Below, one piece after another: positions 1-64,000 of a stretch of 64,000 nt of DNA (position 1 is the stretch's first letter; each line of letters starts with the position of its first letter). The notes below the pieces were generated by a model. It searched no databases. It was given only the letters and a program-made list of their open reading frames with translations, and was not told the DNA's origin. Made by a program: the position numbers and the translations under genes. Where the stretch lies: NCBI GenBank assembly GCA_964487545.1, contig CAZARI010000004.1, positions 42,365-106,364 of the forward strand. Reading direction: 5' to 3'. Source of the DNA: an uncultured Cryomorphaceae bacterium. GTDB lineage: Bacteria; Bacteroidota; Bacteroidia; Flavobacteriales_D; SKUL01.

Positions 1-801
1 ATGCGCATCGAGTGTGATTGAATTAATGTGCGGATTGGAAAAGCTAAGACTGCTGTCGGGACTTGTAATCGGGTAGATGAAACCACCGTACGCGCCGTCG
101 ATGTGAATTTTGAATTGCGCGCCCGCGGCTTCTAGGTTTTGCACCATCAGGTCTACATCATCCACCGAGCCAAACATTGTTGTCATCATGTTGGCAATCA
201 CTATGAAGTATTTTACACCGCGTGCCCGGCAACTGTTTATCTGCTCGTGCAAATGATTTGGTTTGATTTGCCGGGTGTGCGGATCTACCTCAATGGTTGT
301 GAGTGATAGCCCAAAAATATCCGCGCCTTTGTGCATCGAATAGTGTGCATCTTCGGAAGTGAGAATGGTAATTTCATCCACATTTGCCGAAAACGTCTGG
401 GTAAAATAATTTCGGTAAATCCAGATGGCCTGCATATTGGCTTCCGTTCCGCCCGAGGCCACATAGCCATCCGTTTCGTTGTCGCCCGCTCCCAGTATAT
501 CCACAGCACAGAGCGCTATCAGCTCACGCTCGATGGCCTGGGTTCCGCTAAAAAACGGCTCAGAGCGGCCTAAGGTGTGGCAGCCAATGTGATTGGGATT
601 TCGGATGAGCGTTGTAAGAAACGGCGCATCGTCGAGAAAGGGCGCGTCTTGATAAAACACCTTATCGTCGAGGTGAGAAGCGGGCACACCCAGCTTGGTT
701 TGGGTGTAAAAGTCTACGTTTTCTGCAAGGGCAGCAAAAACCCGCTCCCTTACAGCGGGTTTACCCAGTTTCTTCCAGTACTTTAGGTGTCGCTTCAACA
801 C
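1..801 (-). CDS. PLP-dependent (group II) amino-acid decarboxylase, C-terminus cut by window edge
   Basis: My own minus-strand translation from GTG (799-801) gives 267 codons with no stop down to nt 1. It reads LKRHLKYWKKLGKP...DGYVASGGTEANMQAIW...KIHIDGAYGGFIYP...NSITLDAH. The SGGTEAN motif and a DAH(K)-type PLP-lysine region match group II decarboxylases. The short ORFs listed in the track here are shadow frames. Confidence 0.7.
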   Translation of the reverse strand, partial: MLKRHLKYWKKLGKPAVRERVFAALAENVDFYTQTKLGVPASHLDDKVFYQDAPFLDDAPFLTTLIRNPNHIGCHTLGRSEPFFSGTQAIERELIALCAVDILGAGDNETDGYVASGGTEANMQAIWIYRNYFTQTFSANVDEITILTSEDAHYSMHKGADIFGLSLTTIEVDPHTRQIKPNHLHEQINSCRARGVKYFIVIANMMTTMFGSVDDVDLMVQNLEAAGAQFKIHIDGAYGGFIYPITSPDSSLSFSNPHINSITLDAH

Positions 802-826
802 ATTCTAACGATTGGTAAATAAACCA

Positions 827-3403
827 TCAAGAACACTTACTGTTTCCGCAGCTTTTGCAGATCAAGCATCCTTCTTCGTATATCAACGCTTCATCACCAC
901 ACTGATTGCAGGTAGCTCCTTCTACTTTGGTGCCTGTCGGAATGTATTTTTTCAATCCCCTGATTATCCCGTTTTTCCAGGTATTCAGTGAGTCGTCGTT
1001 CAGGTGCAGGTTTTCTACCATATGCACTACATCCAGTAATGGCATGCCGTGGCGAAGCACACCACTGATCAGCTTGGCATAATTCCAGAATTCAGGATCA
1101 AACGACCGCGAAAGCCCTTCGATGGTTACAAAGTAGCCGTCTTTATCCTGATAGCGGAAGTCGTAGCGGCTTTTCCCCGATTCTTCATCCTGACTTTTGA
1201 TTACGTGTCCTTGATCGACAGACGAAGGCAGTTGGAACGAATCTTCTGCTTTTCCGGTGAATACTTCGTAGGGGCGGTCGTTGAGCAGTCCCACTACTGC
1301 AATCCACTTTTCTGAGTTATTGTTGAAACGAACCACGTCGGCATTCAGCGAGCTCGGTCGTTCGGGTGCTTTTGTTTCGCCGATTACCACGCGATCTTTT
1401 CCGTTGTTTTGTTCTTCGGACACCAACACGCCGGAGCGCGACCCTTCACGATAAACAGTAACACCCTTGCAACCAGACTCCCATCCGGTTTGGTAGATTT
1501 CGGCCACCTTTTCTACGGGTGTTTCTTCGGGAATATTCACGGTAACACTAATCGAATGATCGACCCATTTTTGAACGGTTCCCTGCAGCCGAACCTTTTG
1601 CACCCAATCTACATCACGTGCGGTTGCACCTTGGTATGGCGATTCTTTAATCAGGGCTTTCAGTTTACTTTCGGGCCAGAGGCGAACCTCTTCAATATTA
1701 TATCCATTGAGCGTAAGCCAATTGGCAAACTGGTGATGGAAAACAGAAAACTCCTGCCAGTGGTCACCCACGTCATCGATAAAGTCGACGCGTACATTTT
1801 TATCATTTGGGTTGATCTTTTTGCGGCGCTTGTACGACACCATAAATACTGGCTCGATTCCCGAAGTGGTTTGGGTCATCAGGCTGGTGGTACCTGTTGG
1901 TGCAATGGTGAGCAGCGAGATATTTCTTCTGCCAATGGTTTTCATGTCTTTTTCAAGTTCCGGATCTGCTTGGCACAGTCTGCGGATAAATGGATTGTCT
2001 TTTTCCTTTTTCCAGTTGAAAATTCCGAATGAGCCACGGTCTTTCGCCAGATTTACAGATCCGCGATATACCGACACGGCGAGTGTTTTGTGCACATCTT
2101 CGGCAAATTCAATCGACTCGTCGGAGCCATAGCGATAACCAATTGCTGCCATCATGTCTCCTTCACCGGTGATACCGATTCCGGTACGTCGGCCGGCGAT
2201 ACACTTCTGACGAATTTTGAGCCACAGTTCCTTTTCGGTGCGTTTCACGTCTGCTCCTTCTGGATCGCCGTCGATTTTCGCTAGGATTTGATCAATTTTT
2301 TCGAGCTCCAGGTCGATAATATCGTCGGCGATGCGCTGTGCCAGTCGGGCATGTTCCTTGAACTTGTCGAAGTTAAACGCGGCTTCTGCCGTAAACGGAT
2401 TATCTACATAACTAAAAAGGTTGATGGCGAGCAGACGGCATGAGTCGTACGGGCACAGCGGAATTTCGCCGCAGGGGTTGGTCGATCGGGTGGTAAAGCC
2501 TTCGTCGGCATAGCTATCGGGCACCGACTCGCGGATAATGGTATCCCAAAATAGCACTCCGGGCTCAGCCGAAGCCCACGCGTTTTTAACAATTTTATCC
2601 CAAAGTCGCTTGGCGTCGACTTCTTTCTCTACCATCGGGTTGGACGAATCTATTGGATAGCGCTGAAGGTATTTTTCATTATTAATAGCGGCTTTCATAA
2701 AGTCATCGTCGATTCGAACAGAAACGTTGGCACCGGTAACTTTGGTTCCATCGAGTTTGGCATCGATAAATCGCTCTGCATCGGGGTGACGGATTGAAAT
2801 GCTCAACATCAACGCACCGCGACGTCCGTCCTGGGCAACTTCACGTGTAGAATTACTGAATCGCTCCATAAAAGGAACAACACCTGTTGAAGTTAGTGCT
2901 GAGTTCATTACTGGAGATCCGGCAGGACGAATATGTGACAGGTCATGCCCTACGCCCCCTCTTCTTTTCATTAGCTGCACCTGTTCTTCGTCGGTTTTCA
3001 TTACCCCACCGTATGAATCGCTGTTGCCATCGTTTCCGATCACGAAACAATTAGACAAGGAAGCGATTTGGAATTTATTGCCAATTCCGGTCATCGGGCC
3101 GCCCTGCGGTATGATATAGGTGAAACGGTCGAGCAGTGCAAAAATATCATCCTCAGAAAGTGGCTGTGGGTACTTGTTTTCTATGCGCGCAATTTCTTTT
3201 GCCATCCTGCGATGCATTTCTGCCGGAGTCTTTTCAAATATATTTCCGTGCGAATCTTTCAGGGCATACTTATTCAACCACACTCCGGCGGCGAGTTCAT
3301 CCCCATTAAAGTACTTTATACTTGCAGCCAGAGCTTCTTCGTAGGTGTAATAAACGTTTTCTGATCTTGTATCGACAGGTTTCTCTATTGTTTCGGAGCG
3401 CAT
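827..3403 (-). CDS. nrdJ: Class II (adenosylcobalamin-dependent) ribonucleotide reductase
   Basis: 858-aa single-chain ORF with RNR core motifs (STNPCGEIPL, LLTIAPTGTTS). The C-terminal Cys cluster CNQCGDEALIYEEGCLICKSCGNSKCS is typical of class II enzymes. Confidence 0.85.
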   Translation of the reverse strand: MRSETIEKPVDTRSENVYYTYEEALAASIKYFNGDELAAGVWLNKYALKDSHGNIFEKTPAEMHRRMAKEIARIENKYPQPLSEDDIFALLDRFTYIIPQGGPMTGIGNKFQIASLSNCFVIGNDGNSDSYGGVMKTDEEQVQLMKRRGGVGHDLSHIRPAGSPVMNSALTSTGVVPFMERFSNSTREVAQDGRRGALMLSISIRHPDAERFIDAKLDGTKVTGANVSVRIDDDFMKAAINNEKYLQRYPIDSSNPMVEKEVDAKRLWDKIVKNAWASAEPGVLFWDTIIRESVPDSYADEGFTTRSTNPCGEIPLCPYDSCRLLAINLFSYVDNPFTAEAAFNFDKFKEHARLAQRIADDIIDLELEKIDQILAKIDGDPEGADVKRTEKELWLKIRQKCIAGRRTGIGITGEGDMMAAIGYRYGSDESIEFAEDVHKTLAVSVYRGSVNLAKDRGSFGIFNWKKEKDNPFIRRLCQADPELEKDMKTIGRRNISLLTIAPTGTTSLMTQTTSGIEPVFMVSYKRRKKINPNDKNVRVDFIDDVGDHWQEFSVFHHQFANWLTLNGYNIEEVRLWPESKLKALIKESPYQGATARDVDWVQKVRLQGTVQKWVDHSISVTVNIPEETPVEKVAEIYQTGWESGCKGVTVYREGSRSGVLVSEEQNNGKDRVVIGETKAPERPSSLNADVVRFNNNSEKWIAVVGLLNDRPYEVFTGKAEDSFQLPSSVDQGHVIKSQDEESGKSRYDFRYQDKDGYFVTIEGLSRSFDPEFWNYAKLISGVLRHGMPLLDVVHMVENLHLNDDSLNTWKNGIIRGLKKYIPTGTKVEGATCNQCGDEALIYEEGCLICKSCGNSKCS

Positions 3404-3710
3404 ATCTTATGAATTATGGGGGTTTATCTGATCTAAAATTGGAAGGTTAAATTGCAACAAATAATCTTGAGTAGGCCGGTCGACTTCGAATTCACTTCAC
3501 AATATTTTGTTAATATCACCTGAAGCCCGTAACTGGTTTAGGAAATAAAACGCAGAACAATTTATCAACGCTATGTTCATTAATTCCTTGTCTCAATTTG
3601 TTGCTTTTTACAATAGAATTACTAAAGAATAATTGCGGTTTAGGCATCTGCAATTCTACATGAAAGAAACGCCGGATAAACGGAAAAATAATACCTTTGC
3701 CACCCTCCGC

Positions 3711-3795
3711 GCCCGGGTGGTGGAATTGGTAGACACGCAGGACTTAAAATCCTGTGGCCATTGCGGCCGTGCGGGTTCAATTCCCGCTCCGGGTA
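3711..3795 (+). tRNA. tRNA-Leu (anticodon UAA), type II with long variable arm
   Basis: GCCCGGG acceptor arm, anticodon stem-loop CAGGA-CTTAAAA-TCCTG, long variable arm GGCCATTGCGGCC, T arm GCGGG-TTCAATT-CCCGC. No encoded CCA. Confidence 0.9.
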
Positions 3796-3797
3796 CT

Positions 3798-3850
3798 AAT
3801 CAGAGTGAGAAAAGCATTACCCAGCGCTATTTCTCACTCTGATTTTTTTT
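3798..3850 (+). terminator. Rho-independent terminator after tRNA-Leu
   Basis: Perfect 14-bp stem aatcagagtgagaa / ttctcactctgatt followed by a T8 run. Confidence 0.8.
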
Positions 3851-4002
3851 ATCCTCACACCCAAACTGCTCGACCACTTTCTTTTTGTGCAGGCGCTTTG
3901 CTTCTCACTCTGATCAGCTTGTTTTGCGATCCCACTAAGGGTTGTTTTCAGTTGAGACCCCTTCCTATTCGCTGATGGTTTCTTTGTGCGCCACAATGGT
4001 GT

Positions 4003-4037
4003 AAAAAAAAGCTCTGCTGTCATTGACAGCAGAGCTT
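4003..4037 (-). terminator. Rho-independent terminator after tRNA-Gly
   Basis: On the minus strand, stem aagctctgctgtca / tgacagcagagctt followed by a T8 run. Confidence 0.75.
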
Positions 4038-4043
4038 TATCTG

Positions 4044-4116
<73 letters not shown>

Positions 4117-4174
4117 ATTCTGGGCCTGCAAAAGTAACCAATTCTTAAAACTTTCAAAGTGAATTTTGGCGGAA

Positions 4175-6829
4175 TTAATTCAAGCCCGTAATTTTCTTAA
4201 TCTCATTGAGCTTCATCAAGGCTTCAACTGGAGTCAAGGTGTTTATATCCAAATTATTAATCTCACTTCTGATTTGGCTCAGCACCGGATCATCCAACTG
4301 GAAAATGCTCAACTGCATTTCGCCGTGATTGATGGACTTTGATACCTCGTCTTTAGATGATCCAGCACCATTGCTTGCGGCCTGTTTGGGAGCAGATCGC
4401 TTTTCCAGCTCGCGGAGTATTTGTTCGGCACGACCAATCAGGAGGGGCGGCATACCGGCCATGCGTGCCACGTGAATTCCGAAGCTGTGCTCGCTGCCTC
4501 CCGGCACCAGTTTGCGCAAAAACAAAATACGCTTGCCAACTTCCTTTACGGAAACATTGTAGTTGCGAATGCGCGGGAACAACTCAGACATTTCGTTGAG
4601 CTCGTGGTAATGAGTGGCGAATAACGTCTTGGCCCGTGCCATTGGAAATTCGTGGATATACTCGGCAATTGCCCATGCAATTGAGATACCGTCGTAAGTG
4701 CTGGTACCACGGCCAATTTCGTCGAGCAAAACCAAGCTGCGTTCGCTCAGATTGTTTAAGATACTGGCTGTTTCGTTCATCTCGACCATGAAGGTAGATT
4801 CGCCGCCCGAAAGGTTGTCGGAGGCTCCTACGCGCGTGAAAATTTTGTCCACTACCCCAATCCGTGCTGACGTTGCCGGAACAAAAGACCCCATTTGGGC
4901 CATCAGCACAATCAGCGCTGTTTGGCGCAGTAAGGCAGATTTACCGCTCATATTTGGACCGGTGATCATCATAATTTGCTGATCGGTGGTGTTCAAGGTT
5001 AGGTCGTTACTAACATATTCTTCGCCAAAGGGCAGTTGAAGCTCTATCACAGGATGCCGGCCCTCATGAATCTCCAGGTCGAATGAATCATTGATCTCCG
5101 GACAGTTGTATCCGTTTTGCTCTGCCAGTGAAGCAAAAGAACACAGCACATCCAGTTGTGCCACCATTTGCGCATTGAGCTGTACGGGTTCGGTATATTC
5201 GGATAACTGTTGAACAATTGCCTGAAACAGTCTGGCTTCTATTACATAAATTTTCTCTTCGGCACCGAGGATCTTTGATTCGTACTCTTTTAGTTCTTCG
5301 GTGATGTAGCGCTCGGCGTTTACTAGGGTTTGCTTTCGGATCCAGTGCTCTGGCACCCGATCTTTATGGGTGTTTCTAACTTCAAGGTAGTAGCCAAACA
5401 CATTGTTATAGCCTATTTTCAGTGAATTGATACCGGTTTGGCTCACCTCGCGATTTCGCATTTCCTCCAGATAGGACTTTCCGGAATTGAGCAGGATTCG
5501 AAGTTCGTCAAGTTCATTATCGACACCGGCCGCGATAACATCTCCCTTTCCTATGGCCATTGGTGCATCGGGCATCAACTCTTTGGCCAATAGACTGCGG
5601 ATATGATCACAGGGGTTAATTTGATCGGCCGTGCGTTTGAGTTGTGGGTGATCACTGTTGAGACACATCTCGCGAATGGGTACGAGCGCATCGAGGGCTG
5701 TTCTCATTTGATTGACCTCACGCGGTGTAATCTTGCCTACGGCCACCCGTGAAATCATTCGTTCCAGATCACCGATTTTGCGTAGCTCACTAATCATTTT
5801 CCGCTTCAGATCGTCGTCTTCAAGCAATCGCTGCACAACAGTTTGACGGGCTTTAATTTTGTCTGAATTTTTGAGCGGCAGTACTAACCAACGCCTGAGC
5901 ATGCGCGACCCCATTGGTGATATGGTCTGGTCCATCACATCGAGAAGGGTGCGCGCATTTTCATTTGGAGAATAGATCAACTCCAGGTTTCGAACCGTAA
6001 AGGAATCGAGCCATACGTACTCATCCTCTTCGATCCGCTTGACAGAGGTGATGTGACCCAAGCGATCGTTTTGGGTTTCTGCCAAATAATGCAATGCAGC
6101 GCCGGCCGCAGCAATTCCTTCACTGAAATCTTCGATTCCAAAGCCCTTGAGCGTTTTGGTATTGAAATGACGCGTCAGTTGTTCGTACCCAAAGTCGACG
6201 TGAAAAGCCCAATCTTCGAGTTGATAGGTGTAGTACCGATTTCCAAAGATGGCCTGGTATTGACTGTTGTTGTGTTTTTGATACAGCACTTCTTTGGGCT
6301 CGAAGCTTTGCATTAGTTTTTCGATTTGCGCGGAACTTCCTTCGGTGACGAGAAATTCACCGGTTGAAATATCGAGAAAGGCAACGCCCATCTTGTGTTT
6401 TGAAAAATGTAGTGCTGCCAGAAAGTTGTTGGAACGGTGATCAAGAATTTTATCGTTGAATGCCACTCCGGGCGTAACCAACTCGGTGACGTCTCTTTTG
6501 ACAAGTGTTTTGGTCAATTTAGGATCTTCGACCTGATCGCAGATGGCCACGCGATATCCTGCACGAACCAGCTTAGGCAGATAAGTATCTAGGGAATGAT
6601 GTGGAAAACCAGCCAACTCAACGGAAGCTGCTGCTCCGTTTTTGCGTTTGGTCTGTACGATTCCGAGCACACGGGATGCGATTACTGCATCTTTGCCGAA
6701 TGTTTCGTAAAAGTCGCCTACCCTAAAAAGCAAGATAGCATCTGGGTATTTAACCTTAAACTGATTATATTGCTTCATCAACGGTGTCTCCGCAACCGCT
6801 TTTTTCTCCTTCCGTCCCACTTTGTACAA
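4175..6829 (-). CDS. mutS: DNA mismatch repair protein MutS
   Basis: 884-aa ORF with N-terminal TPLMKQY...GDFYE mismatch-binding motif, Walker A GPNMSGKS and STFMVEM motif. Confidence 0.95.
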
Positions 6830-6899
6830 TATTCAACAAATAAAGATAGGAAGTCTGCGCGGGCTTATTGAATTTTGCACCTCCATTTTTCCATATTTT

Positions 6900-7472
6900 A
6901 TGAACAAAAAGCTGACTACAGATCAACTGAACCGACCGGACATCGAAACCTATCATCAAAAGGATAAAATTCCGGTAAAGATTATTCTCGAAAACATACG
7001 CAGTCGGAGCAATATTGGCTCAATTTTCAGAAGTGCAGACGCTTTTTTGATTGAGGAGCTTATACTTACCGGCTTTACGGCTTGTCCGCCCCATCGTGAC
7101 ATTCACAAAACTGCACTTGGCGCCACTGAGTCGGTAAAGTGGCGTTATGAGCCGGACACAATAAAGGTTGTACAGGAACTGAAAGCGCAGCACCATGCAA
7201 TATGGGCCATAGAACAAACCACCAACAGCCGGCTTGTTCATGAGTTTTCGTACGATACCCAACATCCGCTGGTTTTCATTCTTGGAAATGAGGTGAAGGG
7301 TGTTGATGAAATCACCCTATCGAGGTGCGATGGCGCGATTGAAATTAATCAATTTGGAACTAAACACTCGCTCAACGTGGCGGTTTGCGCAGGAATTATA
7401 ATGTTCCATGCCAACCTAAATCTTTTTAATGCGTTATACAAGCAAAATAGAGAAATCCGAAACGGAGAATAA
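6900..7472 (+). CDS. TrmH/SpoU-family RNA 2'-O-methyltransferase
   Basis: ORF 6822..7472. I prefer the ATG at 6900 (MNKKLTTDQL). SpoU motifs NIGSIFRSADAF, LGNEVKGV and SLNVAVCAGI are present. Confidence 0.75.
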   Translation: MNKKLTTDQLNRPDIETYHQKDKIPVKIILENIRSRSNIGSIFRSADAFLIEELILTGFTACPPHRDIHKTALGATESVKWRYEPDTIKVVQELKAQHHAIWAIEQTTNSRLVHEFSYDTQHPLVFILGNEVKGVDEITLSRCDGAIEINQFGTKHSLNVAVCAGIIMFHANLNLFNALYKQNREIRNGE

Positions 7473-7500
7473 CTTATTTTGTATCTTTCGCCGATAGCCC

Positions 7501-8517
7501 ATGCTTAACCAACCTACACATCGAGTGACTGCTAATGCTTGTAAAACAGGTGTTCGTTTTCTGATTATCGCAGTAATTGTTTTAACTACTGCACCCCTTG
7601 CTCACGCGCAATATTTCGCCAACCAGTCGTACTGGAAAAACGAAAGACATGCGTTTACGCTGGGTATTGGTGTCACCAATTTTCTGGGCGAATTAGGTGG
7701 TAGAGATGCGGTTGGAAGTGATTTCATTTTCGATTTGGAAACGTCCATGTTCCGGCCAGCCCTCCACGTCGAATACAGTTATCGCGTGGCCAGAAGGGTG
7801 GCGATTAAAGGAGGATTTCACTACGGAATTATTGCGGGCAACGATGCGCTAACAGAGGAGCCGTTCAGAAAAAACCGCAATATCCATTTTAAATCGAATG
7901 TGTTTGAGCTATCGGTAAAGGGAGAATTTCGTCTGCTCGAATCCAAGCCCCGTGCACGGTACAAGCTCATCGGTGTAAAAAGCCGTCGCGCTGGAGGCGA
8001 ATTGTACGTATTTGGTGGAATCGGAATCACCTATTTTAACCCAAAAGCCAATTATAATGGAGAATGGGTAGAGTTGAAACCACTTGGCACGGAGGGCCAG
8101 AACTTTAGCGACGGCATTGCCCCATACTCCAACTTTACTCCAGTATTTCCGTTAGGGTTTGGATATCGCCACAATGTGACCGGCCAGCTCAGTATCGGGC
8201 TGGAAATTGCCCACCGCATTACGCTCACCGATTATATGGATGACACCAGCGGGAAGTATTACGACAAAGGAGCAATATTGGCACAAGACGGCCCCGTAGC
8301 GGCACATTTTAGCGACCCCAGTTTGGGCTACCGCACCAATCCCGATGGTGGGGTGGTACCCATGAAAGTCGATCCGCTGCAACGCGGCGACCCCGAAGAC
8401 AATGACAGTTACTTTTTTGTGGTGGCCACGATCAGCTATAAACTGACCCCGACGCGTATGTCACACCGTGGAAAAATACGCGTGACCCGCAAGCGCAGCG
8501 GTAAGATTATCTTCTAA
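7501..8517 (+). CDS. Outer-membrane beta-barrel protein (uncharacterised family)
   Basis: 338 aa with a signal-peptide-like N-terminus ending AHAQ, alternating aromatic/Gly strand pattern and a C-terminal ...KIIF beta-signal-like end. Confidence 0.55.
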   Translation: MLNQPTHRVTANACKTGVRFLIIAVIVLTTAPLAHAQYFANQSYWKNERHAFTLGIGVTNFLGELGGRDAVGSDFIFDLETSMFRPALHVEYSYRVARRVAIKGGFHYGIIAGNDALTEEPFRKNRNIHFKSNVFELSVKGEFRLLESKPRARYKLIGVKSRRAGGELYVFGGIGITYFNPKANYNGEWVELKPLGTEGQNFSDGIAPYSNFTPVFPLGFGYRHNVTGQLSIGLEIAHRITLTDYMDDTSGKYYDKGAILAQDGPVAAHFSDPSLGYRTNPDGGVVPMKVDPLQRGDPEDNDSYFFVVATISYKLTPTRMSHRGKIRVTRKRSGKIIF

Positions 8518-8964
8518 TCTTTATTTTCAAATACTACTGGTTCGTCTGATGGCCCAGTCATCTGCAGCTTTGTCTGTTTGGCGAATTAAAAACACCAATC
8601 CCCTTTACACGATTTTGACCAATATCAATAAGGTATTGTCATTTATCGGATTTGTAATCCAGGTGCAGACATTCCCATCCATTCCGATTCGACTGGCGGC
8701 GGGCAATTCAAAATAAAAACGGTAGCGTTAAAAAGTGAGAAGTTACAATGTTCATCGGTGACCTTTCTGCTTCGGCAAACCTATCTGGATGGTGAATTGA
8801 ATGGTAATCATCAATTAAATCTTTCATGGAACTTTAAGTTGCCCTGGTGTATTCGTCCTGCATAACTGAGCGGGTTTAAAAATTTCACAATGGTGATCCT
8901 CTGCCTATATAAGATTGAGCTCCTCGACCATCAAAATAAAATTTGATTCCTACTCCGAAACCTT

Positions 8965-9000
8965 GTAACAAAAAAAGCCCTCGCAATTTGCAAGGGCTTT
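8965..9000 (-). terminator. Rho-independent terminator after the 9029..10732 gene
   Basis: On the minus strand, stem aaagccct / agggcttt with an 11-nt loop, followed by a T6 run. Confidence 0.7.
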
Positions 9001-9028
9001 GGACATAATATCGAGTAGGCTATATCTC

Positions 9029-10732
9029 TTAATTGGTCTCTGAGCGGTAATCGCGGAATTCGAGATCACCAGCAGCTTTGTTTCTGAGCGAGCCGTCTTT
9101 GCTGTATGCTGACTGAAGGCTGCTGCGAACCAATGATCCATCAGCAGTTCGTGCGCCGATAATAGCCATCAGATATTGACCTTCTGGCGTATCGAGTTCA
9201 GGTGAATTCTCAAGTGTAGTTTTGGCTCCTGTTACATCACCGTTTAGCAATTTGGCCAGTGCTAGATTAAAAGTGTTCTCGCCACTCATGTTGCTAATCG
9301 CCTCATCGTAGTTTCCATTCTGGATATTAACAACACCCATATTGTATGACACTTCTGAGCCTGCCGCCGTGGCGTTTTGGAAGTGCTCCATCGCCTGCTC
9401 GCGATCTCCTTTCAATCGGGCAATCACACCCAGATTATTGGTTGAATAGGGGTTCTCCTCGATGTTGTTGGCTTTGCGAAACTGAGCCTCTGCATCTTCG
9501 AGTTTATTCTGCATCATGTAGATGTAGCCCACATTGTTGGCTCCACGGTAATCTTCAGCGTGAACTTCCTCTGCTGACTTGTAAAACTGAAGTTGCTGGT
9601 TGAGGTCATCGGTAAGCGTAGCAGCATAAAGTAGCTCTTCGATATTGAGTGTGTCGGGCGCGGTCTGAGCCAACGAAAGAATTTCTTCGTCTGTTTTTCC
9701 GGTAATCTCATAAGTCAATGTGATTTGTGAGCGACGCAGATCTGGAAGAATTTTCTGTGCGATTTCGTTGTAAGTGGCTGCCAAATTGCGGATTTCCTCC
9801 TCGCGCTTGGTAACATCATTATACATATTGAGTATGCGCAGAATCAATTCTTTGTCGGCAATATCACTTTGCTGCATTGCGGTTTTAAACCCTTCCCAGT
9901 CTTCTCCTTTACCCTGTAGGTTGTAGAAGTTATCCTCCACTTTAATTCTATTTCTGTTCAACTCTTGCTCGATCGCTCTTTTTGCTGAAGCAGCACGATC
10001 GTCGGCCAGGTTTTCGTTCCATGAAATTTCACCTTCTGGCGATGCATAAGCTTCAATATGCAAACGGGTCACTTCCATGGCATCATCTCTTGAAATATCT
10101 CTGGTCATATTGCGCATTTCACGCATATCTGCGTCATTCAGCTCTGAACCCCTAACCACAGATGAGTTTACTAAATAGTTGATTTCTGCGTAAACATCAT
10201 GTGAAGTAACGCGCTGGAAAGCATCCTCGCCAAGCAACACCTTGTCGTCAGACAACATTAGGTATGGTGTGGTAATGACACCGTCTGCAATTTTAACCGG
10301 ATCGAAATCTCTTGACTTACTTCCCATCCGACCGGTAAACTTGACAACAACCTCAGAATTGTTTTCCATAGCCGCAGCGTAGGCAACTTTGTCATTGTAA
10401 GTGTAGCTTGTACCGTTTTCGTAAGGAATAACAGTTGCGTTTCCGGCTGCGTTCTCACCTTGATAGGATACTGTTTTAAAATCAGTTTCATTTCCACCAT
10501 ATTGCATGGCCGGTGTCATATCAACCATGGCTTTTTTGTGAAAGTACTTGCCTGGAAAGCGTCCAGTCACATTCAATTCAACACTATCCCCTTTAACAAT
10601 AAGGGGTTCGGGGTTTACCTCGTAGGTTATATCATTGGCATATTTTGCCATTTTTCCTAGGCCGCCACAAGCGCTAAGCGATATGGCGACTACACCGATT
10701 AGAAGTAGGTTTGTAATGTGTTGCAATTTCAT
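9029..10732 (-). CDS. TPR-repeat lipoprotein with an OmpA-like internal motif
   Basis: 567 aa with lipobox ISLSAC. The internal segment EAYASPEGEISWNENLADDRAASAKRAI resembles the OmpA-C signature. The C-terminal third has TPR-like repeats (YRGANNVGYIYMMQNKLEDAEAQF and others). Confidence 0.55.
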   Translation of the reverse strand: MKLQHITNLLLIGVVAISLSACGGLGKMAKYANDITYEVNPEPLIVKGDSVELNVTGRFPGKYFHKKAMVDMTPAMQYGGNETDFKTVSYQGENAAGNATVIPYENGTSYTYNDKVAYAAAMENNSEVVVKFTGRMGSKSRDFDPVKIADGVITTPYLMLSDDKVLLGEDAFQRVTSHDVYAEINYLVNSSVVRGSELNDADMREMRNMTRDISRDDAMEVTRLHIEAYASPEGEISWNENLADDRAASAKRAIEQELNRNRIKVEDNFYNLQGKGEDWEGFKTAMQQSDIADKELILRILNMYNDVTKREEEIRNLAATYNEIAQKILPDLRRSQITLTYEITGKTDEEILSLAQTAPDTLNIEELLYAATLTDDLNQQLQFYKSAEEVHAEDYRGANNVGYIYMMQNKLEDAEAQFRKANNIEENPYSTNNLGVIARLKGDREQAMEHFQNATAAGSEVSYNMGVVNIQNGNYDEAISNMSGENTFNLALAKLLNGDVTGAKTTLENSPELDTPEGQYLMAIIGARTADGSLVRSSLQSAYSKDGSLRNKAAGDLEFRDYRSETN

Positions 10733-10816
10733 TATTTAGTGTTTTAATATGGGTTCGAATATTCAAGTGCAAGTATAACTATACTTTTTAAAATTTAATT
10801 AGCTATAGTGCAAGAA

Positions 10817-11467
10817 TTATTTGTTGGTTTTTGATTGAGCGATAATCGTGTGTACTCCTGTTTCATAATCCTTGTTTAGGATAGTCAACAAAGTATTAAA
10901 ATCTTTTGGATTTTTTACAAAATCGATCGAATTTATATCCAAAATTAACACTTTTATGTCCTTTTGGCTGCGAAGATATTGCAGGTATCTTTGCTGCACC
11001 CGGTCGAGATACTCTGCTGAAATTTGCTGTTCATAACTTCTCCCTCGCTGTCTTATATTTTCGAGTAGCCGCTCAACATCCATATACAAATACACGAGCA
11101 GGTCAGGTCGCGGAAGGTTGCTAAACATGATTTCAAAGAGTCGGTGAAACAAACCGTATTCATCTTCGACCAAGTTATTACCCGCAAAAATGAGCGATTT
11201 GGCAATAAAGTAGTCAGCAACGATCTGGTTCTGAAACAAACTCGGTGATGACAATTGCGCCCGCAGTTGGTGGTATCGATCGGCTAAAAAATAGAGCTCA
11301 ACAGAAAAGGCGTGCCGCTCAGGGTTCTCATAAAACTTCTCCAAAAACGGATTATCGGCAAATTCCTCCAACAGCAAGCGCGCGTTCCATTGTTCGGCCA
11401 GCATTTTGGCAAATGTGGTTTTTCCCGCCCCTATATTACCCTCAATGGCTATAAAATTTCGCTTCAT
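10817..11467 (-). CDS. Deoxynucleoside kinase
   Basis: P-loop IAIEGNIGAGKTT followed by EEFADNPFLEKFY, a dNK-family signature. I prefer the start MKRNF at 11467, which forms an ATGA overlap with the folK stop. Confidence 0.8.
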   Translation of the reverse strand: MKRNFIAIEGNIGAGKTTFAKMLAEQWNARLLLEEFADNPFLEKFYENPERHAFSVELYFLADRYHQLRAQLSSPSLFQNQIVADYFIAKSLIFAGNNLVEDEYGLFHRLFEIMFSNLPRPDLLVYLYMDVERLLENIRQRGRSYEQQISAEYLDRVQQRYLQYLRSQKDIKVLILDINSIDFVKNPKDFNTLLTILNKDYETGVHTIIAQSKTNK

Positions 11468-11946
11468 ATTTTTCTGATAACCTCCTGATCCGGACATTCT
11501 ATTAATAATTCTCCGACCGTTTTACCAAACACCGGATGAACCCAGTTGGCCGCTATTTCTGCCGACGGAACAAGAACAAACTTTCGCAGGTGCATCCGCG
11601 GATGTGGCACCGTTAGCATTTCACTTTCCACCTGCTCATTGCCTGCCAGCAGTAGGTCGATATCCACAATGCGAGAATGGTATTTACCTTTATCTCCGCG
11701 AGTCCTACCGAGGCTCAACTCTACAGCAAGCAACTGCTTCATCAGCGGTAATGGGCCAACATCGGTATCAACTACAAGCGCCTTGTTGTAAAACCAATTG
11801 TCGGTTTCGAATCCCCACGGAGAAGTTTCATAAACAGCAGATTCCTGTAGTATAAACACACCAACTTGCACTAATTCTGCACGGGCAGCGTTTAAATTCT
11901 TCAGGCGGTCGCCAAGGTTTGACCCAAATGACAGCAGGTATTTCAC
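11464..11946 (-). CDS. folK: 2-amino-4-hydroxy-6-hydroxymethyldihydropteridine pyrophosphokinase
   Basis: 160 aa with typical HPPK layout (LSFGSNLGDR...SPWG...RIVDIDLL...PHPRMHLRKFVL). Confidence 0.85.
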   Translation of the reverse strand: MKYLLSFGSNLGDRLKNLNAARAELVQVGVFILQESAVYETSPWGFETDNWFYNKALVVDTDVGPLPLMKQLLAVELSLGRTRGDKGKYHSRIVDIDLLLAGNEQVESEMLTVPHPRMHLRKFVLVPSAEIAANWVHPVFGKTVGELLIECPDQEVIRKI

Positions 11947-12037
11947 GCGCCAAAATTAAAGATTTATCCTATCTAACCATTCAACAGCATCGCTGCCCTT
12001 TGGTGTATTTTCACTTAGTACTTATAGGTTGAAAAAG

Positions 12038-12045
12038 TAATTTTG
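12038..12045 (+). promoter_or_regulatory. Candidate Bacteroidota -7 promoter box for sppA
   Basis: TAATTTTG matches the TAnnTTTG consensus and lies 67 nt upstream of the sppA ATG. I found no clear -33 TTG at the right spacing. Confidence 0.3.
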
Positions 12046-12054
12046 ACACACTCA

Positions 12055-12072
12055 TAATCGATAAATCGATTA
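12055..12072. promoter_or_regulatory. 18-bp perfect palindrome (candidate operator)
   Basis: TAATCGAT-AA-ATCGATTA lies between the candidate -7 box and the sppA start. Confidence 0.3.
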
Positions 12073-12111
12073 CCAACCTTTGATTTAAACAGAAATTTAA
12101 AAGCTAACCCC

Positions 12112-13926
12112 ATGAAACAATTCTTGAAATTCATGTTCGCCTCGATGCTTGGTTTCGTCGTATCGGGCGTTATTCTAATTTTCATCTTTATTGGTGTTGT
12201 TGCCGGTCTGATAAGTTCATCATTCGAATCGGCATATGACCAAACCAAGGAAGTTGACGACAACTCCGTGCTGCACATTGAGCTGAACGAGGTGGTGACC
12301 GACCGCGCCAATGAACACGATTTTAACATCGAATTTCCGGGTTTTAAAACCGAACGAAAAATCGGTCTGAACAAAACCCTCGAATACATTAGAAAAGCTG
12401 GAGATGATGACAAAATTAAAGGCATCTACCTTGATCTCTCGTGGGTGAATGCCGGTTTAGCATCGCTCGAAGAAATCCGCAATGCACTATTAGACTTCAA
12501 AGAAAGCGGAAAGTGGATTATCAGCTTCAGCGAAGGATATAACCTATCGAGCTATTACCTCGCTTCAGTGGCCGATGAAATTTACATTTATCCCGAAGGC
12601 AACATGGATTTTCGCGGGCTGCAGTCGGAAATTATGTTTTTACGCGGCACGCTGGAAAAACTGGACATCGAACCGCAAATTATTCGCGGCCCTGACAACA
12701 AATACAAAAGTGCGGTGGAACCGCTGATTTACGATAAAATGAGCGACTCGAACCGCGAGCAAATTCAAGCTCTGATCGATTCAGCTTGGGACCACTACCT
12801 CTCATCCATTGCCAATTCACAAGGGATTTCTGTGGCTGAGCTCGATACCATTGCCGAAAGGATGTTGATCAGAACACCACAAGACGCTGTGAAATATGGT
12901 CTGGCAACTAAAACCATGTATAAGGATGAAATACTGGAGCTGCTGAGAGATCGTTTAGACGAGGATGAAATCGACGACTTGAACATGGTGAGCCTGAAAA
13001 GCTATTTCAACTCCCCAAGCCGGAAAAGTTCTGATGAGATTAAAAAATCATTGACAGGAACGAAACAGAAAATCGCTGTAGTATATGCCATCGGAGAAAT
13101 TCAAAGTGGTGAAGGCAGCGACAATGTGATTGGATCAGAAACCATCTCCAAGGCCATACGTGAGGCTCGCACAGACTCTACGGTTAAGGCCATTGTTTTA
13201 CGCGTGAATTCACCAGGTGGAAGCGCGCTGGCATCGGACGTGATCTGGCGTGAAATGGCACTTGCCAAGGAAACCAAACCCGTGGTGGTTTCGATGGGCG
13301 ATGTAGCAGCCTCTGGTGGTTATTATATTGCCTGTGTGGCGGATAAAATCTTGGCCATGCCCAACACCATCACCGGATCAATTGGTGTGTTCGGCGTTGT
13401 TCCAAACATGGAGAATTTCTTCCACAACAAACTGGGCATCACTTTCGACGGGGTAAAAACCAACTCGTATGCCGATATGATGACTGTATCGCGTCCACTC
13501 AAAGAAAACGAGCTGGCCATTATCGAAGAGTCGGTTGAGAAGATTTACGATGATTTTATTTTAAAAGTGGCCGATGGACGTGGTCTTTCTCCGCTCAAGG
13601 TGGAGGAGGTTTCCAAAGGCCGTGTATGGACAGGAACCGACGCACTAAACAACGGGTTGGTCGATCAGCTCGGTGGATTGACAGAAGCTATTGAAGAAGC
13701 TAAATTGTTGGCAGAGCTCGACGAATATGAAATATTGAACCTGCCCAAACAGAAAGATCCGTTTGAAGAAATCATAAAGGAGCTTTCCGGTCAGGCACAA
13801 ACCTGGGCTGCAGGTGTGGTTCTGGGTGATGATGTTCGCACCCTGAACCGGTTCCGACAGATTCAAAATGTCCAAAAGATGGAAGGAATACAGATGCTGA
13901 TGCCCTATCAGATCGAGTTCAGATAA
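12112..13926 (+). CDS. sppA: Signal peptide peptidase SppA, 67K type
   Basis: 604 aa with an N-terminal TM segment and two ClpP-like halves. The second half carries VVSMGDVAASGGYYIA and the SIGV region. Confidence 0.85.
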   Translation: MKQFLKFMFASMLGFVVSGVILIFIFIGVVAGLISSSFESAYDQTKEVDDNSVLHIELNEVVTDRANEHDFNIEFPGFKTERKIGLNKTLEYIRKAGDDDKIKGIYLDLSWVNAGLASLEEIRNALLDFKESGKWIISFSEGYNLSSYYLASVADEIYIYPEGNMDFRGLQSEIMFLRGTLEKLDIEPQIIRGPDNKYKSAVEPLIYDKMSDSNREQIQALIDSAWDHYLSSIANSQGISVAELDTIAERMLIRTPQDAVKYGLATKTMYKDEILELLRDRLDEDEIDDLNMVSLKSYFNSPSRKSSDEIKKSLTGTKQKIAVVYAIGEIQSGEGSDNVIGSETISKAIREARTDSTVKAIVLRVNSPGGSALASDVIWREMALAKETKPVVVSMGDVAASGGYYIACVADKILAMPNTITGSIGVFGVVPNMENFFHNKLGITFDGVKTNSYADMMTVSRPLKENELAIIEESVEKIYDDFILKVADGRGLSPLKVEEVSKGRVWTGTDALNNGLVDQLGGLTEAIEEAKLLAELDEYEILNLPKQKDPFEEIIKELSGQAQTWAAGVVLGDDVRTLNRFRQIQNVQKMEGIQMLMPYQIEFR

Positions 13927-13950
13927 GCGATACAACCGCACTCATTTAAC

Positions 13951-13986
13951 ATCCCGCTTCAGTCTTGGAGCGGGATTTTTTTTTTT
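13951..13986 (+). terminator. Rho-independent terminator after sppA
   Basis: Stem atcccgct / agcgggat followed by a T-run of more than 10. Confidence 0.8.
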
Positions 13987-14029
13987 GCCTCACCCATCGT
14001 GATTGACAATAAGAAGGAATGGTTGGGGC

Positions 14030-14062
14030 AAAAGCAAAAAACCCCCCGAAAATTGGGAGGTT
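14030..14062 (-). terminator. Rho-independent terminator after tRNA-Glu
   Basis: On the minus strand, CCUCCC-AAUUUUC-GGGGGG (one G-U pair) followed by a U-run. Confidence 0.6.
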
Positions 14063-14065
14063 TTG

Positions 14066-14137
14066 TAGCCCGTAGGGGATTCGAACCCCTGCTACCAGGA
14101 TGAAAACCTGGCGTCCTAACCCCTAGACGAACGGGCC
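14066..14137 (-). tRNA. tRNA-Glu (anticodon UUC)
   Basis: The reverse complement reads GGCCCGTTCGTCTAGGGGTTAGGACGCCAGGTTTTCATCCTGGTAGCAGGGGTTCGAATCCCCTACGGGCTA. The anticodon loop TTTTCAT carries TTC. Confidence 0.9.
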
Positions 14138-14210
14138 AAAAGCTTTGTTTTGTTAAAGCGAGCGCAAAGGTAAACGAAATTCATATCTAACCAAAATTAT
14201 GAAGTGAATT

Positions 14211-14906
14211 TTATTCATCAAAGTCATCCATGTCCGATTGAAATCTGTAACCCACTCGCTTACCGGTGCTAAAAAAAGTACTCTGGTTAATCAATTTCAT
14301 CTCGCGCACGGTGACTTGCTGCACCTCATGATACGGCGGGCTATACAAATCGAAATCCAGGGTGTATAAAATGGCCACCTCTATCACATCTTGAATGCGT
14401 TGAGCGGTGAGTTCATCGTTGATAAAGTCGTTGAACTGCAAACTCAATGGCCGCTTTCCCTGAATGAAAAAATGCCGTTCCTTATTAACAAACAGCCGGC
14501 CTATCAAATAGCCCACATCGTTGGTGCGGTTGTGACGAAACGAATCTGCCAGAAAATTGTAAATGTAAATCGATCCGCAGTAGCCACGATTTTCATCTTC
14601 CTTTAGATAAGAAGTGTTCCATGCAGAATGATCTCCTTCGAACTGACTCACGTTGGTATTCATCACAAACACCAATAAGTCGCCTGCAATGGTGGTTTGG
14701 CAGACATAATCTCCGAGCTCCTCATACTTGATCCGCACCCGATTGTCCACTGCACACAGGTTTTCATCCAGCACCTGACTGTAATTTTCCAGCCGTTCTT
14801 TAATCTGGGCAAAAATGTCTTTTGTCAACACAAATACATCCTGCTTCAAACAAGATTTAGTGCTTAGCGTTTCAAGAATTTTCTGATGTGTGCTTGATGG
14901 GTTCAT
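14211..14906 (-). CDS. Hypothetical cytoplasmic protein with acidic C-terminus
   Basis: ORF 14211..15011. I prefer Met36 (MNPSSTHQK) at 14906, which leaves an 11-nt gap after the proS stop. No signal peptide and no motif I recognise. Confidence 0.5.
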   Translation of the reverse strand: MNPSSTHQKILETLSTKSCLKQDVFVLTKDIFAQIKERLENYSQVLDENLCAVDNRVRIKYEELGDYVCQTTIAGDLLVFVMNTNVSQFEGDHSAWNTSYLKEDENRGYCGSIYIYNFLADSFRHNRTNDVGYLIGRLFVNKERHFFIQGKRPLSLQFNDFINDELTAQRIQDVIEVAILYTLDFDLYSPPYHEVQQVTVREMKLINQSTFFSTGKRVGYRFQSDMDDFDE

Positions 14907-14917
14907 ATCTTCGGTTT

Positions 14918-16393
14918 CTAATAAGCTCTGGCGAACAGCACCCGTCCTTCTGAGGGCTTTCCTGAATAGATGCACTGTCCTTTCTCCTCCATGCGTTTGA
15001 GTGGAATACACCGAATGGTTGCTTTGGTTTCCTGTTTAATTTTCTCTTCCGTTTCAGGGGTTCCGTCCCAATGCGCCCAGATAAATCCACCTGTGGTATC
15101 AAGGATTTTCCGGAATGTTTCGTAATCGTCTGCTTTGTGTGTGTTTTCCTGCTGATGCTTCAGTGCTCGAGAGTACAGGTTTTTCTGAATATCATCCAAC
15201 AGCCCAACGACTCGATCTTCAATAGAATCAAGCGATACCACTTCTTTTTCGCGGGTATCACGACGGGCAACCTCTACCGTTCCGTTCTCCAGATCTCGCG
15301 GTCCTATTGCAATCCTCACCGGAACACCTTTCAATTCGTATTCAGCAAATTTCCACCCTGGCTTTCGTTTGTCATCGTCATCGAGTTTTACTGACAGTCC
15401 GCGCTTTTTCAACTCGGTGAGCACCGGTTCAGCTGCGGCAACGATGGCTTTTAACTGCTCCTCATTTTTGTAGATGGGCACAATTACTACCTGTAAAGGC
15501 GCAAGTTTTGGTGGCAAAACCAATCCCTGATCGTCGGAGTGCGTCATGACTAGTGCTCCCATTAGCCGCGTGGAAACACCCCACGAGGTAGCCCACACAA
15601 AGGACGACTCTCCCTGCTGATCGACATACTTCACATCGAATGCTTTGGCGAAATTCTGACCCAAGAAATGGGATGTACCGGCTTGCAACGCCTTGCCATC
15701 CTGCATCATCGCTTCGATACACAAGGTATCCACCGCTCCCGCAAAACGCTCACTTTCGGTTTTTCTTCCTTTAATCACAGGCATGGCCATCCATTCTTCT
15801 GCAAAATTGGCATAAACCTCAAGCATTTTAGCCGTTTCTTCTCTTGCTTCTTGCTCAGTAGCGTGGGCCGTGTGACCTTCTTGCCATAAAAACTCAGCGG
15901 TTCGCAAAAACAATCGCGTTCTCATTTCCCAGCGCATAACATTGGCCCACTGGTTAATAAGTATCGGCAAGTCGCGGTATGACTGAATCCAATTGCGATA
16001 GGAGTTCCAGATAATCGTTTCGGAGGTGGGTCGAATAATGAGCTCTTCTTCGAGTTTAGAATCAGGATCTACCACCACTCCTTTACCATCTTCGCTGGTC
16101 TTTAGTCGGTAGTGCGTAACCACAGCACATTCCTTGGCGAAACCTTCAACGTGTGAAGCTTCCTTGCTCAAATAAGATTTTGGAATCAGTAGCGGAAAAT
16201 AGGCGTTTACGTGCCCGGTTTCTTTAAACTTGTCGTCAAGTGCACGTTGCATTTTTTCCCAAACCGCATAACCGTTTGGCTTGATAATCATGCAACCGCG
16301 AACCTCGGAATGCTCTGCCATGTCGGCTCTGATAACAATATCATTATACCATTTTGAATAGTCTTCCGATCGTGCTGTTATCTCCTTGCTCAT
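14918..16393 (-). CDS. proS: Proline--tRNA ligase (archaeal/eukaryote-like type lacking the INS editing domain)
   Basis: 491 aa with class II aaRS motifs ([23 protein letters not shown]), an anticodon-binding domain and a C-terminal ...ARAY end. Confidence 0.9.
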
Positions 16394-16529
16394 AGTCTTA
16401 AATTATGGTATAAATCTTGTATGTTGAATGGCAGTAACAATATAATTCACCGCTCATGGTTATCTCCTTATTTCGACGTAATTTTAGTGTGAAATTTGGA
16501 GTCCAAAGGTGAACAAAATCGACGAAGTT

Positions 16530-17726
16530 ATGAAGCAATTTGGAATTTACATAGCAGCCGCCCTTCTAATGACAGCCTGTGCAAATCAAGGAAATTTGGC
16601 AAGCTACGATGATGACGGAATCTATGCACGTCCGGGCAAGAAGCAAGCAACATCCGCCACACCGGCTGACGCCTATTACTTTGTTGATGAGGAGCCACAG
16701 GCCGATGGTCAATATTACGGTTCGGAAGACCATGCCTCGGCCGGCGAAGATGATTACGTGGCAGAAGCCAAGAGTCTACCTTCAGAAAGTGGCCGGGCGT
16801 ACAGCAGCCAGCGATACAATTCGCCAACTTATTATGCAGCCTATACATCGCACGTTCCTGTAACGATGCGGCTTGGCTATTCGAGTTTCCACGACCCCTT
16901 TGCCTATGGCGGCGGATTTGGTGTTAGCGTAGGATACGGATACGGTTTTTACGATCCATGGTGGGGTTATTATGATCCCTGGAATCCTTGGTATCGTCCG
17001 CATCCTTGGGGACGGTCATGGTACTCATGGAACACCTGGCATCCTTATGGTTATTATGGTTATGGAATGGGTTATGGCGCGGGTTATGCCCACGGATATT
17101 CAAACGGCTACTACCATGGTGTAAATTCCTATAACAACAACTACTGGGGAGAACACAACAGTTCACAGGCATATACCGGCCGTCGTCCGGCTTTTGGAGG
17201 TGGCAGTTTTGGCACCACTCCACCGGGAACTACAGGACCAAGGGGCAGAAGCACTTTTGAGTCACCCCAGAGAACACCGGCTCAGAGTGGCCGTGACATC
17301 AGAGGAATCGACCGCGATCGATCGCGGACTACCACCCCTGAAAGATCTCCCACCAGAGAAAACCCAGCGATAAACAACCGTCGCCCCGTCAATCCAAACG
17401 CTACCCGCCGTCCGGCTGACAGCCGTGACAATCGTCAGGATATACGTTGGGGCAATGGATCGAGAACACCAGACATGAACCGTGGTGGCAGCACCCAGCC
17501 CGGACGTCAGGGAGTAACTCCACCAGCCAGAGGGAACGACTCCTATACACGACCATCCGCACCTTCCAGAAATAATTATTCCCAGCCGGCGGCTCCTTCT
17601 AGAAATAACACGATGAGCAGACCGAGTACACCGTCGAGAAACGTAGCACCCAGTAGTCCATCACCAAGTCGTTCTTCGGGCAGTTCAGGCGGATCACGAG
17701 GTAACAGCACAGGAGGAAGACGATAA
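16530..17726 (+). CDS. Low-complexity lipoprotein (Tyr/Gly/Trp-rich core, Arg/Ser/Pro/Thr/Asn-rich tail)
   Basis: The ORF track begins at GTG 16509. I prefer ATG 16530 (MKQFGIYIAAALLMTAC, a lipobox). Extreme composition bias is visible directly in the translation. Confidence 0.6.
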   Translation: MKQFGIYIAAALLMTACANQGNLASYDDDGIYARPGKKQATSATPADAYYFVDEEPQADGQYYGSEDHASAGEDDYVAEAKSLPSESGRAYSSQRYNSPTYYAAYTSHVPVTMRLGYSSFHDPFAYGGGFGVSVGYGYGFYDPWWGYYDPWNPWYRPHPWGRSWYSWNTWHPYGYYGYGMGYGAGYAHGYSNGYYHGVNSYNNNYWGEHNSSQAYTGRRPAFGGGSFGTTPPGTTGPRGRSTFESPQRTPAQSGRDIRGIDRDRSRTTTPERSPTRENPAINNRRPVNPNATRRPADSRDNRQDIRWGNGSRTPDMNRGGSTQPGRQGVTPPARGNDSYTRPSAPSRNNYSQPAAPSRNNTMSRPSTPSRNVAPSSPSPSRSSGSSGGSRGNSTGGRR

Positions 17727-19264
17727 TGACTTTGAGATTCTTAGCCTTACTTTCCTCAGCCTTCGTACTGACGTTGTCATCTTACGGGCAAGGTTTGGAT
17801 GATGCACTGCGCTTTAGCCAAAGCTCATTACACGGTTCGGCTCGGTTTAATGCCATGGGTGGCGCTTTTACGGCCCTGGGGGGAGAACTGGGAGCAATTC
17901 ACCTTAACCCGGCTTCAGTGAGCGTGTTTACGAAAAATGAAATCGGGTTTACCCTTGGAATCGGGCACACCAGTATTAATACTGAATACTACAGTGATAC
18001 GAAAAACGCCCAGTACGGCAAACCCAACATTAATAATATGGGTATTGTTTTTTCGAGTGAACTGGAAAATCCCGACTGGACAAACCTCAATATTGGCATC
18101 ACTTTTTCCCGAACAAACGACTTTAACAGAAGGATTAAATACTCTGCCGAGCAAGACGAACACAGCTATGCGCAGTTTCTGGTAGATTGGGCAAATCACT
18201 CCAGACCTCCTAACTACAACAGCCCGGGCACCGTTGACGATCTGTACTACGACTTTCCCTTTGATGCGTATCCGGCCTACTCGTCGTATATTATCAACAA
18301 CTTTGTGAATGCCGATGGGGATGATGAGTATTACTCACCAATTGACTGGGGGGAAAAAGTAAAACAAGAATTCAGTCTTGAAGAGTCTGGACGAAGTTCT
18401 GAAATGATGCTTTCGATTGGGTCATCATATCGCGACAAACTTTATCTAGGATTCGGACTGAAGGTTGGAACTTTCGCATTGACCCGAAAGGTCGATCACA
18501 TGGAGACGCCCGAAATTCAAGATGAAATTTTGAGGCATTCATTCCAATCCGAACTAGAAACACGTGGAACATCCTACAGCCTTTCGGGTGGAATTATTGC
18601 CAGAATTTCGGATATGTTCAGGGTGGGGATTTCGGCGCAGACCCCCCATTTCTATGTGCACAATGAATATTTCAGAACCATTCACAACGCGCAACTCACC
18701 GGGGCGTATTTGAGTAATGCCGACACCACTGGCGGTGCCGGCGCCTCTGCCAGTCCCGAAGGCAACTTTAGGTACAACTTTCACACCCCTTGGGTATTTA
18801 ATACTGGCGTAGCAGCTGTTTTCGGCCCGCGGTCCATCCTTAGTGTTGATTATGAATTTCGGAACTACAGTTCGGGAAAATTTAAACGAAACTCCAGAAG
18901 CAGCAGTAGTGAAAATTTCGAATTTCAAAACGAGGACATCAAGAACGTATTGGGTATCACGCATAACTTTCGTGCGGGATTTGAGTACCGTTTACTTCCG
19001 TTAAGCCTGCGCGCTGGTTATAATTATTCTATGGATCCGGTTAAGCGCTCATATCGCGGTAGCTTTGATCGCGGCTCCCATCAGATTTCGCTCGGTGCGG
19101 GGATGCGATTTGAGAGAATTTTTCTCGATGTATCGTACTACTATCACATGACCGAATCGCCCTACGCCTTCTACGACACTGGCTATCTGGTGGGACAAAG
19201 CAAATTTGCCGCGATGGATATCGTCCGACACGGAATTGCATTCAGCATTGGGATACGGTATTAG
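17726..19264 (+). CDS. FadL/TodX-like outer-membrane beta-barrel protein
   Basis: 512 aa with a signal peptide. The N-terminal GSARFNAMGGAFTALGGELGAIHLNPAS resembles the FadL/Toluene_X hatch motif. The C-terminus ends in aromatic ...SIGIRY. The start overlaps the upstream stop (TAATG). Confidence 0.5.
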   Translation: MTLRFLALLSSAFVLTLSSYGQGLDDALRFSQSSLHGSARFNAMGGAFTALGGELGAIHLNPASVSVFTKNEIGFTLGIGHTSINTEYYSDTKNAQYGKPNINNMGIVFSSELENPDWTNLNIGITFSRTNDFNRRIKYSAEQDEHSYAQFLVDWANHSRPPNYNSPGTVDDLYYDFPFDAYPAYSSYIINNFVNADGDDEYYSPIDWGEKVKQEFSLEESGRSSEMMLSIGSSYRDKLYLGFGLKVGTFALTRKVDHMETPEIQDEILRHSFQSELETRGTSYSLSGGIIARISDMFRVGISAQTPHFYVHNEYFRTIHNAQLTGAYLSNADTTGGAGASASPEGNFRYNFHTPWVFNTGVAAVFGPRSILSVDYEFRNYSSGKFKRNSRSSSSENFEFQNEDIKNVLGITHNFRAGFEYRLLPLSLRAGYNYSMDPVKRSYRGSFDRGSHQISLGAGMRFERIFLDVSYYYHMTESPYAFYDTGYLVGQSKFAAMDIVRHGIAFSIGIRY

Positions 19265-19284
19265 AAAAGAAACTTACAAGAATT

Positions 19285-19316
19285 AAAAAAGGGGCTGCGA
19301 GCCCCTTTTTTTTTTG
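19285..19316. terminator. Bidirectional rho-independent terminator
   Basis: aaaaaaggggctgcgagcccctttttttttt has a GC stem flanked by A- and T-runs. It sits between convergent genes. Confidence 0.8.
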
Positions 19317-19339
19317 TATTACCAACTGAACCTGTGGTA

Positions 19340-20095
19340 TTATTCCTCAATGGGATCAATTTCGTCATCGACCAAAATTCGGCCGCAATGCTCACAAACC
19401 AGAATTTTTTTGTGGGTACGGATATCGAGTTGACGCTGGGGTGGAATCTTGTTGAAGCATCCGCCACAAGCATCCCGATCGATGGTTACAACCGCCAAAC
19501 CATTCTTTGCATTTTCCCGGATACGGTGATACGCGTTTAGCAAACGGTCTTCGATTATCTTTTCTGCTTCGGTTGCCCGTTTTTCCAGATCCTGCTCTTC
19601 TTTCTCAGTCTCAGCCGTGATGGCTTCGAGCTCCGCCTTTTTCAGCTCCAGGTCTTTTTCGCGACCATCCAGAACTTCAGTAGACTCAGTGAGCACCTCC
19701 TTTTTGTTCTCGATGGCAAACTGCGTTTCTTTTATTCGTTTCTCGGCGAGCTGAATTTCGAGTGACTGGTATTCGATTTCTTTGGAAAGCGAATCAAACT
19801 CGCGATTGTTGCGAACCTTTTCCTGCTGTGTGGTGTATTTCTTGATGAGCTCCTGACTCTCCTGAATTGCATTTTTACGCTCCGAAACACTGAATTCCAG
19901 CTCTTTAATCTCTTGCTCCAGTTTTTCCTTTCGGGTTCGAAGACCTTCAATCTCGTCTTCCAAGTCTTCTACTTCCAATGGAAGCTCACCTCGGACGGTG
20001 CGTATTTTATCGAGCGAGGAATGTATTTTTTGCAACGTGTAAAGAGCGCTCAGTTTCTGCTCTACAACATTCTCTGTTTTGGTTGCCTTAGCCAT
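19340..20095 (-). CDS. Coiled-coil C4 zinc-ribbon protein (COG1579/DUF164-like)
   Basis: 251 aa with a long heptad-rich region and C-terminal CGGC...CEHC. It follows a NIF3 gene after a 3-nt gap, a pairing I recognise as common. Confidence 0.7.
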   Translation of the reverse strand: MAKATKTENVVEQKLSALYTLQKIHSSLDKIRTVRGELPLEVEDLEDEIEGLRTRKEKLEQEIKELEFSVSERKNAIQESQELIKKYTTQQEKVRNNREFDSLSKEIEYQSLEIQLAEKRIKETQFAIENKKEVLTESTEVLDGREKDLELKKAELEAITAETEKEEQDLEKRATEAEKIIEDRLLNAYHRIRENAKNGLAVVTIDRDACGGCFNKIPPQRQLDIRTHKKILVCEHCGRILVDDEIDPIEE

Positions 20096-20098
20096 CGA

Positions 20099-21193
20099 TC
20101 AAAAATAATTAATTGGGTTTGTATTCACCTCTGTAAAATGGACGGCAAAGGTAGGAAAATTTTCCTGCAAATATTCCACGAGAAGATCTATGGTAAACTG
20201 CTCACTTTCATAATGCCCGATATCAGCAATTATAATCTGATCCTCGGCGTCAAAAAACTCATGGTATTTAAAATCACCGGTGATAAACACATCAGCTCCT
20301 GACTGTTTGGCAGCCGGAAGAAGAAAGCTTCCCGAGCCACCGCAAACCGCCACTTTTCGCAGCGGTTCATTAAATAATCGAGTGTGTCGTATTAATTGCG
20401 TGTTCATACTCTTTTTCAGCATGGCCAAAAAATCCTCGACATCCATCGGTTTGGGAAGTAAGCCCACCATTCCCGCCCCCACACGCTGATCGGCGTTTTC
20501 GAGTTGATATATGTCATAGGCCACCTCTTCATAGGGGTGTGCCTGGCGCATGGCTTTTACCACCTGACTTTGTTGGTGCGATCGGAAAACAACTTCAATC
20601 CTTGTTTCTTTTTCGGTGTGCCGTTCTCCTTTTCTGCCCACAAAAGGTTTGGTGTAGTCTCCTCCTTTAAATGTTCCTTCTCCAACTAGATTGAAAGCGC
20701 ATTCACTATAATTACCGATTGCTCCGGCACCGGCTGAAAAAACAGCCTGCCGAACCAATTCTGCGTGATCCATTGGGCAAAACACCACCAACTTGCGCAA
20801 ATGCCCCGATTTGGGCACAAGAATTTCCCTATTGGTTAGTTTCAAGCGATCTGCAATGCGGTTATTGACTCCCGCCTGAATATTGTCGAGATTGGTATGA
20901 ATGGCATATAGTGCAATATCATTTCGTATGGCAGAAAGCACCGTACGCTCCACATAGTTGGCACCAGTAAGCCGTTTAAGTCCTCCAAAAATAATGGGGT
21001 GATGAGAAACGATCAGGTTGCAGTTTCGACGCACTGCTTCTTCCACCACGGCTTCGGTGCAATCTAGCGACACCAGAATGCCACACACTTCTGAATCTGC
21101 GTCGCCAACCAATAATCCTGCGTTGTCGTAACTCTCCTGATAATTTTTCGGAGCCAAATTCTCAAGGTATCTAGCAACATCTTTAATCTTCAT
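20099..21193 (-). CDS. Nif3-like dinuclear metal centre protein
   Basis: I prefer the start MKIKDVARYLE at 21193. Motifs include SYDNAGLLVGD, LIVSHHPIIF and the C-terminal ADIGHYESE. Confidence 0.8.
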   Translation of the reverse strand: MKIKDVARYLENLAPKNYQESYDNAGLLVGDADSEVCGILVSLDCTEAVVEEAVRRNCNLIVSHHPIIFGGLKRLTGANYVERTVLSAIRNDIALYAIHTNLDNIQAGVNNRIADRLKLTNREILVPKSGHLRKLVVFCPMDHAELVRQAVFSAGAGAIGNYSECAFNLVGEGTFKGGDYTKPFVGRKGERHTEKETRIEVVFRSHQQSQVVKAMRQAHPYEEVAYDIYQLENADQRVGAGMVGLLPKPMDVEDFLAMLKKSMNTQLIRHTRLFNEPLRKVAVCGGSGSFLLPAAKQSGADVFITGDFKYHEFFDAEDQIIIADIGHYESEQFTIDLLVEYLQENFPTFAVHFTEVNTNPINYF

Positions 21194-21222
21194 GGCTTGT
21201 GTTATGTTCTTATTTTTAGCCC

Positions 21223-22266
21223 ATGAAATTACTGAGAATTGTTCTTCTTCCATTTTCAGCACTTTACGGGATAATTTTGAGGGTAAGGCATTTTCTCTTT
21301 GATACTGGATTGCTTACTTCTCACCACTTCACTCATCCTAAATCCATTTGTGTGGGGAACTTGAACACGGGCGGAACGGGCAAAACACCTTTTACAATAT
21401 ATTTAGCGAAACTACTCGGCGACAATGAAAACATTGCTGTGCTTTCACGTGGATATAAAAGAAAAACCAGTGGGTTTATGTTGGTCAACTCCAACAGCAC
21501 GGCCGACGATGTCGGCGACGAACCACTACTTATTTATCGGCACCTCGACCAAGCTAAAGTTGCTGTCGATGCCAATAGAAAAAGGGGAATCGAAAAATTA
21601 AGCGCGCTACCTGCTATCCACACCGTAATTCTGGACGACGCGTTTCAACACAGACGCGTGAAAGCAGGCCTGAATATTCTGCTCACCGACTACCACAACC
21701 GCTATACCAGACAATATTTGTTGCCAGCCGGAACATTGCGCGATATCCGGTATCGCGCAAAGGATGCCAACCTGATTGTGGTCACTAAATGTCCAACAGA
21801 TGTAAATGAAGACCAAATTCTGAAGGAGATTAATCCAGGGTCTCATCAAAAAGTGTTTTTTACCCGCTTCCGATACCGCAATCTCAAACCAATAAACGGC
21901 GATCAGATTTTCGAAACAGATTTTATAGAAGGCAAAGGTGTCTTGTTGGTAACCGGTATCGCACGCCCGCGATATGTTGAGGAATATCTGAAAACGAAAG
22001 CGAGAATATTAAAAACCGTTAAGTTCAGCGATCATCACGATTATAGCACGCGAGACGTTCGAAGGATAACCGAAATATTTGATAATTTTGAAGCGTCTCC
22101 CAAACTGGTTGTAACTACAGAAAAAGACAGTGTAAAACTGAATCATCCATCACTTGCGCCACTGCTTTTGAAACTACCAATTTTTGTGTTGACAATTGAA
22201 ATAGAATTTCTGAAGAATCAAGAAACCTTTGAAAGAGAAGTAAAAAGATATGTTGAAAAAAATTGA
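21223..22266 (+). CDS. lpxK: Tetraacyldisaccharide 4'-kinase
   Basis: 347 aa with P-loop VGNLNTGGTGKTP, SRGYKRK and the DDAFQHR motif. Confidence 0.85.
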   Translation: MKLLRIVLLPFSALYGIILRVRHFLFDTGLLTSHHFTHPKSICVGNLNTGGTGKTPFTIYLAKLLGDNENIAVLSRGYKRKTSGFMLVNSNSTADDVGDEPLLIYRHLDQAKVAVDANRKRGIEKLSALPAIHTVILDDAFQHRRVKAGLNILLTDYHNRYTRQYLLPAGTLRDIRYRAKDANLIVVTKCPTDVNEDQILKEINPGSHQKVFFTRFRYRNLKPINGDQIFETDFIEGKGVLLVTGIARPRYVEEYLKTKARILKTVKFSDHHDYSTRDVRRITEIFDNFEASPKLVVTTEKDSVKLNHPSLAPLLLKLPIFVLTIEIEFLKNQETFEREVKRYVEKN

Positions 22267-23062
22267 AGAAACCGCTCGTTTTCTAAAATCTAAAACCGCG
22301 GTCAGGCCTAAAGCAGGCATTATTTTAGGTACCGGTTTATCGGGTCTGGGAAAAGAAATAGTAGCGGATGTGGTTCTCAACTATGAAGACATCCCCAACT
22401 TTCCTGTTTCCACGGTAGAAGGACATCATGGACAATTAGTCATTGGCCATCTCGACAATCAGCCGGTGGTAGCCATGAAAGGTCGATTCCATTTCTACGA
22501 GGGCTATGATATGTCGGAAGTTGTTTTTCCGGTGAGGGTAATGAAGTTTCTGGGTGTCACTCACCTTTTGCTTTCCAATGCATGTGGTGGTGTTAACCCA
22601 GAACAAGAGATCGGCGACTTAATGGTGATTACCGACCACATCAACCTATTCCCAACCAATCCATTGATGGGGCCAAACATCGATGAACTAGGACCCCGAT
22701 TTCCGGATATGAGCGATGCTTACGACAAATCGCTCGTAGATATGGCCCTGTCGATTGGATCGCAGGATAACATTGAGCTAGGTCAGGGCATTTATGCCGG
22801 ACTTAGTGGACCTTGTCTGGAAACTCCGGCAGAATACCTATACGTTAGAAACATTGGCGCCGACGCGGTGGGAATGAGTACTGTTCCTGAAGTTATTGCC
22901 GCCCGCCATATGGGATTAAAATGCTTCGGAATTTCGATTATTACCGATTTGGGTGTGCCTGGAAAAATTGTGAAGGTTACCCATGAAGACGTTCAACGTG
23001 TTGCCGAAGCCGCCGAACCCAAGTTAACCAGCATTTTCCGGAAACTCGTCAACCAAATTTAA
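22250..23062 (+). CDS. Purine nucleoside phosphorylase (PNP family I, inosine/guanosine type)
   Basis: 270 aa with GRFHFYEGY, SNACGG and VGMSTVPEV motifs. Overlaps lpxK by 17 nt. Confidence 0.8.
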   Translation: MLKKIEETARFLKSKTAVRPKAGIILGTGLSGLGKEIVADVVLNYEDIPNFPVSTVEGHHGQLVIGHLDNQPVVAMKGRFHFYEGYDMSEVVFPVRVMKFLGVTHLLLSNACGGVNPEQEIGDLMVITDHINLFPTNPLMGPNIDELGPRFPDMSDAYDKSLVDMALSIGSQDNIELGQGIYAGLSGPCLETPAEYLYVRNIGADAVGMSTVPEVIAARHMGLKCFGISIITDLGVPGKIVKVTHEDVQRVAEAAEPKLTSIFRKLVNQI

Positions 23063-23069
23063 ACATTGA

Positions 23070-24524
23070 ATGGACGCGGAGATTCGCAACAAATATCAGA
23101 TGGTCATCGGGCTCGAAGTTCATGCCCAAATGAACACCCAATCAAAAGCTTATTCGGGCGATCGAAATGAATACGGATCGGCACCCAATAGCAATGTAGG
23201 GCCGATAACATTGGCCCTGCCTGGGACGCTGCCAAAACTCAATAAGGAAGTCATCATCTCGGCCATTAAGCTGGGGTTGGCCACCAACTGCAACATTACA
23301 GATCGAATGCATTTTGCGCGTAAAAACTACTTTTACGCCGACCTGCCAAAGGGATATCAAATTACGCAGGACACGACGCCGATTTGCACCAGTGGTTTGG
23401 TCAATATTGATGTGGACGGAGAAACCAAAAAGATCGGTATTACACGGATTCACATTGAAGAAGATGCGGGCAAGAGCATCCACGATCAGGATCCATTCGA
23501 TACGCTGATCGACTTGAATCGCGCTGGGGTGGCCTTGCTGGAAATCGTGTCGGAACCAGATATGCGATCTTCAGAAGAAGCTTACACCTATTTGGCTGAA
23601 ATCCGAAAACTGGTGCGCTATCTCGAAATTTGCGACGGCAATATGGAAGAGGGAAGTTTGCGCTGCGATGCCAACATTTCAGTAATGCCAAAAGGCAGCT
23701 CCACGTTTGGGAAGCGGGTTGAAGTCAAAAACATGAACTCGCTGAGAAATGTTCAGCGCGCTATTGAACATGAAGCTACACGACAAATTGCCATTATTGA
23801 AAGCGGTGGAACCATCGAACAGCAAACCCGCAACTTCGACGCGGTTTCCGGCACCACTACTTTGCTTCGAAGCAAGGAAGATGCCCACGACTACCGCTAT
23901 TTTCCAGAACCCGATCTTCAACCCATTACCGTCACGGAAAAGCAAATTGAAGAAGTTCGCAAAACCCTACCACCTCTTCCGTCCGAATTGATGGAAAAGT
24001 ATATCAACACCCTTGGACTAACAGAATACGATGCCCGGGTGCTCACCGAAAATAAGGCCATTGCACTATATTTCGAAGACCTAATTTCGCGCACCAGTCA
24101 TTATAAAAGTGCCGTCAACTGGGTGATGGTTGATGTGAAATCGTATCTGAATCAGAGCGGTATTGGCATGGAAGGCTTTCCCGTTTCGGCAATGCAACTC
24201 GCTGTGCTCATCGAAATGATTCAAGAAGGAAAGGTGAGCAACAGTGTGGCCAGCCAGAATATATTTCCAGCAATGATCGCCGAACCCCACCGCACTCCGC
24301 TCGAAATCGCCGAATCGCTGAACTTACTACAGGACAGTGATGAGAATTCCTTGAAAGACTTGGCGCAACAGGCCATTGCTAAATATCCCGATAAGGCCGC
24401 CGCTTACAAAGCCGGAAATAAAGGATTGCTCGGGCTTTTTATGGGTGAGGTAATGAAACTCTCCAATCGCACTGCCGATCCTAAAGCCGCCAGCAAAATC
24501 ATTCAATCCCTGTTAAACGAATAA
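23070..24524 (+). CDS. gatB: Asp-tRNA(Asn)/Glu-tRNA(Gln) amidotransferase subunit B
   Basis: 484 aa with VIGLEVHAQ, RKNYFYADLPKGYQITQ, HIEEDAGK and LRCDANIS motifs. Confidence 0.9.
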   Translation: MDAEIRNKYQMVIGLEVHAQMNTQSKAYSGDRNEYGSAPNSNVGPITLALPGTLPKLNKEVIISAIKLGLATNCNITDRMHFARKNYFYADLPKGYQITQDTTPICTSGLVNIDVDGETKKIGITRIHIEEDAGKSIHDQDPFDTLIDLNRAGVALLEIVSEPDMRSSEEAYTYLAEIRKLVRYLEICDGNMEEGSLRCDANISVMPKGSSTFGKRVEVKNMNSLRNVQRAIEHEATRQIAIIESGGTIEQQTRNFDAVSGTTTLLRSKEDAHDYRYFPEPDLQPITVTEKQIEEVRKTLPPLPSELMEKYINTLGLTEYDARVLTENKAIALYFEDLISRTSHYKSAVNWVMVDVKSYLNQSGIGMEGFPVSAMQLAVLIEMIQEGKVSNSVASQNIFPAMIAEPHRTPLEIAESLNLLQDSDENSLKDLAQQAIAKYPDKAAAYKAGNKGLLGLFMGEVMKLSNRTADPKAASKIIQSLLNE

Positions 24525-24539
24525 GTAAACCAATAAGCC

Positions 24540-25658
24540 ATGAGATACCTGATCATTTCAATCGCTGCATTTTTAACAGCATGCCAGTCTGGACCCGATC
24601 AACCGGAAGGAATAAACGGACAGTTGGAAAATGGAGCTGGAAAAAACATTTCGCTCAACCACATCGATAACAACAACAACGTTACACTCGAACAAACAGT
24701 GATTGACGAAAACGGAAACTTTGCATTTGGTGTTCGCCCCGGCCCGCAGGATTTTTATACGCTGGTAATCGATGATCAACAAATCGTTTTGTTTACCGAC
24801 AGCACCGAAAACATTCAAATCACCGGGGATGCAGAAAACCTTCTCAGTTCTTATGACATCTCTGGATCTACCCACTCCAAAGTTCTGCGTGATTACTACG
24901 CGGGATCTCGTCCATTTCGCGACCAGTTGGAGTCCATTCAACAGGAATTTCAAGCGGTCTCCCAAACGGGAGATGCGGTGAAGCAACAGGAGTTAATTAA
25001 TTCGTTTGAGGTGGCGCGGTCGGAATATCAAGAATATCAGATCGATTTTCTCAACAATAACAGTCATTCTCCAGTAGGCGTATCGATATTGGGGGAGTTA
25101 GATCCGGAAGAAAATCTGGAGATTTTCAAGAAAATACACCAGAATTTATCGGGAACATTTTCGCATCATGTATATTACAGCATGTTGGGCAGCCAAATTG
25201 CACAGGCTGAACAAAAAATCGCGGCAACCGTCAACCTTCAACCGGGAAAAATTGCTCCAGAAATTGAATTGACGAATCCCCAAGGAAAAGTTATTCCGCT
25301 TTCTTCTCTTCGTGGCAAAGTCGTTTTGATTGATTTTTGGGCTTCGTGGTGCATGCCTTGTCGCCGCGAGAATCCAAACGTGGTAAGAATGTACAATCAA
25401 TACGCAGGTAAAGGGTTTGAAATCTATGGGGTGTCGCTCGATCGCGATAAGGATAAATGGGTACAGGCCATTAAAGACGACGGATTAACCTGGCCTCAAG
25501 TGAGCGATTTAAAGTTTTGGAATAGTGCCGCTGCCCAGATATATAGCGTCACCAGCATACCACATACGGTACTCATCGACCGCGAAGGCAAAATTATCGT
25601 TTCAGGATTGCGTGGAAAAGCGCTCGAAGATAAAATTGCTGAAGTACTCAATACGTAA
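24540..25658 (+). CDS. TlpA-like thiol:disulfide oxidoreductase lipoprotein
   Basis: 372 aa with lipobox FLTAC and a C-terminal thioredoxin fold carrying FWASWCMPCRRENP. Confidence 0.75.
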   Translation: MRYLIISIAAFLTACQSGPDQPEGINGQLENGAGKNISLNHIDNNNNVTLEQTVIDENGNFAFGVRPGPQDFYTLVIDDQQIVLFTDSTENIQITGDAENLLSSYDISGSTHSKVLRDYYAGSRPFRDQLESIQQEFQAVSQTGDAVKQQELINSFEVARSEYQEYQIDFLNNNSHSPVGVSILGELDPEENLEIFKKIHQNLSGTFSHHVYYSMLGSQIAQAEQKIAATVNLQPGKIAPEIELTNPQGKVIPLSSLRGKVVLIDFWASWCMPCRRENPNVVRMYNQYAGKGFEIYGVSLDRDKDKWVQAIKDDGLTWPQVSDLKFWNSAAAQIYSVTSIPHTVLIDREGKIIVSGLRGKALEDKIAEVLNT

Positions 25659-25684
25659 ACGGAGTTCGAGAAGACCGATTTAAG

Positions 25685-25719
25685 GCGTAACAGTTCAAAA
25701 AACCGTTGCGCTTTTTTTT
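25685..25719 (+). terminator. Rho-independent terminator
   Basis: Stem gcgtaac / gttgcgc (one G-U pair) followed by a T8 run. Confidence 0.6.
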
Positions 25720-25817
25720 ATTCGCTGCTATCCAGTGCGGAGCTTTTGGGCAGAAAAGAAATGATTTGAAATTTTATGACGAGATTCGAAGTCGAAAACC
25801 AGTATTAAACTACGTCC

Positions 25818-26570
25818 TTGACAACCCGAACTAAAATATACTTTGCCTCTGACTTTCACCTCGGTGCTCCGGATTATGACAGCAGTCTGATTCGCGAAAA
25901 AAAAGTGGTGCATTGGTTAGACGAGATCAAAAGCGATGCGGCCGAAATCTATTTGGTAGGTGATGTCTTTGACTTTTGGTTTGAATATAAAACCGTGGTG
26001 CCACGCGGCTTTGTTCGACTACTCGGAAAAATCGCCGAGCTGACTGATGCAGGCATAAAAGTGCATTTTTTTATTGGCAACCATGATATGTGGGTGTTTG
26101 ATTACCTACCAAAAGAAACCGGAGTAGAAGTGCATCTGGAGCCCATTGAGCGCACTTATGGAGACAAGCGCTTTTACATCGGACACGGCGATGGTTTAGG
26201 CCCCGGTGACCGCGGTTATAAATTCATTAAAAAGGTTTTTAGAAACCCGTTTTGTCAGTGGCTTTTTGCACGGCTTCACCCCAATTTAGGCATTGGATTA
26301 GCTAACTTCTGGAGTAGAAAAAGTCGTCAGCACACCGGTTCATCTGACAAAAGATTTTTAGGTGAAGAAAACGAGTGGCTGGCCATCTACAGCAAAGAGT
26401 TACTGAAAACCAAGCATTTCGATTATTTTGTATTTGGTCACCGTCATTTACCCATGCAAATTCAAGTTGGCGAAAACAGCACCTATTTTAATCTGGGCGA
26501 CTGGATTGATCATTTCACTTATGCGCAATTTGATGGCACCACCTTAAGTATGCGCCATTTCCAAGATTAA
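25818..26570 (+). CDS. lpxH: UDP-2,3-diacylglucosamine diphosphatase (LpxH-type metallophosphoesterase)
   Basis: 250 aa starting at TTG. Motifs are KIYFASDFHLG, YLVGDVFDFW, GNHD and GHRH. Confidence 0.7.
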   Translation: MTTRTKIYFASDFHLGAPDYDSSLIREKKVVHWLDEIKSDAAEIYLVGDVFDFWFEYKTVVPRGFVRLLGKIAELTDAGIKVHFFIGNHDMWVFDYLPKETGVEVHLEPIERTYGDKRFYIGHGDGLGPGDRGYKFIKKVFRNPFCQWLFARLHPNLGIGLANFWSRKSRQHTGSSDKRFLGEENEWLAIYSKELLKTKHFDYFVFGHRHLPMQIQVGENSTYFNLGDWIDHFTYAQFDGTTLSMRHFQD

Positions 26571-26634
26571 GTTACCTTGTTGCCTCACGCTCCTAAACTA
26601 TTTACACACTTCTTTCATTAGAAATTATGCAAAC

Positions 26635-26670
26635 AAAAAGCCTCACCGAAATGGAGAGGCTTTTTGTTTT
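26635..26670. terminator. Bidirectional rho-independent terminator
   Basis: aaaaagcctc...gaggcttttt lies between convergent lpxH and the BNR protein gene. Confidence 0.65.
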
Positions 26671-26699
26671 AAAAACTATTGTAGTCTTTACAATCAGTC

Positions 26700-29600
26700 T
26701 TATTTGGTTACAATAAAGCGACCACTCTTCATTTCACCACCTGCTTCCAAAACCAGAATATATGTTCCGGCAGACATGCGGTTCACATCAAATCTAATCT
26801 GATGATCTCCCTTTGTCATAAGGTCGCGGTTGATAGATTCAACCATTTGTCCGTGGATGTTAAAGATGCTGATTTTTATATTTTCCTGCCTGTTCAGTTT
26901 AAAATCTACCCAGCCATAGGTGTTTACAGGGTTCGGGTAGATTGTCATGTTGGTGAACAGATCAGGGTTAGTTACGTCCGTTAGATCTTCCACACCGGTG
27001 TTTTGTTCGAAGTATGAGGTATTATTAAAAATTCCTCGCCCGTGTGTACCTGCATAGATAATTCCGGAATTGGTCACTTCCCAAGCATCGCGATATTGCT
27101 GACGAAGGTCAACCACTGGAACGCGATCCATCAACCCACCGTTTTCTTCGGCCCACGTATTTCCACCATCAACTGTCCGGAAAATTCCAACTTCGGTTCC
27201 GATAACGATATGATCTGGATTGGCTTTAGAAATCACACAAGTATATACCGGCATTCTGTTAAGAGGCTCTTCGATATTCCAGATGCTGGAAAAGCTATTG
27301 TTCGAAGTTGTACTCGCCGCGTTCATTGACCTTAGTACCTTGTCGGTAGTACCAAACTGTTGACGGGTTACCACCACCATTTCAGAAGCTGGTTCGGCGT
27401 CAGGCCCACCTGTACCTTGTGAATAGTCTACAGCGATATCACTAATCGGTGCTCCGCTATTAATCAATGTAGTGGTCTGTAAATTACCAATATCTTGGGC
27501 ATGATACACTTGATTGAAGCCTGATATCCTCAGTAATCGTCCAGATGCTGTTCCGATATACAAATGATCGCGATCTGGAGACCACTCGAGAGTGTTGATC
27601 ATATCGGTGATGTTGGAGCCCACATTCCAGTATTCCGGTTCAATGGATGTATTCAAAGCATCTCGGGTTACCCAGACTCCTTGTCCAAGTCCCAGACCGA
27701 CGGCAAATAAGGACTGCACGCGATCTATCAACAGCAATGAATCTGAGAAACCGTACAGTGTATCGAATTCGACAATCAAGTCAGTTCCGGTTTCGGTAAT
27801 ATAGGTGTAGGTGGTATCGTATGAATAAATGGCTTCATAATCAATAACCGTATCAGTTACCACACAAATGAGTGTATCCTGATAGTGAAGAATTGTATCG
27901 ATATGGATGCAAAATTCAACTCCAATGAAAATCGTACACGAATCAACATAAGTAGTATCCAGTGCGAGGCTAAAGGTGTCGCAATCCTGAAGGTAAGTGG
28001 TATCTGAAGCTACCAGTACCGAATCAATTATAACATCCATAATCGTCTCTACGGTGTCAATTACGGTAACCTCTGTAGAATCTGGAATAAGCTTTTGTTG
28101 ATAGTAGTACATGTTTTGCTCGAGCTGTGTCCAAAACTCGCGTTGATCGGCTACTGAGTTGTGTTGAACCCAATGGCCAGCGGGAATATACCCTAAAGTA
28201 ATATCGCCATTATCCCACTCTAGGTATTGTTCGTTAAACGCATCCGCCTCGATATCTACGCCCCACATGGTTCCACGGGTGGAGTATGGGTCATCCTCGG
28301 TTTCAACCAATCGAATATTCGTTGTAAAGTCGCCAGAAGATCCGATTGGAGAAATATTCTCACCGAAGGCTCCACCCAGTGAGCGCTGGACACTTCCAAA
28401 TTGGCTACTACCAAATACCAGTGTGGGGCGAATAAATGATATATCACAATCAAATCCGTCACCACCAAATTGTTCAATTCCCTGATTTGGTGACACACCC
28501 TCTTGATTCATGTAAATGGTTCCGTTATCCTGGGTTCCACCAATTGTACGGTCGTCATTAGAATGTGCAATCCCATAAAACTGGGTTGTTACAAATCCTT
28601 GGTTTACAGGGAAAAATGTTGGAGCGGAAGATGTGGCCATATCATTAGACCGGAAGAAACCGCCATCCGTGGCCGCATAGAAATTATTCTGCGAATCCCA
28701 TACAAAGAAGTGAATATCGGGGTGTACCGCGAACGGATTAGCTGTGTAGTTAGTAGAATACAAGCTTCGCTGCTCCCAGTTGGCCAAAGCCGGGGTATCT
28801 CCAGAAATGGTGTGACTGTATATAACCAGTCCACCGAGGAAGATCTGCTTAGGGTTAAGTGGATTAACGCCAATTGCACAGTCCCATTCACCTTGCCCGC
28901 CAACGCCACCAAAAGGTTGAAATGGCGTTTGTGGGTTTTGACTAACGTCTTGTGCAATACGGTGCCACGAGTTGCCTTTATCAAAAGACGCGATCACGGC
29001 CCTGAGACTGTTGTCGTTATTAACGCAAACAGCATAGAGGTAGTTAGGGTCTGACGGTGAAATAGCGAATTCGATTCTTCGGTTTCCACCCAAGCCAAGC
29101 GGGTTCATTTCTCCGTTGCCCAGTGTTGTACCATTAAAATTGCTGAATGATTCACCGCCATCGGTTGAGATATAACCCTGACTACCGATTGATGCCAGAA
29201 TAACCTGACCATCGTGAGAAATGTGAACATCTTCGCAAGCCTGAAAAGATTGTGGGATACCGCTAGGTCGTGGTTCCAGCTCATCGCTACCATGATAGTA
29301 AGCGTTCAGACCCCGGTTGTGTGCAATCCACATCTTTTCTGGATCTGTTGGGTCAACAACAACAGCATCTACAGTCAACCAATCAGAAGACGTGGTAAAT
29401 AAGGTCGGTGTAAAAACATTTTCCCAGTTCTGTCCAGATGGGTCGGTAGATCTCCACAATCCACCTCCTGGAAATCCGGCCGTTCCACCACCGCCCCATG
29501 GAAAGTATTCGTGCTGAGAACCTGTTCCGACATAAAAGATACCACTACCGGTACGGGCAATGGAAGCGATGATCATGTGCTGATAGAAATCCTCATGTTT

Positions 29601-30062
29601 ATTGAACGACTCTACGGGCTCCCAGGTATTACCGGCATTTTTTGTTTCCCAAAGACCTCCTGAAACCGCACCGCCAATGAGGTGGTTATCATCGTTGGGG
29701 TTGATCCACAATGCCCGGGTACGGCCGCCGATATTGTCAGGGCCGAGCGTGTTCCACTCCATATCATTTGCACGACTGTTTTTGGTAGCGTGTCTTTTCA
29801 AAGCCCGACGGGTGCTCAAAACATCCTCGTACTCAATTTGGCCGGTGAAATAATTTTTCTTCATTTCCCACTGAACCTCCAAGGCTCCTTGTGCTCCAAA
29901 ACCAGGCTGAGAATGTGCTTTCGCACTTCGCGGCTTATATATGGCCACGTGATCTGTGTCCCCAAATGGGTTCCACAATGAAAAGATGAGCGCAAATGCA
30001 GTGACCCCACCTGTTGTGAAAAGTAACAGTTTCTTCATTTTAATTTGATTTCTATTTCGCAA
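26700..30062 (-). CDS. BNR/Asp-box repeat (sortilin/VPS10- or GH74-like) secreted protein with T9SS type-A C-terminal domain
   Basis: 1120 aa, with an alternative start MKKLLLF at 30038. Asp-box motifs include ETKNAGNTWE, STDGGESFS, SFDKGNSWH and RTVDGGNTWA. The last ~80 aa (IYPNPVNTYGWVDF...GTYILVLEAGG...RFIVTK) match the Por-secretion-tail pattern. Confidence 0.75.
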   Translation of the reverse strand: MRNRNQIKMKKLLLFTTGGVTAFALIFSLWNPFGDTDHVAIYKPRSAKAHSQPGFGAQGALEVQWEMKKNYFTGQIEYEDVLSTRRALKRHATKNSRANDMEWNTLGPDNIGGRTRALWINPNDDNHLIGGAVSGGLWETKNAGNTWEPVESFNKHEDFYQHMIIASIARTGSGIFYVGTGSQHEYFPWGGGGTAGFPGGGLWRSTDPSGQNWENVFTPTLFTTSSDWLTVDAVVVDPTDPEKMWIAHNRGLNAYYHGSDELEPRPSGIPQSFQACEDVHISHDGQVILASIGSQGYISTDGGESFSNFNGTTLGNGEMNPLGLGGNRRIEFAISPSDPNYLYAVCVNNDNSLRAVIASFDKGNSWHRIAQDVSQNPQTPFQPFGGVGGQGEWDCAIGVNPLNPKQIFLGGLVIYSHTISGDTPALANWEQRSLYSTNYTANPFAVHPDIHFFVWDSQNNFYAATDGGFFRSNDMATSSAPTFFPVNQGFVTTQFYGIAHSNDDRTIGGTQDNGTIYMNQEGVSPNQGIEQFGGDGFDCDISFIRPTLVFGSSQFGSVQRSLGGAFGENISPIGSSGDFTTNIRLVETEDDPYSTRGTMWGVDIEADAFNEQYLEWDNGDITLGYIPAGHWVQHNSVADQREFWTQLEQNMYYYQQKLIPDSTEVTVIDTVETIMDVIIDSVLVASDTTYLQDCDTFSLALDTTYVDSCTIFIGVEFCIHIDTILHYQDTLICVVTDTVIDYEAIYSYDTTYTYITETGTDLIVEFDTLYGFSDSLLLIDRVQSLFAVGLGLGQGVWVTRDALNTSIEPEYWNVGSNITDMINTLEWSPDRDHLYIGTASGRLLRISGFNQVYHAQDIGNLQTTTLINSGAPISDIAVDYSQGTGGPDAEPASEMVVVTRQQFGTTDKVLRSMNAASTTSNNSFSSIWNIEEPLNRMPVYTCVISKANPDHIVIGTEVGIFRTVDGGNTWAEENGGLMDRVPVVDLRQQYRDAWEVTNSGIIYAGTHGRGIFNNTSYFEQNTGVEDLTDVTNPDLFTNMTIYPNPVNTYGWVDFKLNRQENIKISIFNIHGQMVESINRDLMTKGDHQIRFDVNRMSAGTYILVLEAGGEMKSGRFIVTK

Positions 30063-30207
30063 CTATTTGTTATTCAGATTATTTAAGGAGAATTCATGTG
30101 TTATCACAAACCACCTGTCTAAATCAAGCCCTGAAATTACAAATTTAAAACAGGATAGATTGTGCAGGCAGCATACAAAGTGCGTATTTTTTTCGCACTT
30201 CTTAGAT

Positions 30208-31077
30208 TCAGAAAAGGTGCTTTTCGGCATGATAGGATGATCGAACCAATGGCCCGCTTTCTACAAACCTGAATCCCAGTGCTAAACCATACGCTTTATA
30301 CTCCTCAAACCTTGCAGGAGTAACAAACTCTTTTACAGGCAAATGACTCTTTGTTGGCTGCAAGTATTGCCCCAGAGTTATGATGTCCACGCCAACGCTT
30401 CTCAGATCATCCATTGTTTCCAGAATTTCTTTATGCGTTTCTCCTAATCCTAACATGATCCCCGACTTGGTTTTCATACCTCCTTTTTTGAGTCGGAACA
30501 AAACTTCCAAACTTCGGTCGTACTTAGCCTGAATACGCACTGCACGAGTCATCCTTCGCACGGTTTCCAGATTATGAGATACGATTTCCGGCGCGACATC
30601 GATAATGCGTTGAAGATTTTCCCATTTACCAGCAAAGTCAGGTATGAGCGTTTCGAGTGTGGTGCCTGGCGATATTTCTCTTATTTTATCTACCGTTTCA
30701 GTCCAAATAACTGATCCACCATCGGTCAAATCGTCGCGATCGACGGAAGTAATCACAGCGTGTTTCACTTTCATCAGTTTAACCGACTTGGCCACACGCA
30801 GCGGTTCAAAACGATCAACAGTTTCTGGCTTGCCGGTTGCTACCGCGCAGAACCCGCATGAACGGGTGCAAATATTTCCAAGAATCATGAAAGTAGCCGT
30901 ACCAGCACCCCAGCATTCGCCCATATTGGGACAGTTTCCGCTCTCACAAATGGTATGAAGCTTATGCTCTGAAACAATTTGCCGAACTTCCTTGTATGCT
31001 TGTCCGGTTGGCAACTTAACCCGCAGCCACGATGGCTTTCTGCTCAATACTTCTTCTTCTCCTGTTACCGATGTCAT
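30208..31077 (-). CDS. lipA: Lipoyl synthase
   Basis: 289 aa with radical-SAM CTRSCGFC and N-terminal [12 protein letters not shown] clusters. Confidence 0.92.
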
Positions 31078-31838
31078 TTGGTCTTGTTGTATTTTTTTCC
31101 AAAAAGGAAGTTTAGATAAAAATTGAGAAAAAATTGTCGATTCTCAGAGCCCTCCAGCGCCATAATAGGGATTTTCTGGGCATAGCCGTCAAATGCCACC
31201 CCACCTTCGAGTGCCATAATACTGGTTTTTTTGCTCGCAAACTCGAACATTAGGCCGAAGCGACCGTGAACACCTGGGTAGATTCTCAACTCATCCCAGC
31301 CCTTAAACCCTGATGCCCTACCATAAATATCATCGTGGTAATGCTTGTCTACATCATATCGTTCCACATTAATCACCCGTGAGCCCGGCATCTGACCTTC
31401 GCGGATGATTTCAAGATAAACAGGCTTGGCCAGTCCAAGTGAGGGACCGATCGACCAGGTGTAACTCACCTCGACACCATTTTTGCGCAATTTATCGTTC
31501 AGCACTTTTTTATATCCCCACGATGGGCGGACCGCGAATAAGGAATATTGCTTGCCGTAAAAGTATCCGCGGGCATCTTCATAATAAGGATTAAAACTCT
31601 TAACCTGCTTATGACTGTTGATTCCGACAATTTCCAGTTTCAGGGCTCGCGCCTTAAAAGCGGTTCTATTCTTCAACGTTGAAAAATTGAGCCCCCAGCC
31701 CGAAGTATGAATATTGACCCCACCAAACCATTGATGTTGATATACCACCATGGTTTCATCAAAAATCGTTTCCTGAGCACGTATTTGCAGCGAAAGCAAT
31801 GTGATAAACACAAGTAATATGAATACTTTTACCTTCAT
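31074..31838 (-). CDS. Hypothetical secreted/envelope protein
   Basis: 254 aa with a signal peptide ending IRAQ and an aromatic/Gly-rich composition. The stop overlaps the lipA start by 4 nt. Confidence 0.5.
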
Positions 31839-31891
31839 GTATATCCAACAAAGTTATACATTAAAGGTCTAAATCACACACACGTTTCAAT

Positions 31892-32302
31892 ATGACGACA
31901 GCTACGATAGTCTATCAGGGAAATCTCAGAAATGAATTAACGCATAGCGAAAGCAATGTGAGAATGGTAACCGATGCGCCGAAAGACAACAATGGAAATG
32001 GCGCTTCGTTCTCTCCTACCGACCTGACAGCCGTATCGCTCGGCGCGTGTATGCTGACAATAATGGGAATCAACGCGTCGGCCAAAGGGTTTGAATTTGT
32101 GGAAGCAACAGCCAGCATTTTAAAGGAAATGACCTCTAGTCCGCGAAGAATTGGCAGAATAGAGGTCAAACTAAAAATAAAGGATGAAAGTTATTCGAAG
32201 CGAGAAAAGGCCATTCTCGAATCGTCTGCGCTATACTGCCCGGTTGCACTGAGCCTGCATCCTGATATCGAGCAGAAGGTATATTTCGAATATTACCAAT
32301 AA
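31892..32302 (+). CDS. OsmC/Ohr-family peroxiredoxin-like protein
   Basis: 136 aa with two conserved Cys contexts (SLGACMLT, ALYCPV). Confidence 0.75.
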   Translation: MTTATIVYQGNLRNELTHSESNVRMVTDAPKDNNGNGASFSPTDLTAVSLGACMLTIMGINASAKGFEFVEATASILKEMTSSPRRIGRIEVKLKIKDESYSKREKAILESSALYCPVALSLHPDIEQKVYFEYYQ

Positions 32303-32392
32303 AAGAAGAAGCGACCACACCTCGCATACATGGCTATTGGCAGACCGAATTTCGTATCATTGGTTAATTTCGATCAACACCGAAATAGATGC

Positions 32393-32524
32393 TTAGCAAT
32401 TCTCGGCAGGCTGATGATATTCAATGCTGCTGTATGCTGCACACGCTTTCTTTTGTGTGCTGCACGAAGCCATTAAACCACCTGCAAGAAGAAATACAAC
32501 AACTATAGAATGGAATCGTTTCAT
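32393..32524 (-). CDS. Possible small lipoprotein (43 aa)
   Basis: Internal Met of ORF 32393..32665 gives MKRFHSIVVVFLLAGGLMASC with a lipobox. Short, so weakly supported. Confidence 0.35.
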   Translation of the reverse strand: MKRFHSIVVVFLLAGGLMASCSTQKKACAAYSSIEYHQPAENC

Positions 32525-32678
32525 TGATAATTTATTTTGAAGATCTGTAAAAATAGGAATATGTTGCAAACTAATAGATTTTGCTTTTCGTTTCTCGTTA
32601 CTATCGAAATTCTTATTCACAATTCTGATTTTTGAATGTTCACTTGGCTTATTATAACGGGACACTTCCAGAAAGGTT

Positions 32679-34448
32679 ATGATTATTTCATCAATTTTTG
32701 TTCCACGAAAACCTATCAGGCAGGCTAAACCCCTACTCGTTTGCTTTGCAACACTTTGTCTATGGTGGCTGAGTCCGCAAATTCAGGCGCAAAAGCAGTA
32801 CTCGGTTCAGGTGGTTGATGTGCAGAATAAACTGCCCGCAGATGTGGTGAGAAAGGAACAATTTAGCAGCTACAGACACCGCTATTTATGGTTGCAGGAA
32901 ATGCAGCTCGAAATGTTCCGGCGGGGCTATCTCTCTTTCTCTGTGGATCGGATTGTAGAAAGCGGCTACCACTGGAATGTCTATATCTATACTGGTGACA
33001 TCTTTTCATGGGCCAAATTAAGCCGCGGGAATCTGGATGAGGAAACCCTTGGTAGCATTCGCTTTCGTGATAAAATATTTTACGAACGCTCGTTTAATCC
33101 CAATCAGGTGTCTGAGCTATTCGAGAGCATTCTAACCTATTGCGAAAACAACGGGCACCCTTTTGCCACCGTTCATCTCGATAGTACACACCTTGAGGAA
33201 AATCGACTCAGTGCCAGCATTCGGCTCAACAAAAACCAACTGATACAATTGGACAGTGTCGTGGTGCGAGGAAGCACCAAAACGCACCCCAATTACTTTC
33301 AAAATTATCTGGAATTAAAACCCAACATGCGCTACAATGAGCGCACCATCACTGCCGTCGACGGTTTGCTGGAGGATCTTGCTTTTGTCGATATTATTCG
33401 TCCGACCGAAGTCATATTTTCGGAGAAAAACACCAAAGTTGTTCTTTATCTTAATGAACGAAAAGCCAGTCGATTTGACGGCATACTCGGTATTCAACCC
33501 GATGAATTCACCGGTAAAATCGGAATAACAGGGGACGTCAAACTTGAGCTTCAAAACGCGTTTAATCGCGGAGAAACCATTTCGCTGAACTGGCGCCGGT
33601 TGCAAACAGCCACCCAGGACATTAACGTTCAGTTTAAATACCCATACCTGCTCAACTCGCCGATCGGAGCCGACCTCGGATTTTCATTGTATCGACGCGA
33701 CACTTCCTTTGTTCAAATAAGTGCACAAATTGGAGCAGCCTATCAGTTTTCGGGTCGAAGTCATGTCAAGGTATTTTATGAGCCACGGCAATCGAATGTG
33801 ATATCGAAGGTAATTGCTCCGAGCCAGGGAATGGCTAACTCACAATCCAATTTATTCGGCCTTGAAGTCCAAACTTCACGGCTCAATTACCGCATCAACC
33901 CAACCCGCGGCCATGAGCTGACTTTGAGTGGAGCGGCCGGAAGCCGTTCGATACGCAAAAACCCAGAGTTGGATGAAGTATTTTACGAAGACATACCGCT
34001 AAAGTCCACACAGTGGAACAGCACGCTGCTGGCACGGATATTTACCTTAATCACACCACGCAATACGGTGATGTTGGGCGTAAAAGGTGCCATTACCCAA
34101 AATCCAAACATGTTTAGAAACGAGGTGTTTCGCATCGGGGGCATGAGTACTATCCGCGGATTCGACGAAGAATCGATTTTTGCCTCAGCCTATGGAATTT
34201 TCACCGCTGAATATCGTTTTCTACTCGAAAGGAATTCCTATTTGTTTGCCTTTTTTGACGGCGGCTGGTATGAGCTGAACGTGACCGACGGTTATCTTCG
34301 CGACACCCCGCTTGGCTTTGGACTGGGGATAACTTTCGAAACCAGGGCGGGAATGTTCTCACTCACCTATGCCCTCGGAAAGCAGTTCGACAATCCGATA
34401 TTACTACGGAACGGTAAAATTCATTTCGGCTTCGTCAGTTTTTTCTGA
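32679..34448 (+). CDS. Omp85 (BamA/TamA/ShlB)-family outer-membrane protein
   Basis: 589 aa with a signal peptide ending IQAQ. C-terminal barrel motifs are FRIGGMSTIRGF and terminal HFGFVSFF. Confidence 0.6.
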   Translation: MIISSIFVPRKPIRQAKPLLVCFATLCLWWLSPQIQAQKQYSVQVVDVQNKLPADVVRKEQFSSYRHRYLWLQEMQLEMFRRGYLSFSVDRIVESGYHWNVYIYTGDIFSWAKLSRGNLDEETLGSIRFRDKIFYERSFNPNQVSELFESILTYCENNGHPFATVHLDSTHLEENRLSASIRLNKNQLIQLDSVVVRGSTKTHPNYFQNYLELKPNMRYNERTITAVDGLLEDLAFVDIIRPTEVIFSEKNTKVVLYLNERKASRFDGILGIQPDEFTGKIGITGDVKLELQNAFNRGETISLNWRRLQTATQDINVQFKYPYLLNSPIGADLGFSLYRRDTSFVQISAQIGAAYQFSGRSHVKVFYEPRQSNVISKVIAPSQGMANSQSNLFGLEVQTSRLNYRINPTRGHELTLSGAAGSRSIRKNPELDEVFYEDIPLKSTQWNSTLLARIFTLITPRNTVMLGVKGAITQNPNMFRNEVFRIGGMSTIRGFDEESIFASAYGIFTAEYRFLLERNSYLFAFFDGGWYELNVTDGYLRDTPLGFGLGITFETRAGMFSLTYALGKQFDNPILLRNGKIHFGFVSFF

Positions 34449-34470
34449 ATCTAACTTCTATTTTTACCCT

Positions 34471-35094
34471 ATGATCGTCCGGTTCACAATACTTATGTTT
34501 TTGCTTCTTTCGGCAGGCACCGTCAAATCGAACGATCCTGCACGCAAAAACTCGGCGATGATCGAATTTTTAACAGAGTATCTACATATTAAATATCAGC
34601 AACATCAATTCGATGAGTTTCTGTACGTCGCCGTAAAACAGCAAAAAATGTACTTCATCCGCGACAAAAAGGTGGCCGAAGAATTTCAGGTTTCTACTGC
34701 TAAAAATGGAATTGGCAGCGAATGGGGCAGCAACTGCACTCCCACCGGTCTGCATCTTATTCGCGAAAAGGTAGGTGGTGATGTGCCATCAGGAGGGGTT
34801 ATTAAAGAAAAAGTATATACCGGCAGAGTGACCGACATTATTAAAGAACCCGTATCGACAGGATCAGACGAAATCACCACTCGGCTGCTTCATTTGAGTG
34901 GATTAGAGCCTGGTATCAACCAAAACGAAAAAAGAGATTCCTACCTGCGGGGCATTATGATACACGGCACTCCTGAAGAAGGATTAATTGGAAAGCCGGC
35001 ATCTCACGGTTGTGTGCGGATGAAAAATGACGACATCATGCGGCTCTTTTCTCAAATTAAAACCGGAACCTTAGTCGTTATTCTGAACAACTAA
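34471..35094 (+). CDS. L,D-transpeptidase (YkuD domain)
   Basis: I prefer the start MIVRFTILMFLLL at 34471. The catalytic motif is IHGTPEEGLIGKPASHGCVRM. Confidence 0.75.
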   Translation: MIVRFTILMFLLLSAGTVKSNDPARKNSAMIEFLTEYLHIKYQQHQFDEFLYVAVKQQKMYFIRDKKVAEEFQVSTAKNGIGSEWGSNCTPTGLHLIREKVGGDVPSGGVIKEKVYTGRVTDIIKEPVSTGSDEITTRLLHLSGLEPGINQNEKRDSYLRGIMIHGTPEEGLIGKPASHGCVRMKNDDIMRLFSQIKTGTLVVILNN

Positions 35095-35227
35095 GCCATT
35101 TTTAACTTTGAATAGATAAAGGCCTATAACAAGGAATTTGCCACGAGATTGCGCAATTTGCTCTCGGCAATTATCGTTAAACTTGCAGCATATCTGAGTC
35201 CGGTTGAAGTAAGTCACTAGTAGCACC

Positions 35228-36514
35228 ATGGTCAGCAAATTAAACAAACTTCATATCACCCACATTGCAATCGCACTGGCAGTATTGCTTTTGATGGCGG
35301 CATGTGGCAGCAGTAAAAAGGTGTTGCGGGAAAATATCTCCGGCATATACGATTCAAATAAAATCAGCATCCAGTACGACAAAAAGATTTTTCATTCAGC
35401 CGAAAACGAGACCACTATTTATTTTAAAATTCCACTTGCCGACCTAACTTTTGAGGAGAGTGAAAATGATCTCAAGCAGTCGGCATCAGCGCTGATCGAT
35501 CTCAAGGTTTTCCCATCTGCTCCCGAATTGACCCGTGCCGTTGACAGCATTCTGGTTCGGTTGGATGAGGTGACACGCACTGGTGAAAACGCCCACCTGC
35601 ACACCGCGCTTAAAATGAGCCTTCCAGATGGTTACAACTTTAGGGCAGAACTGAGAATCATTGATATAAACAGTGGTGAAATGCAGTCTTCGCAATTTGC
35701 GATCGAGAAAAATAACGCTAATCACCGCGACAATTTTCTGCTTTTTCAAACCGACAAGCGACTGCCGGTATATGAGAATTTCATTACCCGGCCCAATCGT
35801 TTGAGAATAAAGAACAAACAACAAAAGGACATGATGGCGCGGTATTACGGACGATATTTTCCGCTGCCACCTCCGCCATTCTCCAATTATACGCCGCCTC
35901 CGTTTCAATATCAAGCCGACAGCACTTTCGCAATACGTGCCACACCCGATTTCTCAATTTTTGAGCCCACCAAAACAGGCTTCTACCACATTACAATTAA
36001 TGAGGACCAAAAACAGGGATTCACCCTCTTTACCTTTCCAGAACCCTTTCCGTTTGTTGCTGAACCCCTGCAAATGTTCGAATCCATCCGCTACCTGACT
36101 ACGGAATGGGAGCATCGGGAAATGCAACAAAAAGGTAGCATACGACAAGCGGTAGAAGAAAAGTGGCTGGAATTTGCCGGCTCAAAAGAGCGTGCCCGAC
36201 AAATGATTCAGTTGTACTACAGCCGGGTAGAAAATGCCAACCAGTTTTTCACCTCCTATACCGAAGGTTGGAAAACCGATCGAGGTTTGATTTTCATCAT
36301 CTTTGGTGAACCGAATATCATATACAAAGGCACCAACTCCGAAACTTGGATTTACGGCGAAGAGAGGAATGTTATGTCGCTGAATTTCACCTTTATTAAG
36401 GTCATCAATCCCTTCACCGACAACGATTATAGATTGGATCGCAACGAAAATTACAAAGCGGCCTGGTACAGGGCTATTGAAAGCTGGCGAAATGGCAAAA
36501 TATATGCAAACTGA
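35228..36514 (+). CDS. GWxTD domain-containing lipoprotein
   Basis: 428 aa with lipobox LMAAC. The C-terminal segment YTEGWKTDRGLIFIIFGEPN contains the GWxTD motif. Confidence 0.7.
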   Translation: MVSKLNKLHITHIAIALAVLLLMAACGSSKKVLRENISGIYDSNKISIQYDKKIFHSAENETTIYFKIPLADLTFEESENDLKQSASALIDLKVFPSAPELTRAVDSILVRLDEVTRTGENAHLHTALKMSLPDGYNFRAELRIIDINSGEMQSSQFAIEKNNANHRDNFLLFQTDKRLPVYENFITRPNRLRIKNKQQKDMMARYYGRYFPLPPPPFSNYTPPPFQYQADSTFAIRATPDFSIFEPTKTGFYHITINEDQKQGFTLFTFPEPFPFVAEPLQMFESIRYLTTEWEHREMQQKGSIRQAVEEKWLEFAGSKERARQMIQLYYSRVENANQFFTSYTEGWKTDRGLIFIIFGEPNIIYKGTNSETWIYGEERNVMSLNFTFIKVINPFTDNDYRLDRNENYKAAWYRAIESWRNGKIYAN

Positions 36515-37271
36515 CGTTACTACTACCAAAGATTTTGTGTTTGGAACACACCCCGTGTTGGAGGCCCTCGAAAGTGGAAAAGAAATCAACAAAATTCTGA
36601 TTCTGCGAACCGGCATTTCAGAAAACACGCAGAAAATTATAAAGCTCGCCCAACAGGCCAACATTCCTTATCAGAAAGTACCTGTTGAGAAGCTCAACAA
36701 AATCACCCGAAAAAATCATCAGGGCGTTATTGCCTTGCTTTCACCGGTGCACTACGACAATCTCGAAAATGTTGTAGTTGATTTATACGAGTCGGGCAAA
36801 ACCCCATTGATATTGGTACTCGACCAGATAACCGATGTGCGAAATTTCGGTGCCATTTGCCGATCCGCAGAATGCATGGGAGCTCACGCGGTGGTGATTC
36901 CTGAACGAGGCGGGGCGCTTATAACCTCTGAGGCTGTTAAAACTTCAGCAGGAGCCGTTTTCAATATTAAAATTTGCCGGGTGAAGGATTTACCCGGGTC
37001 TGTAAAATTTCTAAAGAACAGCGGTCTCACAGCAATCGCTTGTTTCGAAAAAGGGAAAAAACTGCTTTCTGAAACTTCCTTCGCGGGTCCGGCAGCAATT
37101 ATCCTGGGTGCAGAAGATACCGGAATTTCGTCACAACTAATGCTCGAGGCCGACGAACAAGTGCAGATCCCAATGGCAGGTGTTACCCAATCGCTCAATG
37201 TGGCGGTTTCGGCAGGCATAGTGTTGTATGAAAGTTTAAAACAACGCATGGCTATTGAAACTTCGTCCTGA
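36492..37271 (+). CDS. rlmB: 23S rRNA (guanosine-2'-O)-methyltransferase, RlmB-like (TrmH group 3)
   Basis: N-terminal substrate-binding part FGTHPVLEAL and SpoU motifs DQITDVRNFGAICRSAE, LGAEDTGIS and SLNVAVSAGI. The start is ambiguous (36477, 36492 or 36504). Confidence 0.7.
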   Translation: MAKYMQTDVTTTKDFVFGTHPVLEALESGKEINKILILRTGISENTQKIIKLAQQANIPYQKVPVEKLNKITRKNHQGVIALLSPVHYDNLENVVVDLYESGKTPLILVLDQITDVRNFGAICRSAECMGAHAVVIPERGGALITSEAVKTSAGAVFNIKICRVKDLPGSVKFLKNSGLTAIACFEKGKKLLSETSFAGPAAIILGAEDTGISSQLMLEADEQVQIPMAGVTQSLNVAVSAGIVLYESLKQRMAIETSS

Positions 37272-39147
37272 AAATCACTGGTGGCTCGTCGGGACCATTC
37301 TGGCAGTGGCCGCAGTTCTTCGGCTATATGCGCTTGACTTTTCCTTTTCAAACGACGAATTATCAGCACTAACGCGGCTCAACTATCCCACTTTTTCAGC
37401 GCTGATCAATCAAGGCATCCGCGTAGATGGTCATCCAGCTTTCACGCAGTTGTTGTTGTATTGCTGGACCCACATTGCTGGTCTGTCTGAGGTTGCCGTT
37501 CGCCTGCCATTTGTGATTTTCGGTATCGGTGCTGTATTGATGCTCTTTTTAACCTGCCGTGACTGGTTTGGAACACCAGGAGCTTTATTTGCATCGGCCT
37601 GTATGGCCGGACTGCAGTTTTTTATCATGTACAGCCAACTGGCTCGCCCCTACAGCCCGGGGTTATTTTTTACCTGCGCCACTGCATTTTTCTGGGGACG
37701 AATTCTGCTCAACAAAGGCGGAGTTTGGAATGCTGTTCTCGCGGGGGGTTGCACAGCGCTTGCCATGCTGACCCATTACTTTAGTTTTATGCAGGTGATG
37801 TTGATGGCGGTTTTAGGGTTGTTTTTAATCAACAGGCAAAGTTGGAAGCATTACCTGATTGCGGCTATAACGGCTCTTGCAATCTGGATTCCGCATTTTG
37901 AAATCACGCGCTATCAGCTCAGTCTGGGCGGTGTGGGGCAGTGGCTCGGGGCACCAGAGCCAGATTTTATTTGGCAATTTTTACGGTACATATTCAACGA
38001 TCACTATTTGCTGATCACCTTCATTATTGCTCTTGCAATTTTGGGCTTTTTCCTCCGGCTTCCTGCCGTCAAATTCAGCAAATGGCAATTAATCTGCTTG
38101 CTGCTATTAATCCTTCCTTACGGAATCGGATACTACTACTCAGTGCATATCAATCCGGTGATGCAGTTCTCTACCCTGCTCTTTGCCGCGCCATTTTTAT
38201 TGATGCTGGTTTTTTCATTTTTTCCAACTTCACTGTCGAAATGGATGACCATCACGATAACCGTTCTGCTGCTTTGTGTAACATCGCTCAGCACGATGCT
38301 TGTTGCCCGATATTACGCCACCGAGCAATTTGGGGTTTTCAGAGAACTGAGTGAAAAAATAAAAGCTTGGGATGAGCAATACGGTCGGAACAATGTTGCC
38401 AAAGTTGCCCACTTAAACAGCCCAGACTACCTGCATCATTATTTCGAAAAGCTTGGACACCGGGTTGAGATACCCTTATGGAGTATTGATAACGACAGTA
38501 CCCGCACGGCTCTGCGACATTTTTTGCAACACGCAGAAGAACCCTTCCTTGCTTTTGCCTGGTCAAACAGATATGTTCCACCAGAAACGTATGAAATCAT
38601 CCGGTTTGAATATCCACAACGAATTGAGCATGCAAACCATTTTAACTCCGGCGCATATTTATTCAGCAAAGCGGGCAAAGACGAGCGCAAGCCTTCTTTT
38701 AGTTTCGAAGTGGATTTTAAGAAAAGCCCATCGCAATTCATCCCTGAAATGGACACCGAAAAGATCATTGATGAAAATGACACCGTTAGTTACAGAATGA
38801 CTTCGGATGATGAATACGCATTTAACTTTGTTGCCTCTTCGGAAGATTTGAACCTCAGACCCGGCGATCTTTTAACCGTAATCTGTCGTCTTCACACCTC
38901 ATACCAAACAAACTGCACGCTAGTTTTGGAGGTGTCTTCTGACTTCAGCGCAGACTTCTGGAAAGGCAATAATCTATACCCAGGTTTCAATTCCGGTGAT
39001 TCGAATCACCACGACATGATTCTCGTATATGAAGTTCCAGAAGAAAACAATGAAGATGACCGTGTAAAAATCTACCTGTGGAAGCAGTCGGCGGAGGAGC
39101 TCCGGATAACCAACTTCGAAGTGCGCGTTTTCCCTTCGGGTGATTAA
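37255..39147 (+). CDS. GT-C fold (ArnT/PMT-like, GT39-like) membrane glycosyltransferase with C-terminal soluble domain
   Basis: 630 aa. The N-terminal ~400 aa are multi-pass hydrophobic. An acidic NDE motif follows TM1 (LYALDFSFSNDELSA), as in GT-C first loops. Overlaps rlmB by 17 nt. Confidence 0.5.
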   Translation: MKLRPENHWWLVGTILAVAAVLRLYALDFSFSNDELSALTRLNYPTFSALINQGIRVDGHPAFTQLLLYCWTHIAGLSEVAVRLPFVIFGIGAVLMLFLTCRDWFGTPGALFASACMAGLQFFIMYSQLARPYSPGLFFTCATAFFWGRILLNKGGVWNAVLAGGCTALAMLTHYFSFMQVMLMAVLGLFLINRQSWKHYLIAAITALAIWIPHFEITRYQLSLGGVGQWLGAPEPDFIWQFLRYIFNDHYLLITFIIALAILGFFLRLPAVKFSKWQLICLLLLILPYGIGYYYSVHINPVMQFSTLLFAAPFLLMLVFSFFPTSLSKWMTITITVLLLCVTSLSTMLVARYYATEQFGVFRELSEKIKAWDEQYGRNNVAKVAHLNSPDYLHHYFEKLGHRVEIPLWSIDNDSTRTALRHFLQHAEEPFLAFAWSNRYVPPETYEIIRFEYPQRIEHANHFNSGAYLFSKAGKDERKPSFSFEVDFKKSPSQFIPEMDTEKIIDENDTVSYRMTSDDEYAFNFVASSEDLNLRPGDLLTVICRLHTSYQTNCTLVLEVSSDFSADFWKGNNLYPGFNSGDSNHHDMILVYEVPEENNEDDRVKIYLWKQSAEELRITNFEVRVFPSGD

Positions 39148-39292
39148 AAAAACCGCTCAACTCAGTTCATCGGTTTATTTGCTCGGTTGGTTCCGATTTA
39201 TTTCACTTTTATCTATTATTTCGTGAGGGAATGATTGGAGTATCTTCACTTCTATTACATTAGCCGCTAATAACCACTACATTACACTTATT

Positions 39293-39640
39293 ATGAATCC
39301 AACCTTTTTATTACCAAGCGTATTGTTCATTTTCTACTTTTCGATTTCAACTCTCTTTGGTCAAGAAGCGTCCTATCACCAGATAATCATTGAGACTGAA
39401 CAGTTTTCGAACCAAGAAATTGAACATCTCAAGGAGCATCTGATTTCCGAACACTCTTTTGAAATTATGGCTTCATGTGCAAATGAAGGCTTAATTCTGG
39501 TTGGGTTTCCAACTACACTCCCCATTCGGGTGCCTCACGCCGAACAAATTATCACTTCTGCCATTGCGCAATTGTGGGAACAAGAATCTTCTGTTTCTCG
39601 CGGAAAGTCGCGCGAGAGCATTTTGAACTGTGGGCAGTGA
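39293..39640 (+). CDS. Hypothetical small secreted protein
   Basis: 115 aa with a hydrophobic N-terminus ending LFGQ. No motif I recognise. Confidence 0.4.
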   Translation: MNPTFLLPSVLFIFYFSISTLFGQEASYHQIIIETEQFSNQEIEHLKEHLISEHSFEIMASCANEGLILVGFPTTLPIRVPHAEQIITSAIAQLWEQESSVSRGKSRESILNCGQ

Positions 39641-39688
39641 TTGCTCGTCGTGAATGCATTTGTCTAATCAAATTAAATCTCAATAGTG

Positions 39689-42600
39689 ATGTTCAATAAA
39701 TATTTCGGATTGGTTGTGTTATTGCTGACCTTTTCACTGGCTTCTGTCAAGGCTCAGCTTGTAGTCAACACTGGCGGCTCCCCCGCTCAGCTCGCAGAAA
39801 TGCTTTCAGGTCAGGGTGTTCAGATTCTGAACCCCCAAATTACTTGCCCTACTGGTGGTTGGGGAACATACGATGCCAATGTTCCATCATTTACTTCCGA
39901 AGAGGGAATCATTCTGGCCACTGGCCTTGTCACCAACGCCATAGGGCCCAACAACGTTGAGGACAGATCGACCAACTTTAATGCTCCGGGAAACTCAATG
40001 CTAACCGCCGTTTCGGGTTTTTCCACCCGAGATGCGTGCATGTTCAAATTCGACATTATCCCACAAGGTGATTCGCTAAAATTCGATTTTGTTTTTGCAT
40101 CCGAAGAATATCAGGAATATGTAGGAACAGCCTATAATGATGTCTTTGGGTTTTTCATTTCAGGTCCGGGTATTGTCGGCGATCCAGGACTGGGGTCATT
40201 TAAGAATATCGCGTTAATTCCTGGCACAAACACAGGGGTAACGATTAATAATATCAACCACGGTAACTTCAATATATGGCCTCCCTACGGCGCCCAAAAT
40301 CCACAGTACTTTCACCCCAACCCGCTCAGTCCAAACGCCATGATACAGTATGACGGATGGACGGTGAATCTGCAAGCCCTTGCACAGGTAGTACCCTGCC
40401 AGACGTACGAATTGCGGCTAATCATTGCCGATGCAACCGACAATGTTTGGGACTCAGGCGTTTTTATCGAAAAAATTGAAAGTAACAACGTTCAGCTCTC
40501 ATCCACTACCATTGGCGGAACTGATCGCATGATTGAAGGTTGCAACGATGGTATTGTCACCTTTACACGTCAAAATGTAACCAACGAACCTTTGGTTGTT
40601 GAGTACTACTTGCAAGGGACTGCCATCAACGGATTGGACTATGTTCAGATCGGCAACCCCAATCCGAACGTTGCGAAAACCATTACCATTCCGGCCAACC
40701 AAGCTACTGCTTCGCTATTGATTGAACCGATTGCAGATGGAATTCCCGAAGGACTGGAATTTGTTCAAATTCTGATCGGTAACCCGCAATGTGCAAATGC
40801 CATCAGCGATAGCTTAAGCTTTTTCATACAAGATTCCCTGGCTGTGTATGTGGATCCTCCCCTTGCCAATATCTGCGAGGGAGATGGTGTCACTTTCACC
40901 GTTACGGAAGGCGGAACCGCTTTTAGCTGGTCACCGCCCACTTTCCTCAATGATCCGAATATCAAAGAGCCCACGGCCCAAAACGTAACAGCCAATACCA
41001 CTTATACCCTGACCACAACATTGTCTGAATGTGTCGCTACAGCAACGTCAACGATCACTACTGAGAATGTGTTGATACAGTTATCCCCCGAGCACCTGTC
41101 GTGCAACGGATCCAACGACGGAAGCATCTCGGCTACGATCAGTGGCGGCCAGCCCAATTACAGTTATAGCTGGACAGGACCAAACGGATATACGTCTTCG
41201 CAACAGAACATAACCAACCTGACTCCAGGAACTTATACACTGGTCGTTAACGATCAGAATAACTGCCAGAGTTCAGAAAGCATCACCATAACGCAGCCCG
41301 CACCATTGGCTATTTCGTTAGAAAGCCCTGAGTATACCGGTGGTTTTAACATTTCCTGCTTTGGTGGATCGGATGGGAGCGTTATCGCTTCCGTTTTGGG
41401 AGGTACTTCGCCTTACACCTTCAGCTGGAACGATCCAGACAATCAAACCAGTGTTAACCCCAGTGGACTTATAGTAGGGACATATCAGGTTACCGTAACG
41501 GATGCCAATGGTTGCGTTACCACAGCAAGCATTACATTGAGTGAACCATCTGCTGTTACTGCATTCATCATTGCCCGGCAAGATGTGCTTTGTCATGGAG
41601 AAAACACGGGTTCGGCAACGGTTCAAGCCGGAGGCGGAGTAGGAAACTACACTTACAGTTGGAATACTACTCCTCCTCAATTCGGATCCACGGCTTCAAA
41701 CCTGACGGCTGGTGTCTATTCTGTCACTGTAACTGACGGGAATAACTGCTCGACTACTATTTCGGTGAACATTGACGAACCGGAAGCTCCAATAACAATC
41801 AGCACTTCACAGCAGAATGTTTTGTGCTTTGGCGGTACAACAGGAATGGTCTCTGCTGCTGCCACCGGTGGTTTCGGAACGTTGACATACACTTGGAACA
41901 CAACACCTGTTCAAACCGGACAAATGGCTGTCAACCTAGGTGCAGGAACGTATATGGTGACTGTGATAGATGAAAACGGCTGTACAGAAAATGCGTTGGT
42001 GACCATCACCCAGCCGGCTTCAGCCCTTGGTGTATCGCTGATAAACAGCACTGACGTATTATGCCATGGAGAGGCAAACGGCGGCGCCACCGTGCAGGCC
42101 TCCGGCGGAACTCCACCGTATAACTACTCTTGGAATACCACTCCGCCGCAGACCAGTGCAACAGCATCCAATCTGTCGGCAGGCAATTACGAAGTAACCG
42201 TAACCGACAACAACGGGTGTACTCAAAACCTGATTGTTGTTATTGACGAGCCCGCAGAAACGCTATCGCTGCAACTGAATTCCCAGCAAAATGTAAATTG
42301 CTTCGGAGCGTCGACCGGATCGGCAACCGTTTCCGCATCTGGTGGCACTGGCAATTACACTTATACCTGGAACACCTCTCCAGTCACAACAGGATCAACA
42401 ATGAGCGGCGTTCCTGCTGGCAGCTATACGGTTACCGTAACGGACGAAAACAACTGTACTGACCAGCTCACTGTTGAAATTACACAACCGGCAGCTCCAT
42501 TGCAGGCCGATATCACCAACATTCAGCACGTGCTGTGCCACGGCGATGCTTCCGGATCTGCGACCGTAACCCCTTCGGGCGGAACACCCGGCTACACCTA

Positions 42601-45600
42601 CCTATGGAACGATCCAGCCACACAAACCACCGCTACGGCCACCGGTCTTACCACTGGATCCTATAATGTAACCGTTACCGATGCGAACGGCTGTACCGGC
42701 ACCATTAACGTTACCATCAACCAACCTTCATCACCACTCAACGCAAGTATTATCAGCCAGACGGATGTACTTTGCTACGGAAACGCAACCGGATCGGCAA
42801 CCATTCAAGCCATTGGAGGCTCAGGATCATACGCCTACTTGTGGACACCGGGTGGCTACACCACTTCAACCGCATCGAATTTAGCCGCCGGTACTTATAC
42901 CGTTCAGGTATTTGATAACAACGGTTGTGCGACACCTTTTGAAATCACCGTGGAGATTAATCAACCTTCCGAGGGACTGGAGGCAGACCTGACCAGCCCC
43001 ATCATAGTTGGTGGCTGGAACATTGCTTGTAACGGAGATGCATCTGGGTCGATTAATTTGGATGTTAGCGGTGGAACTGCGCCATACGAATACATGTGGT
43101 TCGAAGCCAATGGCGATACCACTTACGCGCAAAACCTGAGCAACGTAATTGCCGGAACGTACACCGTCATCATTTTCGATCAAAGCGAATGTACTTTGGA
43201 AGCCTCGATTTTACTGACTCAACCCGATCCGATTGATGTCACTTTTGAAATGACACCTTCGCTATGCTTCGGAAGCAACGAAGGAGAAATAAAACTCGAA
43301 GCATTTGGCGGAACACCTGGATATAATTTCTTCTGGGAAGGACCGGGTGGATTCACCTCCACCTCACCAGATCTGTTTGAACTGTTCGGTGGAATCTACG
43401 AACTAACCGTAACCGATACCAATGGTTGTGTTTTCACCTCGCCGGTCACGGTTACTCAACCAGAGGATATTGAAATTCTCACCGAATCGCTGAGTATCTA
43501 TCCCGGAGGGTGGAATGTATCATGTCACGATTCGGAAGACGGAAATATAGATATTTCTGCTTCGGGCGGTAGCACACCCTACAACTTTATCTGGCATGGT
43601 CCGAACAACCCTTTCTTCTCTAATGATGAAGACGTTAACGGTGTTTCTGGTGGGACGTATGAGGTGGTGCTGATCGACGATAACAACTGTATTCAAAATC
43701 ACTTTGTGACCCTTGAAGCACCCGATTCGATACTAATTAACCTCGATGCATTTCAGTTTCCTGGTGGAGCCGAATTGAGCTGTGCCGGTGCTAGCGACGG
43801 AAGTATAACATCGGTGGTAAGCGGCGGAACGCCGGACTACTCATACAACTGGAGCGGGCCGGTAGGTTTTCCCGGTGCTATTTCAGAAAACCTAGACTAC
43901 CTGCCTGAGGGAACTTATGTATTAGAGATTACGGATATCAACGGATGTATTTCTGAGCAAGCCGTGCGCATAGACCCACCACTGCCATTGCAGGTCAGCG
44001 CCTTTAGCGCGGGATATTTTGGAAGCTATAATATTTCATGTAACGGCGGATCCGACGGTAGCATTGAGCTTACCATCAATGGTGGCGTGCCGGGGTATAC
44101 CGTCAACTGGCAAGGTCCAAATGGCTACTCTTCAACAGAAGTCAACCCAACAGGTCTTTCTGCCGGATTCTACTGCGCAACCGTTACCGACATCAATGGC
44201 TGTGACGAAGTTATTTGCATTACCCTTACCGAGCCCAACGAGCTTGTTGGCACCCCAACGGCATTCGAGTTTGACGGAGGTTGGAACATCGACTGCTATG
44301 GAAACGCCAGCGGAAACATTACTACAACCGTTTCGGGAGGTACCGCACCGTACACCTATTCATGGGACGGCCCTGGATTCTTTACTTCCAATCAAGCCGA
44401 CCTATCACTGATCGGTGCAGGGTTGTATTGCCTTACCATTACCGATGCAAACGGTTGCACCTTTGAAACCTGTATCGACCTGACCCAACCCGATCCGATG
44501 AACATCAGTTTTGCAGTGAGCGACTATAACGGTGAGCCGCTAACTTGTACTGGCGCCGACGACGCTAGCTTAACGGCTGAGGTATCAGGCGGTACTGTAG
44601 GATACAATTACCAATGGAGCGGTCCAAATGGATTCACCGCATCAACGGCAACCATCAGCAACCTTATTGCAGGAGTGTACTGCGTAACCGTAACCGACGT
44701 CAACAATTGCTCAGAAACCAATTGCTTTGAGATCAGCGAGCCGCAACCTATTCAGATAACGCTTTCCTCCCCAACCTATGCTGGCGGATGGCATATCGAC
44801 TGTAACGGGGCCTCTACTGGTTCAATCGCAGCAACAGTCATCGGAGGCGTTGGAGGATACAGCTATCAGTGGAGCGGCCCGAATGGCTTTACTTCCGGAT
44901 CGCTAAACCTCAATAACCTCCAAGCCGGTGTATACTGCTTGGAAGTAACCGATGTAAATAGCTGCGTTGAAATGAATTGCATTTCACTGACGCAACCTGA
45001 CGCACTTGCTGCCAGTCCATCCGTACTACCCGTTGCCTGCAACTCGGAGGCCACAGGTAGCATCGACCTCAACCTTTCGGGAGGAACATTGCCTTATACC
45101 ATTAGCTGGAACAACGGCGCCAGCACCGAAGTAATCAGCAATCTCGAAGCCGGAATCTATACTGCAACGATAATCGACGCCAACAACTGCGTGATTCAGG
45201 AGATAGTGGAAATTGAACAACCCGAAAACCTACAACTCACTTTGAGTAGCCCTACTTTTATCGGAGGCTACAATATTGACTGTAATGGCGCTTCAACCGG
45301 ATACATCGGAAACAATGTAGTGGGTGGAACAGCACCTTACATCTACTCGTGGAGTGGACCAAACGGTTTCAGCTCGACAGACAGCAGTCTGACAAACGTG
45401 CCGGCTGGAACATACTGCCTCAACATCATCGACAACAACGGTTGCGAGGCGTCCGCCTGCATCACCCTAACCGAACCTGACGAACTCACGATAAACATCA
45501 ATGAGATAGCAGAAATCCTTTGTACCAACGGAACCGATGGAGCATTGCAAGCTGTAGTAAATGGCGGCAACGCTAGCTACGCGTATAGCTGGACTGGCCC

Positions 45601-47989
45601 TGATGGATACACAGCCATTTCACAAACCATTTCTGGATTATCGGCCGGAGTATATTGTGTAACCGTGACCGACATCAACGGTTGTTCCACTCAAAACTGT
45701 ATTGCGATTGATCATCCAGATCCAATTATTGTTGAGCTGGATTCCCCTGAATTTGCTGGCGGATACAACATCAATTGCTATCAGGGCGACGATGGTTCCA
45801 TTTCGCTGAGTGCCAGCGGAGGCACCGGTGACTTTACCTATTTCTGGAACGGACCAAATGGATTTACCGCATCTACACCCAACATTGCCGGTTTGGAAGC
45901 TGGTGAATACTGTGTGGTGGTTGTTGACGAAAACAACTGCGTCAGTGAAGCTTGTATCGTGCTTACCGAACCCGAAGCCCTGGATGTGGCACTGACTCCT
46001 TCAATACATATTGGAGAGAATAACATCTCCTGTTTTGAAGCATGCGATGGAACCCTCAACGCAACCGTGACGGGCGGCGCAGGGCCATTAACCTATGCGT
46101 GGACCGGACCCGATGGATTCACTGCAAGTGATACTGCTTTGACCGGGTTGTGTGCAGGAACTTATGTTTTAATGACCACCGACGCCAACAACTGCGTAAA
46201 AACAGATTCGTTTACACTGGTGCAACCTGAACTGCTGGACATTGAACTTGAAAGCCCAACCTACGGTGGAGGTGCCAGTGTCAGTTGCTACGGTGGAAAT
46301 AACGGGGCCATTATAAGTACCGTTTCGGGGGGAACCCTCAACTACACCTACTCGTGGGATGGTCCTGATGGATACACCTCTAGTGGCCCGATCATCGACG
46401 CGCTCTATGCTGGACTCTATACGCTGACCATCACTGATGCCAACGGTTGTGTGACTACCGAAGAGGTGGAAGTAACTGAACCTGCTGACTCACTTTATGC
46501 CATTGCCGAACCATTTGTATACCCTGGTGGGACGAACATAAGCTGCCACGGAGCAAGCGACGGATCCATTGACCTGACCGTGTATGGTGGCATCGGTCCG
46601 TTTACCTATAACTGGAGCGGTGCTTTCAGCTTCACCTCTCAGGACGAAGACATCTTTGACCTCGAAGCGGGAGTATACAGCGTAGTGATCCTCGACGCAA
46701 ATGAATGTACTTTCTCAGTTAACGTAACCCTTACCGAACCCGATGAAGTGCTTTCGGCCGAATTAATCACAAACAATGTTTCCTGCAATGCAGGCAGCGA
46801 TGGCCAGATCACTGCCGATGTATCTGGCGGCACCCAACCATACCATTTTGAATGGCAGGGACCTGATGGGTTCACCAGCGATGAAGACAGCCTGAGCAAC
46901 ATTTCAGCCGGTATTTATATCGTAACGATTACTGATGTCAACGGATGTACAACCGAGACTATGGTAGAAGTTACCGAACCCGATGCGATTGTTGTTTCTG
47001 CAGAAATTGACCACGCCACTTGTGATGCGAGCGATGGTTCGATAGCTGTGAATGCGTCAGGTGGCACCGGCGAACTCAGCTACCTGTGGAGCACAGGAGC
47101 CGAAACCGCATCGATCGAAAACCTGATAGGAGGTAGCTACACGCTAACTGTGATTGACGAAAATGGTTGTGAAGTAGTCAACTCATACGAGGTGGACGGT
47201 CACAATCCGTTGGTGCTTGAGCTCAATCCGCAAGATCTACTCTGCCATGCCGACTCTACCGGAGAACTCTCGGCCGAAGTGCTGAATGCTACTCCACCTG
47301 TTCAATACGAATGGAGCGGTCCGGATGGATTCGAGTCAAGTGACCCAGTACTGATGGACTTGCACGCGGGCGAATACACATTGACCGTTACTGATGGTAA
47401 CAATTGTTCGGCCACGGCCACAACCACCGTTTCTCAACCCGCTCCGCTAGACATGGACGACCTGTTCAGCCCCTACCCTGTTTCGGGAGTTAATTACAAC
47501 GTTTCCACTCCGGGTGGTGCTGACGGTTCCATTATGAACCTCCAAATCTCGGGTGGATCCGGCGGCTATACGGCCGACTGGACCGGTCCGGGTGGATTTG
47601 AGGACAGCGGCACCGGTGGGCTAACCGGACTTTCTTCGGGAACCTACACCGTTACCGTTACCGACATGAACGGTTGTTCGATTAGCCAGAGCATCACCCT
47701 GACCGAACCGTATGAATTGGAATTGCCAAACGGATTTTCTCCCAACGGTGATTTAAACAACGATGACCTCATCATTCGCGGAATTGATCTGTTTCCACAA
47801 AACGAACTGATCATCTTTAACCGCTGGGGTAATATTGTGTACTCCGAGCAAAATTACAGCAACGATACCCCTTGGGGTGGGATCTCTAAAAACGGCTCTG
47901 AACTTCCCGATGGAACCTACTTCATGGTGGTGAAAATCAACACCGGCGAAGCAAAAGAACTAAAGGGATATCTTGAACTGAGACGATAA
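39689..47989 (+). CDS. Giant T9SS type-B cargo / SprB-repeat adhesin (choice-of-anchor-L-like head, Calx-beta-like module, ~27 SprB repeats, gliding-motility-associated CTD)
   Basis: Uninterrupted 8.3-kb ORF starting at GTG 39686 or ATG 39689, with a signal peptide ending VKAQ. The head carries FASEEYQEYVGTAYNDVFGFF. The repeats follow CxGxxxGxI..GGxxPYxYxW...GxYxVTVTDxNGC. The C-terminus reads LPNGFSPNGDLNNDDL...DGTYFMVVKIN...GYLELRR. Confidence 0.85.
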   Translation: MFNKYFGLVVLLLTFSLASVKAQLVVNTGGSPAQLAEMLSGQGVQILNPQITCPTGGWGTYDANVPSFTSEEGIILATGLVTNAIGPNNVEDRSTNFNAPGNSMLTAVSGFSTRDACMFKFDIIPQGDSLKFDFVFASEEYQEYVGTAYNDVFGFFISGPGIVGDPGLGSFKNIALIPGTNTGVTINNINHGNFNIWPPYGAQNPQYFHPNPLSPNAMIQYDGWTVNLQALAQVVPCQTYELRLIIADATDNVWDSGVFIEKIESNNVQLSSTTIGGTDRMIEGCNDGIVTFTRQNVTNEPLVVEYYLQGTAINGLDYVQIGNPNPNVAKTITIPANQATASLLIEPIADGIPEGLEFVQILIGNPQCANAISDSLSFFIQDSLAVYVDPPLANICEGDGVTFTVTEGGTAFSWSPPTFLNDPNIKEPTAQNVTANTTYTLTTTLSECVATATSTITTENVLIQLSPEHLSCNGSNDGSISATISGGQPNYSYSWTGPNGYTSSQQNITNLTPGTYTLVVNDQNNCQSSESITITQPAPLAISLESPEYTGGFNISCFGGSDGSVIASVLGGTSPYTFSWNDPDNQTSVNPSGLIVGTYQVTVTDANGCVTTASITLSEPSAVTAFIIARQDVLCHGENTGSATVQAGGGVGNYTYSWNTTPPQFGSTASNLTAGVYSVTVTDGNNCSTTISVNIDEPEAPITISTSQQNVLCFGGTTGMVSAAATGGFGTLTYTWNTTPVQTGQMAVNLGAGTYMVTVIDENGCTENALVTITQPASALGVSLINSTDVLCHGEANGGATVQASGGTPPYNYSWNTTPPQTSATASNLSAGNYEVTVTDNNGCTQNLIVVIDEPAETLSLQLNSQQNVNCFGASTGSATVSASGGTGNYTYTWNTSPVTTGSTMSGVPAGSYTVTVTDENNCTDQLTVEITQPAAPLQADITNIQHVLCHGDASGSATVTPSGGTPGYTYLWNDPATQTTATATGLTTGSYNVTVTDANGCTGTINVTINQPSSPLNASIISQTDVLCYGNATGSATIQAIGGSGSYAYLWTPGGYTTSTASNLAAGTYTVQVFDNNGCATPFEITVEINQPSEGLEADLTSPIIVGGWNIACNGDASGSINLDVSGGTAPYEYMWFEANGDTTYAQNLSNVIAGTYTVIIFDQSECTLEASILLTQPDPIDVTFEMTPSLCFGSNEGEIKLEAFGGTPGYNFFWEGPGGFTSTSPDLFELFGGIYELTVTDTNGCVFTSPVTVTQPEDIEILTESLSIYPGGWNVSCHDSEDGNIDISASGGSTPYNFIWHGPNNPFFSNDEDVNGVSGGTYEVVLIDDNNCIQNHFVTLEAPDSILINLDAFQFPGGAELSCAGASDGSITSVVSGGTPDYSYNWSGPVGFPGAISENLDYLPEGTYVLEITDINGCISEQAVRIDPPLPLQVSAFSAGYFGSYNISCNGGSDGSIELTINGGVPGYTVNWQGPNGYSSTEVNPTGLSAGFYCATVTDINGCDEVICITLTEPNELVGTPTAFEFDGGWNIDCYGNASGNITTTVSGGTAPYTYSWDGPGFFTSNQADLSLIGAGLYCLTITDANGCTFETCIDLTQPDPMNISFAVSDYNGEPLTCTGADDASLTAEVSGGTVGYNYQWSGPNGFTASTATISNLIAGVYCVTVTDVNNCSETNCFEISEPQPIQITLSSPTYAGGWHIDCNGASTGSIAATVIGGVGGYSYQWSGPNGFTSGSLNLNNLQAGVYCLEVTDVNSCVEMNCISLTQPDALAASPSVLPVACNSEATGSIDLNLSGGTLPYTISWNNGASTEVISNLEAGIYTATIIDANNCVIQEIVEIEQPENLQLTLSSPTFIGGYNIDCNGASTGYIGNNVVGGTAPYIYSWSGPNGFSSTDSSLTNVPAGTYCLNIIDNNGCEASACITLTEPDELTININEIAEILCTNGTDGALQAVVNGGNASYAYSWTGPDGYTAISQTISGLSAGVYCVTVTDINGCSTQNCIAIDHPDPIIVELDSPEFAGGYNINCYQGDDGSISLSASGGTGDFTYFWNGPNGFTASTPNIAGLEAGEYCVVVVDENNCVSEACIVLTEPEALDVALTPSIHIGENNISCFEACDGTLNATVTGGAGPLTYAWTGPDGFTASDTALTGLCAGTYVLMTTDANNCVKTDSFTLVQPELLDIELESPTYGGGASVSCYGGNNGAIISTVSGGTLNYTYSWDGPDGYTSSGPIIDALYAGLYTLTITDANGCVTTEEVEVTEPADSLYAIAEPFVYPGGTNISCHGASDGSIDLTVYGGIGPFTYNWSGAFSFTSQDEDIFDLEAGVYSVVILDANECTFSVNVTLTEPDEVLSAELITNNVSCNAGSDGQITADVSGGTQPYHFEWQGPDGFTSDEDSLSNISAGIYIVTITDVNGCTTETMVEVTEPDAIVVSAEIDHATCDASDGSIAVNASGGTGELSYLWSTGAETASIENLIGGSYTLTVIDENGCEVVNSYEVDGHNPLVLELNPQDLLCHADSTGELSAEVLNATPPVQYEWSGPDGFESSDPVLMDLHAGEYTLTVTDGNNCSATATTTVSQPAPLDMDDLFSPYPVSGVNYNVSTPGGADGSIMNLQISGGSGGYTADWTGPGGFEDSGTGGLTGLSSGTYTVTVTDMNGCSISQSITLTEPYELELPNGFSPNGDLNNDDLIIRGIDLFPQNELIIFNRWGNIVYSEQNYSNDTPWGGISKNGSELPDGTYFMVVKINTGEAKELKGYLELRR
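41068..47710 (+). repeat. Array of about 27 tandem ~82-aa SprB-type protein repeats (coding)
   Basis: I counted 26 units with the conserved Cys-x-G...GG..Y.Y.W...TVTD.NGC pattern, plus one degenerate terminal unit. The DNA copies are diverged and I saw no long identical stretches. Confidence 0.8.
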
Positions 47990-48016
47990 TAAGATCAATA
48001 GACAAAGTCTGACGAT

Positions 48017-48946
48017 ATGAAAAAGTTAATTTTAATTTGCATCACTTCTCTGGTCTTTTCGGGAGTATATGCCCAACAAGAAGTCATGGTGAGCCATTAC
48101 ATGTTTAATGGTTTATTTCTGAACCCGGCTTATGCCGGCAGCCATCCATACATGACTGCTACTTTGCTTCACCGCAGCCAATGGGTAGGGATGGACGGTG
48201 CGCCAAGCACACAGGTGTTCGGATTTGACACCCCATTGTTTGACAATGCGCTGGGTGCAGGGTTGTCGGTTATCAACGACCGAATTGGCGACACCCGTCA
48301 ACTGGAAATAAACGCAAACGTGTCGTATCATTTGCGACTGGACGCCGAAAACAAACACCGGCTGTCGTTTGGTATCCGGGCCGGTGCAACCAACTACTCG
48401 GCAAAGCTAACCGACACCAAAGTGTGGGACACCAACGACCCCGTTTTTTCGCAGGACATCAACAATGAGCTCATCCCGCGATTTGGTGCCGGAATATACT
48501 ACTACAGCGACCGCATGTACGCGGGCATATCGGTGCCTACCATCTATGCTGCCGATAAGAATATCGTTTTAAATATCGACGATGTGCGAAATTCGTACTA
48601 TACCAAACACTACTTTTTTAATGCAGGAGTGGTGTTTGATGTGGGCACACGCTGGAAAATCAAACCATCAACTTTAATAAAGTTCGAAACCAGTGCACCG
48701 GTGAATGTGGATATCAACTGCAATGTACTTTACAACGAACTGATCTGGCTGGGTGTGTCCTATCGCACGGGCGATGCCGTTGTAGCACTGTTGGATGTAA
48801 ATGTTACGCCCCAATTTCGCGTGGGATATGCCTATGACTTTACCCTGTCGCAACTGAACAGGCATTCGCACGGAACCCACGAAATTATGCTCGGATATCA
48901 ATTCGGCAAGGATAAAATTAAAACCAGATCACCAAGATACTTCTAA
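48017..48946 (+). CDS. PorP/SprF-family type IX secretion system membrane protein
   Basis: 309 aa with a signal peptide ending VYAQ. The N-terminal SHYMFNGLFLNPAYAG is a family signature, and the C-terminus ends ...SPRYF. It sits directly downstream of a type-B CTD cargo. Confidence 0.8.
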   Translation: MKKLILICITSLVFSGVYAQQEVMVSHYMFNGLFLNPAYAGSHPYMTATLLHRSQWVGMDGAPSTQVFGFDTPLFDNALGAGLSVINDRIGDTRQLEINANVSYHLRLDAENKHRLSFGIRAGATNYSAKLTDTKVWDTNDPVFSQDINNELIPRFGAGIYYYSDRMYAGISVPTIYAADKNIVLNIDDVRNSYYTKHYFFNAGVVFDVGTRWKIKPSTLIKFETSAPVNVDINCNVLYNELIWLGVSYRTGDAVVALLDVNVTPQFRVGYAYDFTLSQLNRHSHGTHEIMLGYQFGKDKIKTRSPRYF

Positions 48947-48971
48947 CAACATGCTACCAATTCACCCCATT

Positions 48972-50870
48972 ATGAACAAATTTGCAATGGCCGCATTTTT
49001 CTTTGTCCTGATTTTATCGGGGTGCGGAAATCAACCCCTGCGAAAGGGAATCGCGGCATACAATGAAATGGCTTACGCAAATGCCATCACCAATCTTGAA
49101 AGGGCATTGGAAAAAGATCCCTCGAGTGCTGAAGCCAAAATTGCCCTGGCCAACGCATATAGATTGACCAACGATTATAAAAACGCGGAGAGGATGTATC
49201 GCGAGGTGGTGCAACTGCCCGATAGCAAACCCGAGCACAAACTGGAATATGCCCGTATTTTAATGTCGGCCAACAAGCACGATGAAGCTTCGAATATGAT
49301 CAGGCTTTATCTGCAGGATCGTCCTAACGACTCCGTGGCCAAGTCATTACTGGAAGCTTGCAACTATATTGAGCTATTTAAAGAAGACACCGCGGCCTAT
49401 CAACTTACCGCCCTTCCGTTATTTTCTAATGCATCGATGATGAGCCCGGTTAAATACAAAGAAGGCATTGCCTATGCGGCGGAACGCGAGGAAGGCGGAA
49501 AAACCAATCCATGGACTGGATACACCTATTACGATGTATACTACAGTTATATGCGGGATGGCGAATGGCAACCTCAAACCAAAATTGGTTCTAAAATGAC
49601 CGGCAAATACCACGAGGGGCCCATCACTTTTAACGTCGCTCAGGACTATGCCATTATTACCCGATCAAATTACGAGCGTGGAAGACGACTTTCGAAAAAC
49701 GAAGACGACATCAACAATCTGGGGCTTTACGAAACTTTTTTGCAGGACGGCGAATGGACCGAGCCAAAACCACTGCTGTTTAATAATGTAAACTACACCG
49801 TGAGCCACGCCAGTTTATGTGTCGATGGAAAAACAATGTACTTTGCATCAGACATGCCTGGCGGATTGGGCGGCAGTGACTTGTATGTCAGTACGCGCGA
49901 TGGTGAAAGTTGGAGCACCCCAAAAAACCTTGGACCGGTGATCAACACCCCTGGCAATGAAACTTTCCCAACCTGCTACAGCGAAAGCGTTCTCTATTTT
50001 TCGTCCGACGGACAACCCAGCTTGGGCGGTCTGGATATCTTTAAAACGGAAAAAACCGACGACGACTGGAGCACACCAAGCAATATGAATTTCCCCGTAA
50101 ACTCTACCGCCGACGACTTTTCAATTCTCTTTAATGAGGGTGATACCAGCGGATATCTAACCAGTAACCGACACGGAAACGACCGGATTTTTTCCTTTGT
50201 CAAAATTCCACCAGTAATCACCATCGACGGGCGAGCCATTAATAAAGATACTGGCGAACCCATTGCGGGAGTAACGGTCAAGCTGATCAATCAAACCGAC
50301 GGAACAGAAAAAACCATCACTTCCGGACCAGACGGCACCTTTTCATTTGATCTACAACCCGGAAAAGACTATCGAATTGAGGGCTCAAAAGACGGATTTT
50401 TTAACCAAAGCTTCGAGGTTTCGACCGGTGACAAACGCCGCTCCGAAACTGTTGATCTCACTTTTGAAATGGACCACCTGGTGATTGGCGGAGATCCGCC
50501 AAAATTCTATACTGTCGACAATATCTTTTACAACTACGATGAGTGGGAGATTCGCGACGACGCTGCGCGCGAGTTGGATAATCTGTCTACCCTTCTCAAA
50601 GACAATCCCAACTTGGTTATTGAACTTCACTCACACACCGATTCACGGGCCAGTCATTCCTACAATCAGCAGCTTTCAGAGAAAAGGGCTAAAGCTGCCG
50701 TAGATTATCTGGTCTCGAAAGGAATCCATAAGTCACGATTAGGCCATAAGGGCTTTGGAGAAACAAGACTGCTGAATCACTGTAAAGATGGGATAGAATG
50801 TTCTGAAGAGGAGCATCAGCAGAACCGACGAACCGAGTTCATCATTGTAAGTACTACCGAAGAGCAATAA
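48972..50870 (+). CDS. OmpA-family lipoprotein with TPR, PD40/TolB-like repeats and a CarboxypepD_reg-like module
   Basis: Lipobox ILSGC. N-terminal TPR-like repeats are present. PD40-like motifs are MYFASDMPGGLGGSDLYVS and LYFSSDGQPSLGGLDIF. The C-terminal OmpA motif is HTDSRASHSYNQQLSEKRAKAAVDYL...NRRTEF. Confidence 0.8.
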   Translation: MNKFAMAAFFFVLILSGCGNQPLRKGIAAYNEMAYANAITNLERALEKDPSSAEAKIALANAYRLTNDYKNAERMYREVVQLPDSKPEHKLEYARILMSANKHDEASNMIRLYLQDRPNDSVAKSLLEACNYIELFKEDTAAYQLTALPLFSNASMMSPVKYKEGIAYAAEREEGGKTNPWTGYTYYDVYYSYMRDGEWQPQTKIGSKMTGKYHEGPITFNVAQDYAIITRSNYERGRRLSKNEDDINNLGLYETFLQDGEWTEPKPLLFNNVNYTVSHASLCVDGKTMYFASDMPGGLGGSDLYVSTRDGESWSTPKNLGPVINTPGNETFPTCYSESVLYFSSDGQPSLGGLDIFKTEKTDDDWSTPSNMNFPVNSTADDFSILFNEGDTSGYLTSNRHGNDRIFSFVKIPPVITIDGRAINKDTGEPIAGVTVKLINQTDGTEKTITSGPDGTFSFDLQPGKDYRIEGSKDGFFNQSFEVSTGDKRRSETVDLTFEMDHLVIGGDPPKFYTVDNIFYNYDEWEIRDDAARELDNLSTLLKDNPNLVIELHSHTDSRASHSYNQQLSEKRAKAAVDYLVSKGIHKSRLGHKGFGETRLLNHCKDGIECSEEEHQQNRRTEFIIVSTTEEQ

Positions 50871-50880
50871 TCAATCTGTA

Positions 50881-50919
50881 CCGAAGCTGAACACCTTATG
50901 GTTTCAGCTTCGGGTTTTG
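50881..50919 (+). terminator. Hairpin terminator between convergent genes, overlapping the mazG-like stop
   Basis: Perfect 11-bp stem ccgaagctgaa / ttcagcttcgg followed by GTTTTGG. The right arm lies inside the last codons of the minus-strand gene. Confidence 0.6.
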
Positions 50920-51225
50920 GTGGTGCCGGTCTTTATCGCGATTGGTTTTCTTCTCTAAATTCCGTTCAAAGGCCGTGGTGAGATCAATGTCACATTGATT
51001 GGCCATGCAAAGCAACACCCACAAAACATCAGCCATCTCATCACCCAGATCGGCGTCTTTTTCATTTTCTTTTTCTGACTGATCACCGTATCGACGCGCC
51101 ATAATACGCGCCAACTCCCCCACCTCTTCTGTTAGAATAGCCATATTGGTCAGTTCACTGAAATAACGCACACCATGCGTTTTGATCCACTCGTCTACGA
51201 TCTGCTGGCTTTTACTGATGGTCAT
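50896..51225 (-). CDS. MazG-like nucleotide pyrophosphohydrolase
   Basis: 109 aa with EEVGELARI...LGDEMADVLWVLLCMAN, the MazG EExxE/ExxD helix pattern. Confidence 0.75.
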   Translation of the reverse strand: MTISKSQQIVDEWIKTHGVRYFSELTNMAILTEEVGELARIMARRYGDQSEKENEKDADLGDEMADVLWVLLCMANQCDIDLTTAFERNLEKKTNRDKDRHHQNPKLKP

Positions 51226-51242
51226 TGTCGCGAAGGATTAAT

Positions 51243-51695
51243 TTACTCTTTGTTTTTCGTGTCGATTATAATAGTCACCGGACCATCATTTACCAATTCT
51301 ACTTGCATCATGGCACCAAAGCGGCCGGTTTGAACCACCGCACCCGATGTGGCATTCATTTGATCAATAAAACACTCATACAGCGGAATGGCTTTTTCGG
51401 GGCGCGCCGCAAGAATAAAAGACGGTCGATTCCCCTTTTTGGTTTTGGCGTGCAGAGTGAACTGACTCACCACCAACACGCCGCCCTGAACCGCTTTCAC
51501 GGACAGGTTCATCAATCCTTCATCGTCAGAAAAAATTCTAAGCGAAGCAATTTTTGTAGCCAACCAAATGGCATCGGCAATTTCGTCATCGTGCTCAATT
51601 CCCAGCAAAATCAGCAACCCGGCATTAATTGATCCCGTTGATTTTCCTTCAACGCTCACCGAAGCACTCAACACCCGCTGAATTACAGCTCTCAT
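51243..51695 (-). CDS. dtd: D-aminoacyl-tRNA deacylase
   Basis: 150 aa: MRAVIQRV...SQFTL...GNRPSF...NDGPVT. Confidence 0.9.
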
Positions 51696-52636
51696 TATTC
51701 GTATAGATTTTTGCGATACGCTTCGTTGTCCTCACCAAAATACAACTTCAGGTAGCTTTCATATCGGCTCCAGACAATCTCTTCATTTTCTACTGCCTCC
51801 TTTACTGCACAGTGGGGTTCATCCACATGAACACAATTATGAAAGCGGCACTGATGCATGCGACTGCGCATTTCGGGAAATCGCTCGGCAATTTCTTGCT
51901 TTTCAAAATCCACTAGTCCAAAACCTTTGATTCCCGGGGTATCGATAACATAGCCACCAATAGCTAAGGGGTGCATTTCTGCAAATGTGGTGGTGTGTTG
52001 TCCTGAAAAGTGAGCGCTTGAAATTTCGGCCGTTCGTAAATCAAGACTCGGATCCACCGCATTGATCAGCGTAGATTTTCCGACCCCACTGTGACCTGAG
52101 ATCAAACTTACTTTGTTGTGAAGAATTTTGCTGAGCTCGTCGATGCCCGTTCCATTTACCGCTGAAGTTTCGAGGCAACGGTAGCCAATGTTTTTGTAGA
52201 TGTCCGAAAAGTCCCGAAGTTCCGCGAGCGCCTCTTCAGAAAGCATATCAACTTTGTTAAATATCAGAATGGCAGGTATGTGATACGCCTCGGCGGTGAC
52301 CAGAAATCGGTCGATAAACGCTGGAAAAGTAACTGGTGCTTTTAATGTAACCACAAGAATGGCCTGGTCGATATTGGCGGCCAAAACATGCGAATGGTGC
52401 GAAAGATTCACAGAACGTCGAACAATATAATTTTTGCGCGGCTTAATGGCAGAAATCACCGCTGGTTCGTTATCGGTCACCTCTATCACCACCCGATCAC
52501 CTACGGCTACTGGGTTGGTGCTGCGGATACCCTTTAACCGTATTCTGCCGCGAATCTTGCAGTTGTGAATTTTTCCCTCATCATCCTGAACAGTATACCA
52601 GCTGCCCGTAGATTTTATGACTGTTCCTTCGATCAC
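51695..52636 (-). CDS. rsgA: Ribosome small-subunit-dependent GTPase A
   Basis: 313 aa with an OB-fold N-terminus, circularly permuted GTPase motifs ([17 protein letters not shown]) and a C-terminal zinc knuckle [14 protein letters not shown]. It has a 1-nt TAATG overlap with dtd. Confidence 0.9.
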
Positions 52637-52729
52637 CCTTCAAAATTACAATTAAGCATTGCACTTTTAACAAAACTTTTCCTAAGACAAACCCAATCAC
52701 AGCCCGAGTAATGATATCTTCGCGAAGCC

Positions 52730-53644
52730 ATGTCAATTCGAGTAGAAAACATATTCAAACGATACGATCAGCAACTCGCGCTAAACGATGTGAGCTTTCA
52801 GGTATCCTCGAGCGAAGTCGTAGGATTTCTGGGTCCTAACGGAGCCGGGAAAACCACCATGATGAAAATCCTGACCGGTTACATTCCTCCCACATCCGGA
52901 AAAGCAAGGGTATGCGAAAAGGATGTAATGGAAGAGTCGCTCACCGTTCGCAAAAAGGTAGGTTATCTTCCAGAGCATAACCCGCTTTACCTCGACATGT
53001 ACGTCAAGGAGTATCTGCGTTTTGTTGCTGGGATATACAAGCTCAAAAACAAAAAGCAACGCGTTAGCGATATGATTAACTTAGTGGGGCTCGGTCTGGA
53101 ACAAAACAAGCCCATAGGGGCGCTTTCAAAAGGATATCGGCAACGTGTAGGGTTGGCTCAGGCCATGATTCACGATCCGGAAGTGCTCATTCTTGACGAA
53201 CCAACCAGCGGACTTGACCCCAACCAACTCTCAGAAATCAGACAGTTGATAAAGACCATCGGTCGCGAAAAAACCGTTTTGCTCTCTACCCATATTATGC
53301 AGGAAGTAGAGGCACTTTGCGAGCGAGTGATCATCATAAACCACGGAAAAATAGTGGCCAACGACGCTGTGAATGTGTTGCTGCAACAAACGGGCAATCG
53401 CAAGGTGCTGGTGGTGGAGTTCAACCAGCCGGTTTCACCCAATAAACTCAAAAAAATCAATGGAGTAGATCACGTGGAGACCGTAGAAAACAACACCTAT
53501 CGCATCCATTACCACCAACAATCCGACTTGCGTGAAACCCTGTTTCAATTTGCTGTAGCCGAAAAACTGTCAGTTTTGACCTTGCGTCAGGAGGAACAGA
53601 AGCTAGAGGAAATATTTAAATCGCTGACTCATTCTGCAGATTGA
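52730..53644 (+). CDS. gldA: ABC transporter ATP-binding protein, GldA-like
   Basis: 304 aa with Walker A GPNGAGKTT, signature LSKGYRQR and Walker B LILDEP. The segment GYLPEHNPLYLDMYV resembles my recollection of Flavobacterium GldA. No adjacent permease gene. Confidence 0.5.
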   Translation: MSIRVENIFKRYDQQLALNDVSFQVSSSEVVGFLGPNGAGKTTMMKILTGYIPPTSGKARVCEKDVMEESLTVRKKVGYLPEHNPLYLDMYVKEYLRFVAGIYKLKNKKQRVSDMINLVGLGLEQNKPIGALSKGYRQRVGLAQAMIHDPEVLILDEPTSGLDPNQLSEIRQLIKTIGREKTVLLSTHIMQEVEALCERVIIINHGKIVANDAVNVLLQQTGNRKVLVVEFNQPVSPNKLKKINGVDHVETVENNTYRIHYHQQSDLRETLFQFAVAEKLSVLTLRQEEQKLEEIFKSLTHSAD

Positions 53645-53722
53645 ACAACTACCCCGTCACTTCTATTGGCACAAAACTAAAATTCCTAATTTAGCGCCTT
53701 TCATAAACGATACGTAAAATAC

Positions 53723-55015
53723 ATGCCCTATTATTTCACCTCTGAGTCCGTTTCCGAAGGACATCCCGATAAAATTGCTGATCAGATATCTGATGCGCTC
53801 ATTGATCACTTCATCGCATTTGACGAAAACTCGAAAGTCGCTTGTGAAACTATGGTCACCACCGGACAAGTAATTGTTGCAGGTGAAGTAAAGTCCAACA
53901 CCTATCTGGATATTCAGAAGATTGTGCGCAATGTGATTTCGAAAATCGGATACAACAAAAGCGAGTATATGTTTGATGCCAACTCGTGTGGAATCCTTTC
54001 GGCGATTCACGAGCAGAGCGCCGACATCAATCAAGGCGTTGATAAGCCAAACAAAGAAGATCAGGGTGCCGGAGATCAGGGAATGATGTTTGGCTACGCT
54101 TGCCGCGAAACAGACCATTTCATGCCGCTGGGTATCGAATTAGCCCATACTTTGCTAAAGATTTTGGCTGATATCCGCAAGTCGGGATCGGAAATGCGCT
54201 ACCTACGACCTGATTCCAAGGCCCAGGTCACCATTCTATACAGCGACGACCACCAGCCATTGAAAATAGATTCAATTGTTATCTCTACGCAGCACGACGA
54301 GTTTGAATTACCAGCAAGCGACCAGCCAGAAGCCAAATTGAAAGCCGAAAAGCTGATGCAACAAACCATAGAGGATGATATTAAAAAGCACCTAATTCCT
54401 AAGGTGGAAAAGGCCCTGCCTCATCGCGTGCGACAACTTTTCAACTCACCCATCAAATACCACATCAATCCTACAGGAAAATTTGTAATTGGCGGGCCTC
54501 ACGGTGACACCGGTCTTACTGGTAGAAAAATCATTGTTGACACTTATGGTGGACGTGGAGCTCACGGTGGCGGTGCATTTTCAGGAAAAGACCCTTCGAA
54601 AGTAGACCGTTCGGCGGCCTATGCCACACGACACATTGCCAAAAATTTGGTTGCTGCCGACATTTGTGATGAAGTTTTGGTGCAGGTTTCATACGCCATC
54701 GGCATAGCCGAGCCAACTGGCATATATGTAAACACCTACGGAACGGCCAAGGTAGATTTGAACGACGGAGAGATTGCCGAAGTCATTAAGTCTGTGTTTG
54801 ACATGCGCCCTTATGCCATTGAACAAAGGCTGAAGTTGCGCAATCCGATTTATGAGGAAACAGCAGCGTATGGACACATGGGTCGAGAACCAGAAATAAA
54901 AGAAGTTTCATTTAAAAGTTCAAACGGCGATGAGGTCACCCGCAAAGTCGAACTCTTTACTTGGGAGAAACTCGATTATGTGGACCGATTGAAATCGGCT
55001 TTTAACATCCACTAA
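53723..55015 (+). CDS. metK: S-adenosylmethionine synthase
   Basis: 430 aa with [19 protein letters not shown] and GGGAFSGKD motifs. Confidence 0.95.
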
Positions 55016-55025
55016 GCGGCCGCTT

Positions 55026-57176
55026 TCAATAGTCGGCATTGGCGGCCCAATTAAGCTTTACCGTTTTTTCATTGAGCGATTTCAGACCGTTATAAAGGGC
55101 ACTGATGAGATGCGCTTTATCGGGTTCGACCTTTTCTGAAATGATATTGTGCATTGCCGTAATCGTGATTTGATTAGACGACGTTTGTTGTACATCAAAC
55201 ATCACTGAGCCAAATCTGTTTTGAAGCGAAAGGTGCAGCTCCTCTTGATTCTGTAACTCAACACCACGATCGAAATTGATCATGATTCGCACAAAGTCGT
55301 TTCCGGTAAAATCAGGGTAAAAAGGCAGCACCCGCGGTTGGTGGTCAAATTCGGGCCAATGCACAAAATTAAACCAGCCGTTCAGCGGCAGAGCATAATC
55401 TGAATTCAAATCCTGTGTTGCGGCTACTGCAAGCGACACCTCCATGTTGTATTTGCGCCGATAAGGTGCATAAACGCCCGCAAGCGTTTTTTCTGTTTTG
55501 GTATAAACCGCTTCTTTTCCCCAAAATAATTTTTTGTTGTATAATGGATTAATGCTGCTATCAATCCGTCCAAAGTCATAGAGCGATCGGGTGAGGGTAC
55601 TGAATTGGCCGGTGAGTTCGGTTTCCAGTTTGGCTAAAGCCGTATGATCGGTAGTATTTAACACCATTCTCACCTCACTATGGCGATAGTTTTCATCCAG
55701 AGCACCGGGCAAGCTGATTACCAAAGGTTGGAAAGCGGGATCGAAAAACAAATAATCAATATCCACCAGATAAGCTGGTGTCCCGGCCAAATAAAACGGA
55801 TATTCATTAACCTCGTAGCCAAACTGGTCTTTTTTCGGGAAATAGAGATTCAGATAATTCTCGTCGGGCACCGCAAAAGAAAAGTCGTTGAAATAAATGT
55901 TTGAAGTGTAATTATCGGAGATGGTGCCGATTCGAGAATCGAGCATATAGGCTGTAAAATACTGAATATCCAGCATGTAAATCAATCGGGCGTAGATGTG
56001 ATACCGACTGGACTCTCTCATTTCCTTATTAGCAACTTGATCACCTACTTTTTCGAGCGACATGTCTTTCCCCTCGTATAATCGGCGATCGTGCAAGAGT
56101 GTGAAATCGTTTGCGATCACCGTGTTGATTTTGTCAAACCGCAGTGCAGTTCGGTTTTGTGGAATTCCAAGCGTTTCCGTTTCAATAAAGCGCTTAAGTT
56201 GGTGCGTTTGCCAGTCGCCACTATTATCCAGCGCCCGGCTGCGAATACGAAATGCGTTTCTTTCGTGATAGCGAAGCAGGCTGAGTAAATAATGAGCGGT
56301 AAACTCCCGTCCGGATTCCGGATGACGGTAGTTATATCTCGGACTTTTGATATTGATCGAGTAGATCAGGTGAGGCAAATCTTCTGAAGGTCGGATACCT
56401 ACTTCAGCCACATTTCCTTCTAGGTTCTGGTTTTTCCAAACCCTGGTGGTCCTTTTAGATTGGGTAAAGACTTTGTCCGGTTCTACACCCGATATTTCGG
56501 TTGCCAGATGACGTGGTGTGGTAATCTCAATGCGTTGTTTCTGCACAGGGTAATTGCGGTTAAAAAATATCCGGTTGGAATTAACAAATGCCCAATTGGA
56601 TTTGTACGGTACTTCGTATTTGTAATGCACCTCAATTTCATCGCCCAGTTGAAGATTGTGTAGGTTGAATGCATACCTGAATTGGGTTTGGGTGCGCTCA
56701 TTAATCACAATGGTATCGCGCAAAAACTCGTCACTAAAACCAATTTCCTGCGTTGATTCGTTTGGCAAAATTTTTCTGGCAGCAAAGTGCACCATTTTAA
56801 CCTCGAGGTAATCTGCCACCAGCGAGTCGATAGGAAATCTGGCAGGTTTGTTTCTGCCGTCAAAAAAAGGATCGTGTGATTCGGGTATTAAGATCCGGCT
56901 AAACGGAAGTTGACCGCTGACCGGCGCCTGCAGTTTGATACGTTGTTTGCGTTCGAAATAAATGTATATGAAGTCATCTTTCATTCCGCGAACAGAAACA
57001 TTAAGCTGGTCATCGAGAATTACGGCCCTGGAATTTTCAAACCGGCTGTCTACAGCAAGCGGCTCAACCTTTTCGTCGGGCCATTGGCTTTTAAAAGTCG
57101 GAAGCGGGTGATACTGAGCAAGAGTCTGGTAAGCAGGGATTAACCATAATAAAAGGAGAATGATTGACTGGTTCAT
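55026..57176 (-). CDS. Hypothetical secreted protein (716 aa)
   Basis: I prefer the start MNQSIILLLLWLIPAYQTLAQ at 57176, which avoids overlap with der. No catalytic motif recognised. Confidence 0.5.
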   Translation of the reverse strand: MNQSIILLLLWLIPAYQTLAQYHPLPTFKSQWPDEKVEPLAVDSRFENSRAVILDDQLNVSVRGMKDDFIYIYFERKQRIKLQAPVSGQLPFSRILIPESHDPFFDGRNKPARFPIDSLVADYLEVKMVHFAARKILPNESTQEIGFSDEFLRDTIVINERTQTQFRYAFNLHNLQLGDEIEVHYKYEVPYKSNWAFVNSNRIFFNRNYPVQKQRIEITTPRHLATEISGVEPDKVFTQSKRTTRVWKNQNLEGNVAEVGIRPSEDLPHLIYSINIKSPRYNYRHPESGREFTAHYLLSLLRYHERNAFRIRSRALDNSGDWQTHQLKRFIETETLGIPQNRTALRFDKINTVIANDFTLLHDRRLYEGKDMSLEKVGDQVANKEMRESSRYHIYARLIYMLDIQYFTAYMLDSRIGTISDNYTSNIYFNDFSFAVPDENYLNLYFPKKDQFGYEVNEYPFYLAGTPAYLVDIDYLFFDPAFQPLVISLPGALDENYRHSEVRMVLNTTDHTALAKLETELTGQFSTLTRSLYDFGRIDSSINPLYNKKLFWGKEAVYTKTEKTLAGVYAPYRRKYNMEVSLAVAATQDLNSDYALPLNGWFNFVHWPEFDHQPRVLPFYPDFTGNDFVRIMINFDRGVELQNQEELHLSLQNRFGSVMFDVQQTSSNQITITAMHNIISEKVEPDKAHLISALYNGLKSLNEKTVKLNWAANADY

Positions 57177-57237
57177 TTGGTTGGTTTTGTTGAAATTACA
57201 ACAAAATCCGTACCGGTCAAGAACAAAACCAGCAATA

Positions 57238-58554
57238 TTATTTCTTCCTAAAAAAGACATTTATCGGCACGCCAGTGAGCGGGAAAGCAGCGCGTAGCTT
57301 GTTCTCCAGAAACCGTTTGTACGGATCTTTGACGTATTGGGGCAAGTTGCAGAAGAACGCGAAACTGGGAACACGCGTAGGCAGTTGCATTACGTATTTG
57401 ATTTTCACGTACTTTCCTTTGTAGGCCGGCGGTGGATTGTGCTCAATGACTTTGAGCATCACATCGTTTAATTTTGATGTTGGAATACGCTGCTGCCGAT
57501 TGTGATACACCTCAAGGCCTGCTTCGAGGGCTTTCAGAACGCGTTGCTTGGTTAGTGCTGATACAAAAAGTATGGGAACATCAGTGAACGGTGCAATTCT
57601 TTCTTTTATCTGGGCTTCAATTTTTTTGGTCGTACTGTGGTCTTTTTCTATTAAGTCCCATTTATTGACAAGAATAACCAACCCCTTTTTATTGCGTTGA
57701 ATTACCGACAAAATATTCAGATCCTGGCTTTGGACACCTTCTGAAGCGTCGATCATTAGAAAGCAAACATCACTATTTTCTATGGCGCGTATGGAACGGA
57801 TGACGGAGTAAAACTCAAGGTCTTCGTGCACCTTTCCTTTTTTGCGGATACCCGCCGTATCCATCAACATAAAGTCGAAGCCAAATGATTGGTATCGCGC
57901 ACCAATGGTATCGCGGGTTGTTCCGGCCACGTCGGTCACAATATTGCGTTCTTCGCCAGTAAGTGCATTAATCAGTGAAGACTTTCCAACGTTGGGTTTT
58001 CCGACAACGGCAAACCGCGGCAGTTCATCCTCTTCGTTATTTTCTTCCTCCTGGCTGGGTAAAATCCGCACCAGCTCATCCAATAACTCGCCCGTTCCGC
58101 TTCCATTGGCTGCCGAAATTCCGTACACTTCTCCTAATCCGAGTTTATAGAATTCGGCTGTGTAAGATGTTTTATCGGGTGAATCGATTTTATTGCAAAC
58201 CAACAACACCGGTTTTCCTGCACGTCGGAGCATATTGGCAACCACTTCGTCTAGGTCAGTTACGCCCGTTTGCCAGTCAACCAGAAACAAGATAACAGAA
58301 GCCTCTTCAATGGCCAGCTCTACTTGACGTTTAATGGCCTGTTCAAAGACATCGTCGGAGTTGATGGTATAGCCACCAGTATCGATCACCGAAAATGTTC
58401 GTCCCACCCACTCTGCTTTTCCGTAGTGTCTGTCACGGGTAACGCCGCTGGTTGGATCAACAATAGCATCGCGGCTTTCGGTGAGCCGATTAAAAAAAGT
58501 GGATTTTCCGACGTTGGGCCTGCCAACTATTGCAACCATGTTTCCCATCTTCAA
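57238..58554 (-). CDS. der: Ribosome biogenesis GTPase Der (EngA)
   Basis: Two tandem GTPase domains (GRPNVGKST and GKPNVGKSS) plus a KH-like C-terminus. The start is ambiguous among the first three Met codons. Confidence 0.9.
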
Positions 58555-59433
58555 CTACCGATATCCGTATTTATCCAACTTCCGATCCTGGTCTCTCCAG
58601 TTCTCGTCAACTTTGACATACAATTCAAGAAAGACCTTTTGATCCAGAAATTTCTCCATGTCTTTTCGCGCGGCAGTGCCCACTTTCTTTAACTGCTGTC
58701 CTTGGTGGCCGATAAGGATTCCTTTTTGCGATTTTCTTTCAACATATATCACCGCGCGAATCCTAATAATATCCGGTTCCTCCTGAAACGATTCAATTTC
58801 AACCTGACTGGAATACGGTATTTCCTTTTGGTAGTTGAGTAATATTTTTTCGCGGATGATTTCGGCCACAAAAAAACGAACCGGCCGATCGGACAACTCT
58901 TCCTTATCGTAGTAGGGCGGCCCTTCTGGCAACAACGAAACGATTTGTTCCATTACGGCCTCCAGATTAAAACGGTGCAATGCCGATACCGGAATGACCG
59001 TTGCCTTTGGCGATTGCTGTTGAATAATATCCATTACTTCTGCCACCTCTTCCTGGGTCAGTAAATCGACCTTATTGAGCAGCACCAATAACGGAACCTC
59101 GAGTTTATTCAACCTGTCGAGCAACTGTTCATCAATCTTACCGCGCTCACCTGCATCAGAAATGTAAATCATGACATCGGCGTCAGCAAACGCAGATTCC
59201 ACAAAGCGCATCATTCTCTCCTGCATTCCATATGCAGGCTGCAAAACTCCAGGAGTATCGGAAAACACGATCTGGTATTCCGGTTCATTCAGGATTCCAA
59301 TAATTCGATGGCGCGTAGTTTGGGCCTTCGGGGTAATTATTGAGAGCTGCTCGCCGATTATGGCGTTCATCAAGGTAGACTTGCCGACATTTGGTTTTCC
59401 AATAATATTGACAAATCCTGCCTTGTGTTTCAT
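58555..59433 (-). CDS. era: GTPase Era
   Basis: I prefer the start [20 protein letters not shown] at 59433. The longer ORF would run into the tRNA-fMet gene. The C-terminus is a KH domain. Confidence 0.9.
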   Translation of the reverse strand: MKHKAGFVNIIGKPNVGKSTLMNAIIGEQLSIITPKAQTTRHRIIGILNEPEYQIVFSDTPGVLQPAYGMQERMMRFVESAFADADVMIYISDAGERGKIDEQLLDRLNKLEVPLLVLLNKVDLLTQEEVAEVMDIIQQQSPKATVIPVSALHRFNLEAVMEQIVSLLPEGPPYYDKEELSDRPVRFFVAEIIREKILLNYQKEIPYSSQVEIESFQEEPDIIRIRAVIYVERKSQKGILIGHQGQQLKKVGTAARKDMEKFLDQKVFLELYVKVDENWRDQDRKLDKYGYR

Positions 59434-59444
59434 TTCCCCGAAAA

Positions 59445-59476
59445 TTTGGAATACAAAGAAACAAAATATATATTTG
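59445..59476 (+). promoter_or_regulatory. Candidate Bacteroidota promoter for tRNA-fMet
   Basis: TTTG at 59445-59448 and TATATTTG (TAnnTTTG) at 59469-59476, with a 20-nt spacer, 39 nt upstream of the tRNA 5' end. Confidence 0.45.
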
Positions 59477-59514
59477 CACTCCCATTCCGAAAGCGGATTA
59501 AATGGAAAAGATAT

Positions 59515-59587
<73 letters not shown>

Positions 59588-59594
59588 CTAATGA

Positions 59595-59631
59595 AGAGGT
59601 TGTCAAATTTTGGCAGCCTCTTTTTTTTTTA
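59595..59631 (+). terminator. Rho-independent terminator after tRNA-fMet
   Basis: Stem agaggttgtc / ggcagcctct (two G-U pairs) followed by a T-run of at least 10. Confidence 0.75.
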
Positions 59632-59641
59632 ATCCATTGGC

Positions 59642-59905
59642 ATGTACTATTTCTATGCTCTGTATTCACTTAAAGATGGTAGCCTGTATAAAGGAACCTC
59701 CAGTGATCCGACAAAAAGATTCACCCGACACCATTCCCGTGGCGATAAAAGTACTGCTCACAGAAAACCATTGCTGCTCATCCTCCTTGAGGAATTCCCT
59801 GATAAAAACCAAGCACTAAAGCAGGAAAGGTGGAACGGTTTTGAAAAAGAGAGCTTGTTGCTAAAGGGATGTTGTCGCCCGCTGTTATTTACTGCAGTGA
59901 TATAA
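59642..59905 (+). CDS. Small GIY-YIG (URI-domain) nuclease-family protein
   Basis: 87 aa. The N-terminal YYFYALYSLKDGSLYKGTSSDPTKRFTRH fits the GIY-(x10)-YIG pattern of the stand-alone COG2827-type proteins. Confidence 0.6.
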   Translation: MYYFYALYSLKDGSLYKGTSSDPTKRFTRHHSRGDKSTAHRKPLLLILLEEFPDKNQALKQERWNGFEKESLLLKGCCRPLLFTAVI

Positions 59906-59929
59906 TATTCTCGGGCAATAGCCTGTATC

Positions 59930-61873
59930 TTACATTTCGGCCAACAATTGCTCAAACTTTTCGGCTTCCAGAGCTAACTGCTCCCATTCGCTTTCTGATT
60001 TGGCCAACTTCTCCTTATGTACTGAAATCTCGTTGAACTTTTTTTTCACGGATTCCTGATCACTAAAATCCAGACTGGCGCTTTCTTCGTTCAGTCGGGT
60101 AATTTCAATTTCAAATTTCTTGATTTCTTCTTCTAGCTTCGCCACTTTTGATTTTACCCGTCGCAGATCTTTTTCTATCTGACGGCGCTTTGTTTGTTTT
60201 GCCGGTCCTTCAGAATCTCTGCTATTCCTTACCTCCTTCCGGGCAACTTGTTCAAATTGGGCAATATTTGCCGCATTCCGTTGAGCGAGAAAGGTGCTGA
60301 TATCCTCATAATGGATTTTTAATCCGCCCGATTGTATTTCGAAAAGTTTATCTGTCATCCCTTCCAAAAACTGTCGGTCGTGCGATACAATCAGCAAGGT
60401 GCCCTGATAATTCATCAGCGCCTGTTTCAGAATCTGTTTACTATCGATATCAAGGTGATTTGTTGGCTCATCCATAATGAGCGTATTGTATGGTTTGAGC
60501 ATCAATCTACACAATGCCAGTCGTGATTTTTCGCCTCCGCTCAGCACTTTCACCTTCTTATAAATATCATCTCCACGAAAAAGGAAGGTGCCGAGAAGTG
60601 ACCTAACCCGGGTGCGCATATCTCCTGTTGCTTCCTGATCGATAACTTCAAAAACCGTTAGGTCATCCTCTAGCGTTGAAGTTTGGTGTTGGGCAAAATA
60701 CCCGAGATTTACGTTATGTCCAAGTTCAACTTTTCCTTGGGCCGACTCCTCACCTACCAGTATTCGCAGTAAGGTGGTCTTTCCTATACCATTTTTACCA
60801 ATTAGTGCGATTTTCTCTCCGCGTTCAATTTCAATATCAACTCCGCTAAAAAGGTGCTTTTCACCAAAAGATTTGGCTAATCCCACCGCTTTTACCGGTA
60901 GTTTTCCCGATCGAGCCACTTCTCCAAAGTTCAAGTTCAATGATTGTAACTGGTCGTCATCAACTTCTACCTTTTCCAGTTTATCGAGCTTTTTAATCAG
61001 CGATTGGGCAAATGAGGCCTTACTGGCTTTAGCGCGAAATTTATTGATGAGTTGTTCGGTATCCTTTATGTATTTCTCTTGATTTTTCGCATCCTGCATT
61101 TGCTTTTCAAGAATAATTTCGCGCTGCTCTAGATAACCGGTGTAATTGGCGTTATAATCGCGAATCCGGCCGTAGACTATTTCGATCGTTCTGTTGGTTA
61201 CCGCATCTAGAAAAGCCACGTCGTGCGAAATGAGAATGATGGAACCACTATAAGTTTTGAGAAATTGTTCGAGCCATTGAATGGATTCGATATCGAGGTG
61301 ATTCGTTGGTTCGTCGAGCAACAGCAGGTCGGGTTCGGTAAGCAGAATTTTGGCCAGTTCCACTCTCATTTTCCAGCCCCCGCTAAATTCGCTTAATGGT
61401 CGTTCAAAATCATTGCGTTCGAAACCGAGGCCCAGCAAAATTTTTTCGATACGCTCTTCGGATGCTCCTGCTCCTATCATCTGGTATCGGTGATTGAGGG
61501 CGTTAAACTCATCCAGAAGCTCCGACAGAACATCCATGTCTTCTATTCCTCGGTCGAATTGCGCTTGAATTTCATCAATTCTAACGGTGAGCTTTCGCTG
61601 TTCTACCAATGCACCTGCCACCTCTTCAAAGATGGGTTTTGCAGAGAAGTGATTGATCTCTTGCGGCAAATATCCAATGGTATGGTCTTTAGGTTTTGCT
61701 ACCTCTCCAGCGTCGGGGGATATCTCACCTGCAATTACTTTCAGCATCGTTGACTTTCCAGCCCCGTTGCGACCAACGAGTCCAATTCGATCTAGCTCAT
61801 TTACCTGATACGAGATTTCATCGAAGATCGGTCTATCGGCAAAATGCAGGGTAATATTGGCTATGTTGATCAC
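59930..61873 (-). CDS. ABC-F family ATPase (no transmembrane domain)
   Basis: 647 aa with two ABC cassettes (GRNGAGKST and GKNGIGKTT, each with LSGG and hhhhDEPTNHLD), an inter-domain linker and a C-terminal coiled coil. Confidence 0.85.
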   Translation of the reverse strand: MINIANITLHFADRPIFDEISYQVNELDRIGLVGRNGAGKSTMLKVIAGEISPDAGEVAKPKDHTIGYLPQEINHFSAKPIFEEVAGALVEQRKLTVRIDEIQAQFDRGIEDMDVLSELLDEFNALNHRYQMIGAGASEERIEKILLGLGFERNDFERPLSEFSGGWKMRVELAKILLTEPDLLLLDEPTNHLDIESIQWLEQFLKTYSGSIILISHDVAFLDAVTNRTIEIVYGRIRDYNANYTGYLEQREIILEKQMQDAKNQEKYIKDTEQLINKFRAKASKASFAQSLIKKLDKLEKVEVDDDQLQSLNLNFGEVARSGKLPVKAVGLAKSFGEKHLFSGVDIEIERGEKIALIGKNGIGKTTLLRILVGEESAQGKVELGHNVNLGYFAQHQTSTLEDDLTVFEVIDQEATGDMRTRVRSLLGTFLFRGDDIYKKVKVLSGGEKSRLALCRLMLKPYNTLIMDEPTNHLDIDSKQILKQALMNYQGTLLIVSHDRQFLEGMTDKLFEIQSGGLKIHYEDISTFLAQRNAANIAQFEQVARKEVRNSRDSEGPAKQTKRRQIEKDLRRVKSKVAKLEEEIKKFEIEITRLNEESASLDFSDQESVKKKFNEISVHKEKLAKSESEWEQLALEAEKFEQLLAEM

Positions 61874-61895
61874 AGGCGAAAATTTATTTTACCAA

Positions 61896-61924
61896 AGAAA
61901 AAGCGCCGGTTTCGGCGCTTTTTC
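61896..61924 (-). terminator. Rho-independent terminator after gldN
   Basis: aaaaagcgccggtttcggcgcttttt has a GC-rich 7-bp stem with flanking A- and T-runs. Confidence 0.7.
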
Positions 61925-61948
61925 ATATTTCTAATTAATTGACTCACT

Positions 61949-62806
61949 TTAAAAACTCCACAAGTCGTGCTCAAGTAGGAAAATCTCCTCTCTGATTCTT
62001 TCAGATTCCAGCAGCGCATCGATTCCGGTGGCGTATTCCACAATACTTCGATCGTATACGTTTTGCTCCTTGTAGATATAGCTTGCAAATTGACGTTTTA
62101 CAAAGATATCATCAAATGAGCGTCGCTCAGCATCATTCAGCCTGTTGTACACATCCCATTCGGAAAACACATACCTGCATTCTGGAAAATACAGCCAGAA
62201 GAGGGTACGATACGCTCCTGTCCTTTCGCCATCGGCGGTTAATGCGGGAATTTGCGGTGAAAGGCCGATAATGCGTACGTACATTTCTGAACGTTGCTTG
62301 TCGAAGTACCAATCTTCTTTGATCAGGTAGCGTTCGATCTGATCTGGAGTGATATCGTTGGGCTGAACGACCATGATTTGTTCGTTCATATTATCCGGAT
62401 CGTCTACAAACATCGTATCTGTAGATGACAGGATTTGCTCAACTTCAGAGATCAACATCGGTACATTGAATTCATCGTCGAGGGTCACTCCTGGATCATA
62501 GGCTGTGATGGAACCGTCAACAATTAAAGCGTCACGAATCACCTGAAACAGACTTTTTCGGTTATTAATCTCCCGGTGGGGGAAAAACAGCGGATGATTA
62601 ATCTTTTGCTTGAGATCAATCGCTCTCCATACTCGCGTTGACCACATTACATCCGCTTCTCGCAAATGCGGATATTGAATAATTTTTTTGGTTTTGGTAT
62701 GTTCCCGGATGTATGCCCCGTCAAGGACGGTTTGGGCAGTAGCCTTTTCTATGAAAAAACCAAAACCAATAAAAAAAGCTACAAAGAGTAATGCCGCGTT
62801 TTTCAT
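61949..62806 (-). CDS. gldN: Gliding motility / T9SS protein GldN (PorN)
   Basis: I prefer the start MKNAALLFVAFFIG at 62806. LREADVMWSTRVWRAIDLKQKINHPLFFP matches the GldN signature as I recall it. It lies directly downstream of gldM. Confidence 0.8.
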   Translation of the reverse strand: MKNAALLFVAFFIGFGFFIEKATAQTVLDGAYIREHTKTKKIIQYPHLREADVMWSTRVWRAIDLKQKINHPLFFPHREINNRKSLFQVIRDALIVDGSITAYDPGVTLDDEFNVPMLISEVEQILSSTDTMFVDDPDNMNEQIMVVQPNDITPDQIERYLIKEDWYFDKQRSEMYVRIIGLSPQIPALTADGERTGAYRTLFWLYFPECRYVFSEWDVYNRLNDAERRSFDDIFVKRQFASYIYKEQNVYDRSIVEYATGIDALLESERIREEIFLLEHDLWSF

Positions 62807-62816
62807 ATCGCTTGTT

Positions 62817-64000
62817 TTAGTAAACCGTAAATGAAAGGTTTCCGATGGGATTAACACTTCCATCCGGCGCCTTTGCCATTACGTTTTCGATGAGTATTCT
62901 TTGATTCCGTGCTGTGTTTGCCAACATTTGCTTCATCTCGTCTGTTAAACGGTTATTGTTTGATTTTCGTGTAACCGCTTCTCCGCGAATGATCGTTGTC
63001 AGTTCGAAAGACACGACAGGATAATCCAGATCAAATACGAAGTCATCCATTCTGGCACCCACCCCAATCTGAGCTGTTGCCCTGGTTTTTTCGATACGGG
63101 TGTCACCGATGGTCAATCCGCCAAACACAGGTACGGGCTTCGGCACGTTTCTGCAACGGAAAGTCATGGCCCCCATGTTCGTTTTTGTTCCATCATCCAA
63201 TTCGGCCGAAACGCTAATAACTGCTTCAGCTCCGTTTCCTGGTCTGGCCACCCAACCTTCGCTTGTGCGCACTAGGGTACCATTGGTCATGGTTGGTTGG
63301 ATTTTCTCTGCAGAGAAACCGGGAACCGAAATTTCAACAGGGTTATCCAGACCACGGTAGAACACGTTCATCTTGGTTGGCGATACCACCAACGATGGTT
63401 TTGCCACCTCATATGAAACGTCGAATAGGAATGGTTGTTCACCTTGTGGACCGCGGAATTTAATCACGCCCTTCCAGGAGCGGAATCCAACTTGATCGGC
63501 TGGAATTCGCAGTTTGGCAAATCCATCAGTACCAATTTCTACCGCTTTGGATTCACCAGTCAGTGTCATATTAGTAGAATCGTGTTCTACAGTTTCACTG
63601 GTAGCGATATCCACCGATGGGAAGTTGGTATCGTCATATGCAGCCAAGAAAACATCTGCCCGGAAGGTATCGCCCTGCAGCACATAGTTTGACTGTGGAA
63701 TAGCAATCGGCACCAGTTTAGTGAAACGATATGAAGAAGCTTCCACATCGGCCATCAGGTAGGTAATTAGATCTGATTCGGCGTTTCTAACATCCGTTTG
63801 AATTTTCGACAAGTTGGTAATTACTGCGGCAATCGGGATGTAGTAGAAATTCATGGACTCCCAATTGGTATTGGTGCCAGATGCGTCTCTTCTGTCCGAA
63901 AAGTTGAATACGTTTTGCAGGTTTCCAACCAGTACCGGATTGTCGTCGCCCAACAGCTCAACCAACCGATCGCGGTAATTCTCCAGCTCCATGCGAAGAT
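62817..64000 (-). CDS. gldM: Gliding motility / T9SS protein GldM (PorM), N-terminus beyond window
   Basis: The frame stays open to the window edge. It is the C-terminal ~390 aa of a periplasmic multi-domain protein located upstream of gldN, as in the gldKLMN operon. Confidence 0.75.
   Translation of the reverse strand, partial: LRMELENYRDRLVELLGDDNPVLVGNLQNVFNFSDRRDASGTNTNWESMNFYYIPIAAVITNLSKIQTDVRNAESDLITYLMADVEASSYRFTKLVPIAIPQSNYVLQGDTFRADVFLAAYDDTNFPSVDIATSETVEHDSTNMTLTGESKAVEIGTDGFAKLRIPADQVGFRSWKGVIKFRGPQGEQPFLFDVSYEVAKPSLVVSPTKMNVFYRGLDNPVEISVPGFSAEKIQPTMTNGTLVRTSEGWVARPGNGAEAVISVSAELDDGTKTNMGAMTFRCRNVPKPVPVFGGLTIGDTRIEKTRATAQIGVGARMDDFVFDLDYPVVSFELTTIIRGEAVTRKSNNNRLTDEMKQMLANTARNQRILIENVMAKAPDGSVNPIGNLSFTVY

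What the first reader, a model, noticed from the sequence alone, without database searches (positions are those of the whole stretch)
16530..19264. Translationally coupled pair: extreme low-complexity lipoprotein plus FadL-like outer-membrane barrel
The first gene encodes a lipoprotein (MKQFGIYIAAALLMTAC) with three unusual zones. The first is an acidic stretch rich in Tyr, Asp and Glu. The second is a ~95-aa core (nt ~16872-17159) with about 20 Tyr, 9 Trp and more than 20 Gly by my count, for example GYGYGFYDPWWGYYDPWNPWYRPHPWGRSWYSWNTWHPYGYYGYGMGYG. The third is a ~180-aa strongly basic tail rich in Arg, Ser, Thr, Pro and Asn. That tail includes three imperfect tandem units (APSRNN / APSRNN / TPSRN) at nt ~17560-17650. 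The stop codon of this gene overlaps the ATG of a 512-aa barrel (TAATG at 17724-17728). The N-terminus of the barrel (GSARFNAMGGAFTALGG...HLNPAS) looks like the FadL/TodX or PorV hatch motif. I know no described function for such a pair. By inference, the barrel could export or anchor the disordered lipoprotein. The aromatic/Gly core and polycationic tail resemble matrix-forming, amyloid-like or polyanion-binding proteins.
Basis: partly seen in the sequence, partly recalled or inferred. Interest (0 to 1): 0.55.

Follow-up and report, generated by a model that had tools for sequence, protein, structure and literature searches.

The report
FadL-like barrel with disordered partner
A two-gene operon found beside proS throughout the Bacteroidota encodes a FadL-type outer-membrane barrel and a wholly disordered (lipo)protein rich in Tyr, Trp, Gly and Arg that no database describes; it is probably a new barrel-plus-docked-partner envelope complex, and its role is unknown.

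Summary
ORF A (16530-17726) is a lipoprotein with an acidic head, a 96-aa core holding 20 Tyr, 9 Trp and 20 Gly, and an Arg-rich tail. Its stop overlaps the ATG of ORF B (17726-19264). ORF B models confidently (pLDDT 90) as a 14-stranded FadL-fold barrel with an NPA hatch.

The pair is not a local oddity. All 80 best barrel-homologue loci, from Flavobacteriales, Bacteroidales, Cytophagales and Sphingobacteriales, carry the same partner immediately upstream. In 74 of them proS lies divergently beside it. The partner keeps the same layout everywhere:
- an N-terminal DD(G)[IVLM]Y[YF] motif about 10 residues after the lipid Cys;
- an acidic block, an aromatic/Gly block and an Arg-rich tail;
- a C-terminal ...GGRR end.

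It is predicted to be fully disordered and matches no Pfam or NCBIfam family.

The barrel is not BamG, PorV or PorQ, and it has no catabolic neighbours. Its probable P. gingivalis homologue, PG1626, is an abundant but uncharacterised OMV protein.

The best reading, by analogy only, is that the barrel docks the partner's conserved N-terminus, as BamG docks BamH and PorV/PorQ dock PorU/PorZ. The sticky, polyanion-binding disordered chain would then be tethered in the envelope, probably on the periplasmic side. Function is untested. I class it as a new variant of a known kind.

The parts
14918..16393 (-). proS (prolyl-tRNA synthetase), the conserved divergent neighbour of the pair
   Evidence: One search gives the ORF and the Pfam tRNA-synt_2b / HGTP_anticodon / ProRS-C_1 hits on the identical contig. 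tblastn finds proS divergently upstream of the pair in 74 of 80 loci.
16394..16529 (.). 136-bp divergent intergenic region that presumably holds the promoters of proS and of the pair
   Evidence: Sequence. No Rfam element was found. The sigma-70 scan is not informative for Bacteroidota promoters.
16530..17726 (+). Partner gene: a 398-aa secreted lipoprotein predicted to be fully disordered
   Evidence: AF2 gives pLDDT 40.7 and no secondary structure beyond the signal peptide. Homologues were found. No Pfam or NCBIfam family matches.
16530..16580 (+). Signal peptide and lipobox (LLMTAC, Cys17)
   Evidence: Read directly from the sequence. A lipobox is present in 69 of 73 partner homologues.
16605..16625 (+). 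Conserved N-terminal motif YDDDGIY (family consensus [DE]D(G)[IVLM]Y[YF]), 8 residues after the lipid Cys
   Evidence: The motif is found in 73 of 74 partners, 7-14 residues (mode 10) after the Cys. Where there is no lipobox it lies at or within a few residues of the mature N-terminus.
16581..16868 (+). Acidic Tyr/Asp/Glu-rich block (aa 18-113, pI 4.3)
   Evidence: The N-terminal block is net negative in 72 of 73 homologues, with a median charge of -10.
16869..17174 (+). Aromatic/Gly core (aa 114-215: 21 Tyr, 9 Trp, 4 Phe, 20 Gly)
   Evidence: Across the family the densest 80-aa window has a median of 38% aromatic residues and 24% Gly. Trp, Gly and Pro positions are invariant among close relatives.
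17175..17723 (+). Basic Arg/Ser/Thr/Pro/Asn-rich tail (aa 216-398, pI 12.0) ending ...STGGRR
   Evidence: The tail is net positive in 72 of 73 homologues (median +19), with 13% Arg against 1% Lys. The ...GGRR / GRGRVR C-terminus is conserved.
17724..17728 (+). TAATG stop/start overlap between the partner gene and the barrel gene
   Evidence: In relatives the gap is -1 to 184 nt.
17726..19264 (+). Barrel gene: a 512-aa, 14-stranded FadL-fold outer-membrane protein
   Evidence: AF2 gives pLDDT 89.9 and pTM 0.85. The top Foldseek hits are BamG, FadL, TodX and TbuX. The family profile hits TbuX at 2.8e-9 and P. aeruginosa FadL at 1.6e-7.
17789..17938 (+). Mature N-terminal tail and hatch (aa 22-71: QGLDDALRFS...GSARFNAMGGAF...NPA), the most conserved part of the barrel
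   Evidence: Conservation is 2.6-3.1 bits per column here, against 1.0-1.7 in the extracellular loops. Q22, D26, G37, A39, R40, G45, G46, G52, N61, P62 and A63 are invariant or nearly so.
18110..18127 (+). RTNDFN motif at the break in strand 3 (aa 129-134), the position of the FadL S3 kink and lateral opening
   Evidence: DSSP shows a break between E118-132 and E135-143 in the model. R129 is invariant in A2 and F133 is nearly invariant. The model coordinates could not be inspected.
19285..19311 (.). Bidirectional intrinsic terminator that closes the operon
   Evidence: A 12-bp stem AAAAAAGGGGCT/AGCCCCTTTTTT flanked by T runs on both strands. It lies between the barrel and the convergent zinc-ribbon gene.

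Best explanation
**Shown**
- ORF A and ORF B form one operon. It encodes a secreted, mostly lipidated, fully disordered protein and a FadL-fold outer-membrane barrel.
- The two genes are inseparable across the Bacteroidota.

**Inferred**
- The barrel is not working as a stand-alone fatty-acid or aromatic importer. It acts as an outer-membrane dock.
- The partner's one universally conserved short motif, DD(G)[IVLM]Y[YF], binds the conserved part of the barrel. That part is the N-terminal tail, the hatch and the strand-3 gate region.
- This motif sits about 10 Ser/Thr-rich residues from the lipid anchor. Where the anchor has been lost, it lies at or within a few residues of the mature N-terminus.
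- The arrangement would parallel BamH, whose conserved lipidated N-terminus is wedged against the conserved N-terminus of the FadL-like BamG.
- The rest of the partner hangs from this dock as a flexible block polyampholyte: an acidic head, a Tyr/Trp/Gly 'sticker' core and an Arg-rich Ser/Thr/Pro tail ending in GGRR. Such a chain can self-associate and bind polyanions.
- The partner has no lipoprotein export signal and no T9SS C-terminal domain. The chain therefore most likely lies on the periplasmic side, where it could contact peptidoglycan or anionic membrane surfaces. That would serve envelope architecture or outer-membrane homeostasis.

**Unresolved**
- The side of the membrane and the ligand are not settled.
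For: **The operon**
- Stop/start overlap, no internal terminator, and a strong terminator after ORF B.

**The barrel fold**
- AF2 pLDDT 89.9. Foldseek top hits are BamG of three species, interleaved with FadL, TodX and TbuX (TM 0.5-0.67).
- The NPA motif is invariant.

**Linkage**
- The partner lies immediately upstream in 80 of 80 barrel-homologue loci from four orders.
- The pair is also found in P. gingivalis, adjacent in several strains.

**Partner motif and architecture**
- N-terminal motif in 73 of 74 partners, with the spacing from Cys peaking at 10 residues. It is retained at or within a few residues of the mature N-terminus in the 5 non-lipidated copies.
- Acidic head in 72 of 73, basic tail in 72 of 73, Arg far more common than Lys, and a GGRR end.
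- Predicted disorder: pLDDT 40.7.

**Where the barrel is conserved**
- Conservation is concentrated in the N-tail and hatch and is lowest in the extracellular loops. The same pattern is reported for BamG.

**Precedents for FadL-like barrels docking a partner in this phylum**
- BamG-BamH, and the BamG2-BamH2 operon.
- PorV-PorU and PorQ-PorZ.

**Other points**
- No LES: 0 of 69 lipidated partners have 2 or more acidic residues in the six positions after the Cys. The criterion is the one quoted.
- No catabolic genes nearby.
- The probable P. gingivalis homologue PG1626 is an abundant OMV protein, and PG_1625 is detected by proteomics.
Against: - No interaction was tested.
- The model coordinates could not be inspected, so the proposed docking site rests on conservation logic and analogy only.
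- The barrel keeps the NPA hatch and a conserved strand-3 kink region, which would also fit a working FadL-type channel.
- BamH, PorU and PorZ are folded, surface-exposed proteins, unlike this disordered partner that lacks an LES.
- The acidic DDD patch could be a displaced export signal, which would put the chain on the surface.
- Tight gene linkage shows a shared function, not physical binding.
- The mapping of PG1626 and PG1625 to these proteins rests on length, annotation and adjacency, not on a sequence check.
Confidence: 0.4

Rival explanations
1. Threading or secretion. The barrel is a conduit, in the manner of CsgG or FapF, or of RcsF threading through OmpA. The unfolded partner would pass through it or through its lateral gate. 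The aromatic core and Arg-rich tail would then be displayed on the cell surface as an adhesive, matrix-forming or LPS-binding coat, held by the N-terminal lipid and motif.
For: - The partner is predicted to be wholly disordered and is therefore translocation-competent.
- The known partners of FadL-like barrels in this phylum are all surface proteins.
- The probable homologue PG1626 is abundant in OMVs.
- A Tyr/Gly/Asn/Arg/Trp composition with segregated charges resembles adhesive and coacervating proteins. This is my own knowledge and a lead, not a test.
- An acidic patch lies about 10 residues from the lipid Cys.
Against: - The hatch that plugs FadL-type lumens is the best conserved part of the barrel.
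- 0 of 69 partners have a canonical LES, and none has a T9SS CTD.
- The extracellular loops are the least conserved part, so no conserved surface site is evident.
- Housekeeping-like universality and synteny are unusual for adhesins.
Confidence: 0.2
2. Ordinary transport. The barrel is a working FadL-type channel for a hydrophobic molecule such as a fatty acid, a lipid or an envelope lipid intermediate. The partner would be an accessory, for example a periplasmic acceptor or chaperone whose aromatic-rich region binds the cargo.
For: - The NPA motif is invariant, and the hatch and strand-3 kink region are conserved.
- The family profile hits TbuX and FadL.
- Many homologues carry PF03349 and are named 'aromatic hydrocarbon degradation protein'.
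Against: - There are no fatty-acid or aromatic catabolism genes in this window or in the 80 loci.
- The window protein itself does not reach any Pfam FadL score.
- PorV, which is not a transporter, also keeps NPA (alignment).
- 100% linkage to a disordered partner has no parallel among known FadL transporters.
Confidence: 0.15
3. The pair is an unrecognised accessory of a known Bacteroidota machine. The barrel would be a PorV/PorQ-like T9SS component or a BamG-like BAM subunit.
For: - A weak PorV/PorQ family hit (1.9e-8, 34 bits).
- The closest solved folds are BamG of three species.
- PG1626 co-purified as a minor band with PorK/PorN rings.
Against: - The PorV score is far below the cut-off of 90 bits.
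- The family profile does not hit any BamG chain at E up to 10.
- The P. gingivalis homologue has no PDB sequence match, although P. gingivalis BamG is in the PDB. It is therefore a separate paralogue.
- It was not among the subunits named for the BAM complexes characterised from F. johnsoniae, B. thetaiotaomicron and P. gingivalis.
Confidence: 0.1
4. ORF A is a spurious low-complexity reading frame, and only the barrel is a gene.
For: Extreme composition. AF2 finds no fold.
Against: - There is a signal peptide and a lipobox.
- The layout is colinear and conserved in 80 of 80 loci down to 25% barrel identity.
- Trp, Gly and Pro positions are invariant.
- 79 full-length HMM hits, with no off-target hit among the 10 sequences inspected.
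- A probable proteomic detection in P. gingivalis.
Confidence: 0.01

Closest known systems
BamG-BamH (and the BamG2-BamH2 operon) of the Bacteroidota BAM complex
   Same: - A 14-stranded FadL-fold barrel with a conserved N-terminal tail and variable loops.
- It is paired with a lipoprotein whose conserved, lipidated N-terminus binds the barrel.
- BamG2 and BamH2 are encoded together.
- BamG chains are the top Foldseek hits.
   Different: - No sequence relationship is detectable: 11-14% identity, and the profile misses BamG.
- This barrel is about 100 residues longer.
- BamH is a folded surface lipoprotein with an LES. This partner is disordered and has none.
- No link to BamA is shown.
PorV-PorU and PorQ-PorZ (T9SS attachment complex)
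   Same: FadL-like outer-membrane barrels of Bacteroidota that anchor a partner protein at the membrane. There is weak profile similarity to the PorV/PorQ family.
   Different: - The score is far below the family cut-off.
- PorU and PorZ are folded T9SS cargo with C-terminal domains.
- No T9SS genes lie nearby.
FadL / TodX / TbuX hydrophobic-compound channels (Pfam PF03349)
   Same: The fold, the N-terminal hatch, the invariant NPA motif and a break in strand 3. The profile hits TbuX at 2.8e-9 and P. aeruginosa FadL at 1.6e-7.
   Different: - No catabolic gene context.
- The window protein does not reach a Pfam score.
- It is obligately paired with a disordered protein.
PG1626 / PGN_0477 of Porphyromonas gingivalis ('putative hemin receptor', 'FadL outer membrane receptor', 'transporter')
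   Same: - Probably the orthologue of the barrel: a 554-aa family member from P. gingivalis with E 1.4e-29.
- It was listed in 2007 as a Bacteroidetes signature protein.
- It is abundant in OMVs.
   Different: - It has never been characterised.
- Its upstream partner has not been described, and in P. gingivalis the partner is not lipidated.
- Its identity with PG1626 is inferred from length and annotation, not from a sequence check.
RcsF-OmpA/C/F, and the curli (CsgA/CsgG) and Fap (FapC/FapF) systems
   Same: A disordered or unfolded chain is associated with, or threaded through, an outer-membrane barrel encoded nearby. This rests on my own knowledge.
   Different: The barrel families are different, there are no amyloid-type imperfect repeats, and nothing was tested here.

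Membership tests
FadL/OmpP1/TodX family (Pfam PF03349 Toluene_X) | 14-stranded beta-barrel plugged by an N-terminal hatch | tested here: met
   AF2 gives pLDDT 89.9, with 14 long strands after a 50-residue N-terminal segment. Foldseek probability is 1.00 to FadL, TodX and TbuX.
FadL/OmpP1/TodX family (Pfam PF03349 Toluene_X) | Conserved NPA motif in the hatch | tested here: met
   N61-P62-A63 are invariant in 32 sequences.
FadL/OmpP1/TodX family (Pfam PF03349 Toluene_X) | Kink in strand 3 that makes a lateral opening | tested here: inconclusive
   DSSP shows a break at residues 133-134 inside strand 3, at the conserved RTNDFN motif.
FadL/OmpP1/TodX family (Pfam PF03349 Toluene_X) | Score above the curated Pfam threshold | tested here: not met
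   The window protein has no PF03349 hit at E up to 1. Many homologues carry a precomputed PF03349 hit, and the family profile hits TbuX at 2.8e-9. It is therefore a divergent member of the superfamily.
FadL/OmpP1/TodX family (Pfam PF03349 Toluene_X) | Transport of a hydrophobic substrate, or a catabolic gene context | tested here: not met
   The neighbours are proS, tRNA-Glu, SppA, HPPK, dNK, NIF3, lpxK, PNP and gatB. No catabolic genes recur in the 80 loci. Transport itself cannot be tested here.
BamG (Bacteroidota BAM subunit) | Sequence orthology to BamG | tested here: not met
   The profile of 32 family members hits no BamG chain at E up to 10. Identity in the structural alignment is 11-14%. 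The P. gingivalis family member has no PDB sequence match, although P. gingivalis BamG (9hjm_F) is in the PDB.
BamG (Bacteroidota BAM subunit) | Tight complex with BamA, and essentiality | not testable with these tools
   It was not listed among the subunits of the BAM complexes characterised.
BamG (Bacteroidota BAM subunit) | Partner is a folded surface lipoprotein (BamH) with an LES | tested here: not met
   The partner is predicted to be disordered. 0 of 69 lipidated partners have 2 or more acidic residues within six residues of the Cys.
PorV/PorQ family (NCBIfam NF033709) | Score of at least 90 bits against the curated model | tested here: not met
   34.3 bits for the window protein and 36.6 bits for a Hymenobacter homologue. 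The P. gingivalis homologue has no hit.
PorV/PorQ family (NCBIfam NF033709) | Binds T9SS cargo, PorU or PorZ; T9SS context | not testable with these tools
   No T9SS genes are adjacent. PG1626 co-purified with PorK/N but was not cross-linked to them.
Bacteroidota surface lipoproteins (LES-dependent) | Two or more acidic residues within about six residues after the lipid Cys | tested here: not met
   0 of 69. The spacer is rich in Ser, Thr, Ala, Gly and Gln.
YXWGXW / WXXGXW repeat proteins (Pfam) | Match to the repeat model | tested here: not met
   None of 9 partner proteins hits this or any other repeat model at E up to 1. This includes the WGWN-repeat copy from Flavobacterium filum. The only hit was a chance-level DsbC_N match (E 0.14) for the P. 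gingivalis copy.
Functional amyloid systems (curli, Fap) | Imperfect amyloid repeats in the substrate, plus a CsgG- or FapF-type secretion channel | tested here: not met
   There is no repeat architecture beyond short PSRN units. The barrel has a FadL fold. Amyloid propensity itself was not tested.

The most novel reading that the evidence does not exclude
The pair is a phylum-wide envelope organiser of a kind not yet described. A FadL-type barrel would nucleate or anchor a block-polyampholyte disordered protein with an acidic head, a Tyr/Trp/Gly sticker core and an Arg-rich tail. Arg-aromatic and charge-block interactions would make this protein form a gel-like or condensate-like layer, either in the periplasm or on the cell surface. 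That layer would link the outer membrane to peptidoglycan or LPS in a phylum that lacks Braun's lipoprotein.
Probability: 0.12. Interest if true: 0.85.

Novelty: new variant of a known kind. Interest (0 to 1): 0.62.

Why it matters
Work published in 2025 showed that Bacteroidota reuse FadL-fold barrels as docks for partner proteins in BAM, as they also do in T9SS. This operon looks like a further such module, and it is at least as widely conserved. It was present in every barrel-homologue locus sampled, from four orders.

Its barrel is probably one of the abundant outer-membrane and OMV proteins of P. gingivalis. Its partner belongs to no curated family and is among the most extreme conserved disordered proteins one is likely to meet in a bacterial envelope.

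If the docking model holds, it gives a directly testable handle on two questions. One is how disordered, Arg- and aromatic-rich chains are used in the Bacteroidota envelope, for example for tethering, spacing or adhesion. The other is what the remaining FadL paralogues of gut and oral Bacteroidota do.

If the barrel turns out to be a plain transporter, the obligatory disordered partner would still be new.

Tried and rejected
1. **Complex prediction.** No interface model exists.
3. **Third homologue search.** A diverse 14-sequence barrel alignment returned essentially the same set (only one weak extra hit, P0107) and no model-organism names.
4. **First genome scan.** The 32-sequence alignment was too divergent to give a search pattern. 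It succeeded with 12 sequences.
5. **Barrel N-terminal 57 residues against the PDB.** Only chance hits. BamG, FadL and PorV were not found.
6. **Supplements of both BAM papers.** Searches for FadL, OmpP1, PG1626, proS and 'aromatic hydrocarbon degradation' returned nothing. A search for a Flavobacterium johnsoniae orthologue by annotation also returned nothing. The B. thetaiotaomicron and F. johnsoniae locus tags therefore remain unidentified.
7. **dN/dS on the partner.** Considered and dropped. The available relatives are too divergent, so synonymous sites would be saturated.
8. **Covariation between motif variants and the barrel N-tail.** Partner motif variants (DDGIY against DD[IVL]YY) track lineage. 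This was rejected as evidence because it is confounded by phylogeny.
9. **A regulatory RNA in the proS-partner spacer.** No Rfam hit.
10. **'Pro-rich protein next to proS'.** Rejected as an explanation of the linkage. The partners have a median of only 7% Pro.

Full report
**1. The observation**

The window holds two same-strand ORFs, exactly as described.

ORF A runs 16530-17726 (398 aa). It starts MKQFGIYIAAALLMTAC, with the lipobox Cys at codon 17. ORF B runs 17726-19264 (512 aa). It starts with the ATG that shares its A with the TAA stop of ORF A...CGA TAA TGA C....

The 96-aa stretch encoded by nt 16872-17159 holds 20 Tyr, 9 Trp, 20 Gly and 4 Phe. The segment before it (aa 18-113) has pI 4.3. 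The 183-aa tail has pI 12.0, with 32 Arg/Lys, 25 Pro and 46 Ser/Thr. Only 5.8% of the mature protein is Ile, Leu, Val or Met.

The best 80-aa window of ORF A has 48 Tyr/Trp/Phe/Gly residues. The other 34 ORFs of at least 200 aa in this window have a median of 19 and a maximum of 29.

The APSRNN / APSRNN / TPSRN units exist at the protein level, but they are not a DNA tandem repeat.

No terminator-like site lies between the genes. A 12-bp-stem bidirectional terminator follows ORF B at 19285-19311. The pair is therefore one transcription unit, fed from the 136-bp spacer it shares with the divergent proS gene.

**2. The barrel**

Pfam gives only a sub-threshold UPF0164 hit. NCBIfam gives a PorV/PorQ-family hit of 34 bits against a cut-off of 90.

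A search of the large protein collection found 86 homologues of 450-600 aa. Many carry a precomputed PF03349 (Toluene_X/FadL) hit, and the few that are named are called 'aromatic hydrocarbon degradation protein'.

A profile of 32 family members hits the solved TbuX (2.8e-9), P. aeruginosa FadL (1.6e-7), PorV (0.0075) and TodX. It hits no BamG chain.

AlphaFold2 with that alignment gives pLDDT 89.9 and pTM 0.85. The model has a roughly 50-residue N-terminal segment followed by 14 long strands. Strand 3 has a break at residues 133-134, which coincides with the conserved RTNDFN motif.

The best Foldseek matches in the PDB are interleaved:
- BamG of B. thetaiotaomicron (9hiv_F), F. johnsoniae (9n2d_B) and P. 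gingivalis (9hjm_F);
- FadL, TodX and TbuX.

All have TM 0.5-0.67 and 9-14% identity.

Across the family, the mature N-terminal tail (2.6 bits per column) and the hatch (3.1 bits) are the most conserved regions. Q22 and N61-P62-A63 are invariant. The extracellular loops are the least conserved, at 1.0-1.7 bits.

The barrel is thus a divergent, separate clade of the FadL superfamily.

**3. The partner**

Neither the window protein nor eight diverse homologues hit any Pfam or NCBIfam family. Word-indexed search found only 12 close relatives.

An exhaustive HMM search of 1.84 billion representatives found 79 hits at E up to 1e-3. All are 149-641 aa and nearly all match colinearly along most of their length. 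Ten were inspected, and all share the same layout.

AlphaFold2 predicts no structure beyond the signal peptide (pLDDT 40.7, pTM 0.15). The alignment for that run was shallow, at 10 sequences.

**4. Synteny**

A scan of one genome per species found 176 barrel relatives. The best 80 loci come from:
- Flavobacteriales (Cryomorphaceae, Vicingaceae, Crocinitomicaceae, Flavobacterium, Polaribacter);
- Bacteroidales (Rikenellaceae, Muribaculaceae, Porphyromonadaceae);
- Hymenobacter and other Cytophagales;
- Sphingobacteriaceae.

A script, followed by a manual check of the exceptions, shows a partner-type ORF directly upstream on the same strand in all 80. Two are cut by contig ends and one is disrupted by a frameshift or a run of N.

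proS lies divergently upstream in 74 of the 80 loci.

The distance from the partner's stop to the barrel's start ranges from -1 to 184 nt, with a median of 45. Adjacency is conserved; translational coupling is not.

Every named copy of the partner is 'hypothetical protein'.

**5. Conserved anatomy of the partner**

Over 73 pairs:
- **Signal peptide.** 69 have a lipobox. Four, plus the P. gingivalis copy, have an ordinary signal peptide instead, for example ...PVAAQ|DYEDDIYY and ...PAYS|QNDDVFEDDIY.
- **N-terminal motif.** [DE]D(G)[IVLM]Y[YF] is present in 73 of 74. It lies 7-14 residues (mode 10) after the Cys. The spacer is rich in Ser, Thr, Ala, Gly and Gln.
- **No export signal.** None of the 69 lipidated partners has the two acidic residues within six positions of the Cys that mark Bacteroidota surface lipoproteins. 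The criterion is the one quoted.
- **Acidic block.** Net negative in 72 of 73, with a median charge of -10.
- **Second motif.** Y[AST]xR[LI]RRF appears in at least 29.
- **Aromatic/Gly core.** Median 38% aromatic and 24% Gly over 80 aa.
- **Tail.** Net positive in 72 of 73 (median +19), with 13% Arg against 1% Lys.
- **C-terminus.** It almost always ends in a Ser/Gly run followed by RR, RRR or GRGRVR.

So both ends of a fast-evolving disordered chain are fixed.

**6. What is known**

*BAM.* Two 2025 papers show that the Bacteroidota BAM complex contains BamG. BamG is a FadL-family barrel whose conserved, extended N-terminus passes through the lateral opening. It binds the conserved lipidated N-terminus of the surface lipoprotein BamH. 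A BamG2-BamH2 pair is encoded as an operon.

*T9SS.* In the T9SS attachment complex, PorU and PorZ are held at the surface by the outer-membrane proteins PorV and PorQ. PorV is described as a FadL homologue.

*P. gingivalis.* This species has a family member of 554 aa, annotated 'transporter / OmpP1/FadL family'. A partner-type gene lies directly upstream of it, and the two are adjacent in several strains.
- By length and annotation, the barrel is very probably PG1626 / PGN_0477. That protein was listed in 2007 as a Bacteroidetes signature protein of 554 aa and is annotated as a FadL receptor.
- PG1626 is among the most abundant OMV proteins.
- It is a minor co-purifier with PorK/PorN rings but is not cross-linked to them.
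- The neighbouring PG_1625 is an 'uncharacterized protein' seen in proteomics.
- These mappings were not checked by sequence.
- The P. gingivalis family member has no sequence match in the PDB, although P. gingivalis BamG is there. The family is therefore a paralogue of BamG, not its orthologue.

I found no paper describing the pair or the partner.

**7. Mechanism**

*Shown.* The pair is a co-transcribed, phylum-wide, obligately linked module. It comprises a FadL-fold barrel and a secreted disordered protein. Conservation is concentrated at the barrel's N-tail and hatch, and at the partner's two termini.

*Inferred.* The partner's N-terminal motif docks on the conserved N-tail, hatch or gate region of the barrel, as in BamG-BamH. 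The barrel would then anchor a flexible chain made of an acidic block, an aromatic block and an Arg-rich block.

That chain can self-associate and bind polyanions. With no LES and no T9SS C-terminal domain, the default location is periplasmic. I put this reading at about 0.4.

*Rivals.*
- Threading or secretion to the surface as an adhesive or matrix (0.2).
- A genuine FadL-type channel with an accessory partner (0.15).
- An unrecognised T9SS or BAM accessory (0.1).
- A spurious ORF (0.01, refuted by conservation).

**8. Verdict**

The 'anchor or export' inference is reasonable and now has close precedents. The amyloid idea has no support.

The barrel fold and the barrel-plus-partner logic are known. 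This clade, its obligatory disordered partner and its function are not. I class it as a new variant of a known kind and score interest at about 0.6.

Noticed in passing
window 14211-15011 (-): A 266-aa ORF just downstream of proS has no Pfam family. tblastn finds it at the same position in 34 of 80 loci, at 36-71% identity. It looks like a conserved gene of unknown function that travels with proS in Flavobacteriales and many Bacteroidales.
   Followed up: partly
L086 5697-6896; L082 and L084 4610-5845; L051; L061: In P. gingivalis, a Muribaculaceae MAG, a Porphyromonadaceae-labelled MAG and two further MAGs (a Flavobacteriales and a Bacteroidota bacterium), the partner has lost the lipobox Cys. 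It has a plain signal peptide, and the DDIYY motif lies at or within a few residues of the mature N-terminus, usually after a Gln. Lipidation is therefore dispensable but the motif is not.
   Followed up: partly
window 17789-17791 (barrel Gln22): The first mature residue of the barrel is an invariant Gln in all 32 aligned homologues. From my own knowledge, this fits the Bacteroidetes 'Q-rule' of pyroglutamate N-termini after signal peptidase I cleavage. It was not tested here.
   Followed up: no
window 16509-16529: An in-frame GTG 21 nt upstream would add MNKIDEV to the partner. Gene calls in relatives (P0092, P0094, P0095) include the same NKI(D/H)EV stretch. This upstream stretch is therefore conserved, either as a 5' leader or RBS region or as an alternative start. 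The ATG at 16530 gives the more typical lipoprotein signal peptide.
   Followed up: no
window 19285-19311: A perfect 12-bp-stem hairpin flanked by A and T runs serves as a bidirectional terminator. It lies between the barrel gene and the convergent zinc-ribbon/coiled-coil gene at 19340-20095. Weak Rfam sRNA hits at this position are simply this hairpin.
   Followed up: yes
L040 (CALRRY020000017.1): A contig labelled 'MAG: Variovorax paradoxus' carries a proS-partner-barrel locus almost identical in type to the Flavobacterium filum locus (WGWN-repeat partner). The contig is probably mis-binned or the MAG mislabelled.
   Followed up: no
window 21223-21262: The divergent NIF3-family gene (20099-21262, -) and lpxK (21223-22266, +) overlap by 40 nt at their 5' ends as called by the ORF list. 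One of the two starts is probably further in. The NIF3-lpxK-PNP arrangement recurs downstream of the pair in about 10 of the 80 loci.
   Followed up: no
window 39689-47989 (+): A 2766-aa ORF, the largest in the window, was seen while computing composition statistics. It was not examined.
   Followed up: no
window 14065-14137 (-): tRNA-Glu (anticodon TTC) lies between SppA and the 266-aa unknown ORF.
   Followed up: yes
L013, L020, L022, L025, L026, L031, L037, L044 and other Rikenellaceae/Bacteroidales loci: In these lineages proS ends about 1.3-1.5 kb from the partner's start, rather than about 100-200 bp. An extra gene therefore sits between proS and the pair. It was not identified.
   Followed up: no
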